In this document: one piece after another, positions 1-64,000 of the stretch
Layout: each line of letters starts with the position of its first letter
Position numbering within the stretch: position 1 is the first letter of the stretch
From: Leucoraja erinacea
Taxonomy: Eukaryota
NCBI RefSeq assembly: GCF_028641065.1
Contig: NC_073408.1
Coordinates: 3,596,001 to 3,660,000 of the forward strand
Length of the DNA: 64,000 bases
Direction of reading: 5' to 3'
Made by a program: the position numbers and the translations under genes
Notes under the pieces: model-generated
What the model saw: the letters and a program-made list of their open reading frames with translations, nothing else
What the model was told of the DNA's origin: nothing
The model's database searches: none

Positions 1-787
1 AGGTGGGGAGAGATTTATCTACTTGGTTCCACCGCTCAGAGCAGAGATTTTTTTTTAGACTCTTGTACTTCTCATCTTCACATAATGCATCGATCCTAAA
101 GAAAATTCCACCGGCCATCTAAAACAAAGGCAGAACGTGTTTGAGCCACTCGACAGGTTAGGCAGCATTGGTGGGGAGAGAAATATGAATGACTGGGTCA
201 GGTTGATGTGTGGGAAGGGAACTGCAGGTGCTGGTTGAAACCAAAGATAGACACAAAAGGCTGGAGTCACTCTGACTGAAGAAAGGTCTCGACCCAAAAA
301 GTCGCCTATTCCTTTTCTCCAGAGACATTCTGCCTGACCCGCTGAGTTACTCCAGTAATTCTCTACTTTGCAAAGGCTCTGGTGGTTGGTAGTTGAATAT
401 ATTCAAGTCAGAGTCTGCTAGGTGTTTCAACATTAAGATTCAAGATTCAAGAGAGTTTATTGTTGTGTGTCCCAGATAGGACAATCAAATTCTTGTTTTG
501 CTACATTAAGGACATGACTTGAGCATTGTCCGCGAGCATTGCCACTTTCATTTCACTGCACATCTCGTATGTGTATGTGACAAATAAACTTGACTTGACT
601 TGACTTCGAATAGGGGCAGAGTGTGTTTATGAGTGTGAAGTCGAGCTCGGTTATCGACTATGAAATTATTGAATGGCAGCAACTAGATAGCGGTCCTGAG
701 CTACCATTTATCTAATTGGATACCCTCTGACTATCTTTAATCAGAATTCATCAGCACATGAAGAGTCAATTCTCTGTACATTAAAAA

Positions 788-982
788 ATGTTTAAGAAGG
801 AACTGCAGAAGCTGGAAAAATCGAAGGTAGACAAAAATGCTGGAGAAACTCAGCGGGTGAGGCAGCATCTATGGAGCGAAGGAATAGGTGACGTTTCTTG
901 TCGAGACCCGAAACGTCACCTATTCCTTCGCTCCATAGATGCTGCCTCACCCGCTGAGTTTCTCCAGCATTTTTGTCTGCAT
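788..982. mobile_element. Penelope-derived fold-back mini-element
   Basis: Perfect 69-bp inverted arms 829-897 / 910-978. TSD TGTA(C/T)ATTAAAAA at 775-787 and 983-995. Confidence 0.8.
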
Positions 983-1204
983 TGTATATTAAAAATATAT
1001 TTATTACTGATGCCTTATCAGGGGAATCATCCTGCCGGCACCCGTTTTAGAAAATACAGACTTTGTATTCACAGCCTCTGGCTTTTAGGACAATTGCTTT
1101 ATCTCATGAATCTCATTAAACTTTGTTTCAATTCCAGCCAAGATGAATAATCCCGGGTGAAACAGCAATTCTCTTGTGCTTGTTGCAACACACGGTACAG
1201 CATT

Positions 1205-1780
1205 TGGTGTCCACAATGTGGCCTCCTCCACGTTAGACAACAATCCAAACACAGATTGGGTGATTGTTTTAATTTAGTTTAGAGATACAGCGCAGAGGTA
1301 GGCCCTTCGGCCCATCGAGTCCGCGCCGATCATCGATCCCCGGCATACTTGCACTATCCTACACACACTAGGGACAATTCACACTTATACCAAGCCAATT
1401 AACCTACAAACCTATACGGCTTTGGAGTGTGGGAGGAAACCGGAGCTCCCGGAGAAAACCCACGCAGGTCACGGGCAGCGCGTGCAAACTCCGTACAGAC
1501 AGCACCCGTAGTCAGGGCCTATCCCGGGTCTCTGGCACTGCAAGATAACAACTCTACCGCTGCGCCACCGTGCTGCCCTAGATAGATTTTCACGGCAGCT
1601 GCACTCAGTGTACAGGAGTGAGTAACTCTGAGTTCTGGTTGCCTGCCAGTTTAAGTCACCAGCCTACTCCCACTCTGCCTCTGCCCCCCCCCCCCCCCCC
1701 TGCACTGCTACAACACTGATCTTCCAACTGGGCACGTTGTAGCCTCTGGCCTCTATCGAGTTCCCCAACTTTAAATAACT
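1205..1780 (+). mobile_element. Decayed Penelope-like GIY-YIG endonuclease fragment, split by a SINE
   Basis: Remnants of QCGLL...RLGDCF and LIFQLGTL*P...IEFPNFK*. Confidence 0.6.
1271..1580 (-). mobile_element. HE1-like V-SINE
   Basis: tRNA-derived head, V-domain and CR1-like tail with (CTAAA)n on the minus strand. Confidence 0.85.
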
Positions 1781-3196
1781 CGCTCTTCATAAGTCATTAG
1801 AGTCGAGGTCAATGTCGATGACCCAGGCCACAAGTGTCTCACAGAAACATAGAGAAGCAATGCAAATGCAGGACGAGACCATTTGGCACGGTCATTCAAT
1901 GATCATGGCAGATCATCCAGAATCAGTACCCCGTTCCTGCTTTCTCCCCATATCCCTTGATTCCTTTAGAACGATACTGAACTCCCTCCAGTGAGTGAGC
2001 CCACAGCAGGCAGGGGGTTTGTGCTTCCAAAGCACATTTTACGCACAAGTGTGACTCTCAGTACATCTGGACCAATAATGTGCTTTGTGGGGTTAATGTT
2101 CGGAATGTGCCGTTTTGTACACAAACGGAAATGGTGTCTAACCAAATGTTCTTCCGCAGTGAAATTAACCAAGGATAAATATTGGCCTGAAGAAGGGCCA
2201 CGGCCCGAAATGTCACCCATTCCTTCTCTGCCTGACCCGCTGAGTTCCTCCAGCTTTTTGTGTCTACCTTTGGTTCAAAGATACCCAGAGAGTTGTGAAT
2301 CTGTGGAATTCTCTGCCACAGAAGGCAGTGGAGGCCAATTAACTGGATGTTTTCAGGAGAGAGTTAGATTTAACTCTTAGGGCTAATGGAATCTAGGGAT
2401 ATGGGAGAGAAAGCAGGCACTGATTTTGGAAGATCAGCCATGATCATATTGAATGGCGGTGCTGGTTCGAAGGGCCGATTGGCCTACTCCTACACCTATT
2501 TTCTACGTTTCTGTGTAAACCAGCATCTGCAGTTCCGTCCTACACGGCCTACACCTCCCAATTTGTTACACGCAGTGACGCACACACACACTCCCATGTT
2601 TCCTGGATTTGCCACTCTGTTGTGAGTTGAGACGTGCGTTTGCACTTTCCCAGAGTGGGGTGTCAGAACCTTGCCCATCCCCTGAGCCGGAAACGGAGCC
2701 TGTCCCGGATTTAATGCCGAACGTGTTGCCTCTGCCCCGACCCATCTGAAGGTTATGCGTTGTATCTGTGAGTCATTCAGGTTTCTCGTGTGAGATCAAG
2801 ATCTTGAGACGTGCTGATCAATAGTGGGATTAGCTTCGCGCTGTCATATCAGATGTGACACGGGCAGTGAGTGAAAACTGAACCAAGCGGGTGAGCTGCA
2901 ACAGAGAACAGGCAATGGGGGAGGGAAGGCATAAGATAGCAGCGACAGAATTCATCCACTTTGTTCCCCACTACTTCCTTTGTTTTGATTAGCATCAAAA
3001 CTTCAAAGGTTTATTATTTTTTTTTCTTGCAACGACGGGCTGTGAACGGTTCACAATCTGTTATCCGGCATTGTAATCATGCAGAAGATAGGCACAAGGT
3101 GCCGGAGCAGCTCAGCGTCGCTGGAGAGAAGGAATGGGTGATGTTCCATGCCGGGACCCTTCTTCAGACCTCAACTCAGCCTGAATTGAGAAATGA

Positions 3197-3365
3197 TTCT
3201 TCTTCTTCTGTCGAATGTCTTTTAGACCTGCAGCTCCGTTGAGGCGAGCCAGGCCAACGTGGGTGTCATCGTCCAGGTCAATCAGACCTCGTTCACCATT
3301 CGGTGGCCGGTGTTTGGGGCAACTGGTGACGATGTGCTCCACTGTCTGTGTTGGGCCCCCACACT
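3197..3365 (-). mobile_element. 5'-truncated non-LTR retrotransposon 3' end with C-terminal zinc knuckle (RTE-X/I-group-like)
   Basis: CGGPTQTVEHIVTSCP, (GAA)n tail, 15-bp TSD TGAATTGAGAAATGA at 3182-3196 and 3366-3380. Confidence 0.7.
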
Positions 3366-3826
3366 TGAATTGAGAAATGAGTCTGAAGAAGAGATCCGAC
3401 CCGAAACGGCAGCCATTCCTTTTGTCCAGAGATGCCGTCTAACCCGCTGAGTTACTCCAGCATTTTGGTTTAAACCAGCATCTGCAGTTCCTTTTAACAC
3501 ATTGCAATCTTGCATGGATAGGACAGGTTTGCTGGGATATGGACCAAGCGCAGGCAGGTGGGACTAGTGTAGCTGGGGCATGTTGGCTGGTGTGGGCAAG
3601 TTGGGCCGATGGGCCTGTTTCCACACTGTATCACTCTATGATTCGTTGACTCTAATGCTAGAATGGCCGTTGTACCTCTGCTCAGCTCGAGGACAACTTA
3701 CTTTCACTTCAGTTCTGTGGGTTGTGAGGTGGCTGTTTGGGCCGCTGTGGGGACCCACTGTCTATGGCACTAGTCAGGTGGAGGCCCCTGAGATGCAGGT
3801 ATGGGAGGTAGCTATTGCACTTACCA

Positions 3827-4142
3827 GGGCGGTCACGGTGGCGCAGCGGTAGAGTTGCTGCCTTACAGCGAATGCAGCTCCGGAGACCCGGGTTCAATCC
3901 CGTCTACGGGTTCTGTTTGTACGGAGTTTTCACGTTCTTCCCGTGACCTGCGTGGGTTTTCTCCAAGATCTTCGGTTTCCTCCCACACTCCAAAGACGTA
4001 CAGGTTTGTAGGTTAATTGGATTGGCAAATGTAAAAAATGTCCCTAGTGGGTGTAAGATAGTGTTAATGTGTGCGGGGATCGCTGGTCAGCACGGGCCCG
4101 TTGGGCCGAAGGGCCTGTTTCCGCGCTGTATCTCTAAACTAC
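3827..4142 (+). mobile_element. HE1-like V-SINE, full length
   Basis: A box TGGCGCAGCGGT, B box GGTTCAATCC 3891-3900, V-domain, tail GGGCCGAAGGGCCTGTTTCC...CTCTAAACT. Confidence 0.9.
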
Positions 4143-5359
4143 AATTTTCACTGGGCTTCTGTTTGCTCTTGACAGAGATTCCTGGGTCTCGGTGCCCCTT
4201 CATTTGGAGCGGGAATGGGACAAAACCATTTCCAAATTGGTGAGTGAGGCAAGGATGTTCCCAGAACATCCGTTAAGAATTTCCTCTCATCTCCAGGCAA
4301 TTTCCAGCATTTTGTGTCTATCTCTGGAGCATCTTGTTCGGAGTGGGCAAGTTGGGCTGAAGGGCCTGTTTCCATGCTAACCCTTGCTTGGTTCTCCTCC
4401 CACATGTGCTACCTGAGCTGCTGGGTGTTTTCAATATATATTTATATGTATTTGCTATGAATGCCACAAGCTGATTTGAAAAACAGAAGTGGAAACGCAT
4501 GGTCAAGAGTGCGTGAAATGTTCAGGGCGAGTGCCAGAGATGAGTTGAGTTGAGAGATGAGTTCCTGAACCAACAGATGTCACATTGCATCCTACCTCCA
4601 TGTTGTACCACACACACACACACCAGTGATCATCATGCATGTTAAAAACAATGCCACAGACTGCGGGCAACTATAAATGACACGGAAACTGACTCAAAAC
4701 ACGAGCAGACAAGATGCATGATCGGCAGTGTGTAAAATGTAGCAGATATTCAGCTGGGTGGTAATGGGGGGGCTGAGGAGAACATTTGTTGGCTATTTCA
4801 TGCAAAGGCTATAGAGAAGGATTGGGTTGACTTGGCCAGTCAGAGCTACAATGTGTAGATGTTGGATTGGCCAAAGATCATAAGTGATAGGAGCAGAATT
4901 AGGCCATTCGGCCCATCGAGTCTACTCCACCATGGCTGATCTATCTCTCCCTCTCAACCCCATTCTCCTGCCTTCTCCCCCTAACCCCTGACACCCGTAC
5001 TAATCTAGACAGTGTCAATCTCCGCCTTAAAAACATCCATTGACTTGGCCTCCACTGTTTGGTTTATGGCACATGGATTATTTGGCACCGGATTGGATGG
5101 AAAGATTTCACAAGATCATAAGACATAAGTGCACAATTAGGCCATTCGGCCCATCCTCTGCTCTGCCATTCCATCATGACTGATCTATCTCTCCCTCTCA
5201 ACCCCATTCTCCTGCCCTCTCCCCATAACCTTTGATACCCTTACTAATCCAGAATCTATCAATCTCCGCTTTAAAAATGCCAATGCCTTGGTCTCCAAAG
5301 CCGTCTGTGACAATAAATTCCACAGATTCATCACCCTCTAGCTGAAGAAATCCTGCTCA

Positions 5360-6050
5360 GAAAAGCTGGTCTGCACTGTCGCCCTCTCACCCAGGTCTAC
5401 AAAGGACTGATAGAGAGCATCCTCACCACAGGCATCACGGTGTGATATGGAAACACCACACAGACAGAGAGGAAGGCTCTACAAAGAGTCATAAAGACTG
5501 CAGAGAGGATTATCAGAACGGAACTCCCCTCCATGGATACAATCTATACACAGCGCTGTCAAAAAAGAGCCGAGAGAATCATCAGAGACACACTACATCC
5601 AACTCACTCCCTGCTCAAACACAAAAGCTGCACATACAACCTCAGGCACAGACGAGCGGACGGCATCGTCACAATCAGAACACGCTTTTTTTAAGAGCTT
5701 TTTCCCTGCCACAGTGAGACTCTTGGCCAAAATGAACTGATGTCCTGACCTACCTCATAGCACATCATATTATATTATAGTATATTGTCTCCTGGGCCTG
5801 TGCAATTTACAATGCAATCGACACTTTTTATATCGGGTTTGTGTAATTTACAACGCTCTCACTTTCCCCTTTATACAGGGTTTTAGGCATTTTCTTTCTT
5901 TTTTAGTTCTAGAGAAGTATATGTTTTTATAGATTATGTGTCTTCTGTGTGTCTTTTTAACTTGACTTGACTCTCTGAACAACCGCACAAGAGTTCCTAT
6001 GTGTGTAAGCACAAATGGCAAATAAAGCTTTTGACCTTTTTGACCTTTGA
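5360..6050 (+). mobile_element. Rex1/Babar-like LINE 3' fragment inserted in a minus-strand CR1 (about 5120-6335)
   Basis: YKGLIESILTTGITV*YGN...LQRVIKTAERII, AATAAA and TTTGACC-type tail. CR1 sequence resumes on both sides. Confidence 0.7.
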
Positions 6051-6695
6051 CCTTCCTCATCTCTATTCTGAAGGTACGGTCTTTTATTCTGAGGCTGTTT
6101 CCTCTGGTCCTAGATTCTACCAGTAACGGCAACATCCTCTCCATGCCCAGTCTATCCAGACTTTTCATTATCCAGTCGGTTTCAATGACATCCCCCTTTC
6201 GTCTTTCTAAACTCCAGCGAGTACAGGCCCAGTGTAATCAAACGCTCCTCGTATATCAACTCCAATCATCAGCAGGATTATCCTTGTAAACCTTCTCAGG
6301 ACCCCCGCCACTGCCAGCACATCCATCCTCAGATAAATGGTAGAGAATGAAAGGCAAGACTGATGATTGGACTTCCACCTTGGCAGGTGTGGTCTTGTTT
6401 AGAATTGACTTCTGCAAGAAGCCGGTGACGAGTTTATCTCAATCAAAGCTCTTAATGTATGTCGGACAAAACTGACCGAGAATGACCATGAATGTTGTTA
6501 AGTGGTCGGAGACCAAATGGCCATCCTCCTGGTCGAAGATGAAGGCCCAGCAAGGCTGGAAGGTTGCTTCTGTACACGACTGGGTTTGCGTAGATCGCGT
6601 GAAATTTTAAAATGAGTTTTTGAGATGTTTGGACTTAAAGGAGGAAAGGGAGTAAAGTTCGGATGGAAAAAAACTAAAATCATTTTAATTAAAAG

Positions 6696-6982
6696 GTAAA
6701 TTGGAGGAGCAGCAGCACCTCATATTTCGCTTGGGCAGTTTACTCCCCAGCGGTATGGACATTGACTTCTCCAATTTCAGGTAGTCCCTGCTTTCTCCCT
6801 CCTTCCCCTCCCCTTCCCAGCTCTCCCACAGCCCACTGTCTCCGCCTCTTCCTTTCTTCTTCCCGCCCCCCCCCCCACCTCCACATCAGTCTGAAGACGG
6901 GTCTCGACCCGAAACGTCGCCTATTTCCTTCGCTCCATAGATGCTGCCTCACCCGCTGAGTTTCCCCAGCACTTTTGTCTAC
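6696..6982 (+). mobile_element. Penelope-like element 3' end with hammerhead-bearing pLTR
   Basis: Encodes KLEEQQHLIFRLGSLLPSGMDIDFSNFR* (PLE endonuclease C-terminus). 12-bp TSD TTTAATTAAAAG at 6684-6695 and 6983-6994. Confidence 0.85.
6889..6920 (+). ncRNA. Minimal type I hammerhead ribozyme motif
   Basis: GU-CUGAAGA-C-GGGU(CUCG)ACCC-GAAAC-GUC^GC. Confidence 0.65.
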
Positions 6983-7399
6983 TTTAATTAAAAGAAGAAT
7001 CGTTTTAAATTAGAACAAAAGAGAAGGTTTAGCGGGTTCAAGGAAGAGATATCATGTTTTCCTCAAATACAGACCTTCGGTTTCAGAACAAGCTAGATAA
7101 AACACTTCAGAAACGGGCAGGAAATCAGATTATTCTGTAAATTCTGCGTTATTCATCTTTTAACCCTGGCCAGGATGTATTCTTCTCGGGGAGTTGAGAG
7201 ACATATCTCCCCAAGATCTGATACCCACCAGTTCCTTCATTCTGACCCTTGAGTATATTAATTTTTTTTTAAAAAATTATTAAATCATTGAGAACATTAG
7301 CGACGCAGTGGTGCTGGTTTAAGACGGGCAATATACGTATAGAATGTGCATGATGGGGTGAGAAAGAAGCTACTTCTTCCAGCAAGGATGCCAGAATAA

Positions 7400-7729
7400 T
7401 AGCCCTGTCCCACTATGCGAGTTCATTCCAAGAGCTCTCCTGAGTTTAAAAAAAATCAAACTCGGGGTAAGCACGGAGAATGAACGTAGCGGGTACGTCG
7501 GAGCTCGGGGACGTCTCTTAGCGGCTCGTGACGCTAACGGCAGGTACTCGGGAAGACTCGCTAACGGCAGATCAGCACGGGAAGACTCGTGAAGATTTTT
7601 CAACATGATGAAAAATGTCCACGAGAGCCCCGAGTACCGACGAGCGTCCATTACCGTAAATCTCCGAGTTCGAATCAGGGCAAACTCGGGAGAACTCTTG
7701 GAATGAACTCGTACCGTGGGACAGGGGTT
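7400..7729. mobile_element. Non-autonomous PIF/Harbinger-like MITE
   Basis: TIRs ...CCCTGTCCCAC / GTGGGACAGGG..., flanked by TAA on both sides. Confidence 0.75.
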
Positions 7730-7841
7730 TAAAGGCGGTTACATCACAGATAGGTCTAGACCATTCAATGGTGATCAGCAAATAAATCTTCACATAAAGT
7801 GTAGCGGAGGTCTTCCCTGCTGAAATCAGTGTGAGTTGTTA

Positions 7842-8241
7842 AGGGGTTGTCCCACTTTACGAGTTTAATCCAAAACTTCTGCCGAGTTTAAAGGACCTAA
7901 ACAAAAAATTTAAGATTGGGGTAATCTACGAACTCCTACGATCTTCCACGAGAACCCACGACTACCCTCACAGTCTACTACCGTCTGCCCAACAACTAAC
8001 TACCAGTAAAAAGTTGCCATTTTTTTCATCCCGACTATTTTTTCACTCGTGGACATTTTTCATCGGGATGGAAAAAACGTCCCGACTTACCTGATGCCCC
8101 GAGTACCAACGGCTGGCGTAACGAGCCGCTACGATATATCTACCAACTCCTACGGGCTCGTTGCAAACATTCTGCGAGTTTGAATCAAGGGGAAAACTCG
8201 GGAGAATTTGTGAATTACCTCGTGAAAGTGGGACTGGCCCT
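7842..8241. mobile_element. Non-autonomous PIF/Harbinger-like MITE (related family, opposite orientation)
   Basis: TIRs AGGGGTTGTCCCAC / GTGGGACTGGCCCT with TTA TSD. A further partial copy lies at about 12299-12435. Confidence 0.75.
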
Positions 8242-8294
8242 TTAGACACTGGGGGTGGGGGGTGGGAAGGCGATGTAACACTGTGGGGTGTAAC

Positions 8295-8935
8295 AGTCTA
8301 CTTCCTCTACTTCCTGAGAAGATTACGGAGAGTCGGAGTCAAGAGTCAATTTTGACCCTGGAGGTCAAGGAAAACTCTCAGCTATACTTCTACAGGTGCA
8401 CAACATAAGTAGATTTTACATGCTCCATCACGGTTGCCATCGTGGCTTGGTTCTCAACTTCTCCCCCCCCCCCCGCCCTGGAGAGGAAAAGACTACAAAA
8501 AGTAGTAAACACTGCCCAGTCCATCATCGGCTCTGACCTTCCTTCCGTCGAGGGGACTTATCGCAGTCGCTGCCTCAAAAAGGCTGGCAGCATCATCAAG
8601 GACCCACACCATCCTGGCCACACACTCATCTCCCTGCTACCTTCAGGTAGAAGGTACAGGAGCCTGAAGACTGCAACAACCAGGTTCAGGAATAGCTACT
8701 TCCCCACAGCCACCCACCTGGCTCGGACAAAACTCTGATTATTAATAACCACTTTCTGTTATTTGCACTTTACCAGTTTATTTATTCATGTGTGTATATA
8801 TTTATATCATGGTATATGGACACATTTATCTGTTTTGTAGTAAATGCCTACTATTTTTTTTCTGTGTGCTTAAGCAAAGCAAGAATTTCATTGTCCTATA
8901 CAGGGACACATGACAATAAACTCACTTGACTTGAT
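8295..8935 (+). mobile_element. Rex1/Babar-like LINE 3' fragment
   Basis: LQKVVNTAQSIIG...IIKDPHHPGH...LLPSGRRYRS...RFRNSYFP followed by a TGACAATAAA tail. Confidence 0.8.
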
Positions 8936-9002
8936 ATTAAAGACATTAACTAAGGAAGGTGGGCAGAGTAAGACATACATATCATCTTTGGTTTAAGAAC
9001 AG

Positions 9003-9288
9003 GGGCAGCACAGTGGCGCAGTGGTAGAGTTGCTGCCATACAGCGATAGGGACCCTGGTTCGATCTTGACGTTGTCTGTACGAAGTTTGTACATTCTCCC
9101 CGTGACCGGGTGCTCCGGTTCCCTCCAAAACATGTAGATTTGTAGCTTAATTGGTTTCGGTAAAATTATAAATTGTCCCCAGTGTGTAGGATGATGCGAG
9201 CATTGTACGGGGTGATCACTTTTCAATGTCGACTCGGTGGTCCGAAAGGCCAGTTTCTGCGATGTATCTCTAGAGTTTAAAGTCTAAA
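9003..9288 (+). mobile_element. HE1-like V-SINE
   Basis: tRNA head with GGTTCGATC B box, V-domain and CR1-like tail. Confidence 0.8.
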
Positions 9289-9669
9289 CAGGCTTGAGGG
9301 GCAGAATAGCCTCCCTCTGTTCTTCTATTTGAATGCTTTAAAATATCTTTGGAGTTTTCAAGGAAGCCAAGGTCTTAAATACAATGTGCAATGACATTAT
9401 TCTGTTTGACAAGGATAGACACAAAATGCTGGAGTAACTCAGCGGGTCGGGCAACGCCTCTGGGTGACGTTTCAGGTGGAGGCGCTTCTTCAGACTGAGA
9501 GTCGGGAGAGAGGGAAACTAGAGATATGGATGGGTAAGGTGTAAAAAGGGCAGATCAAAGTAGATGATCAAGGGAATGTAGAATGGTTCATTGTTGACTG
9601 GGGGTGAGGTGGGGGGGGGGGGGGGTGACAAGAGGCACACAAAGGATGCTTGTTCTGAGGGCGCAACAA

Positions 9670-10705
9670 GAGCTTTTGTGTGGACTTTTGTTATCCTAAT
9701 TTGAGGAAGGACATTCTTGCTATTGAGGGAGTGCAGCGTAGGTTTACAAGGTTAATTCCCGGGATGGTGGGAATGTCATATGCTGAGAGAATGGAGCAGC
9801 TGGGCTTGTACACTCTGGAGTTTAGAAGGATGAGACTGATTCCTGGGATGTCAGGACTTTCATATGAAGAAAGACTGGATAGACTCGGTTTGTACTCGCT
9901 AGAATTTAGAAGATTGAGGGGGGATCTTATAGAAACTTACAAAATTCTTAAGGGGTTGGACAGGCTAGATGCAGGAAGATTGTTTCCGATGTTGGGGAAG
10001 ACCAGAACAAGGGGTCACAGTTTAAGGATAAGGGGGAAATCTTTTAGGACCGAGATGAGGAAAACATTTTTCACACAGAGAGTGGTGAATCTCTGGAATT
10101 CTCTGCCACAGAAGGTAGTTGAGGCCAGTTCATTGGCTATGATTTAAGAGGGAGTTAGATGTGGCCCTTGTGGCTAAAGGGATCAGGGGGTATGGAGAGA
10201 AGGCAGGTACAGGATACTGAGTTGGATGATCAGCCATGATCATATTGAATGGCGGTGCAGGCTCAAAGGGCTGAATGGCCTACTCCTGCACCGATTTTCT
10301 ATGTTTCTATGTTTCTATGAGAGGCAATCTCATTGAAACATATAAAATTGTTAAGGGCTTGGACATGCTAGAGGCAGGAAACATGTTCCCGATGTTGGGG
10401 GAATCCAGAACCAGGGGCCACAGTTTAAGAATAAGGAGGAAACCATTTAGAACGGGGACAAGGAAACACTTTTTCAGAGAGAGAGTGGTGAGTCTGTGGA
10501 ATTCTCTGCCTCAGAGGGCGGTGGAAGCCGGTTCTCTGGATGCTTTCAAGGGAGAGCTAGATAGGGCTCTTAAAAATAGCGGAGTCAGGGGATATGGGGA
10601 GAAGGCAGGAACGGGGTACTGATTGGGGATGATCAGTCATGATCACATTGAATGGTGGTGCAGGCTCGAAGGGCCGAATGGCCTCCTCCTGCACCTATTG
10701 TCTAT
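9670..10705 (+). mobile_element. CR1/HER1 LINE 3' end containing a second nested CR1 (9836-10316)
   Basis: Two copies of RLIPGM.G.SY.ER...LGLY.LEFRR and two CR1 3' tails. ATGAGA occurs at both junctions. Confidence 0.85.
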
Positions 10706-13634
10706 TTTCACTGTACCTCGGTCCATGTGACAATAGACAACATTGAAGGGTGCGGGAGGGATGGAGAGCGAGGGAAAGCAAGGGTTTATAGTTAGAGAAA
10801 TCAAAACTCATACCGCTGGGTTGGAAGCTGCTCAAGCGAAATATGACATTTAGGTTTCTTTTGCAGCCCGATTTATTTTTCATAGGTGTTTTCCTTGGTC
10901 TTTTGTTTTTACAAAGTGGCTCATCAACAGTTTGCAGGTGCATCCTCCGTGTGGTGGCCCTGAGCCCTTTGTTGAGTACCCGTAACATGAAAAACATCCT
11001 TAACATTCTGCAGCTCTCATTTCCTGCTTAAAAATCCGAGTTGTAATCAAAGTGTTTAATGCAAAAATATTGTTATTTTTAAACTCAATTCCGATACAAT
11101 TTCACTTGAAAACATTAATTCCGTTTCTCACCTCTTGTGTTGCCTGAACTGCCGAGTGGTACCAGCATTTTTGATTTGATTTTCTATTTGAATGCTTTAA
11201 AATATCTTTGGAGTTTTCAAGGAAGCCAAGGTCTTAAATACAATGTGCAATGACATTATTCTGTTTGACAAGGATAGACACAGCTTAAGGATAACTCAGG
11301 GGAAATCGGGCAAAAACCGAGATGAGAGACCCCTGTTTTTCACACATGAGATTGTGTGCAGCGTTCTCTGAAAACTCTCTATCACAAAAGGGTCATGTCA
11401 TAAGTAATAGGAGGCAGAATTCATTGGCAATAGTTACTCCACCAGGGAATCATGGCTGGCTATCTCTCCCTCCTAACCTCATTCTCCTGCCTTCTCCCCA
11501 TAACCCCTGACACCCGTACTAATAAAGAATCTATCTCTGCTTTCAAAATATCCATTGGCTTGGCCTCTGCAGTCACCTGTGGCAAAGAATTCCACAGATT
11601 CACCACCCTCTGACTAAAGACATTCCTTCTCATCTCCTTCCTAAAGGAAGTCCTTTAATCCTGAGACTGTGACCTCGAGTCCTAGACTCTCCCACTCTCC
11701 CATTCAGAGTCAAACAAATTATTTTTTATTCCATTGATCTCCCATCTGCAGGAGAGAGAGAGAGGCCTGATCGCGTACAATCTATCCAGCTGTGATGCGA
11801 TCAGCACTGTCCCACCTAACCAAAGCATGGCATTTTTTTATATGCATTGTGGAGGCCCATGTATAGAGGTTCGTAATCCAAAGCAAACAAGTGTATGATC
11901 TGCTGCTTCTGAAATCACTCTTCCTTTGAGACCATCCAAAAACACAGCACCTTGTGATTATAGCACCTTGTTTGATTTACTAGTCTAATTTACTAGTCTA
12001 ATTACTGCTATTTATGCCTGGTAAACGTACACATCAGCTTTCAAAGATATCGTGTAAGAAAGTTCCATTTTGCTTATCGGAAAGAAAGTGCAAATGAGTG
12101 CCTGCAGCTATTGCGTTACATGTTTAAATGTATCTGGAATATATTTTTCCACTTACAGAGCATAAACAGGTAATTTTCTCCGTTTCATACTCCTCCGGTT
12201 AGCATCATGCATCAGGTGAAGCATTGTACCGATGGAAGGGGGAACTTGATCAGCTGATTTACCCCCTCGTTTATTTCAAATGGCAGCTCTTTGCGTAAAG
12301 GGCCTGTCCCACTTACGCAACCTTTACAGGCGACTGCTGGCACCCGTGATAGGTCACGGAAATTTTCAACATGTTGAAAATTCAGCAGCGACCAGAAAGA
12401 CACTACGACTCTTTGGAGACCTCTCACAACCATACAGACCCTTCTTCAGACAGAAGTGTTCACAGATGTCCTTGTGCAATGCCAGGCTATAATTACTGCG
12501 GAGTTACTGCTCGGACTGCTATAATGCTGTGGCCTCTGAGAAAGAGTGGTTCTCTTGAAGAGAATATTCAAGTGTGGGTTGATCTTTTAACTCAACAGGA
12601 ATACTTTGCGTCCACTATAGGTTTTTACATTGTGATGTGCAAGTTATTCTGAGTGTGTTAAAGTTGCCCGTGTCAGTGCACGTTTGTAAATAATGTACAG
12701 CAGAAATTTCAAACTGAAGAACCTGTGGTCTCCAATGTACGAGCAACACAGTGGCAAGGTTGGTGAACCAAATGTACAACAAAGAATTCAAGACTGTGAA
12801 CAGTGTAGGATATGTCCTTTATCACTGAATAACAAAATGCATCAACAATGCAAGTGTATTTTTATTGTGATTAAATCGCAAAGCTTTAAGCAGTTTCTTA
12901 TAGTCTATCTATCTACGCAAATTCTTGCCGTCAGCTTACAATCACCGCACCCTCACTGGCAGTGCCAGCATTACATTCCAGACAGGCAGAATTACACACT
13001 CCTTCATGGTGTGATGTGTTTATGACAGACTCGGGTGACTGATTTCGAGGCCAAATAGCAATTCCTGCTCCAAGTGAATGTTCTGCCCGCAAAAGGATTC
13101 TGCAAACCCATCAAGAGATTTTCACAAACATCATTGTGGACACTGGAACTAGTTTCCTGCCTTGAGGCTGTTTGCAAAAGTTCTCTTGAAGTTTCTTCCA
13201 TTTTTGGTGATGTTGATCATATTAACTATTTTGTATTTCCATCATGCATCTGCAAAATTCTAGGTGCTTTTCAAAGATTTCCACTGTTCAGTGTAATCAT
13301 TTAATGGGATCGTTTTCACCCAAAACTGTGACATATTTACAAGCGGTCATGATGCTTTATTTAATTACCCCAATTTACTTCATAACTCAAGGTAAATTAG
13401 CCCCTTGTCTGGCAGCCCAGTGGACAGTTGGAATCCAACTGAAGGCACAAACATTTGTCTATCATAAACAAACAGATACTGGGCTAATTAATGGTACTTA
13501 ATGACAGCAACCTTTTCCAATATGCAGAAGATCCTACAATTCCCCCATTGGCCTCATTGGTCATCCCAGAACTGACATGCTTCGAGTGGAAGCAAGCAAG
13601 TCATTCTCGAGCCCAAGGGGCTGGTAGGCAGAAA

Positions 13635-13792
13635 GAATGAGCTGCCAGAGGAAGTAGTTGGGGCAGATAGGACAGCGACATTGGAAAGACATTTGGCCAG
13701 GTACATGGAGAAGAAGGGTTGGGGGGATATGTGGGCAAATGGGGCTAGTTTGAATGGGGCATGTTGATCAGCATTTTGTGGTTGCTGGGCTG
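13635..13792 (+). mobile_element. Old CR1 3' fragment antisense in the CXCR5 3'UTR
   Basis: NELPEEVVGA...LERHLARYMEKKG-like remnant and CR1 tail. Confidence 0.6.
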
Positions 13793-13794
13793 TT

Positions 13795-14856
13795 TTAAAT
13801 ATTGGACCAGGATGTGGTATTGTCAAAGACAGAACTGCTCCTATTCCTTTCGCCGATTTTCTGATGAAGGAAGTTGTCCAAGGTTGCCTGACTGATGCAG
13901 CGCAGATCTCTGAAGAGTTTCAGGATGCTGTCTCTGAACTTCACCCCAATAAACACATAAAGAACTGGATTCAGGCAGCTGTGGATGAATCCAGTGCTCT
14001 TTGACACCTCAATGGTAAATGTGAGCTTTCTGTAGAAATCGCAGTCTGCTGTGATCACATGCAGATTGCACAGTGTCTTTATGAACTTAGCCACGTTGTA
14101 CGGGGCCCAACAAATGCAAAACATCACGGTGACTGTGAGCACAACTTTAATGGCTTTGTGCCTCCCAAAGGTCTGGGTCTTGTATAATGTTTTGATTACC
14201 ATTGCATAACAGTAGCACATCACTGCGAGTGGTAAGGCAAAGCCAATTCCGTGGTAGAGAAACTGTTCAAAAAGCAGCCAGTCCTGGGCCATAGCTGATG
14301 TGTAAATGCATTTGGTTTCGTTGTTGAAATCATTATCCGCAACTTGCAAGAATATTAAATTCGGAATCTGTAGCAGGGAACCTGTCACCCAAATAGCTGA
14401 ACAAACCAGGTGGGCATACTTGGCACTGTGCCTTTTATGGATCTGAACGGCATAGACAATTGCCAAGTAGCGGTCAATGCTGATGCACGCCAGCAGCAGG
14501 CTGTTGCAGAAGAAGTTGAGTTTGAGGATGGAGTGTAGAAGTTTGCAAAGGAAAACACCAAAGAACCACTTGGAAATACTCTCGAGGGCAAAGAACGGGA
14601 GAACCAAGACCAGGAGGAGGTCAGCCACCGCCAGATGAAGCAAGTAGCTGTCGGTCGGAGACCTTGAACCCTTGTAACGTAACAAAATCGCCAACACCAG
14701 ACTGTTTCCAATGGTCCCCAACAGGGAGACCAGGAAATAAACTATTGGCACGATAATCTTTCGGAAATAGTGTGGCGTTTCCTCAACTTCTGGACAGTAA
14801 GTGTCTGCAGGAAACGTAGTGGTCTCGTCATTGCCATAGGAGTAATTCCAGGAGTA
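13795..14856 (-). CDS. CXCR5: CXCR5-like chemokine receptor, coding exon 2 (353 codons + stop)
   Basis: 7TM class A GPCR with GNSLV, LAVADLL, DRYLAIV, CWAPY and CLNPVLY motifs. TM2 LVLPF lacks the TxP threonine, as in CXCR5. Minus-strand acceptor TCATTTCAG|TAC at 14857/14856, phase 0. Divergent from DDX6 as in human. Confidence 0.9.
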   Translation of the reverse strand, partial: YSWNYSYGNDETTTFPADTYCPEVEETPHYFRKIIVPIVYFLVSLLGTIGNSLVLAILLRYKGSRSPTDSYLLHLAVADLLLVLVLPFFALESISKWFFGVFLCKLLHSILKLNFFCNSLLLACISIDRYLAIVYAVQIHKRHSAKYAHLVCSAIWVTGSLLQIPNLIFLQVADNDFNNETKCIYTSAMAQDWLLFEQFLYHGIGFALPLAVMCYCYAMVIKTLYKTQTFGRHKAIKVVLTVTVMFCICWAPYNVAKFIKTLCNLHVITADCDFYRKLTFTIEVSKSTGFIHSCLNPVLYVFIGVKFRDSILKLFRDLRCISQATLDNFLHQKIGERNRSSSVFDNTTSWSNI

Positions 14857-15291
14857 CTGAAATGAGTAAAGACACAAATAGTGAACATCACAATGGTTCT
14901 GGAAATATTTATCTTACGGATCTGAATGTCAAATAAAACATCACATAAATAAACGCCTCTCTCCCTTTTTTCCCCCAATAAGATTATTTAAAGGAAAATT
15001 CTGATGAGGTTGTCAACCTGAAATGTTCTCCCTCCATAGGTGCTGCCTGATCTGTCAGATAGTTCCAAGTTATATGTGCTTATTCCAGGTCCCAGTTTAG
15101 ACCTGTTGCTCTATGAAGTCCTGTTCTGGGGAGAGAACAGAATAAATGGCTCTTATGAACCTTGCAGTTAGGATGGCGGAACTCAGCCACAATTCCAAAT
15201 ATAATAGTTGAATCCTGTTCAAACACGCAAATGCATGGAGGCTGGGTGTGAGTAAAGTCGTAAAGTCAAGACTCCCACAAACCAATATTTA

Positions 15292-15323
15292 GTCTGAAGA
15301 AGGGTTGCAACCCGAAACGTCAC
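15292..15323 (+). ncRNA. Minimal type I hammerhead ribozyme motif in a Penelope pLTR copy (15291-15385)
   Basis: GU-CUGAAGA-A-GGGU(UGCA)ACCC-GAAAC-GUC^AC. It lies antisense within the CXCR5 intron. Confidence 0.65.
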
Positions 15324-15439
15324 CTATTCATTTTCTCCAGAGATGCTGCCTGATATGCTGAGTTACTCCAGCACATTGTGTCTAGATTGGTGTACTCATC
15401 TGGATAGTAGTCTTCTCACCACCAAACATCATGCCTCAC

Positions 15440-17070
15440 AACCTTGACTGAATTGTTTGAGGAGGTGATGAGGACACAGGTGGAGGTTGCCAACATGGAC
15501 TTGAATTAGCCATTTGATAAGATCCCTCATTGTCAGCTGGTCCAAAAGATCAAAATGCATTGGCTCCTTAGTAACTTGGTACTTTGGATTCAGAAATGGA
15601 TTACCCATGCAAGACAGAGAGTAGTGCTGGAAGGGTGTCTTTCTGGCTGGTGGCCTGTGACCAGTGGTGGTCTGCAGGGATCAGTGATGAGACCTATGCT
15701 GTTTCTGATATATATATATAAAAGACGTGTGAAAATGTAGATGGGTTGGTTAGTAGGTTTGCACGCAAACGTTGGTAGAATTATGGGCAGTAAGAAGGCT
15801 GTCATAGAACACTGCATGATAAAGGTCAGATACAGATATGGGCGGAGAAATAGCAGATGGTGTTTTATCTGGGCAAGAGTGAATTGGTGCACTTTGGGAG
15901 ATCAAATGTCAAGAGAAATTTACAATTTATGGCAGGACCATGAATGGAATTGATGTACAGAGTTACCTTCGGGTCCAAGTCAATAGGCAATAGGTGTAGG
16001 AGTAGGCCATTTGGCCCTTCGAGCCAGCACCGCCATTCAATGTGATCATGGCTGATCATCCCCAATCAGTACCCCGTTCCTGCCTTCTCCCCATATCCCC
16101 TGACTCCGCTATCTTTAAGAGCCATATCTAGCTCTTTCTTGAAAGTATCCAGAGAACCAGCCTCCACTGCCCTCTGAGGCAGAGAATTCCACAGACTCAC
16201 AACTTTCTGTGTGAAAAAGTGTTTCCTCATCTCCGTTCTAAATGGCTTCCTCCTTATTCTTAAACTGTGGCCCCTGGTTCTGGACTCCCCCAACATTGGG
16301 AACTTGTTTCCTGCCTATAGCATGTCCAAACCCTTAATAATCTTATATGTTTCAATAAGATCCACTCTCATCCTTCTAAATTCCAGAGTATACAAGCCCA
16401 ACCGCTCCATTCTCTCAGCATATGACAGTCCCGCCATCCCGGGAATTAACTTTGTGAACCTATGCTGCACTCCCTCAATATCAACTCCACAACCCACTGA
16501 AAGCAGCAACACAAGAAGAAGAGTGGTAGAGAATGCAGATGGTGCGCTTGCATTAATTGATCGAGGAAGTCTTGTTGCAGCTGTATAAAACTTTCATGAG
16601 GGCCACATCTGGAGCATTGTGCGGAGTTCTGGCCACCTCATTACTAGAAGGATGCGGAGAGGGTGCAGAGGATGTTTATGGGGACACTGCTTGGATTAGA
16701 GAATAGAAACATGGAAACATAGACAATAGGTGCAGGAGTAGGCCATTCAGCCCTTCGAGCCTGCACCGCCGTGTGGTGGGGAGGTTGGGGAGAGTAGGAT
16801 TGTTTTCTGTGGAGCGTTGGGGCTGATGGGGTGACCTAATAGAAGTTTATAAAATTGTGAGAGGCACAGATAGGGTAGACGATCAGAATCTTTTCTCAGC
16901 ATGGAAATAGCAAACTAGTGGGCATAGCTTTAAGATGAAAGGAAGAAAGTGTAAAGGAGATGTACAGGGCATGTTTTGAAACACAGAGAGTGATGGTCAC
17001 CATGAATGGTGACTGAAGCAGAAACAATTAAAGCATTTATGCTGCTTTTAGATCGGCATAAGTGCTTAGA
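15440..17070 (+). mobile_element. Decayed CR1 RT region interrupted by a younger minus-strand CR1 (15981-16478)
   Basis: WIQKWIT..RQRVVLEG...VTSG..QGSV on plus. ORFs 16066-16296 and 16315-16512 are CR1 C-terminus on minus. Confidence 0.8.
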
Positions 17071-18408
17071 ATATAAACTCCATCTGAATCTCAATATGTG
17101 AAATTTAGTCGTCACAAGAAAATATATCTTTGCGAATTCTCAAATTTATTCCTTAAAAGTTTTCCATTGGGAGTGGTTGAGGAGGGACATTGTGAGCATT
17201 AGACAGAAATGTTGAAGGAGACGATACAGGACTTGGGGCAATGCAGCACAGAGGAATTTGCTTGGGATTTGCATAGTATAAATGTAAATTGTCCCTAGTG
17301 TGTGTAGGGTAGTGTTAGTGTGCGGAGATCGCTGACTCGGTGGAAACTAAACTACAGCGATGTATCATATTTGAATTTACAAATTGATTTCAATATTTAC
17401 CTTGCACAAAACGGTATTCCCTTATCATGTATTTTTACACTGTAAATGGCTCGATTGTAATCATGTATTGGTTTTCCACTGACTTGTTAGCACGCAGGAA
17501 ACTGTACCTCGGTACACGTGACAATAAACTAACCATAAATGCCATTTATGGTAATAATACACAGATTTGTTATCACACATCTAGCAGCACAAACTTGCAA
17601 TGTGTGAGATTGGTTCATATTATATAGTATAATACCTGAATACACCCAACAATATATTTGTACGTGGAGTACTTATGCTCCTGTGAGCCACGTAAATGGA
17701 GATCGCAAGTTTGGACCCACTGACAATAAATCTTCAAACATTATGCCTATGGTTTCTTTACCCATTAGAGGGAACTTATGGGATTGTATTACATAAGTGG
17801 TTTAGCAAGCAAATTGGGGACTTTTCCACCCCCAAACTTGTTTCATTATGCAGTAGGAATGTGCTGACATATTTTAACTCGATCTGCCCATTTAAATTCC
17901 ATAAAATGGTTCTGTTGGTGTAAAGGACTAAATACAATATTACAGGTAGACAAAAATGCTGGAGAAACTCAGCAGGTGAGGCAGCATCTATGGAGCGAGG
18001 GAATAGGCGATGTTTCGGGTCGAGACTATTACAATCAGTTGGAGAGGTCAAATGTGAGGGTAATGCGTAACTTTAGCAATGAATAATTTAAGTAACTGAA
18101 TGGAGAATAAACCCATGAACAATACACCCTTCAGAAATTAGCTTAAATCATTATCAAATTATCACATACCAAAACCATCAATGTGAATAGAAATAAAAAG
18201 TTTAAATAAATTGTTGCTTTCAAAATCTAATAGTTGCACGTTGCAAAAGTGTATCATCTTCATTTCTCGTGCTTAATAATCAGTTATACAGTACTGCAAC
18301 AATTAAAGGTTTTGAAAGTTAAGTTAAAAGGCAATCAGAACTTTTTTGTCACAACTTGTTATCAATAGCATTCATCACGGTCCATAAAACAAGATGAGGA
18401 TTACTTAC

Positions 18409-18447
18409 AACATCAAAGTCATCCATGTCAAACCTCATTTCTGACAT
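18409..18447 (-). CDS. CXCR5: CXCR5 coding exon 1 (MSEMRFDMDDFDV)
   Basis: ATG plus 12 codons ending at a perfect GTAAGT donor (plus-strand acttac 18403-18408). Phase 0 joins in frame to YSWNYSY. A short acidic first exon is typical of CXCR5. Confidence 0.8.
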
Positions 18448-18529
18448 ATCAAGGCATTCAACTGTGTTGAAGAGACGGCAACTCAACAGAGAGTTTCATT
18501 AATGTATTGATAACTTTGAGAATGCAGAA

Positions 18530-18660
18530 GTTCTATTGAATTAGCATATCTGGTTGTTTTTTTAACACTCGTGACACCCTTCCTGTTTGTCGAATTTAAA
18601 TATTGTAAATTTTCCCTTTTATTAATTTCTTGATTGCATAATGAATATATATTTTAGCAT
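18530..18660 (-). promoter_or_regulatory. Putative CXCR5 proximal promoter
   Basis: Just 5' of exon 1: variant octamer ATTAGCAT 18540-18547, ETS core CTTCCTGT 18579-18586, kB-like GGGAAAATTT (minus) 18607-18616. Confidence 0.4.
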
Positions 18661-19888
18661 TGTCAGCAGCAGGTCAAATCAGGAAACGTTTAGCATCCTG
18701 TACAACTTCAAATCTACATCCAGATACTTCACGACCAGCAGAGTTAATCTGATATCAGTAGTAGCGAAAACACTGGCATCTATTATTAACAAAATGGTAA
18801 CATGTAAATAAGAAAATAATTAAAATGTTGGGCTAAGTCATCGAAGATTTATGAAAGGAACTCCATGTTTCAGGTCGAGACCCTTCTTCAGACTGAGAGA
18901 CAGGGGAAAGGGAAGCCTGTAACAGTCTGAAGAAGGGTCTCGACCTGAAACATCACCCATTCCTTCTCTCCAGAGGCGCTGCCTGTCCCGCTGAGTTACT
19001 CCAGCATTTTGTGTCTCTCCATGTTTCAAAGTCTGTGAGAGATTTTTGAAATTGGAACTAGCAATATAGATATGGTGGGCTAGTTGATGTGGTCCATTTA
19101 AACCTTCAAAAGGACTTGATTATAGGTCACATAGGCAATAATTAAATAAAATTAGGTTGGTGTGGAAGTGAATTGGTTAATAGAGGAAACAGTAGGAATA
19201 AATGGTCACATTTGGTTGATGAGGCTGAGGTTATTGGGGTTTTGCATGGGGATGTATAGTGCTGGGCCACAATGATCTGTATGAGGGAATCTAGTACATT
19301 ATAATCAAAGATAGACACAAAAAGCTGGAGTAACTCAGCTGGTCAGACAGCATCTCTGGAGAAAAGAAATAGGTGATGTTTTGGGTCGAGACCCTTTTTC
19401 AGACTGACAGTCGGGGGGGGGGGGGGGGGGGGGAAGGAAAACGAGAGCTATAGACAGTGATAGAGAACAAATGGATGAAAGATATGCATAAAAGTAACGA
19501 TGACAAAGGGAAGGGGCCAATGTTAGTTGTGGGCTGTGTGAAAACGTGTTACAGCCAAATAACATTATAATCTCACAAGATTGATATAGGTTGATTCTTG
19601 CAAAGGCTGTTTTGTTGACATTTCTTGCCGTCACGTCCATTTGCACCCTCTGCATACTCCTTCCTTTGCAGTACTCTTCTTGCAGCTGCCTGGAGATGGA
19701 ATATTTTGCAGCACTGAGCTAGGTATGGTCACATGCCGGATCTGTTGGCCCGTCTGTGAAGAGCTTGCCAGGTGGAAATATACGCACTGTGCAAGATGAA
19801 CCATTCAGAAGTGAACATTTTACATTGCTGTTTCACTCTGAAACTTTCACTGGCAATGTTTCTCACTATCGGCAGTCCCTGGGTTATA

Positions 19889-20557
19889 GAGTGCCCTCCA
19901 TAATGTTTGGGACAAAGATCCATCATTTATTTATTTGCCTCTAACTCCACAATTCGGGATTTGTAGTAGAAAAAAATCACATGTGGTTAAAGTGCACATT
20001 GTCAGATTTTAATAAAGGCCATTTTTATACATTTTGGTTTCATCATGTAGAAATTACAGCTGTGTTTATACATAGTCACCCCCTCATTTCAGGGCACAGC
20101 AATGTCATGTAAATGAAAGTAGTCATGTTTAGTATTTTGTTGCATATCCTTTGCTTGCAATGACCGCTTGAACTCTGCGATTCATGGACATCACCAGTTG
20201 CTGGGTGTCTTCTCTGGTGATGCTCTGCCAGGCCTGTATCAGAATCAGAATCAGAATCATACTTTACTAGCCAAGTATGTTTTGCAACCTACAAGCAATT
20301 TGCAGCCATCTTTAGTTTATGCTTGTTTTGGGGGCTAGTCCCCTTCAGTTTTCTCTTCAGCATATAAAAGGCATTCTCAATTGCGTCCAGATCAGGTGAT
20401 TGACTTGGCCACTCATGAATTGACAAATTTTTAGCTTTGAAAAACTCCTTTGTTGCTTTACTGGCTGGCATTTGGGGATTTTCCTTTATTATAAGGAGAA
20501 TTCTTCTGTCATCAGCTGTGAAGGTCCTCCTTGGCCTGCCTGTCCCTTTGCGATTGG
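19889..20557 (-). mobile_element. Tc1-like DNA transposon remnant
   Basis: TA + (G)AGTGCCCTCCATAATGTTTGGGAC TIR. Minus-strand EWPSQSPDLDAIEN, the motif around the DD34E glutamate. Confidence 0.85.
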
Positions 20558-20559
20558 TA

Positions 20560-21645
20560 AAATGCTGGAAACTGTATAGGCTGGTGAGCTTACCATGTGT
20601 AGTTGGAAAGGTACTCGAGAGTATTCTGAGGGATAGGTTATACAGGCATTTGGAAGAGCAATGGTTGATTAGGGATAGTTAGCATGGTTTTGTATGTGGG
20701 AGGTCGTGTCTCACAAATCTGATGAGGGCAGGGCTGTAGATGTTGTGTACATGGACTTCAGTAAGGCATTCAACAAGGTTCCGCATGGTAGGCTGCTCTG
20801 GAAGGTTAGATCGCATGGGATCCAAGGAGAGATAGCTGAATGGATAGCACATTGGCTCCATGGAAGGAAGCAGAGGATGATGGTGGAAGGTTGCTTCTCG
20901 GACTGGAGGCCTATGACTAGTGGTGTGCTACAGGGTTCAGTGCTGGGCCCGTTATTGTTTGTCATCTACATCAATGATTTGGATGAGAACATACTGGGCA
21001 AGATTAGCAAGCTTGCTGATGATACAAAAGTGAGTGGTTTTGCAGATAGTGAAGATGGTTGTGAATGATTGCAGCAGGATCTGGATCGATTGGCCAGGTG
21101 GGCTGAGGAATGGTTGATGGAATTTAATACAGAGAAGTGTGAGGTGTTGCATTTTGGGACGTCTAACATGGGCAGGACCTACACAGTAACTCTACAACTC
21201 TCTTGGGAGTGTTGTAGAGCAGTGGGATCTAGGAGTACAGGTGCATGGTTCCTTGAAGGTTGAATCGCAGGTAGAAAGCATGGTCAAAAAGGCTTTTGGC
21301 CCATTGGCCTTCATCAGTCAGAGTATTGAGTATAGTAGTTGGGAGGTCATGTTGCAGTTATATAAGATGTTGGTGAGACTGCATTTAGAATACTGTGTTC
21401 AGTTCTGGGCATGTTATAGGAAAGATATTGTCAAGCTTGAAAGTGTTCAAAAAAGATTTACGAGGATGTTGCCAGGACTAGAGGGTGTGAGCTATAGGGA
21501 GAGGTTAAGCAGTAGGAACGTGTCTCAACCCGAAACTGCCTGTCCAGCTGAGTTACTCCAGCATTTTGTTTCTACCTCCGAGAGGTTGAGTAGGCTGGAT
21601 TTCTATCCCTTGGAGCACAGGAGGATGAGGGGTGATCTTATAGAC
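20560..21645 (+). mobile_element. CR1 LINE reverse transcriptase fragment
   Basis: VDVVYMDFSKAFNKVPH, QGSVLGPLLF, ADDTK, LEYCVQFW, with stops and frameshifts. Confidence 0.9.
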
Positions 21646-23594
21646 GACAAACATAAGAATGTGTGCTGTACAAAAACTGAAACTGTTGGACATATTCTGA
21701 AGATCAGGCATTATTGTTGGGAGAGAAAAAATTGTTATTTCAGAATGAAATGCATTATTTTACTTTTCAAGATCAGTGTGTGCATGGTAAACAATGATTT
21801 AGATTTAAATCTCCCATAATATTGTGAACAATGTGAGTGTGGTTAGCAGTATGAGCTCTGTGTACTCATTATGTTACTGTCTGTAGGAGAATTAATTTCT
21901 GGATCATCTGTTCAAAAATCTCTCTTTGTCACCCCCTTGTGGATTCACAATTAGTTATTTCATAGTTGACAGAAATTAGGTATCTTCTTTTATATTTCTT
22001 AAATATAAAAAGATAATAAACATAAAATGATTTCCTTTCTTTGAATTCTGCCTTACCGTACAATTCTTCCCCCTGTCAGGGGATGAGAAAATGAAATGGG
22101 GCTATTAAAGAGAAGCTTCCATTTTGCTGTGTTCTCATTAGCTAATCAGCTGAAACGTTAACAGCAACAGAGATTTAATTAAAAACACAACATAACCTAA
22201 GGAAAATAAACATTAATTTTCACGGAGTCACAAAGTATTCTAATAACAAACACCAGCACACATTTAAACACCGACAGGACTTAGTTGCACATCCAAGCAC
22301 ATACTAACATGCACATATGCCACTAGATAATAGCAACGCAGGAGGGATTAAGGAAGATAGACACAAAATGCTGGAGCAACTAAGTGGGACAGGCAGCATC
22401 TCTGGATAGAAGGAATGGGTGGCGTTTCGGGTCGCCTTTAGGAAGCATACATGATGACAGAAATTGAGGCTCTGCTCAGGAAAAAGAGGAGGCATGGGAC
22501 AAGCATAGGAAGCTGGGATCAAACGTAGCCCGGCCTGAGTTTTGGGAACTGAGGAGCAGATTTAGGAGGGAAATCAAAAGGGCAAAAAAGGGGACAGGAG
22601 ATAGCTCTGGCAGGTGATGTTTGGAGGCTGAGATGAGGTTGGCAGATCCTGAACTCTGGCATTGACTGAGAAGGTCAGAGATCTCTGAAGAGCAGCTCAG
22701 GTAGTTATTTGTGTAATATTCTGCTCAATGTTGCAGAATCTTCATTCTTCTGTGATAATGCAGGATTTTCTGCATTATCACACATTAAGGGGGGGCCTTA
22801 GTAATCCTGTAAATTCCATCTTCTGCAGTAGTTGCCTTTGGTTGTCACAATTAATCACTTGTTTTCATTTCCCTCCAACTTACCCGCTTTAGACTAAACA
22901 GGATTCCTGGAATCTTAACTTTCTCGCTCCAGATTTGAAACTGTCATTCACTGTATTCATTTAGTTTTAAAATATGGACAATTAAGAATAAGCTAACATT
23001 TATTGTTCAAACATTGTTGACCCGAAGGCATTAAAAATCAACATCACAAACTGCAGTTATATATAGACTGTAGAGGTTTCTCTTTAATCATTCTGGAAAA
23101 GTTGACAGAAAGACCAGATGGAGATTTTTTTTCTTCCAATTATTAATTGATTCTTATCCTCAGTAAGACTATGGCAGACACAGCTAGAGCTGAGTAATCA
23201 CCGGTGTTCCTCTTTAATTGATTTCACCACTGAAATGATCTTTGGATAATTTGAAACAATACATGAATGTCTCTTGTCCATTTCCCTGCAGTGATTTGCA
23301 TAATGACACAGTTGAGTTCTATCTTGACTAGTCCCAGAGCCTACAGCCACACACAAACGAGTTTCTCATTTCACCTGATGTCTTGAGTGCACCGAAGAAG
23401 AACTACACAGAGATCAGATTAAAAAATGGAACTTTCAACTAATTAGCCGGCAAGGAAAGTAACAAGAGTCTGTGCTTTAATCTCGGTTTCTAATGCTGAT
23501 TAGTTAAGGATGAGACAGAGTACTGATGCCAAACACACAAACTGTGTGGATTGGAGTGCTCACTCATTATTAGAACCCCTCAAATGATTTACTC

Positions 23595-23858
23595 CTCAAC
23601 CAGTTGGGCATTACGAGGCTGGCAACGAAGAGGGCCATTCAATCCGCGAGTGAAGTCGCAGAGAAAGCCACTAGGTGGCTTTGGATTAAGAAGGCTGATC
23701 CGTGGGCGGTTGCTGCTGGGACGCAAGTCGGGGCCTGATCAACCCCGGCTGGGTCGCCTGGGCGAGGGTGTCTGATGTTTTGAGACCCAGAAACACCCGA
23801 TGACCCCAGGTCACATCACTGAGGATGTGTCCCAGCGCATCTAGAAGATGTATCTTTC
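23595..23858 (+). mobile_element. 3' end of an REL-endonuclease non-LTR retrotransposon (HERO-like)
   Basis: LNQLGITRLATKRAIQSASEVAEKATRWLWIKKADPW...* (stop 23736-23738) followed by a structured GC-rich 3'UTR. Clade assignment is from recollection of the AEKASRWLWIK-type C-terminus. Confidence 0.65.
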
Positions 23859-24296
23859 ACACTGGGCAAGTGGTTAAGGTGCAGCTTCGCCTCAAGCAAC
23901 AGTCCTCTTGAATCAAACGGCTGTAAATTGAAGTCCCTCTCTGATGCCTTGAATTAATAACCCAGGCAATTATTAATCCAGTGGTAAGAGATACCTGCAT
24001 GATCTGACATGATGCCTTTCAGGTATGGTGTTAAAATGAGCCATCATATGCCTTCTTAGTTGGATTATACAAATTATCAGGCAGCGTACTAGAATACATG
24101 GGTATTACTCTATGTGTGAGTATGACTCTATACCGAGAAGATATTTCAATGAGCACCATAAGGCAAAAATATAAGGCCATTATCATATTGGAACATATCT
24201 AACCTGCAACTAGCATTTTATGTACGAGTAGAATTTAAACTTCTTTATGACAGCAAATATCCTTTCCAGTTCAGGCCATTCTTTTGTTCATTAATG

Positions 24297-24600
24297 TTTT
24301 AGAGATGCAGCATGGAATTAGGCCCTTTGACCCATTGAATCCATATTGGCCATCGATCACCTGGTCACACTACTTGTATGTTATCCCACTTTCTCATCGA
24401 TGCCCTTCACAGTAGGAGCAATTTACAGAGGTCGATTAACCTACAAACCTGCATGTCTTTGGGATGTCGGAGCACCCGGAGGAAACCCACATGGTCACAG
24501 GGAGAATATGCAAACTCCACACAGGTGGCACCCAAGATCTGATTCTAACCTTGATCTTTGGTGCTGTGAGGCAGCAGCTCTACCAGCTGTGCGCCTGTAC
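24297..24600 (-). mobile_element. HE1-like V-SINE, diverged
   Basis: Reverse complement of the head, V-domain and tail seen at 3827-4142. Confidence 0.75.
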
Positions 24601-27600
24601 TGCCCACGTGGAAAGGGAGTGGAGTTTCTAACCTGCAATCTGACCAATATCATAAGTGAGAAGAGCGGAATTAGGCCATTCAGCCCAACAAGTCTACTCT
24701 GCCATTCAATCGTGGCGGATCTATCTCTCCCTCCTAATCCTGCCTTCTCCCCATAACCTCTGACATCCGTACTAATCAAGAATCTATCTTGACGGGCAAA
24801 AAGGGGAAGCATGGTCATAGTGTCCCGGGGAACCGCATGTGCGGCGGGAGTGTCCCAGGGAGTCGCGCGGGCCTGATTCACCCGCCTAACAACGCACGGC
24901 CGCCGACCAGTACGACATCCGAAGACCGGAACGCGCCCCGGTAGGCCCAACCCGCCCGCTTCCCGGGGGACTGCGGTGAAGACGGGCGGCGAGGCCTATC
25001 TAGGCCGGAGGAGCCTTAACGTTGGTGGCAAGAGTCTCGGCGGCAGTGGGGCCTCGGAGCCCCGATGGCGGTGGGGCATCACGAAACCGAAAGATTGAAT
25101 AATTGATTGATACTTTATTGTCACATGTACCTGGTACAGTGACATTCTTTGTTTCGCATACAATACACAAGTGTGCAAAGAGTCGCCACGTACAGGGCAC
25201 CAACACAGGTAATGACGAACAGATATTAGCCTTTCAACATGGAGGCGGATAAGTGGATTTGCTGCAGCTGTACTAAATCTGGTGACATCACATCTCCAGA
25301 CTTAGTTCTCCCAGCAGCAGTTTACATGGAGTATATCAGAATTGAAAGAATCCAGTGCAGAATCATCGGAATTGTTTTTAGAATTCCATGCACTAACTTG
25401 TCCAGAAAGAATACATTAATGAAGCTTTTAATCACTAAAATATAAAAATCTCATGGGCCATATTAAAATAGACTTTTATTTTTGTTTACTTAGGGTAGTC
25501 TTGAAAAAGGAAAATGACCCTAAAATTCAGAGTAAGATTTTTCCAAACATTACTGGGAGAAGCTAGCTAGCTGCTTCATCACGTGGAGCTATGGAACAGT
25601 CTCCCACACACAAAAAATTAGTTAATGCAAATTCAGATTATAATTTTACATTTGAGGTAGATTGATGTTAAGGACTGAGAGATATGGAGGAGTTCTGGGC
25701 GCTGGGTTTGGAGAGAAGGCAATGTTTTTGTCCTGAGAATCATTCGGATGGTTGTGGGCAGGGCAGAGCTGGGTATTTAATACTGGGCTGCTTTCATTGG
25801 CCGTCGTGCTGCTGTTGCTGGGGTCCGGAGAGGAAGCGGCAGAGGAGATTGGTGCAGCTCGCAGCCCGGACGGCAATGGTGGCTTTTGTTCATAGGGGAT
25901 GCTGCAGGGGTTGGATACAAACAGGGGGGGAAGGCTGAAACGAAAATCCTGTAGGAATTGGGAAAAGGCTCACGACTCCCCTGGCATAAATAAAAAATAA
26001 ATAAACAGTGCAATAAAAAAAAATTAAAACTCCCCTGGCATATGGAGTCATTTGTTGCAGGATAAGTATCAGAAGATTGGCGTTGCAGTTTTTTTTGTCA
26101 TGTTAAATACTGTGGTTACCTTCTTAACCCCTGCCATATTACAAACTACACTCAACTTTGAGTCTTACAATGTGTAGGAAGGAACTGCATATGCTGGTTT
26201 ACATCGAAGATGGCCACAGAATGCTGAAGATATGTGCTTACAGCATTTTCTACTTTTCTTTGAATTCCTCCCAACTGCAGTTTTATGGCTCAATTACTGA
26301 GTGAATTTATAACTAGTCAATTTTATAACTGTTTATATATTGTGCCACTGTAAATAATTAACCATAAGTTCACATGTAAATAATTACTTAGTTATATGGG
26401 GTTCATTTTCTTTTAAAGGGGAAGCTGTGAGGTTTTTTTTTTAACGTAAGAGTAGCTTTAAGAATTGAGTGTACATAGTGGTTTTACCTTCAAGCACTTC
26501 TGTTGTTCAGTTTGAGAATAACTGTGGTCAATAAAGCAAGAACTAATCTGAGTGTTAGAAATGTAGTGATTCCAAAGAAGCTCACAGTCACTACAGTTCA
26601 TGTAATTTCAAATGACATCACTTTTATTATTTTCTATTACAATATCTGTCGCAGGAACACAGAAGCAATGAAAGACCGATGGTCATGATCTCACTGAATG
26701 ACAAAATAGATTTTAGGAACTGATCATTAATTAGCAGCACGTAGCCACAGAAACATATGTACTTTCTGAAATATAGTCACTGTTACAACGTACGTTACAT
26801 AGCATACAGTGTGTGCAAAACAAACTACCACACAACACAATATAACAACAAATACAGTGTTTAATATTGTAAAAATCTTTACATTTTGCTTTTTCCAAAG
26901 CACTTTACATGCAATGATGTCGTTTTGAGGTATAGTCACTAATGTAACCGAAGAAACGTGATAACCAATACACACAAAGCAAGTTCTCACAAACAACAAA
27001 GCAGTTATGTGAAGCGTTAGCTCAAGAAAACATCATCTATCATCAAGAAACTCCACCATTTGGGTCATGCCTCTTCTCACTGCTACTGTTAGGCAGGAGG
27101 TACAGGAGCTTGAAGTGCTATACCACTAGGTTCAGGAACACCTACTTTTCTGCAGTCATCAGGTTCTTGAATCAACCTGTGCAACCCTAATCATACGTCA
27201 GCAATGGAACACTACAGATTACCTATTAGTTTTTTTAATTATTGTCTTGTGTGCCGAGGTACAGTGAAGAGCTTTTGTTTGTGTACTATCCGGTCAAAGA
27301 CTTTACATGAATATCATATCTTACACACAGTTGGACTACCAAAGACTTGTTTTCTAATTGGGTTTCGCACTTATGTATTGCTTTTGCATTTTTTTTAAAT
27401 TTCACTGTCTTCTTTAATCTATGCATAATTTAAGTGTTCAGTGCTGTCTGAACCTATGTGCCTGTAATGCAATTTTCATTGTATCTGTATCTCGCTGTAA
27501 TTGTGCAAGAATAAAACTCGACTAGACTTGTATTTATTTATTCAATATATGTGACAATTAGCCAGCACACCCGGGATTTCCTCCAGGTAAAGTCTCAAGT

Positions 27601-28179
27601 AAACATCTCATCTGAAAGACCACACCTTTAATAATAAAACACCCCCTTCAATATTTGCAATATTAGAATTTTTTACCCTAGATTATTCTTCCCAAGACTT
27701 TGAAGTATGTCCTATGTGTAACACTTGCGGTACATCTAAGAAATAAGACCAGTATATTTAAAAAATAAGCTGGTATAAAGTAAAAGCACACAAAAGCCAA
27801 CAGCTGACAGATGCTGTGCTAGATCTTTGTTAGAACAATCCCAAATTATTCCCACTGCCCTACACATGGTTTCCATGGACCTCTGTCTTCCTCTGTGTCA
27901 CGGTTTGAAGTCTTCCCTGTCACAACACGCTTCATGCTTAGACTGAGCTGTTATCGGATATTTCCCCCCCAAACACAAAATGGGCAATGTGGACGAGTTA
28001 AAATATATCTCCACTGTCCAAAGGTTCAAAGGTTATTTTATTGGTCACATGCACACCTAGGTGTAGTGAAATGCTTCTTGCCAATGCAGCACATAAAGAA
28101 AGAACACAGACATAACCTACAAAATCCTGGTCCTCACCTACACAAGCCCTCCACCCTCCCCCCCCCCCCCCCCCCCTAT

Positions 28180-28895
28180 ATCTCACTGACCTCCTCTCTC
28201 CCTACCAACCCTCACGGTCCCTCAGATCCACATCAGCCGGTCTCCTCTCCATCCACAAATCCAACCTCCGCAGTTTTGGGGACAGAGCCTTCTCCAGGGC
28301 AGCTTCCAGGCTCTGGAACTCCCTCCCCCAATTGATCCGCAATTCCGTGTCCCTCACCATCTTCAAGTCCCGCCTCAAGACCCATCTCTTCACCTCTGCC
28401 TATCCTTAGCCCCACGTCCCCCTCCCTTTTCATCTGTGCTTGAATTGCCTCATATTGTGTTTTGTGTTACCGAGATGAGAAGAACTTTTTTCACACAGAG
28501 AGTGGTGAATCTCTGGAACTCTCTGCCACAGAGGGTAGTTGAGGCCAGTTCATTGGCTATATTTAAGAGGGAGTTAGATGTGGCCCTTGTGGCTAAGGGG
28601 ATCAGGGGGTATGGAGAGAAGGCAGGTACGGGATACTGAGTTGGATGATCAGCCATGATCATATTGAATGGCGGTGCAGGCTCGAAGGGCCGAATGGCCT
28701 ACTCCTACTCTTGCACCTAATTTCCATGTTTCTATGAATTGAATTCTGTCTTTAATTTGTGTACTAGTCATGTCTCTACTATTTATTTCATTCCGCTTAC
28801 ATGTTTTTCCTCTACCTGCTAAATTTTTGTACGGTGTCCTTGAGACTCTTGAAAGGCGCCCATGAATAAAATGTATTATTATTATTATTATTATA
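28180..28895 (+). mobile_element. L2 LINE 3' end with a CR1 3' end inserted (about 28466-28736)
   Basis: YQPSRSLRS...GDRAFSRAASRLWNSLP and (ATT)n tail. The uninterrupted sister copy at 40047-40389 shows the empty site. Confidence 0.85.
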
Positions 28896-28899
28896 ACAG

Positions 28900-30250
28900 T
28901 AATAAAGAAATTTACACACAAAAACATCCCCCCACAGAGTCTCCAACTCTTTTGAAGAAAAGTGGAGCCACCAGGAGAGGGCGCGAACGTAGAACAAGGT
29001 CACCAACAACAAAAAAAAGAGAGTAACGCTGGGGGGGGGAAAGAAAATAAACACGATAAACGAGAACAAACCACGCGAAAGAGAGAGTGAGAGAAACACG
29101 GAGATTAAAGTAATAATAATACCTTCTCGACGTATCAGGGAATGAAGTCAATGGACAACATGCAGCTTGGCAAGAGGGTGGTCACGTGACAGGTTTGCCC
29201 CCCTTCCCCTCCCCCCTCCTTTTCTTCAACCGCCCTTAAAACTTAAAATTCGAAACCACTTCATTTTTTTCTGTCGTGTATGGTCGATTTTTGGGATTTC
29301 ATGAGGTAAACAAGTGTTTTTTTTTTTTTTAAAAAGCGGGTGCGATTGCTTTAATAATTGATGCGATATATTGGATGCCCGCTGATGACGTTGGGGGGCT
29401 GAGAGTGGAGACGCCATGTTGGAATCGGGCAGAGCTGACAGACAAAAAAGAGAATAAATATAAGACAAAATCGGACCGAAATCGCCGCCATCACGGGTTC
29501 GTTTACAACTATTTTCTCTCCAACTTCTCTCTCGAAGCGTCAGGGCCAAGGATGTACCTTTATTTTTGAGAACCACAGCTCCCTGGCTATTATTTATAAA
29601 GCTGCGTAGGAAGTTGATTATTTTTTCTTCTCTTCCGTTGGCCGTTGCTTTGGTGCAAGGCCCAAAAATAGTCTTTGCCGTTGTTTTTACTTAAAAAAAA
29701 CAAAACGCGTTTAACCTTCTTGAGCTTCGCCTGGTGTTAAATTAATTTTAATTTTAAAACGCCTGTTCTTGTCGACGGCTGCTTTTTGGGGTTTAAATGT
29801 CTGGGGGGAAAAAATGATTGCTTAATTTGTGCTAGGACAATTCTACAGAGAGGGTACATTGTGGGGGCAATGTTTGGGTTTGTGCCGTCTCCTTCTCTCC
29901 GAGGTGACAGGACACCAGAGGAAGCCCAGAGAGATGTGTTGTAAATATTGACCCATTTACCCCGCGACTCTTCCTCTCCTCGCCTTAAACCCCCAGTTGC
30001 TTCCTTCTCTGTCTGGAAGCAAAAACGAATTGTGTTTTTTGTGTGTGTATGTATATTTTCAAGTGAGTTTTTTTTGTTTACACTTTGACGCTGTGCTTTC
30101 TAATCCATCTTGATTTCCGCCTCGAAGTCACTGTAATGTGACGTGTAATGTGTTTTGAGTATAACATGCACTTTTTTTTAAAAAGATGGCATAATTACGA
30201 GAAATAGTTCGAAGCCATTAATCCCTTGCGTTAATTTCGAATTGTTCATT
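28900..30250 (+). promoter_or_regulatory. CpG-enriched promoter / first exon region of DDX6
   Basis: CpG visibly enriched relative to flanks and repeat-free. Palindromic E-box GTCACGTGAC 29181-29190 and YY1-type CGCCATGTT 29412-29420. Candidate exon-1 donor CTGC|GTAGGA at 29606 (uncertain). Confidence 0.7.
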
Positions 30251-33200
30251 TTTGTATTCTGACGTGCAAATTTATGTACTCTGCTTGGTGATTGCTGAAT
30301 AATGTTGACAAGTTTTTATAATTTACATTCATGAATACTTGATGAATAATTTAAAAGCAATTTTAAAATTTAATCTGGTTTTATTATTTGTCAACACAGG
30401 TTGTGGATTTTTTAAAGTATGCTTTTAGTTAGTGGGTTCATGGGATATATTGGGGGAAAAGTAATTGAAGCTAGGTGAAATTTTGCTTTTAACTGGAAGA
30501 AATATCCAAATGATCAATTATGTCTGCTTTTTTATTTCAAATTTTCATTAAAAAGATATATTTAGGATGGGGTGGACTTTTTAATTTGAGGAGGATTTTC
30601 CTGCACTATATTCTGTAATTTCTTATTCAAAATTTGTGCTCACTTTTAGTAGTTCCTCCATTGCAGTTTATTTTTGGGGAGTGGGGATGGATGGGGGGGG
30701 GGATAGAATATATTAGTACAGGAGCCCTGTGGAAATTTGGCAAGTTCTAAAAATGTTATTGTGGAGTCATCCTATCAACGCTTATCAATACCATATGCTG
30801 CAGTTTGTTGTCCTGATTGGCAGTTAGGAGTTCCCCTCCCATTCTGTATAAACGGAGGGCAGGTTTAATAATAATCTTGGGTTTGGTCCCAATGAAATTG
30901 GACAACTAAAACTTTTGTTGGACAAATAATTCAGTGGGTAGTCAAGTAGCCATGAGGAATCTGACAAAAATACTTATCAGCTTTTGATTCCATATTTTAT
31001 GATATTAATGAGTTTCAATGCATTCTGTACACAAGATGAAAGGCTATTTTACAAATTCCCATAGTGAAGGATGACATTCCTTGGTGAAAGTAGCTGGCAG
31101 TTTGAGTGATTAGGACTGGATTGTTTGTCTAGGTATATCAGTGTAATTATGCTGCTGTTTTTGCATTGCAATTTGTTTCCATTTCATTGATACAAAAGTG
31201 ATCATAACTGGTAGCCAGTCTGACAAGAAAATGCAAGCACATACATATAGAATGGATGTAGAGAATAATTTGAAAAATGCTTGAATTTAATGAAATTCCT
31301 AAATTCCACTATTGCCACAATGTCAATTAACTGCTTGTCCATTGATTTCCATAATATTTGAAAACTCTAAATCTGTGACTTTCCACAGACCTCTTGCATA
31401 GATAATTCCAAAGATCCATTACTCTTTATGAAAACAAAGAGTTACTACTTCAATGTTATTAGGTCTTAATTTCCCCCCTGGAAGCAAAACCACCTACATT
31501 GAAATGCATGAGTGCAGAGTTCTTAGCTGAACAATTTACCCCTTTGAAACTTCAGTGATTTGATTTAGAAAGATTAGGGAGCTGAGTTCAATAATGTTGT
31601 AAATGCTTACATTCAGCACAGAATGCCGTAAAGATATTGCACTTCCAATACCAGGCCAGGCAGTTAATACCAATACCAATATGCCAGGCAGTTAAACTAT
31701 AGAAATAACTTGTATCACAACTTGTGAGCTTTAAGAGGTCAGAAGATAATAACTGATATTGTTTTGTATGTAATAAGTAAGCCCAGCAAGTAGGAGAGCA
31801 ATTTTGTGTTTGGTTTTAGGAGCATCAGTAGGATATTTTTTTTGGTGGTAGTGGTCATAATCCAGTTAGACTTGACATGCACTTATATCTTGATTGGCTC
31901 TACCCTGCAGAGCACTTATTTATTGTAATCGTTCAAGGTCTTTCGGTCTTAATGCTTGCAGGTGAGCTCAACAGTAGTTTCCAGCCCTTCAGCTCGTTGC
32001 CATAAAAATCTTTGGGCTGGGGAGAACTGTTTCGCCAAACAAAAAAGGGTGAACACATCTTCCATCGCATCCAACAGAAGTTGATTGATTTAAAAAAAAG
32101 AACTAGAATCTGGGCACTCTGTCAACAAAAGGTATTGCCAATTCCCCAGCAATGGATAATACTCATCATGGCGAACGTGTAGCCATGGGCCCCTCATTTT
32201 GTCTCTGAGAGGTTGTACCACTTGCTCTGGGTGTGACATTGATGGTAACGCATGGACATTTCTTTCCTGCCCCATTGGTGGGGGAGGGATTTTGTGCCAT
32301 TTTCCAGTCATAGCAGCAGGGGGAACGGAGACGTGTGCCAGCAAGCAAAAGACAATCCTTAACGAGTTATTATGCAATAGGAAGATTCTCATCCAGAGAA
32401 TTCATCCTCACCAATAAACGAGGATTCATTTGTTTTATAGAACAAGTAATATGGATGTGAATGGTCTAATTTGAGGTAGACTGCTAAATTATTTAGCAGA
32501 AGAGGACGGCATTCAAAAAGATTCACAGGGTTTGCATTAAATGTGTTCCCTCAATGTAAAGGGTTTAGACTGACATCTGGAGCTTAATCCCATGTGTAGG
32601 TTGGTTGAAATAATAAGCTCCTGGCAGTTGGAAGCAAGCAAAGAATGGTGCTGGTGGTATTGAGAACTTTTGGCCTGAAAATGTGGTACGAGGTAGGAAT
32701 CCCCATCAGTTGGGCGAATGCTTGAAGATCCATACCACCAGGACTAGAAACCTGCCTTAGCATGATTCTATGTTTTTTGTGTGAGAATGGGATACATGCA
32801 TGTGTCTGTCTTAGAAGTACATTGAAACATTGCACAGTCAAGGACTTAAAGGGTGAATGCAAATTTCTGTTGAGAATGGCAAGGGAAAGTGGAAAGACCA
32901 AAGAAATTGAGTTTGTTTCTCTTTGAGCAAAGAAGGTAAAGAACACATTTTTGACAGATGCTGAAAAGCATGAATAATATCAATGAAAAATATTTTTTTC
33001 CCTTGACTGTAGAGTCAGTAAGATGGATTTAATGTGATTGGACTAGTAGTTGCAATCAGTGATTTTAGCACTGTGCTCATTTAGAAAGTACAAAGAAAAT
33101 GGAGTTAATAGTTTAAGGAATATAATTGTAAAAATTGGCATGATGAGTATAAGGAGAAAAACTGGAGGAGCACAGTTAATTGGATAATTCTACCAAAGGA

Positions 33201-34529
33201 CTGATTATAGGTGCAATGACAAAATGACCCTTGTTAATTTGTAATTCAATATTTTTCACTGATGGTGCATTCTAGTGATATGTTTTTGAAGATGTTTGTT
33301 ATTTTTATTGGCCAATAACTTGAGACTCAACAAATAATTGGTATGAATTCAGAAATTAATTATCTGACATTTATTTCATTGGATTTAAAAAATAAAATTA
33401 GAATGATGGTTGGAAATTTGATTTAGACTTCAAAATTACTGTGCCTAGTAAATAGGTAATTTTCTTTATGCCAATTTTCCCCTGCAGTTGTAAAGAATCA
33501 TTTAAATGAGATTTTTGTTTTAAATTTGAATTCTGTTTTGCTTACCAAGCTTAATAGTATTTTGACTCTGCAACATTTGTTTTAGATAAGTTGAGTGTTT
33601 GGACAAATTAATGAAATAAAATAATAATGTTTTATGAAATGAATTGCAAAATCAAGATGTCTGGGTATGTTGTTCCTAAATATTTTAAGGTCTTTAAATG
33701 TCCCATTCATTTATTTTCCTTTCTGAAAGGTTTTTGTGTTTAACCCCAATGCCAAGAATTTGGTCTTGTCTGATTTCGAAATAGCAGATCTTCCAACAAT
33801 TTATCACTGTTTTTTAGCCTAAATTAATTTCTGGCTACATTATTTTAATAGCAAGTTGCAATGTAGCATCATTTTTCAATTGAAGATAGACGCAATGAGC
33901 TGGAGTTACTCAGCGGGACAGGCAACATCTCTGGAGAGAAGGAATGGGTGATGTTTTGGGTCGAGGATTTATGAGAAACAACAGGCTTAGAAAAACAGGC
34001 AGTCTGTGGTAGGCCATACGATTTCATGTCTGCTTTGTCGACAAATAAATAAAATCATGACGTATCCTTTTTGATGTGCAATTATCATTTTCCTTGATTC
34101 ACTTTGTCCTAGTCTTTCAACCTATGTTGAAGGTATTCGACAACTGAGCTTTTGCACTTATCCACGTGAGCGACTTTTCAAAGATAAATAATCTGAGTGA
34201 AGAAGATTTGTTTCACTTTGGTCTTGAATTATGTGACTAAATTAGACCAGCGAAAGGTATTGCTTTAAGCATTTACCCTCTGTAGTCCTTTTGGAATTAT
34301 ATTTATATTATATTTATAATTAAATTATATTTCATTTTTCTGAGCCAATCAATCCTGCTCAGTCGCATTTGGAATTATCTCGACAAACTATATTGCACCA
34401 TCTCTAAGTAAACAACCTTCCTTGGGATTAGAGACCCTAAAGCCCTGCCAATTTTTTTGTTGTTGTATTTTTGAGCTCTACCCTTTTTGTCATAAAGACA
34501 ATTGTATCATTTACTTTTCTAGTTGCTAA

Positions 34530-34726
34530 AGAAAGAACTACAGATGCTGGAAAAACCAAAGGTAGACAAAAAGGCTGGAGAAACTCACCGGGTGAGGCAG
34601 CATCTACGGAGAGAAGGAATAGGCGCTGTTTCGGGTTGAGACCCTTCAGAAGGAATAAGCGATGTTTTGGCTTCTCTCCATATATGCTACCTCACCTGCT
34701 CAGTTTCTCCAGCATTTTTATCTACC
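34530..34726. mobile_element. Penelope-derived fold-back mini-element in DDX6 intron 1
   Basis: Imperfect inverted arms. TSD TTTCTA(G/T)TTGCTAA at 34516-34529 and 34727-34740. Confidence 0.75.
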
Positions 34727-36440
34727 TTTCTATTTGCTAATGTTTTTTTTTGCCCATTATCTTTTTTTTAACCCGAGTGGTCTCTGGTCATTTGCCACTT
34801 TCTTGCCCCCTTAATCTGCCCAGATTCATGGTATGTAACATGGAGGTTTGAGCCTGCTGCCCAACCAAATGTTGTACTTGCAGTTCCACACTTTTTTGGA
34901 TGACAACTTGATTCCAAAAGCCAGCTCTTGATCTTCAAGACCCTGACAGGGCACATGGCCTTCCTGTTGAAATGGAAGATGTCCAATGATGGCTGAATGT
35001 CTAGAATTGTCTCTTAATACTATTAAAATTCACCAGAAATTACTGTTTTAAAAAAAAAAAGAGGGTACATAGATTTAATTTTAAATTGATTTAAGGCACC
35101 TAAATACATTTTTTTATATATCAAATTATTTTAAATGCAAGTCATCTGAATCTTGCCCCTTTCCCTCGGAGCATTGAATAGGGAAGACTGATTCTGTACC
35201 TGGTTGAACTTTCTGGTTGAGCAGACAGGTTTTCCTTGGTGTAGCTGCTGCTTAACTGATTTATGTTATTACTGGACTTCATCAGCAGTCGTTTGTTAGA
35301 GCACAGGGGGTGAGGGCCTCTTTTGAAAGTTCAGGAGATCAGAATTGGCTTAAGTGGTTCTCAGAAGTGCTTTGGGCCATAAGTCTGGCTTTCCAACAAG
35401 AACTGCTTGCAACTAATTTAGATATTTATTCAGTGGTTACCTTGTCTATATAACCAATTGTACCTTCAAATACTAAATAGTGTTTCATAAAATCATGCTG
35501 CCTCGAGCCAATATTGTATTGGTGTCTATTGCCATTTCTTTGCGGTCTTAATCTCTCAACTTCCTCGTTATTATTTTATTCTGCCCTTGATTGGCTGTCT
35601 AATTTTGATAAGTTCACAAATTAATTTTAAGATAGTTGATTTTTTTAAATTTTATCCCATGTTATATTAGGGTTTTTATTTGCCAGAAAAATGAATTGTA
35701 GAGGCAGAAAGTCAGTCCCCTTTAAAATGGCCTCTTTGACTTTAAACATCCTGAGTTTTGAATGTGTACTTTACTGAACTAATGGATTTTGAATGAGAAC
35801 TAGCACACATTTAAAACATGTTGAAAATAATTCAATTTGGACAGCATCCATGGTGAGAGAAATGGTTGAGATTTCAAGTTAACTTTTAATCAGAATTACC
35901 AAATGAATCCAGAAAAGTTACGGAAAATGATGGTGAATGGTCACTTACTCCCAGGTTGCATTGTCCTAGCTGCTAGTAGCATATTGTTAACGTGTTCCAT
36001 ATTGATTCCATATAAATAGAGAACAAGTTATGATATTGGATAATTGGATAAGTATCATGCAGTATATGAAATTCAGAATTGAACAAATGGTCCCTTCTCT
36101 CCAGAGATGCTGCCTATCCTGCTGAATTACTGCAGCCTTTTGTGTCTATCTTCAATTGTTACGTATGCTGGAGTAAAAATAATTGTTGAATTTGGCGTTG
36201 AGGAAATGCAGTACATCGGAATGTGTACATCAGTTCCTAATTCAGAAGTATTCTGAAAATTAGGAATGACAGCATGAGAACGGATCATGAAATACAATGC
36301 ATGAACATAATCTTCCATTTCACAGGTAGTGGGATTGTTTTAATCAAGATTGTCAAAGGTGGGGGGTGGAACTCTTGCTGCTATTAGTAGGTTTAAATGC
36401 TTGTTTCTAAACTTTTTAAAAGTTGTTTAATTGCTTACAG

Positions 36441-36720
36441 GTGGAAGTGAAAACATTCAATACCTTTTTTTGAAAAAGGACTTATGCGGAAGAATATTGT
36501 CTACGAAGCATCAGTGCAAGTGACTGCTTGACTTTTTAAAAAGACTCATACGAGTGCTTGCTTTGATTGCAACGGGAGGACTCGTATATATTGAGCAAAC
36601 TTTATTATCTCTTCATTTGAAGAGGTTTAAACTATTACAGTTTCTGTATGAACATTGGGCTGTAAACTGAACTTGCATATACATATATATTTTATATATA
36701 TATATAAATATATATATAAA
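36441..36720 (+). other. DDX6: DDX6 exon 2, 5'UTR portion
   Basis: Acceptor TTGCTTACAG|G at 36440/36441, continuous with the start codon at 36721. Confidence 0.65.
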
Positions 36721-36929
36721 ATGACCACAGCCAGGACGGAAATTCCCGTTATTATGGGTTTGTCTACTCAGAACGGGCAGTTGAGAGGCCCACTGAAATC
36801 CAGTACAGTCCCAGGAGGTGTGCCACCACAGCAAGTCGCACAGACCAATCAACAGCTACAGCAACTAAAAAATGCCAGCACACTTAATGGCACTCAGCAG
36901 CAAGCACATACAACCAGCAGTACTATCAA
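36721..36929 (+). CDS. DDX6: DDX6 coding exon 1 ([24 protein letters not shown]...)
   Basis: Matches the DDX6 N-terminus. Donor AA|GTAAGT, phase 2. Confidence 0.95.
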
Positions 36930-37179
36930 GTAAGTATCTTTTAAAATCTTTGAATGTAGCTTTATTCTGATTGTGAATGTTTGTCACATTTTTTTGTTGG
37001 ATTATTTTCTTAATGTATTTAATTTTCCTTCTGTTTTACTGTGTATTAGTATGTAAATTGCCAAAGGATTTTGGTATTTAGTTGGAATGTTGAATGTCTT
37101 TTTGGAAATGTCATTGCTGTTGTAATATACCAAAACAAGATTGTCAATTTGCGACAGGAAGATCCCACAGATGTAATTG

Positions 37180-38190
37180 AAATAATGCTCATCTCGCAGT
37201 CATAAGATTTGTACAGCCTAGAATTGGGCTCCTTGGCCCAACTCATCCATGCGACCAGATTTTATAGCAAAGCTAGGTCCATTGCCTTCAATTGGTCCAT
37301 ATTTCCCATCTATTTACCTGTCAAAATGTATTTTAAACATTGCCATTGTATCCACCACCACATATTTCTCTTGCAGCTTGTTCCATATATGCATCACCCT
37401 CTGTGGTGAAATTGCTTTGCGGGTCACAAATTTTTCCCTCTTGCCTTGAACCTATGGCCTCTATTTCTGGACTCCTACCCTGGAAAAAGACAGTGGCCTA
37501 ATCATGATTTCATAGATCTCTATGAGGTCACCCCTCAGCATCTATGCCCCAGTAGGAGCAAGTCCCTGTCCCTCCAGCCTCTCATTGTAACTCAAGTCCT
37601 TGAGTCCTGGTAAAACCTGGTGATTTTTTTTTCTGCATCCTCTGTAGCTTAATGGTCTTCAGCAGAGTGACCAGAACTACACGGATTACTCCAATGTGGT
37701 CTCACCAATTTTTTTGTACAGTTATAGCATGATGCCCCAACACCTGTACTTGATGCATTTGCTGATGAAGGCAAAGATGCCAAATGCTTTTTTCACTATC
37801 CCGTCCACCTGTGCTACCACTTTCAGGAAACTGTGGACCTGTAACCTAAGGTCCCCGTGTTCTACACCACCCCGGTCTTGTCAGAGTTCAGCTCCATCTG
37901 CCATTCCTTGGCCCACATCCCTTGATGATCCAGATTCTTTTGTAAACTTAGATAGCTTTCTTTGCTGTCATTCAACGATTAATCTTGCTGTAATCTGCAA
38001 ATTTATTCAGCACATTAACTGCACTGCTATGTAAATCATTAATATAGATGACAAACCACATAAATTCCTGTTGGCCATCTCTGGTCACAGATGTCCAATC
38101 AGTAAAATAACCCTCCGCTACCACCCTCTGACTCCTTCCACCAAGCCAATTTGAAACCTGGTGCCTTTCTCACCCTGGATCCTCTGTGAT
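37180..38190 (-). mobile_element. Decayed CR1 LINE in a DDX6 intron
   Basis: Reverse-complement CR1 RT C-terminus and 3' tail. Confidence 0.7.
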
Positions 38191-39226
38191 CTTGGTTTAG
38201 TGTTGGTGGTTAATGGATAATTAGTGGCAATGGTGTCAACATAATTGATTCTATTCGCTCTTCTTGGGTAATATTAACCTGTTCAACATCTTTTAATAAT
38301 TAGTTATGGCTATCATTTTTCCTTTCCTATTTTGTCACCTTTAAATGGTGATCATTTCTTATGTGATAATTCCTTAAGTTTTTTGCTCATTGTCATGCCA
38401 ACAATCTTAACATTGCAGTTACTTAATTATCCTACTTAATATCTGACTGCCTTTTCCCTGTTCTGTAATCTTTTCCAAATACCATCTGGTGCTTTTATCT
38501 AAGAACATTTTGGAAATAGTTTTATGTAACCACAGATAAAAAACAAAACCGTAATTTGAAATTATTGACTATGGCAAGGTTGTAGGAGAGTTCTGTTTCC
38601 CAAAGTTATCTCAATATTTTTGAAGTTTTTAGGTGACTTTAAATTAGGTAACTCCCAGCGTAAAATTATTTTTCCTGTCAAGACTTTGGCTAAATGTTTT
38701 TATTTAATTGCATTAATATATTTCTGACATTTGAGCTGTGAATTATGTGAAGCACTGTTATCGGTATTCTCTGATTTCCTTCATTTGCCATAAGATTTTT
38801 TGAGGAAGAGTAGGGCGTAGAGAGCCAGCAGTTGTACCCTTCTGAAATTTCCAGAAATTAGAAACTACAAATGCGAGAAATGCATAGAATCTCAATTGTG
38901 CATTCTATAATTTGTTGTAAAAATATATATTCTGCTAAAAGCAGTAATAATTTTCCTTATTTACTTTATTTTGATACCCATTACTGTGAAAGGTAAAGGA
39001 TTGGGATTATGCATGTATATGGGTCCTGAGAACCATTTTTTTAAAATGTAAAAGCTCATGATTTTATCGGCTCCAACCTTCTCTTCAGCACTTTTCTTAG
39101 CTTTGTAATTATAGTGGTCACCCTGCAAAACTTTGAGCTGAACATCTTCCTTTTGTGCCTTAACAAAACTTTGGGGTTAACAAAAATGGGGCTTAATGTA
39201 AGCATTTTGTCTCTTATTATCTATAG

Positions 39227-39290
39227 ACCAGGTGATGACTGGAAGAAAAGTTTAAAGTTGCCTCCAAAAGACAGGCGGATGAAAACTTCG
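39227..39290 (+). CDS. DDX6: DDX6 coding exon 2 (PGDDWKKSLKLPPKDRRMKTS)
   Basis: AG/GT bounded, 64 nt, in frame. Confidence 0.95.
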
Positions 39291-39659
39291 GTAAGAAGCC
39301 TTGTAACATGCCTGCTATTTTTCTCTAATTTAGACTGTTCTAAATTGCCTGTTTGTTGCCTTTTTAAATTGTCACGAGTCAGGACATTGTGAGTAATATT
39401 TACTGATAATAATAGTTACTATTGTTAAGTCTCGTCTCCATAAGGTAGAGTGACAGATAACTAGTCATTATTAGTGCTTCTCTGACCTTGATTTGCACAA
39501 CTAATTTCTGTCAATTTAGGGCAGGCAATTGTATTGGTTCAGTTCTTAAACAAATTGTATTGGTTCGATCATTTATCCATGTGTCAGAATATGACATAAA
39601 ATTCCACAGCTAAAGTTTTAATGGGCTTTTCTAGTAACCAGTTTTGAGAAGATTTTGTA

Positions 39660-40455
39660 TTGCAGAAATAATCCTTGGAGTGTAGGAGGATTAGGGATAA
39701 TCTTGGAGGTTTGTACAGCCATGAGGGTAATAAATAGGGTGAATGGACAGCTTTTTGCCCAGAGTAGGGGAATCACGAACCATAGGTTTAAGGTGAGAGG
39801 AGAAAGATTTAATAGGAACCTTAGGGGCAACTTCTGCTTCTTGTGTATGGCTTGCTCAGCCTAAAGTTGAGGGACAACTTGTTCTATTTGATTGTGCACG
39901 CCGGGTTGATTGCATTCGTCGAAACAGGGCGGACCACGTGAAGGTTGCAATCTTCCACCCCAGGGGCAGCGTATTCACACAAAAGATGGTGGGTATATGG
40001 AACAAACTGCCAGAGGAAGTAGTTGAGATGGGTATTATCACAGCATATAATAATAATAATAATACATTTTATTTATGGGTGCCTTTCAAGAGTCTCAAGG
40101 ACATCTTACAAAAATGTAGCAGGTAGAGGAAAAACATGTAAGGGGAATTAAATAAATAGTAGAGACATGACTAGTACACAAAGTAAAGACAGAATTCAAT
40201 ACAAAACACAATATGAGGCAATTAATGCACAGATGAAAAGGGAGGGGGACGTGGGGCTAAGGATAGGCAGAGGTGAAGAGATGGGTCTTAAGGGGGACTG
40301 GAAGATGGTGAGGGACACGGAATTGCGGATCAGTTGGGGGAGGGAGTTCCAGAGCCTGGGAGCTGCCCTGGAAAAGGCTCTGTCCCCAAAATAAAATATA
40401 AAATACATTTGGACAGTTACATGGGCAAGAAAGGTCTGGAAGGATATGGGCCAAA
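39660..40455. mobile_element. Old CR1 (+) with nested short retroposon (about 39830-39961) and L2 tail (-, 40047-40389)
   Basis: AGGGGCA is duplicated at 39823-39829 and 39962-39968. L2 peptide GDRAFSRAAPRLWNSLP on minus. Confidence 0.75.
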
Positions 40456-40779
40456 CACCATTTATCCACTGAGTACTCCCACTGTAAATTTGGCTTTGTA
40501 GTGAGAAGTATTTAAAAATGACTTTTATTCTTGTGTGTCATGCATAAATTAATGATGTTTTAGAAAGTACCTCTATGATAACCATGGTCCTTGCAAGGAT
40601 TTCATTGTTTGATTTTCACATTTTCAAGATTTATTTTACTCCTGTCTTGCATATTAGCTTCCAATCTAATGCTATTAATCACAAGGTAGCCCAAATGATA
40701 ACATTCTATATTGTAACTACTGTAACATTGTATATTGACATGTGGCAAAATCAGCTTTGTTATTTCTTTTGATCTTTAG

Positions 40780-40884
40780 GATGTAACTGCCACAAAAGGA
40801 AATGAATTTGAAGATTATTGTTTGAAGCGCGAGTTGCTAATGGGCATTTTTGAAATGGGTTGGGAGAAACCATCTCCAATCCAG
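40780..40884 (+). CDS. DDX6: DDX6 coding exon 3 (Q motif GWEKPSPIQ)
   Basis: AG/GT bounded, 105 nt, in frame. Confidence 0.95.
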
Positions 40885-41236
40885 GTATGGTATATCCCCT
40901 TCATCTTGTATTTGCAGCCGTGCTACAGAGTTAATTCATCTCTCCAATCCCTTATTTGCCCTTATTTCTCTATTTTTTGCAAATTACTTGTTCTTGCACA
41001 TGCCTATCAACTCCTCTGATTCTTTTTTGCCGTTAACCTACACTGAAAAGTAGTTTGCACGGGCCAATTGGTCTACCAGCACATCTTTGGGCTGTAGGAG
41101 AAAAATTGCTTTGAGATTTGACCAAACCCACATCACAGGAGCTGTGGTGCCCAAAGGATGGTGAGATATTGTACAGATTGGCTACGGTGCATGAATTTTT
41201 TTATTTGATTTTATTATTCTCAACTCTGTTTCTCAG

Positions 41237-41366
41237 GAGGCAAGTATTCCAATTGCATTGTCTGGCAGAGATATATTGGCCAGAGCCAAAAACGGAACAG
41301 GTAAAAGTGGAGCCTACCTCATTCCATTACTTGAAAGGCTGGACCTGAAGAGAGACTACATTCAAG
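41237..41366 (+). CDS. DDX6: DDX6 coding exon 4 (motif I AKNGTGKS)
   Basis: AG/GT bounded, 130 nt, in frame. Confidence 0.95.
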
Positions 41367-42126
41367 GTTTGTGTGATTTCTGTTCACATCTTCAATGTTC
41401 CCCCAATGTCACCCCTTTCAGTAATTCCAATTAATTTAGATGGTAAAGGGCAGGCAGGAAAACCACTTAGGGCAATATTCAGTTATGAGTGCTGATCAAG
41501 TAGAGGTTTCTGGGATTTGTAGTCGGAATGCAAACTGTCACACCATGGGTTGCTCATCTGGATAAGAAAAGGAGAAACTGGTCAGGAGGCAGGACAAAGC
41601 ATGGCAGTTAATAAAGGGATACAGGTGGGGGGGGGTGTGGCAGTTGATAGACAGATGGATGTCAGAGATGAAAAGACTGAGACAATTGAATTGAATTGTG
41701 AAGCTAGAGGAAGGAATGTAGGTGGAAAGTGAGGATAGGGAGAAATGAGTGCAAGTCAAGGTGGGGCATGGGGAGAAGGGTTTGAGGAGGTGTATGTTCA
41801 GGAAAACAGAATTGTTCTTATGCTTGTCAAAATTATTTCTGGGTGGTAGGTTGCCTCTTTTATGGCAGATTGAACATGCCTGTTTGATGTTTTAAACAAA
41901 GCAACCTGAATTTTGCCAGCTCCAACATAGAAAGATTCATGCTCCAAGAACTAATATAGAATGTTGCTTGACATTGCAAGCAACATAAAATCCTCTGGAA
42001 GGCAGCTGTGAAGTGAAGTCCCCATTGTTGGATAAACTTGACTGCTTTTGCAAATATTTGAAATGTTGTTGTTAATTATTGAACATTTTCATTTGATTTA
42101 TCAATTAATATCAGCTATGCTGATGA

Positions 42127-42336
<210 letters not shown>

Positions 42337-42802
42337 TAAACTAAGATTGTCTGGTGTTTTAAAATCGTCTTCGGACTGAAAAAGGGTCTCGAGCCAAAAC
42401 GTCACCTATTTCTTTTCTCCAGAGGTGCTGCCTGACCCGCTGAGTTACTCCAGCATTTTGTCTATCTTTGTTGTAAACAGTATCTTGTTTTTGTTATATC
42501 TTTAGACAAGTATTTGTTAATTCCTTTTTTTTTTTTACATGTTGGGTAATGGCAATTTAATGCTGAAAGAACATTGAAATATTAAAACGAGCAGCTGGAG
42601 ATGGCCATTTAACATTGTCTGTATATCTAATTGTTTATATTCTGGCACATTAATATACCCGAAGGCATCTTAACTGCTTAGTTGAACAATCCACAAACCA
42701 GACTACCATTTGTGTTATTGTTACATTAAACAAGATTGCCAATCTAGTTAATCTAGTGTCCTTTGTCGTTAGTTGTGAATGTGTACTTGAAACTGCTGTT
42801 AA

Positions 42803-42925
<123 letters not shown>

Positions 42926-44002
42926 TAATTAAAAATGCAATGTTCTTCCTATAACATTCTAAAAGAGATTAATTTGAAATTTAGAATAACTCTTTTGGGT
43001 GCAGTTGTATATTGTAGTAGTTTTATTCATCTAGAAGTCTTGATGCACTCTGAAATTATCTTCACAGAGAGTGCTTATGTTAGTTGACAAGTAGATAATC
43101 CTCTGTCGAGCATTTATGGAGATAAACAGTTGGGTTTTATTCATTGACCGGTAACAGCAAGCCCACTAATTTCACCTTTACCACCCTATCCACAGGATGC
43201 TGCCATTTACTCTTGCATTTGACTTTAAAAAATGCAATGCCTCTTCTCTAAATTAAATTTTATTTTAATAGTTTTCCAACTAATCTTTTATCTTCTGGCA
43301 TCCTTTGACAAACATTCTTGCTGTCTGCAACTTGACTAATTTTCATGTCATCTGCTGCATATCTGAATAAAAATAGAAAATACTTGCAATATAAAATACA
43401 GACCTGAAATATTTTTTCCATAGGTGTTATCGGACATGAATGTTTCCAGCATTTATGTTTACATTATAATTGAATTTTATTACTGGGTGATTTCAGATCC
43501 CAGTACAATAGTAATGAATTTACATTTGGTTTGATTAAATCTAGTATTGGTAAAGGTGGCCATCAAACTACTGAATTATTGTAAAGCAAACTGTAAAAGC
43601 TTGTGTTTATGTAGGTTTGCTTCAACCATCCCAATAGTTCAAGTTTGATAGTTCTTTTAACTGTAATAATTAACGGTATGATAACAGCATTGAGGAGCTT
43701 TGGGGATGTATTTTCTTTTCCATGCATACCGCATCTACTTTATCTCAATTACTTTATTCAAAATATTTTTGTGGAAAGTCTTGCTTTGTACATTAATAAA
43801 TTGATACTGTATGTTTCTAATATTTCATTAGCGAGCCTCTTCCATAATGTGACCAATTATTGAAAAGTCAGCAAGCCTGAAGAGTTGTCCCTTTATTAAT
43901 ATTTTGTCCTATTCATTTTTTGACCTCTAAATACCTGATTTAGCAATTCTGTTCTGCAATCGCAAAGTTGTAACACTGAATCTTCCTGGATTATTTATTT
44001 AG

Positions 44003-44152
<150 letters not shown>

Positions 44153-44744
44153 TAATAAAACTCGCCTCTTCAGTTTAAAACTTGTTTCTGCCATCCTATG
44201 TAAGTCTTAATTTTTGCTATTTCAAGGTAATCTCAGTCAGTATACCATTGCCATCTGCTTACCATTTTTTTTAAGCTGGGAAGAAAATTGAAGATAGTGT
44301 GGAGCTTGTTTTCTGCAAGTTATAATTGGCACCATTCTTGACATTTTGCCAAGAAGCATCATGAGAAGAAATGTAAAATAGTTCTTCATTATACAATTGC
44401 ATAATATAATGCTGATGAAGAACTTGCACGTTATTTGTAGAACTCTTACCTATAATAATAATAATAGAGCCTGGTGTCTGTCTTGTCGTTGAAGGATGAT
44501 GTGGAGGACATCCTTTGGGTTAGTCCATTTTGTTCCAGTATGCAAATACCCGAGTAAAGCTGACGTGAGAACATTTTAGATCTGATGCAAGCAACCGAAA
44601 GAATGGCCTTCAGTGATTTATTATTGAATCTCTATTTTGAGTTAACATTTCATTTAGAGTCCTATTTTGGGCTGCTTTATTACATAATTTAAACTGATTT
44701 TAAGCAGATAATCTGAAGTACAATGCACTGACTTGTCTTGGCAG

Positions 44745-44873
44745 AATTCGCATTTACAGAAACCGTACGAAATTAATCTGATGGAAGAGCTAACATTGAA
44801 AGGAGTAACCCAGTACTATGCGTATGTTACTGAACGGCAGAAAGTGCACTGTCTCAACACACTCTTTTCTCGG
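44745..44873 (+). CDS. DDX6: DDX6 coding exon 8 ([16 protein letters not shown]...)
   Basis: AG/GT bounded, 129 nt. Confidence 0.95.
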
Positions 44874-45670
44874 GTAAGAGGGTGCAAGTGTTTGATTTTC
44901 AACATTAACTGGGAGAATAGCTTGATATTTAGCTATGTTGGAGTTGTACAGCATAAACAAGCCCAGCAGCCAACAACCATGTTTTGATTAAAATTGAAGC
45001 ATGTGTTCCGAGCACAAATGCAAAATGAAAGTTGATGTAGAGTAGTTTTGAAGGACAGTAGCTTTATCCAAGGTAATGTCTTCAGATAGTCTGAAGAAGG
45101 GTCCCGACCTAAAGCGTCACCTATCCATTTTCTCCAGAGATGCTGTGTGGCCTGCTGAGTTAGTCCAGCATTTTGTGTGTATCGTTGGAATAAGCTAGCA
45201 TCGACAATTCCTTTATATTACTCTGTTATTTGGTAGAAGAGGAGAGATGTCTATTTTGATCAGTAATCAAATGATTGTTGCCTCTGATACATTTCATCAA
45301 AGGCTTGCACCAGGAATCACTTTCAAATTATTTTTTTGCAGCGGAAGGAGACCCAGTGAATGAAAGTTATTAAGAATCGTTCTATTTTAGAAATTGAAAT
45401 TGCAGGATGCAAGTCCATAGGGATCTGTAGGAAAACATGAGCGTTCTGTACAACCAGAAGTCAGACTGGCATTGTTTGTGTTTATTGCTTACTCTCTGTT
45501 TTAAGAGCAGCATTGGCAAGATTGTAGATCAAATTGGCTGCATCTCAATGTGATTAAGAGATTGATTTGAATAGTGACAGCTGAGTGAGAATGAAACATG
45601 GTAGTTATAAATCGGTTTAGCATCTTAAAAAATTGTCTTGCATTGTACTAACAGATTTTATTACTTTCAG

Positions 45671-45787
45671 CTTCAGATTAACCAGTCAATTATATTCTGC
45701 AACTCTTCCCAGCGCGTAGAGCTGCTGGCCAAGAAAATCTCTCAGCTGGGTTATTCCTGTTTCTACATTCATGCTAAAATGAGGCAG
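45671..45787 (+). CDS. DDX6: DDX6 coding exon 9 (motif IV IIFCNS)
   Basis: AG/GT bounded, 117 nt. Confidence 0.95.
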
Positions 45788-46318
45788 GTGAGTTAAAAAG
45801 AACACAAATTGAAGATGTTTGCTCATGAACTGATGAAAGCTGTTAGATGGATTTTGATGCAAAGTTTTTTTTTTTCATTTCAATGTGATCAATATACATT
45901 TGTGATTTGCTATAATATGTTGAATCATTTTAGAAGGGCATGGGGTGGGAAAATAAGTTCAGTTCATATTTTCTTTCCCATTTAATAGCAGATGGAGGAT
46001 CTGGAACCAATCCATTTAAATACAAAATTAAGGGGTCCAAGTATCTTGGTTTTCTACTATTTCTCTCATCTCTCCACCCCCAAAGTTTTCCCCTATTTGC
46101 TCCTGGGAGGCAATGTTCCACAAAAGTCTGTTTTCCAGTGCTTGAAATGCCTTGAACCTGTGGAGATCACGTTTGGAAAATAATTTGACCATCAATATTT
46201 ATTACAAGCTTTTATTTTCCTATAAAATACTCACATCAAGATTTCTCATCGTCATTGGGACTAGAGTTTGTTTGGTGGGACTTGTTAAGCTTGGCTTAAA
46301 ATGGAAGAATTTTAATAG

Positions 46319-46590
46319 TCTGAAGAAAGGTTTCCCGCCTATTTCCTTCGCGCCATAAATGCTGCTGCACCCGCTGAGTTTCTCCAGCATTTTTGTCTAC
46401 CGTAGAATTTGAATAGGGATTCCTTTATATAGAGAACAGACACAGAAAGCTGCAGTAACTCAGCGGGACAGGCAGCATCTCTGGAGAGAAGGAATGACAT
46501 ATCTCCAGAGATGCTACCTGTCCCGCTGAGTTACTCCAGCTTTTTGTGTCTATCTTCGGTTTAAACCAGAATCTACAGTTCCTTCCTACA
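46319..46590. mobile_element. Two adjacent Penelope-derived mini-elements (46319-46403 and fold-back 46436-46590)
   Basis: TSDs AGAATT(T/G)AATAG-type 13-mer at 46306-46318 and 46404-46416, and perfect CCTTTATATAGAGA at 46422-46435 and 46591-46604. Confidence 0.8.
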
Positions 46591-46785
46591 CCTTTATATA
46601 GAGACTTGATTAAAAACTTTGTGATTCTTGCACTTTAAATGATCTTCACACTGATAATGTTAGGAATACTTTGTACTATAAAATAACCAAATTTCTACTT
46701 TAATATGTTTTTAAATATACTGTTTTATAATTTATTTAGAATGAACTCCCATTTGTTAAGTTGAGTTGTCAATTCTTTTCAACAG

Positions 46786-46849
46786 GAACATCGTAACCGT
46801 GTGTTCCACGATTTTAGAAATGGAATGTGTCGCAATTTGGTTTGCACTG
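46786..46849 (+). CDS. DDX6: DDX6 coding exon 10 ([13 protein letters not shown]...LVCT)
   Basis: AG/GT bounded, 64 nt. Confidence 0.95.
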
Positions 46850-47319
46850 GTAAGTACTACAGAAAATCATTTTATTACTTGCAGCAATGAACCATTTTGG
46901 TTGGCTGCTGTTGACTTTTGTGAAACTTCTTTAGTCATTTTATGTGTATTCTTAGATTGCATGGTTTTCAACTGGAAGGGGAAGAGTATTCTAGTCATGC
47001 ACAAAACGGGAAACACCATTTGATCATCTAAGAGAATATAAGTTGTGGGCTTTAGTTTATTAATTCTCAGACATTTAATTACTTAATTTGGTTTGTTATA
47101 AAGGGAGGCGATGACCATTTGAGTAGATTTATGCTGATTACTTTTAAACCCCAAAGGGTGAAGCTCCTAAATTGGGGAAACTGCTGGTACTTTGGGTTTC
47201 AATTATATTGCCAAACCCATAATCATCCTGGAATACTATGTGTAGGTAATGGGTAAGATTCTAGTTCCACACAGTGTCTCCTATTCTCCTCCCCTTCCAC
47301 TCATCAGATACATTTTTAA

Positions 47320-47514
<195 letters not shown>

Positions 47515-47712
47515 TAGCTATTCTTTTTTTCCTTGCTAGGTCCTGTATGGTTTTTTTTTATCGAATGTGTTTGCCAGTGCTTAATTTGTATCAGCAGCAC
47601 CCTGATTTGGGGATTTGGCAGTGTGATAAAAAAAAAATGTGTGTGAACCCAATATTTCCAAAATGATCGAATTAAACAACTGGTATTTAATATGTTCAAT
47701 TTTTGTCTTCAG

Positions 47713-47888
47713 GGCGGTTTGGCCATCTGGGCCTGGCAATCAATCTAATCACATATGATGACCGCTTTAATCTGAAGGCCATTGAGGAGCAGCTTGGAAC
47801 CGAGATCAAGCCCATCCCTGGCAGCATTGATAAAAGTCTGTATGTTGCAGAATATCACAGTGAGCCAGACGGAGAGGATAAACAGTAA
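47713..47888 (+). CDS. DDX6: DDX6 last coding exon ([12 protein letters not shown]...[15 protein letters not shown])
   Basis: Acceptor TTCAG. The 12 coding exons sum to 1461 nt = 486 aa + stop. Confidence 0.95.
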
Positions 47889-49247
47889 CTTCAGATTAAT
47901 TTGGTTAGTATTTGAAAGAATTTTAACAGCACACACTAGTAATGTGATGGTCAGGCTAAGTTTAAATCTAGAATTGATCTCTGAGTTATGCACGCTATAA
48001 AGTGTCCTACTAATCATTCCCCTTTTCAGGTGCCTTATGCCATTTGGGTTCTCCATCTGAAGAGACGGGCCAGGATTCCCTTTTTTGAATTCCTGTTACT
48101 ATTTGTAGGAAAGGTAGTGCGACCTTACAGTAGGCATCTTGCCTTTTTATAGGCAACTTCTTGGCTCATGATGTCCAAGGACCCTTTTGCTTTCCAATCA
48201 GACCCACCTTTATTGCCCACTTAAGTTTCATGAAATTTGCTGAGATCTGTTTTCATTTCAGCCTCTGCACCAAATTACATCTCATTCTCAGTGAGTTTGT
48301 ATTTCATATCAATTCACCAAAGACTTGTTTATCTTCCAAAATAATCTTCTCCAGTTCATGAGCACAGTAACTTCATTAATCTTGCCATTTTATTACTTCA
48401 TCTTCTCATGCTCATGGAGGGCCCTACCTGATTTGATATGTTTGATTTGCTACGGCTTTCATTAAAAAAAAAAATCCCCTTTCAAAATCACTTTGTTCCA
48501 AAATTGATTGGTAACTTTGTGCCAAACACATTTTACCACAACTCATCTCGCAACCATGCTGTTGCCTCTACTTTTAAGATATCTTGTTCGCCATTGATCC
48601 ATTTTCTTTCTTAATTTAGCTGTTCTCTTGCAGCTCTCTGCTCCTTCAATTGCAGAGTAATGTCAGACATTTATCTTGCTTTTGCCATTTTGATATTTGA
48701 CACGATCATGAGAAGCAACATTGTGTTCAACATCTACCCCCCAAAACTGTTACTAAGTCCAGTATCGTTCTAGAATGTAGATTAACTTAGAGTTGCTCCT
48801 CATTGTTAACCATCTATATCCTCTGTCCTCTGCCTCATAAATGGAGGTAATAATAATACATATGAACTTAATTATGAATACATACTAATAACACATAAAT
48901 TAGTAATAATACATGCTAATGATGCATACCAACTAGTGTGACACTTGGTGTTTTTCGCATTAGTTTTCACGTGTTTTCAATTAGTTTTCTGCAGTTCCCA
49001 GATCCCTCGCATCCCCGTGATTAGCTACAGTTCCCAGGTCACCTCATCTGCGTGCACCGGAACAGGCTGCAGTTCCCAGGTCGCCTGCGAGCCCCGGGTC
49101 CAGCTGCAGCAGTTCCCAGATCGAGAAATAGAGAGTTTGGGGGGGGGGGGGGGGGGGGTGCTTGCGGGCCGGAGGATTTTGGGGTACGGGCTGTAGCTTG
49201 TCGATCCCTGCTTTAGTGTTTAGTTTAGTTTAGAGATGCTGTGAGGA

Positions 49248-49281
<34 letters not shown>

Positions 49282-49553
49282 TGTGAATGGAGAATTTGCT
49301 GAAATATCTACCAAATTGTTAAAGGTATCTATGTAGAAGATGGGTATATTTCTTATTGCTAAAAGTAACAAAGGTATTGAAGGAGGTGGGAAGGCTACTA
49401 AAGTGGATGATCAGCCACGACTTGTGTTGATTGGCACAAGCACGTGGCTGAATTGCCTACAACTATTTTATCAAGGGCCTGGTTTATTAAGAATTGTTTA
49501 AAAACATCATGACATTGTCCTTCAGTTCTAACAGTCTGTTTTTGTATCCTCAG

Positions 49554-52500
49554 GCCCAATCACAGAATACAGAAACTGAAGATTTTTTTTTTTTTTTTTG
49601 CCTGTTCCGGAACACATCATTTCTTGGGATACCCTTCTCTTTTCTTTGTCTAAGACAACACCAAACTCCCATTTTCCTTTGTTTGATGACACAAAGTGTA
49701 GTTCCTGATTTGTGAAGGACCATTTCTTCCTGAGCTCGTATGGTTTGCACTGTGTGCAGGGAGTGGACAACTATTGCACTAACTGGCACGGGAGATCTAG
49801 ACTAAGTAGCACTGAAGAGCTGAACTGAACAGTGAACAGCACACTTTGTTGTATTCTTTTTCCTTCCTTCCCCTCCTTTTACCCCTCCATTTTTTGTTTT
49901 GCTGAAGCCACTGACCAGGATATTCATCTGATGGCTTCTCAACTTCTCCCAGTGCACGTACTCGTCAGTCTTAGGCTACAAAGATTTTATGGTATTTGTA
50001 TAAAGTGCCTTAAGGTGATGCAGGACCATATGAATACCATCCCTATGTTATAGTCATCCATTTTTTGAGGGGGAGGGTGGGGTGTTTAGGGGGGGGGGGT
50101 GGGAGGGATTGGGTTGTAACTCAAGGTTTATGTGACATTAACTTCATCTGTTTCCATTGGTGAGAGTAAAATGGAATGTATTGGTGGGGGAAGTGAAGAA
50201 TCTGCAAGATTTTAGATATTTTTAATTTTTGAAAGGGGCTATTTTCTTGGAGAAGTTGAGCTGGAACTCCAGATGAGATGTCATCTTGATGTATATATGT
50301 TAAATATGTTGGGGCTAATTTTGTTGCATTTGCGCTCAGAAGGAAAGCTTGCATTGTGCATTTTAATTTTGTTCACGGAGGTTTCCCAGAAGACTCCAAG
50401 CATGACCCTAGCAGAACACTAAGAATCCCACTCCTTCCCTACCTTCCATCTCTTAGACTTGAATGTAGACTGTTCTGCAGCAACTGAACTTGGACTCGGA
50501 AACTTCTAAACACAGGCATCCATTTTCCTTCTGACAGCAAGATGAAGTGTGTCCCACAAAAGATTGATGTGTATACACCTGTAAACATGTAAATACGTTT
50601 TTTCTATCATCTTGTTACCTTTGATAAAAATAATTACTAGTTACTGGGGCTGGTAGGAAATGGGTAGCATGTTGCTGTGAACTAAAGCTGTGAAGGGCAC
50701 TGTTGCATGCAGCACCAACATCATAGCTGATTTCTATCAGCTCAATGTAAATACAGCAAGCAATCTATAATCAGAAGTTGGTAACATGGGACACAATCTC
50801 AATTTATGAATTGAAATATTTGGATATAGTGACTACACAAAACCTTTGACGACCAGACAGTAAGCACTGAACTGATTGATAAATGAGATCTTTTTAGATA
50901 TAAATCTTCTTCCCTGCATAATTCCCTCTTCACTTCCTCCCCCATTTGCTGAAGGAAAGGTACCATCTTGCTGTGAAGCAAGAAAAACATAATGAACCAA
51001 TTAAGGAGCAGCAGCCAGCTGAATCGAGACATTAGTGACTGAAAACTCAAAGAAAAAATAAAATGGGTGTAAGAATTGTACTGGTAACTAATGCAGAACT
51101 TGCCCCAGCCATCCATGGCTAAAGCCATCCATCCCTTTCGAATGTTAAGGAGATTGGAACAACTCGTTTTTATTTGGATGTATGCATTCTGTTGAGATTT
51201 TCATCACCAACAAATCTGCTGCCTATCCATTGGGGTTCAAGAGGATCATGGATTTGGAAGGGGGTTAATTTAAAAAAAAAAACACCCAATTTCCCAGTCC
51301 AATTTCTCAACATTTTCAGTGTTTCCATTTTTGAGGAGCTGGTTTTGTTACATGCAGCAGGAAGGTCTGTAGAATAAAAGAGCTTGGCACAGTCCAACCC
51401 ACATGGCGATGGTCTGAGCAGCATATTGCTCTAATCCCATATAAATGTTTCCATTATGTGATGGACAGTCACTGTTTTGATGTGGAGAAGTAGGTCCTGC
51501 TGGACTCTAGTATTGACCGCTCCAGTCCTTAAACACACCCATGTAAGAAATGTGTATATTTCAAGTTATTTGGACCTCTGGAATAAATCCTGGAGCCAAT
51601 TTATTTGGACAAATGATCTTTTTCGTTTCACTCTTTCCCTGCCCACTCTGCCCATTATCTAGATCTCATCCCGTTCATAAAGTAGGTTTTATGCTGAAAT
51701 TTGGAGATTTTATTTTGTAACAATAATTGTGAAAATGATAGGATGCCATTACCTCTACTTTTGAACCCTTTTGAGCATTGGTAATGGTATTGTATCTAAA
51801 AATTCAAGATTTTTCCACGGGTGTTCAGGTGTATATTGGTTTAACTTTAGTTATACTGACATGTTCTGTGTCCATTTAAATATTTTTAGTATATTATCTG
51901 ACTGACACATTGGACAATAGTTTTTCTCTTCTTTTTTTTTTTTCCTGGAAGCAAATGTCTAATCTTTGTGTTGTTGCCTGTTGCTGTGCCCCTCACAGTG
52001 TGCTGGTCGATTGGCCTGATGTACAGGCAGTGTAAAGCAATGGGTCAAAATAGTTTGCAAATATCCTCCAGCCTGAGTAACAACTGTCTCAGAGGCACCT
52101 ATACTTCTAACCAACTTCTGCACTCTCAAACCATCTTAATTTGGAATCTAAATGAACAGTCATTGCTGGAAGAATCCTTTTGAGTTCTGAAATCCTGTTG
52201 GTCAAAGATCAGCAGGGTGACTCTGTGTCCCCATTGAATTTAATGCTAGCTTCTGTACTGAAGTCCAGGGAAGAGAAACTGCAGTTTGGATACTTTGAAA
52301 TTAATTATTTTTCAAAACTACTCTTGCTGTAGTTATGATGCTGGCAAACACCCATGAGTCCATAAATCCCGGAGGTGACTTCTTTGGAGTGTTGGATTGC
52401 TGGTGGTTCATCCTCCTGAAATTCCAATCAGTTGTGTTATATGGTGGGGCCCTGGTGATGGACCATTGGATTCTTCCATTATTTACTTCCTTTTTGCTTT

Positions 52501-54053
52501 GTGAAGTGAACATCCATTTTGCAAATACTTGGGAGTTGGTATGAGAGAGTGCAGAAGTAGTTCAGGACTAGAATACATCGAGTGTAATCCATGCATAAAT
52601 AGGCACCTTGCACTTAAGTGCAATAAACATTTTGTGCTTTATATTGCCAACTATTTGTTATTGGGATTTTTGAGTTTAACAAATTTGCACCTGCTTTTCG
52701 AAGAGTAGATTCTAAGCATGTATAGGTGCCTCTTGGACAGACATCCATTTTGTTAATGTGCAAAAATTATAGGGTTTACAAGATTTAAAATGCTGTAAGA
52801 TAGTGTCAGTAGCAGAAAGCTGTGTTAATGGAAAGACTTGAGCATGGGTACCAGCTGTGTAAACATCTCCAGTTCTACAGGTACTTCATTTTAAAACAGC
52901 TGTTATAGCAGGTTGGGATTAGGGAGTGGGTGAGAGGAGGAATTGTATTGTGACTTTCTTCATCCACAGTTTAAAAGACGAGGGGATTGTTCCACACACT
53001 CACTTCCCACCTTGTAAATAAAGACCAGACGGCAGTGTGCACATCAGACGCAAAGCTTGTGTTGGACTTTGAGCGTATGCACTGCCATCATTAACAAACA
53101 AACCTGGTGCCATGGTTTAACAATCCCTTCTGAAGCACAGATAAGTTGGAAATGTGTAGTAGTATTAAATGCTTGGCGCCTCCTTTTAAGGGTTGGCACT
53201 TAACTAGACTATCCCCTTCATGGCTACAGGTGTTGGTCGCTATCGGGGGATGGCAAGACTATGTCGGAGTATACAAACCTGTTTAAGATTGGGAAAGATG
53301 CTTTGTTACCGTTGTTGAGTGTAATCGGATCTCTGCCTCAACAATGTTTTTCTAATTTGTAAGCCAGGAAAGTAGCAGGTAACAGCAGATGTCTACAACA
53401 AACTGCTTTAAGAACTTAGTCGTTTACAGCTCTAAGAGTAATTAAGAGTAATAGTCTCCATCTTCACTGAGTCGTTAAGCGGGAAAATAATACAAAAGGG
53501 TTGTACTGTGAAATACTAAGTTTAATAGCAGGTGACTGGCTTCTTGAGAATTTTGCAAATTTTTTTGGGGGGGTGGGAGGGGTTAACATTTTAATGTTTA
53601 TAGAATGAGATGAAAGCATCTTTCCCTTTTTATTCTCCGCGGCATGTTTCTGATGTGTGAAGTAACTAAACATTGGCTTGCAATGTCATCAATAAGCCCT
53701 TCACACATGAGCTGAAAGTCATCTCATTCTATTTATATATGTGTAATTGGGTGGGTGGTTCTGCTGTTCCAAGGACTTCATCTGCACAGACAGTGAGCAC
53801 TTAAAACCTGGCATACCTGTGGTGTGATAAGTGAGGAAATTTCACAGAGATAGAAACTGGATGCTAAGGTGCCCCATCATGGCCATTTGACGTCAAACCA
53901 TTTTGTTAATATACACCAAATGTGGTCAGTTATTTTAACTTTAATTTTTATACCCCCATCCCTCTATTTTAGTTTGTTTGGAAAGGTGATGGTGTATGTG
54001 GTGGGAGATCTTTAGGCAGGATGGAGCTCTTTTCATTGTGCAGATGTTGTTCT

Positions 54054-54096
<43 letters not shown>

Positions 54097-54700
54097 GAGA
54101 GAATGGGATTGGATGGGGTCGGGAGTTATTGAAATAATGCCATATGTATATGGATCTTTACCAAAGGGAGGGGGGGAGGGTGCAACAGGGCTGGGTTTAA
54201 AACAAATTATAAAGGCAAACCTGTCCCATTTCAGTGTTCAAGAAAAAAAATCTTAATGTTTCCCCAATTTGAACAAAGTTCCTTAAATTGGCGGCTTAAA
54301 ATGAAAGCATAATTTAAACCCATTGCATTAAGAATACTGAAATGATAGGACTGTTAAATGGTGACACGTGGAAACAAATAGTGTTGCAAGTATGAAACAG
54401 AGTCTACTTTAAAAAAAAAACATTTGATTTCCTATTATGAGTATAATTGGCTTGAATATTCCAGTGAAATAAAAATAACTTTACTTTTGAACCAGAACTT
54501 TTCTTTAAAGCTGATGCTGTATGGACCGGTTATGAAGAGATTTGGATACTTATTCAGAATGAGTTGAGAGGTTGTTTAGAGAAAGCTACAGAGTTGCAAT
54601 TTTGTTCATTTCAATAAAAACTCACTGGAATCTAATTGTGTATCTGTGTTTTAATTGATCTGCTTGAAACCGAATGAGCAATAAACTTTGTAGTGCAACT
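49554..54700 (+). other. DDX6: Probable DDX6 terminal 3'UTR exon
   Basis: Branch-like TTCTAAC 49526-49532, pyrimidine tract and CAG 49551-49553. About 5 kb with no recognisable repeats in a repeat-dense region. AATAAA at 54613 and 54680 just before repeats resume near 54856. Confidence 0.65.
54054..54095 (+). repeat. G42 homopolymer
   Basis: Directly visible run. The exact length is unreliable in assemblies. Confidence 0.9.
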
Positions 54701-55442
54701 TTTGCTGTGTGAGACAGAATCCAGGATTTCAATGTTTGGCCTGAGCCAGTACCAAACAGCATCGGAAGTGCTGATGTATATTTGTTACCCTGGATTTGAG
54801 AAGGATGGATTTGAATTTGTCCATTGAAGAACAAGTTTCTGGGGCTGAATTATATGTCTGAAGAAGGGTCTCGACCCAAAATGTCACTCATTCCTTCTCT
54901 CTGGAGATGCTGCATGTCCTGCTGAGTTACTCCAGCTTTTTGTGTCTGTGTGATTCAAAAAATATTGTTTGAGAGAACTTGGCAGATACGCATTCGCAAG
55001 TATGCATTCACCCAGAGGAACAAAAAACTGAAAAGTGGAGAAAGGTTGAAAACATAATCAAAACTTTGCGACAAGTCATACATCTAGAATCACTTCTTTC
55101 CCACTAGACCCCATCACCTCCAGGATTAAAAAAAAAATCTAATCAATTTATGTAACTTTTTGTTTTTTTCTTTAATTGGACTTATCTACTTCTGCTGTGT
55201 CATATAAATTCCAAGGAACTATTGTTTTCAATGTCTTGCATATTTGCCATTTTTATTTATTTTCTATGTTATACTGACCCAACCCGTTCGTGCCAACCAA
55301 GCTGCCCCATTTACACTAATCCTACCTGATCATGTTTGGCCAAATCTCTCAATCTTTCCCATCCATATACTTGTTCAAATGTCTTTTAAATGTTGTTATT
55401 GTACCTGCCTCGACTACCATCACTCGCAGCTTGTTCCATAAA

Positions 55443-56138
55443 GGCCTGGATGTCACTGAACTTTTTAAAATTTAATGATGACAAGACGGAGGTAATGATC
55501 TTTGGTGGCACCTCTGTCCCCTTGTTGATCTAGGCTCTTTGTCTGCATATCTCAAACCTAACATCACGAACCTGGGGATTAAAGTGGACCCTGAGTTTAG
55601 ATTTGACTGTCAGGTGAGGGCTGTTGTTAAATCTGTTTTTTTTTCCATCTGAGGCAGCTGGCAAAAATAAAGCCGATTTTGTCAAGGCAGCACTTTGAGA
55701 CGGTAATCCATGCCTTTGTTACCACCCGGCTGGATTACTGCAATGCACTGTATGTGGGGGTTAGTCGGTCCTCCATCGCCCGTCTCCAGATGGTACAGAA
55801 TGCAGCTGTTCGTCTCTTGACAGGCACACGAAAGCATGATCATGTTTCACACCTTTTGGCCTCTCCATGTGCCTTCTTGTAGACCAGTTGCGGGTGTTGG
55901 AATTGTTTTTATTAACTTTTAATTTGCTTGGTGTTTGCTGCTGCGTTGTTCGTACTCGTGTTTTATATTTTTTAATTTATTGTTTGGATTTTTTGTATGT
56001 AATTTATGCGCCTTGTGTTAGTTGTACGTTCTGTTGTTCTGCCTGTTTTATGATGTCTTGCTTGTTTTCTTTTTTCTGTACAGCACTTTGGTCAGCTTTG
56101 GTTGTTTTTAAGGTGCTTAACAAATAAAGTTATTATTA
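55443..56138 (+). mobile_element. L2 LINE fragment inserted in a minus-strand CR1 (about 55270-56440)
   Basis: ETVIHAFVTTRLDYCNAL...RLQMVQNAAVRLLTG, then AATAAAG(TTA)n tail. Confidence 0.85.
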
Positions 56139-57431
56139 TAAACCCACCACCCTCTGTGTGGGGGGTGGGGGGGTGGGGGAAGGTTGCCCCTCTGAAGTTG
56201 ACCCCCTGCCTTAACTCTATTCCCTCTGCTTCAATGTTCACCTATCTTGGAAAAAGAGCCTTTGTATTCACATTATCTCCCTACTGATTGTATGCATCTA
56301 TAAGATCAACTCTCTGGAATGATGTGTGCAAAGGAATAAAGTCCCAGCCTGCCCAACCTCTCCCTCTATCTCAGGCCCTCAATTTGTGAAACATCCTTCT
56401 GAATCTTCTCTGCTTCCTTTCCAGCTTAATGGCACTATTATGCGAGTGCCTTTCATGAGAGAATGCATCATTTTTAAGATCTCCCCTTGCAATAGGGCAT
56501 GCAAACTTTTTAGTTTGTGCATAATTTATTGTAGAACATCTGCTAAAGGGAGTAAAGTGTAGATTTCAAGTATTGGCGTTTGCATATTCTGTGCCCTCCC
56601 GTCTGCTGGACATTCAAGTTACAGGTCTTTTTGAATCTTCAGAACCATGAAAATGCAATGCAAACAGAATGGCCATGACTTTGTTGGGAACAGCAAATAA
56701 CCTTCTGAGCTCTGGTTTGAGAGTACTTGCTCAAGGGTAGTAACCACCAACAAAATACTTCTGACAACTTTAAAGGATCTTCCTGGCCAATTAGGGGGGG
56801 GTATTTTAGTCAAAATAGTGATAAATACCGTTTAGGCTCGGTTTATGACTTTAAAACCCAACAACCCTTTTTAATATTAGATACATGATATTTTATATTT
56901 ATATCCTTTTGCCTGTTTTTTGAATGATTTATTTATTTTTGTTAGCTGAATTTAGGTCGTTTGGTTCGCGATGCACAGATTTGGATAATCGAGAATTTTG
57001 CATTAGCCAATTTATTTTTGCTACAAGGAGTCATACTGGCATACTTCCACACCTTGCACTCAATGAGTATCCTACACAAAAAACCCCACAGCTCATCCTG
57101 CATGTGTATCCTCAGCACAAGCAGCTGCCTGGATCTTGATATTGTGAGACAAAATGTAATAACACTCATCTTCTTGCTGCCAGGGATATAGAGGCTGGGA
57201 GAAAGTAAACCTAATGGTACTTGTGAGCAGTGCTGCAACTTGGGGTAGTTCTCAAAAGTTTTGAGATTTCGGCACAAATGGAAAGAGGATTTTGCAGGAA
57301 AATTAAACGATAGGTTTAATGCCATTCATTGCAATATTTCATTGTAATGTTACCCTTGAACTTTGAGAGGAATGTTGGCTCCGCCCCCCGTTTGGAACTT
57401 TGTACTTTTCATTTCCTGCCGTGTTCTTTCA

Positions 57432-57539
57432 ATGCTGCTGAACTAACTTTGGGGCCGGGCTCTTTCATTTGTGACATTCGTCGATTATGGCTCTGAAGTC
57501 CAGGGAAAATGGATCCACGGGGCTTCCTCCTTGTGACAG
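57432..57539 (+). CDS. TREH: Probable trehalase exon 1 (signal peptide ...GLPPCD(S)), frame disrupted
   Basis: 57487-57539 reads MALKSRENGSTGLPPCD-AG|GTATGC, like vertebrate trehalase exon 1 ending PPPC(E/D)S. Upstream hydrophobic WGRALSFVTFV lies in another frame. GC box 57377-57387. Synteny with DDX6. Confidence 0.6.
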
Positions 57540-60500
57540 GTATGCATTTTCATTTTCCAGTTCTTAATACATAATGCACATATTCCAATATAAAAACAGT
57601 TCAAGAACAACACCCTTTGCATCTGCGATCTACTTTCTGTCTAGAATGAGGCCCTCCCTTGACCGCCCCCCCGTCGTTCAACCTATAACTATGTATTTTG
57701 CATGCTTGCTATAGTTCCCTATAATCTATCTATTTATTTAATTGGAGATTATGTCACTATATTCTTAATTTCTATAACTCCTACTTCTCTATTATGCCAT
57801 GTTCAACCTTTTTAACAATACCTCAACCCAACCTGGAAACTCAGCAGTTCGACCGGTGTGCAATGTGAATAAGCTGAGAGTCCTGTTCATCATATCACTT
57901 ATTTAGTGAACTGGATTATCAACATTCTGCACATTTATGTAATCTGAAAACTTTACCCCCCCCACTAAGTGACATTTACAAATCAATGCATGCTGATTGC
58001 TATTTTGATTAATCATGGCGTACGTATTTATTGGTTAAATGGTCATTTAGAACATGAATTATGAGATCGTTTCCACCCGACATGCCGCCCAATTGCCATT
58101 TGGAAAAATACTCACCCACCTGGGCTGGCTTACCGCCAATCAATAGCAATAGAAGACCACCCTTGGTCATTTTAATATGTAACGGACTACACCGTAGCTC
58201 CAGATATAACTGTATCAAATTCTTTGTTGATAGTGTACCCATGGAAATCATGAATGTGACTAATTTAATCTGATGGTGTAACCAGACTGTACATCTGCAA
58301 AAAATTAGCCAAGAACTGCAAGTATATATTAATTCGTTCAAATTCTTTTTAGAAGATTCAGCATCTTTAAGACTTAGTAGACACGAAATGCTACGAGTAC
58401 CTTTCAGTCGACGCGGCAGCAGACATTCCTGCCCCCCGGATGCAAAAGGAGGAATCTGTGCTGTGACGTTTTTCAGACTGATGTTGGGGGGACGGGCAGA
58501 GACTTGAACGAGGAAACTAGCAGAGTAATGACAAAGGTTCAGAACAAATCCTGAAGCCTGGCAACTTACTGGATGACCAAGCAAACGGATGGGAAGCAGT
58601 CCCCACATGGTCTCCATTGTTGGCCCTGGTTGTGGAGGATGTGATAACGAACTGGGATATCAGTCTGCAATCATGGGAAATAGACAGCGACGTATCATAC
58701 TGTTGGTGGGGAAGGGGGTGGAGGAAATGGAAAAGCAAGGCTATGCTTTGAAATACGAGCTGAGAAATTCCATATATCATCACCGAGAGGTGTGTCGGTG
58801 AGCTGCACTTAAATCTAAAGCGAGATTAGCGAATTGGCCTCAATGAATTCAGAAGGCCAGATCCCTCGTCTGGACACAAACATTACCTGAGTTAGCCATA
58901 ACGTCAACACCCTTGAATATTGGATAGTAGTGCTTGTTGAAATTTTACTAAATCGAAGCATAAAGTGAAGAGCATTTTTTTGGTCAACATACTTCAATGA
59001 GTATGGAATTACTTCTGCAGCCACTCTGCACCGGATTTTATCACATGTGCCTCTACTAGAACTGGAGTGAAAACATTGCCCGGCGTGTGCCACAAGCAAT
59101 CCATAATTTTTCTTAAATTTGAGCCCACCTGAATTAACTCAGTAGGAGTCAGCTTACAACTTGATGTATTTAATCCATACTCCTTGAGCATGGCTAGCTA
59201 AGTCCCCAACAAACAAATTAGAAATTAATATCATTGCCACAGGACTGTTGTTCATTGGCATCATCTAATTTAGTTATAGCTTAGAGACTACAGCAATGAA
59301 AACAGCGCACTTCGCCCATAGCCCTTTATGTTTAAGCTTAACAGATACCTGCATGAAAACAGGCCCCTATCATCCGGGCCTTACACTAGCTTCACTCCTA
59401 CACCCTAAGCGAATAACTTTGCCAATAGAGTGCAACGAGAGTAGTTAGCAGTCGTGCGCCCTTAGCATGCGCCGCCTTAAAGGGATCAGGGAGGCTTATG
59501 CGAGAGTAAGAGCCAAGGTAACAGGATACTGCAGCTTGGATAGGCATTAAGGCCTTCCAGCATAGGGCCTAGAATGGCCTAATATCATGCACCTATTTTA
59601 CTATGTTTACGAACGAAGCCCAATTAATCTACACAACTCAGAACAATGTCCTTTGCGAGGTGTGGGAAGCAAACCGGAGCCCCACTCAACCGACAAATGC
59701 AAAAATCCAACAGTCAGCATGGCGAATGAAGCTTACAAATCTACATGCAACCAGTCCAGACATCGATGTGGTTGCGGATTGAACCCGCGCATCCTCGTGG
59801 GCTCTACTGGCGACTGTGAGGGCAGTAATCTCCACTAGACTGTGACCATTCTCCGCCCTAAACGTTGCTTTGATATTTAGACAAAAAGAAATTGCCAGAC
59901 AGTTATTCAATTGCGGGTTCCTCATGAATAAGCCTTGTGTTTGAAATGTCAGTCACCCGCCTCACAAACCTGCTTCACATCATAGCTCAAAACAAAGTTA
60001 AACTGGTGCTACACTATTATTTAATAGACAGCATAGCAGGAGCTTGAGTTATCGCACCTATACCAACGCATGAATGTTCCTTATCCTTTGAGATATTTCC
60101 ACATCGCCAGGAACAATTAGCTCCTGGTCTTTGATAGGAAGATGATCAGTAGCTCTGGGAGAAAAGCCAGCCCAGAGATCATTCGCGAGAGAAATGGAAA
60201 ATATAATTGCGCCATCTACAATGAGAGGTCGAATTGAATCCCATAAGGCAGGGTTTTCCAAATCACGCATATTATAGCCTATTTTTGCATAATGTAATTT
60301 TTTTTGATGTGTGCGCAAGTGATTGTAAAGCAGGACCTAAGATGAGAATCTGCAAATCTCTGCTATGCTACAGTGCGAAATGCGGCATTTGCGGTCTAAA
60401 CTTTCAAATGATTTTTAAAGCGCCCCCTAAATTCTCACCCAAAGATGCTCATAGGCAATGATACTAGTTTCGGGACTTCGGCAAACGTGCAGAGTCATGT

Positions 60501-60647
60501 ACCGGCCGCCGCCTATAGATGACCATAATTATGATACTACTTCCAAGTTAGTTTTATGCCTCTGTCTTTATCTTATAGAGAGGTAATAGTAGCCTGGAAT
60601 ATTAATGCAGCAGTCTCATCGACAATTTCATATTTTCTATTCTGAAG

Positions 60648-60782
60648 CCTTATTAGTTGTACTGGATATTCTTCTGGACCAAGCTGCCAGACGGGCTAAA
60701 CTTTTCACAGTATGACAAGTATTCATTGTGGCTATGGGATGAATGAGAGGCAGGATGAACGGATAGAAAGCTGATGATCAGG
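60648..60782 (+). CDS. TREH: Probable trehalase exon 2, indel-garbled
   Basis: Codon blocks TGT ACT GGA / CTT CTG GAC CAA / CAG ACG / GCT AAA CTT TTC / GAC AAG TAT / GTG / ATG read C-T-G-x-L-L-D-Q-V-Q-T-A-K-L-F-x-D-D-K-Y-F-V-x-M once small indels are ignored. GTAAG donor at 60783. Confidence 0.6.
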
Positions 60783-61959
60783 GTAAGAGGCATCCTGAGG
60801 TTGAATGATTTCCCTTTGCTTAGGGTTCCAGCTATGAATTCTGACTGGTACAGCGTTCATCAAATTGCAAGCTTTGAAATAGTGTGACAATCTGTAATTC
60901 AGTTACTCTGCAATAGAAAGAATTCGCCAGGAAATAGGCCTTGCGAGTCGTTTGAAGTGCCCCCCCGTTGCTGTGCAGCCGCAAAGAGCAATAGTGTGAT
61001 GACTTCATCAATTCCATCGTTTCCCGACAGGCTGTCCCTGCTTCCATGCATCCCTCCGCTATCCCCTTTCTCTTCTCTCTGAGCATCTAAACGATTACCT
61101 CCATCTGAAAAACCCTGAAGACTCTTCGTTTTCTCTTGTACAATAGACAATAGGTGCAGGACTAGGCGCATTCGGTCCTTTGCAGCCCATCACTGCCCAT
61201 TCAATGTTATCCTGCATGAATTCATCATCCCCAATCAGATCCCCCCCCGTTCCCTGCACTGCGTCCCCCATATTCCCATAATTTTTAAAGCCCTATCTAG
61301 CTCTCTCTTGAAAGGCATCCAGAGTACCTGCCCTCCACTTCCCTCTGGGGCAGACGATGAGGGTATTACAAAGGAATCTAATCTAGTAAAACCACCATTC
61401 AAACCAAATTTTTTAAATAGAATTAATTCCTGTTCCTGTAGCTTCAACGTTTAGCTAGCCCCTAGACGAGGCCGCGCCATAAAACTCCATGCCATTTATC
61501 ATCTTGTAAATCCTCAAGAGAACTTGTCCTCCGATAATACTTCTTTTCAAGACGCAAAGATACCACAAAAAGGCTGGAAGAAACTCAAGAGGATGGGCAT
61601 GCAACAGACATACCTATGGAGCGCCTGAAGGCAAATAGTCAACGTTTGAAGGCCAGAAACCCTCTCCCCGTTTTTCTACTATATTTCCTTTGTCATCTTT
61701 AGCAGGTGCTTTGAGCTGTTGTAATTTTTGTTTGCAGATTGAAGGGTGGGCTCAAAACTTTTGGTTGCAAAATGATCTGATAGGATATTTAACTCAATTA
61801 TGCAATGGAGCCCGTCGATGTATGCTATTTCCCCAAAAGATTGTTGCTTCACTTTGAGAAGCCCTTGACGGATTTTGTTTGCTCTTGTTTTCCTCATGAT
61901 ACTGAAGGACTCTGCGGCCATCGTGTAGATAGCTTTTAAGAGCTAATTGCCAAGACCTC

Positions 61960-62130
61960 CTTGGAGATTCAGCTTCTGCCTATGCAGGCCTTCAATCGTC
62001 GCTGACTGCATAGCAAAACTGTACCATTTGCCTGAGCCCCAAGAATTTGCAAGCAGTTACAAAGGATTTGATGAACCAGGCAACTTGTCGCATTATAACG
62101 ATTTCAGGATGGATATCTTGCAGCAGTACT
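61960..62130 (+). CDS. TREH: Possible trehalase exon 3, garbled
   Basis: QAFN and QEFASSY..FDEPGN resemble the trehalase segment LxxFVxxYFxxPGxE. Boundaries cannot be resolved. Confidence 0.4.
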
Positions 62131-64000
62131 GACCCCATGTTGCCAGGAGAGCCGCCATACTTACCACATGATGTTCGTTGCACTGCCAAACAACATAAAT
62201 TGTATTCCTGCAAAGTCTTGCTTTCACATGCAATTCAAACCTTTCGCGAAGTGATCCATTACTTTAATAATTAATGTGCAGAACATTTCATAAGACATAG
62301 GACAGGAGATGTAGCATTATGTTGTTTCCATTGATTCTACTCCCACCATTTTTCAATCATGGCTGATCTATAATTTACCGTCTCAACCCCATTCTCCTGC
62401 TGATCTTCCCATAACTGTGACCACCCATACATGCATCAAGACATCCATCCTCGCGCACTTTAGAAGAACCCAATGTAACTTGCGGGGACCGGGGGGGGGA
62501 CAACACAGCCGATCTCATTGTGGCAATGCAATTCCACAGATTCACCACCCCACTCTGACATAAAGAAATTCCCTCTTGTCTGCCTTCTAAAGGGGTCTTT
62601 TTAGTCTGAGTCTGCTCTCGCCTTTGGGTCCTAGACTCTCCGCAATAGCTGCGACAACATCCACCTCTAATCCATTTGTTTGTAGAGGGCGCCCATGAAC
62701 CATCGCAAACCCAATTTTGTTTCGTTTCCTCAATTAGATAGATGATCCCTTTACAACACCTGCCCGAGCAAGGGCATTAGGTCCGAGAAATGGTCAGTTT
62801 GCATGGTGCCACACATAACACAGTATGCCCCCCCAAAGTTTTTTTTAAGGGAACATCACTAAAGTTTAAGTTCTTTGCAGCCTCATGAATGAGACCCTGT
62901 TTATCTTGTAGTGACGTTATTTTTTTTCTATGTTAAAATTTTTTTGGTTTTTACACATAGCAGCATAAAACTTGGAATGACAAGTTGATCTGCTGGGTGA
63001 GGCCAATTTGCTTTATTGATCGGGGTACAGGGAATGCCGGCAGTAAACCTAGATTTTATGCTCGCCCAGTTGACCCAGCAGGACAATAGCGTGAGCAACA
63101 GCGAGATAAAGGGCCATTCATCCCTTCAAGGCCAGCACTGTGCCGATTCAGATGTGCGTCATGGTCACTGACTACGTGTGGCCTATCGCGCACTGACCCC
63201 AGGTTGACATGATCGTCTCCTGATGATTGCATGGTTTTTCTCCAGGTAATGCCTCCGACCGCTTCTTACTCTTCCACTCCTCCCTATTGCCAAAGATGTG
63301 CAGAGTTTGCTAGCGCTTAATGTGGCTTCTGTTGTAAATTCCCCCTCGTGACTATAGGATTCCAAAACTGGAGATTCGCATCCAAACTTGTTCACGAGAT
63401 AAATCGATAGCCGTTGATGTTGACTTGCACTGAGGCAACCTGTATAGGGCCTTTTCCATCGCTGTATCTCTTAACTCTGCCGATGCAATTCTACATAATA
63501 CCTAATTGACCGCTCACATCTATGCCTGCGAGTTAGATCACCGCAGACAGGACAGCCTCTCTGGCAGAGATAGGATCTCAATGGGCGGATGTTTCGCCGG
63601 CCCAGATACCTCTTCTTCAACCTCCCTTTCAAATTCTGATGGTTAGACCGGACTGTGGACAGTCTGAAGCCTTATCTTCACGCTCTAAACCATCATAGCT
63701 GCAGCTTCACTTCCTACCCATTACTACTAACTTGAGTGTCTACCTGGTGCTGACATAAAACTATGCATTTTATGCCTCTGCATGGCTCTCGCAAGGCAGA
63801 GACCACAGCATCTAAATAGTTTTTTATAATTGAATTGTAGAATATTTGGATTTTTTTTTTTTTTTTTTCCTGACCTACTATTTGAAAATGTTAATGTCGT
63901 TTCGGGGAAGCTTTCCACAGCCTCACCAGGGTTTCCTCACTTACACGGGAAAGCCTAACACAGCCAGCAACTCGACTGCCTTTTGTTCCAATGAGTACTT

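What the first reader, a model, noticed from the sequence alone, without database searches (positions are those of the whole stretch)
6684..6994. Abundant Penelope-derived mini-retroelements carrying a minimal hammerhead ribozyme
Seen: the unit CTGAAGA-N-GGGT(loop)ACCC-GAAAC-GTC recurs, intact or decayed, more than 15 times on both strands (e.g. 276, 2187, 3383, 6891, 9470, 15294, 18870, 18927, 19380, 42376, 45091, 54858). Here it directly follows the stop codon of a Penelope endonuclease remnant. Five copies of only about 85-290 bp have their own 12-14 bp AT-rich TSDs (775/983, 6684/6983, 34516/34727, 46306/46404, 46422/46591). Established: Penelope-like pLTRs carry minimal type I hammerheads with a palindromic, loop-less stem III (here ACGT) that can cleave as dimers. 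Inference: in this lineage ribozyme-bearing pLTRs insert as short, retrozyme-like units at very high copy number, either as a true non-autonomous family or as extreme 5' truncations.
Basis: partly seen in the sequence, partly recalled or inferred. Interest (0 to 1): 0.7.

Follow-up and report, generated by a model that had tools for sequence, protein, structure and literature searches.

The report
Penelope retrotransposon stubs with minimal hammerhead
This repeat is the end piece of a known kind of jumping gene (Penelope-like), present in an estimated 0.65-0.9 million mostly decayed copies and carrying that gene's known tiny motif predicted to cut its own RNA; most short copies start right at the motif's front edge, which likely marks where the element's RNA begins rather than a separate ribozyme-driven element.

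Summary
The observation largely holds. 6696-6982 is a 287-bp, TSD-flanked 3' end of a Neptune-type Penelope-like element (PLE): 28 endonuclease codons, stop, a 106-nt spacer, then a minimal type I hammerhead. All five TSDs are real, but only 2 of 14 scored window cores are fully intact. PLE hammerheads, tails and inverted ends are published. The short copies do not behave like retrozymes: no tandem excess, no separate lineage, no 5' ends at the cleavage site (4 of 152), no spliced junction and only 1 exact back-splice-like junction genome-wide. Nor are they random truncations: 87 of 152 young arms start within -9..+12 nt of the hammerhead core, 6-30 times the per-base rate on either side. Head-to-head insertions carry the tail at exactly one end (31 of 32), and both arms share one sub-variant. 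Best reading (inferred): uncut RNA beginning at the hammerhead's 5' edge is copied from two internal start sites, one per nicked DNA strand, and copying runs off the RNA end. Cleavage and the transcription start are untested. This scan has reported the same picture many times on other DNA.

The parts
6684..6695 (+). Left target-site duplication (12 bp, AT-rich)
   Evidence: Exact repeat at 6983-6994
6696..6784 (+). Last 28 codons and stop codon (6782-6784) of the GIY-YIG endonuclease of a Neptune-type PLE
   Evidence: same 3' end as the 746-aa RT+EN frame in L081
6785..6890 (+). Pyrimidine-rich spacer (3' UTR); ends in an initiator-like TCAGTCT at 6886-6892 that also resembles a 3' splice acceptor
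   Evidence: Sequence; initiator consensus recalled; no spliced copy genome-wide
6891..6918 (+). Minimal type I hammerhead: core 6891-6897, extra base 6898, stem II 6899-6910, GAAA 6911-6914, loop-less ACGT stem III, predicted cut after 6918
   Evidence: architecture as in PMC4209133
6919..6982 (+). Rest of the pLTR, ending at the inner (tail-less) reverse-transcription start site
   Evidence: Bimodal 3' ends
6983..6994 (+). Right target-site duplication
788..982 (.). Head-to-head doublet joined in stem II; tail on the left arm only; 13-bp TSD
15291..15385 (+). Short copy starting at the hammerhead edge, intact core; no TSD seen
18867..19016 (.). Two decayed cores back to back (18891 minus, 18927 plus)
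34530..34726 (.). Head-to-head doublet, tail on one arm, 14-bp TSD
46319..46403 (+). 85-bp short copy starting 3 nt before the core, GAAAC half deleted, 13-bp TSD
46436..46590 (.). Head-to-head doublet without hammerhead, tail on the right arm only, exact 14-bp TSD

Best explanation
These are target-site-duplicated insertions of the end repeat of Neptune-type Penelope-like retrotransposons, and most short ones are likely run-off cDNA copies of the first 90-135 nt of the element's uncut RNA. Shown by sequence: in the element the hammerhead, the rest of the pLTR and the ~37-nt tail are followed by the element body and the ORF start; copies end at either of two 3' positions and mostly start at the hammerhead's 5' edge. 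Inferred: the RNA starts at about -2 to -6 from the core (an initiator-like TCAGTCT); the protein nicks both strands of AT-rich DNA about 12-16 nt apart and primes one strand at the tail-end site and the other at the inner site of the same RNA. When the 5' copy of these sites is used, synthesis runs off the RNA end after 90-135 nt; the two cDNAs are joined head to head through short palindromes in the hammerhead (doublets), or one is lost (simple stubs). When the 3' read-through copy is used, synthesis continues into the 3' UTR and endonuclease and truncates at dispersed points, as in the copy at 6696-6982. The hammerhead is predicted to be inactive as a monomer and to need a dimer or the element's protein; its cleavage product is not the main template.
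For: Parent element: 746-aa RT + CX4CX2C linker + GIY-YIG frame followed by the same 3' end (Atlas neighbours at 0.97 carry HTH_animal, RVT_1, GIY-YIG). Tail continues into the body and a conserved ORF start in 452 genomic matches. 5' ends of 3'-anchored young copies: 58 of 98 (family D) and 29 of 54 (family A) in -9..+12; rate 0.039-0.041 per nt against 0.001-0.006 on either side; at the cut site (+26..+30) 1 of 98 and 3 of 54. Of 29 body-continuing copies, 11 start in -7..+2, 17 further inside and only 1 upstream. Tail at exactly one end in 31 of 32 classified doublets; arms share the sub-variant (0.56 vs 1.91 mismatches in 11 nt, 27 pairs, no permutation of 5000 as low). In vitro precedent: a lizard PLE nicks and extends both strands, starts at two internal sites that bracket the tail, prefers AT-rich DNA and uses uncut RNA (PMC11167929).
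Against: No direct start-site evidence: RNA reads showed no place where many molecules begin or end, although fragmented libraries could not be expected to. The cluster is 20 nt wide, and part of it (+10) is set by an inverted repeat in family D. The contrast between body-continuing and ordinary copies is borderline (11 of 12 vs 58 of 94 at risk, Fisher p=0.053). The G excess just 5' of the start (40 of the first 100 matches vs about 26 expected, p=0.002) is modest and can also come from the first bases of the second arm. In D. virilis the start site lies about 120 nt upstream of the hammerhead, before an intron (PMC2377424, PMC4209133). Shared sub-variants in the arms fit fold-back synthesis or gene conversion as well as double priming.
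Confidence: 0.62

Rival explanations
1. The RNA extends upstream of the hammerhead, and ends cluster there because RT stalls or is resolved at this spot (hammerhead fold, the CAG(A/T)CTG and stem II near-palindromes, or the poly-C tract), with doublets made by fold-back.
For: Doublet junctions sit on palindromes: 13 of 36 inverted family D arms end at +6..+12, and several pairs fuse on CAG(A/T)CTG. About 38% of family D arms that reach +12 pass through (36 of 94). Self-priming at palindromes has been proposed for PLEs (PMC3846280).
Against: Most simple stubs end 5' of stem II, after the structure has been copied, and few end inside the C-rich tract (4 of 62 non-inverted D copies in -100..-17). 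Body-continuing copies almost never extend upstream (1 of 29). Fold-back does not predict that the second arm ends at the other known start site in 31 of 32 cases.
Confidence: 0.22
2. The stubs are a self-propagating non-autonomous, retrozyme- or SINE-like family that is transcribed and mobilised on its own.
For: Discrete ends, own TSDs (19 of 34 family D stubs with score >=10), both RT start sites inside the unit, very high number, and abundant reads. Animal retrozymes are proposed to derive from pLTRs (bioRxiv 10.64898/2026.07.22.740005).
Against: Nearest-neighbour label test on 127 family D arms p=0.28; 9 of the 10 commonest sub-variants occur in both short and long copies (the tenth in two long copies only); same-strand pairs within 500 nt 30 vs about 28 by chance among 228; the 6 tandem arrays found are 33-46-bp fragments or single dimers, not repeated whole units. 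Loose read ends show stubs embedded in host transcripts.
Confidence: 0.08
3. Ribozyme cleavage, circularisation or splicing at the acceptor-like site defines the template.
For: A textbook pyrimidine tract and CAG lie right before the core, and a donor-like site lies at the stop codon; in D. virilis the intron ends at helix I.
Against: Spliced junction 0 vs 5,477 unspliced genome-wide. Back-splice-like junction 4 matches with up to one mismatch, 1 exact, and that one has no further element sequence upstream. 4 of 152 ends at the cut site. Gaps between TSD and start are mostly 0-13 nt. The larger young family often has GTT instead of GTC at the cut (42 of 61).
Confidence: 0.06

Closest known systems
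Minimal type I hammerheads in pLTRs of metazoan PLEs (Cervera and De la Pena 2014, PMC4209133; read parts 1-2 of 4)
   Same: Core, extra base before stem II, G10.1-C11.1 pair, palindromic 15.2-16.2, thousands of mostly single motifs tied to truncated PLEs in vertebrates
   Different: Stem II here is only 4 bp and the proximal stem I 2 bp; number far higher (24,467 exact cores vs about 4,000-9,000 in coelacanth and Xenopus, by different search methods)
EN+ PLEs of the Neptune/Nematis type: partial tandems, inverted 5'-truncated copy, 30-40-bp tail often at one end only (Craig et al. 2021, PMC8557442; Arkhipova et al. 2013, PMC3846280; passages read)
   Same: RT-linker-GIY-YIG order, CX2-5CxxC linker, pLTR, tail, inverted ends, TSDs, heavy 5' truncation
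   Different: The passages read do not describe clustering of 5' ends at the hammerhead edge or a near-strict one-tail rule; TSDs here are 10-18 bp against 8-10 bp in the rotifer examples
Anolis Poseidon element PAc in vitro (Frangieh et al. 2024, PMC11167929; read parts 1-2 of 4)
   Same: Two internal RT start sites bracketing the tail, both strands nicked and extended, AT-rich targets, uncut RNA as template, hammerhead at the front of the unit
   Different: Other clade; there the ORF starts inside the hammerhead, here the conserved ORF start lies about 25 nt after the tail; no run-off class was described in the text read
Non-LTR retrozymes of animals (Cervera and de la Pena 2020, PMC7229834, passages; bioRxiv 10.64898/2026.07.22.740005, parts 1-3 of 5)
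   Same: Small, non-coding, type I hammerhead, pLTR-related
   Different: Retrozymes are tandem repeats of 150-450-bp units with a hammerhead per unit, expressed as circles; these copies are dispersed monomers or inverted doublets

Membership tests
EN+ Penelope-like element | Single ORF with RT and C-terminal GIY-YIG endonuclease | tested here: met
   746-aa frame in L081; Pfam only weak (RVT_1 E=0.033, GIY-YIG E=0.044); Atlas neighbours at 0.96-0.97
EN+ Penelope-like element | pLTR formed by partial tandem, with 30-40-bp tail | tested here: met
   L344 partial tandem; bimodal 3' ends; tail-body junction 452 matches
EN+ Penelope-like element | Inverted 5'-truncated copies and TSDs | tested here: met
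Neptune/Nematis type | CX2-5CxxC Zn-finger-like linker between RT and EN | tested here: met
   Motif seen in L081, L025 and L145 translations; definition from PMC8557442
Neptune clade | Placement in an RT phylogeny | not tested
   No reference RTs were at hand; Neptune rather than Nematis rests on host type
Minimal type I hammerhead | Conserved core, stem II, extra base at 9.1, palindromic loop-less stem III | tested here: met
   Met at 6891 and 15294; 40 of 150 sampled copies
Minimal type I hammerhead | Active fold predicted or supported by covariation | tested here: inconclusive
   Minimum-energy folds of three window stretches did not give the full hammerhead fold (one gave stem II only); stem II shows only a one-sided T-A/T-G change (107 vs 28 of 150)
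Minimal type I hammerhead | Self-cleavage as dimer or with protein | not testable with these tools
   Needs an in vitro assay
Non-LTR retrozyme | Tandem repeats with a hammerhead in each unit | tested here: not met
   30 same-strand neighbours vs about 28 by chance; 6 arrays in 860 kb, fragments or single dimers
Non-LTR retrozyme / non-autonomous family | Own lineage separate from the autonomous element | tested here: not met
   Family D only, 127 arms, p=0.28
Non-LTR retrozyme | Unit-length linear and circular RNA | tested here: inconclusive
   No start or end pile-ups and only scattered joints in 4 RNA runs; oligo-dT and single-cell libraries lose small circles

The most novel reading that the evidence does not exclude
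PLE integration in this lineage is an ordered two-strand event: one RNA, capped at the hammerhead's 5' edge, is primed twice, at the tail-end site on one nicked strand and at the inner site on the other, and the hundreds of thousands of stubs and doublets are a genome-scale record of 'strong-stop'-like run-off products. This would explain the tail, the inverted pLTR and the regeneration of pLTRs by one mechanism, with the hammerhead as the whole leader of the RNA.
Probability: 0.4. Interest if true: 0.6.

Novelty: new member of a known kind. Interest (0 to 1): 0.35.

Why it matters
The ribozyme and the element type are known. The value lies in mechanism: how PLEs integrate and why they show tails and inverted ends is still open (PMC8557442, PMC11167929). 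Here the end-point statistics give exact, testable predictions (RNA start at -2..-6, one start site per DNA strand, uncut template). The repeat end alone covers about 3.4% of randomly sampled DNA, so it also matters for repeat annotation; it should be filed as PLE, not as a SINE, retrozyme or miRNA hairpin.

Tried and rejected
Rfam scan: no hammerhead family, only sub-threshold hits. Pfam on the 31-aa remnant: nothing. PDB search with the ORF: 2 weak, unrelated hits. Intron hypothesis (donor at the stop codon, acceptor before the core): 0 spliced copies and no such joint among the listed read joints, of which 42 rows were not shown. Back-splice circle: rejected. Cap signature: modest G excess at -4, and 39 G of the first 100 at -3 would be confounded by inverted arms, so not decisive. 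Folding: no support for or against the active fold. Run search listed no indexed holder on record as RNA; the four raw-read RNA runs came by species label. Single-cell reads lie about 4-6 to 1 on one strand over the hammerhead, but the strand convention could not be fixed, so it is not used. An apparent first ATG 49 nt after the core closes early in most copies and was dropped in favour of the ATG after the tail. No intact full-length element with both pLTRs was retrieved. Lunse et al. on dimer cleavage was not held; only its title and a review's account of it were seen.

Full report
Setting. The window is G000:C32:3596001-3660000 of a 2.19-Gb genome. It holds a rhodopsin-family receptor gene and DEAD-box helicase exons; the look of the repeats suggests a cartilaginous fish (recalled, not tested). 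Positions below are given relative to C3, the first base of the hammerhead core (window 6891).

1. Observation. The motif is at all 12 places listed. A profile of the repeat end gives 28 hits in the window, 419 in an 860-kb sample and 0 in the reversed sample. From 210 hits in 60 evenly spaced 10-kb stretches of six large contigs the genome holds about 0.77 million arms (bootstrap 0.65-0.89 million; an extrapolation, and doublets count twice), covering 3.4% of the DNA. The exact core pattern has 24,467 matches with 0 in the control. The five TSDs are present. Corrections: the stop codon is 106 nt upstream of the core; only 2 of 14 scored window cores and 40 of 150 sampled cores are fully intact; three of the five TSD-flanked copies are head-to-head doublets and a fourth has lost half the motif.

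2. What the named copy is. 6696-6982 aligns end to end with the 3' end of L081, which carries a 746-aa frame with RT, a CX4CX2C linker and a GIY-YIG domain, and is up to 95% identical to longer copies (26 compared). Pfam scores are weak, but Atlas neighbours at 0.96-0.97 carry RT, HTH_animal and GIY-YIG families. The linker marks the Neptune/Nematis type (PMC8557442 passages). The RT-thumb query gave 19,107 candidates, of which 150 were scored, so long truncated copies are common too. The copy starts at -195 and ends at +91 without the tail: an ordinary truncated 3' end.

3. Anatomy of the unit. In L344 a truncated copy (endonuclease end, stop, spacer, tail) runs straight into the element body. 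The tail-body junction has 452 matches, and a conserved reading frame starts about 25 nt after it (4 copies translated). So hammerhead, pLTR and tail are the front of the unit, repeated at its end. 3' ends are bimodal, near +90 and +128, which matches the two internal RT start sites that bracket the tail in the lizard element PAc (PMC11167929).

4. 5' ends. I anchored on 31-mers 3' of the hammerhead: 54,369 matches for the larger young family D and 17,265 for the finding's family A. Of 132 D and 64 A arms collected, I kept the 98 and 54 lying in stretches fetched for these anchors or at evenly spaced or neighbouring places; most come from the first megabases of C1. Ends in -9..+12: 58 of 98 and 29 of 54, a rate of 0.039-0.041 per nt, against 0.0012 and 0.0064 in +13..+48 and 0.002-0.005 upstream. 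At the cut site (+26..+30): 1 of 98 and 3 of 54. TSDs scoring >=10: 57 of 98 (median 14 bp, 62% AT) and 19 of 54 (12 bp, 69% AT). In 112 copies with unique upstream sequence the match to the element fades from 79% at -1 to background at -6. Of 29 body-continuing copies, which must come from the front of the RNA, 11 start in -7..+2, 17 further inside and 1 upstream (29 of 30 loci could be placed); the contrast with ordinary copies is borderline (p=0.053). In oligo-dT reads family D depth falls about 100-fold just upstream of the core, but loose ends show host flanks, so this reflects stubs inside host transcripts and is no start-site evidence.

5. Doublets. 64 of 228 hammerhead-covering hits have a head-to-head partner within 300 nt. 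Among TSD-bounded doublets, 31 of 32 have the tail at exactly one end, and the last has a partial tail; 13 candidates whose left end could not be classified and those over 520 bp were dropped. The arms share the sub-variant (27 pairs). [quoted passage not shown]

6. Tests of the retrozyme reading. No tandem excess, no stub-only lineage in family D, and only fragment arrays; no spliced copies against 5,477 unspliced; 1 exact back-splice-like junction. Published retrozymes are tandem units with a hammerhead each.

7. The ribozyme. The motif has the published features of PLE minimal hammerheads, which were inactive as monomers and weak as dimers (PMC4209133); the PAc ribozyme cut only with protein and was dispensable for insertion in vitro. 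Family D often has GTT at the cut (42 of 61, against 15 GTC). Folding gave no support for the active fold. Activity is untested.

8. Mechanism. Shown: element identity, unit order, two 3' ends, clustered 5' ends, one-tail rule, absence of ends at the cut. Inferred: RNA start at the hammerhead's edge (initiator-like TCAGTCT, consensus recalled; PLE pLTRs have internal promoters), double priming and run-off. The main rival is stalling or resolution at the hammerhead.

9. Novelty. Four paper searches aimed at this and three on PLEs in cartilaginous fish returned, among the listings and the texts I opened, no description of the 5' pile-up; most subscription papers, figures and repeat databases were not visible. 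Earlier notes of this scan reach the same reading in this genome (119 notes fit the look-up, 8 shown) and in others; I had formed the reading before opening them, and they are not independent support. Verdict: a new, very abundant member of a known kind, with a useful mechanistic signature. Interest 0.35.

Noticed in passing
window 13795-14913 (-): Intact 372-aa rhodopsin-family receptor frame (Pfam 7tm_1); resembles CXCR5 (name recalled).
   Followed up: partly
window 36652-47850 (+): Exons of a DEAD-box helicase resembling DDX6 (name recalled; motifs located). Sense-oriented repeat copies at 42376, 45091 and 46319 lie between its exons; all three have broken cores.
   Followed up: partly
window 20289-20678 (-) and 20679-21819 (+): Decayed DDE transposase fragment (DDE_3) next to a LINE-type RT fragment (RVT_1); many similar LINE fragments elsewhere in the window.
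   Followed up: no
L371-L400: Many body-continuing copies are small two-pLTR units: hammerhead-tail-50 to 400 nt of body, then a jump to a second pLTR, often about 60-80 nt after the tail. They place two hammerheads in direct orientation and are the natural substrates for a dimer-cleavage test.
   Followed up: partly
L031 4301-4570; L032 1205-1295 and 4374-4651: Tandem arrays of 33-34-bp units made from the 3' half of the family D hammerhead, lacking the CTGA core; read joints 'going back 33-34' match them.
   Followed up: partly
family D, e.g. L145 6413-6541: The larger young family carries a near-perfect 15-nt inverted repeat across stem II and GAAAC, which competes with the hammerhead fold and sets many doublet junctions at +10; its cut triplet is often GTT.
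   Followed up: partly
run X15 on L145:6150-6580: Contigs of another organism label show the same heterogeneous flanks at the hammerhead edge, so the stubs are shared across related species.
   Followed up: no
L081 and L093; L020 and L023; L352 and L353: Near-identical locus pairs (93-99%), probably duplicated segments or unplaced haplotypes.
   Followed up: no
window 49106-49303: Poly-G and poly-C runs about 90 bp apart give spurious miRNA-family hits.
   Followed up: no
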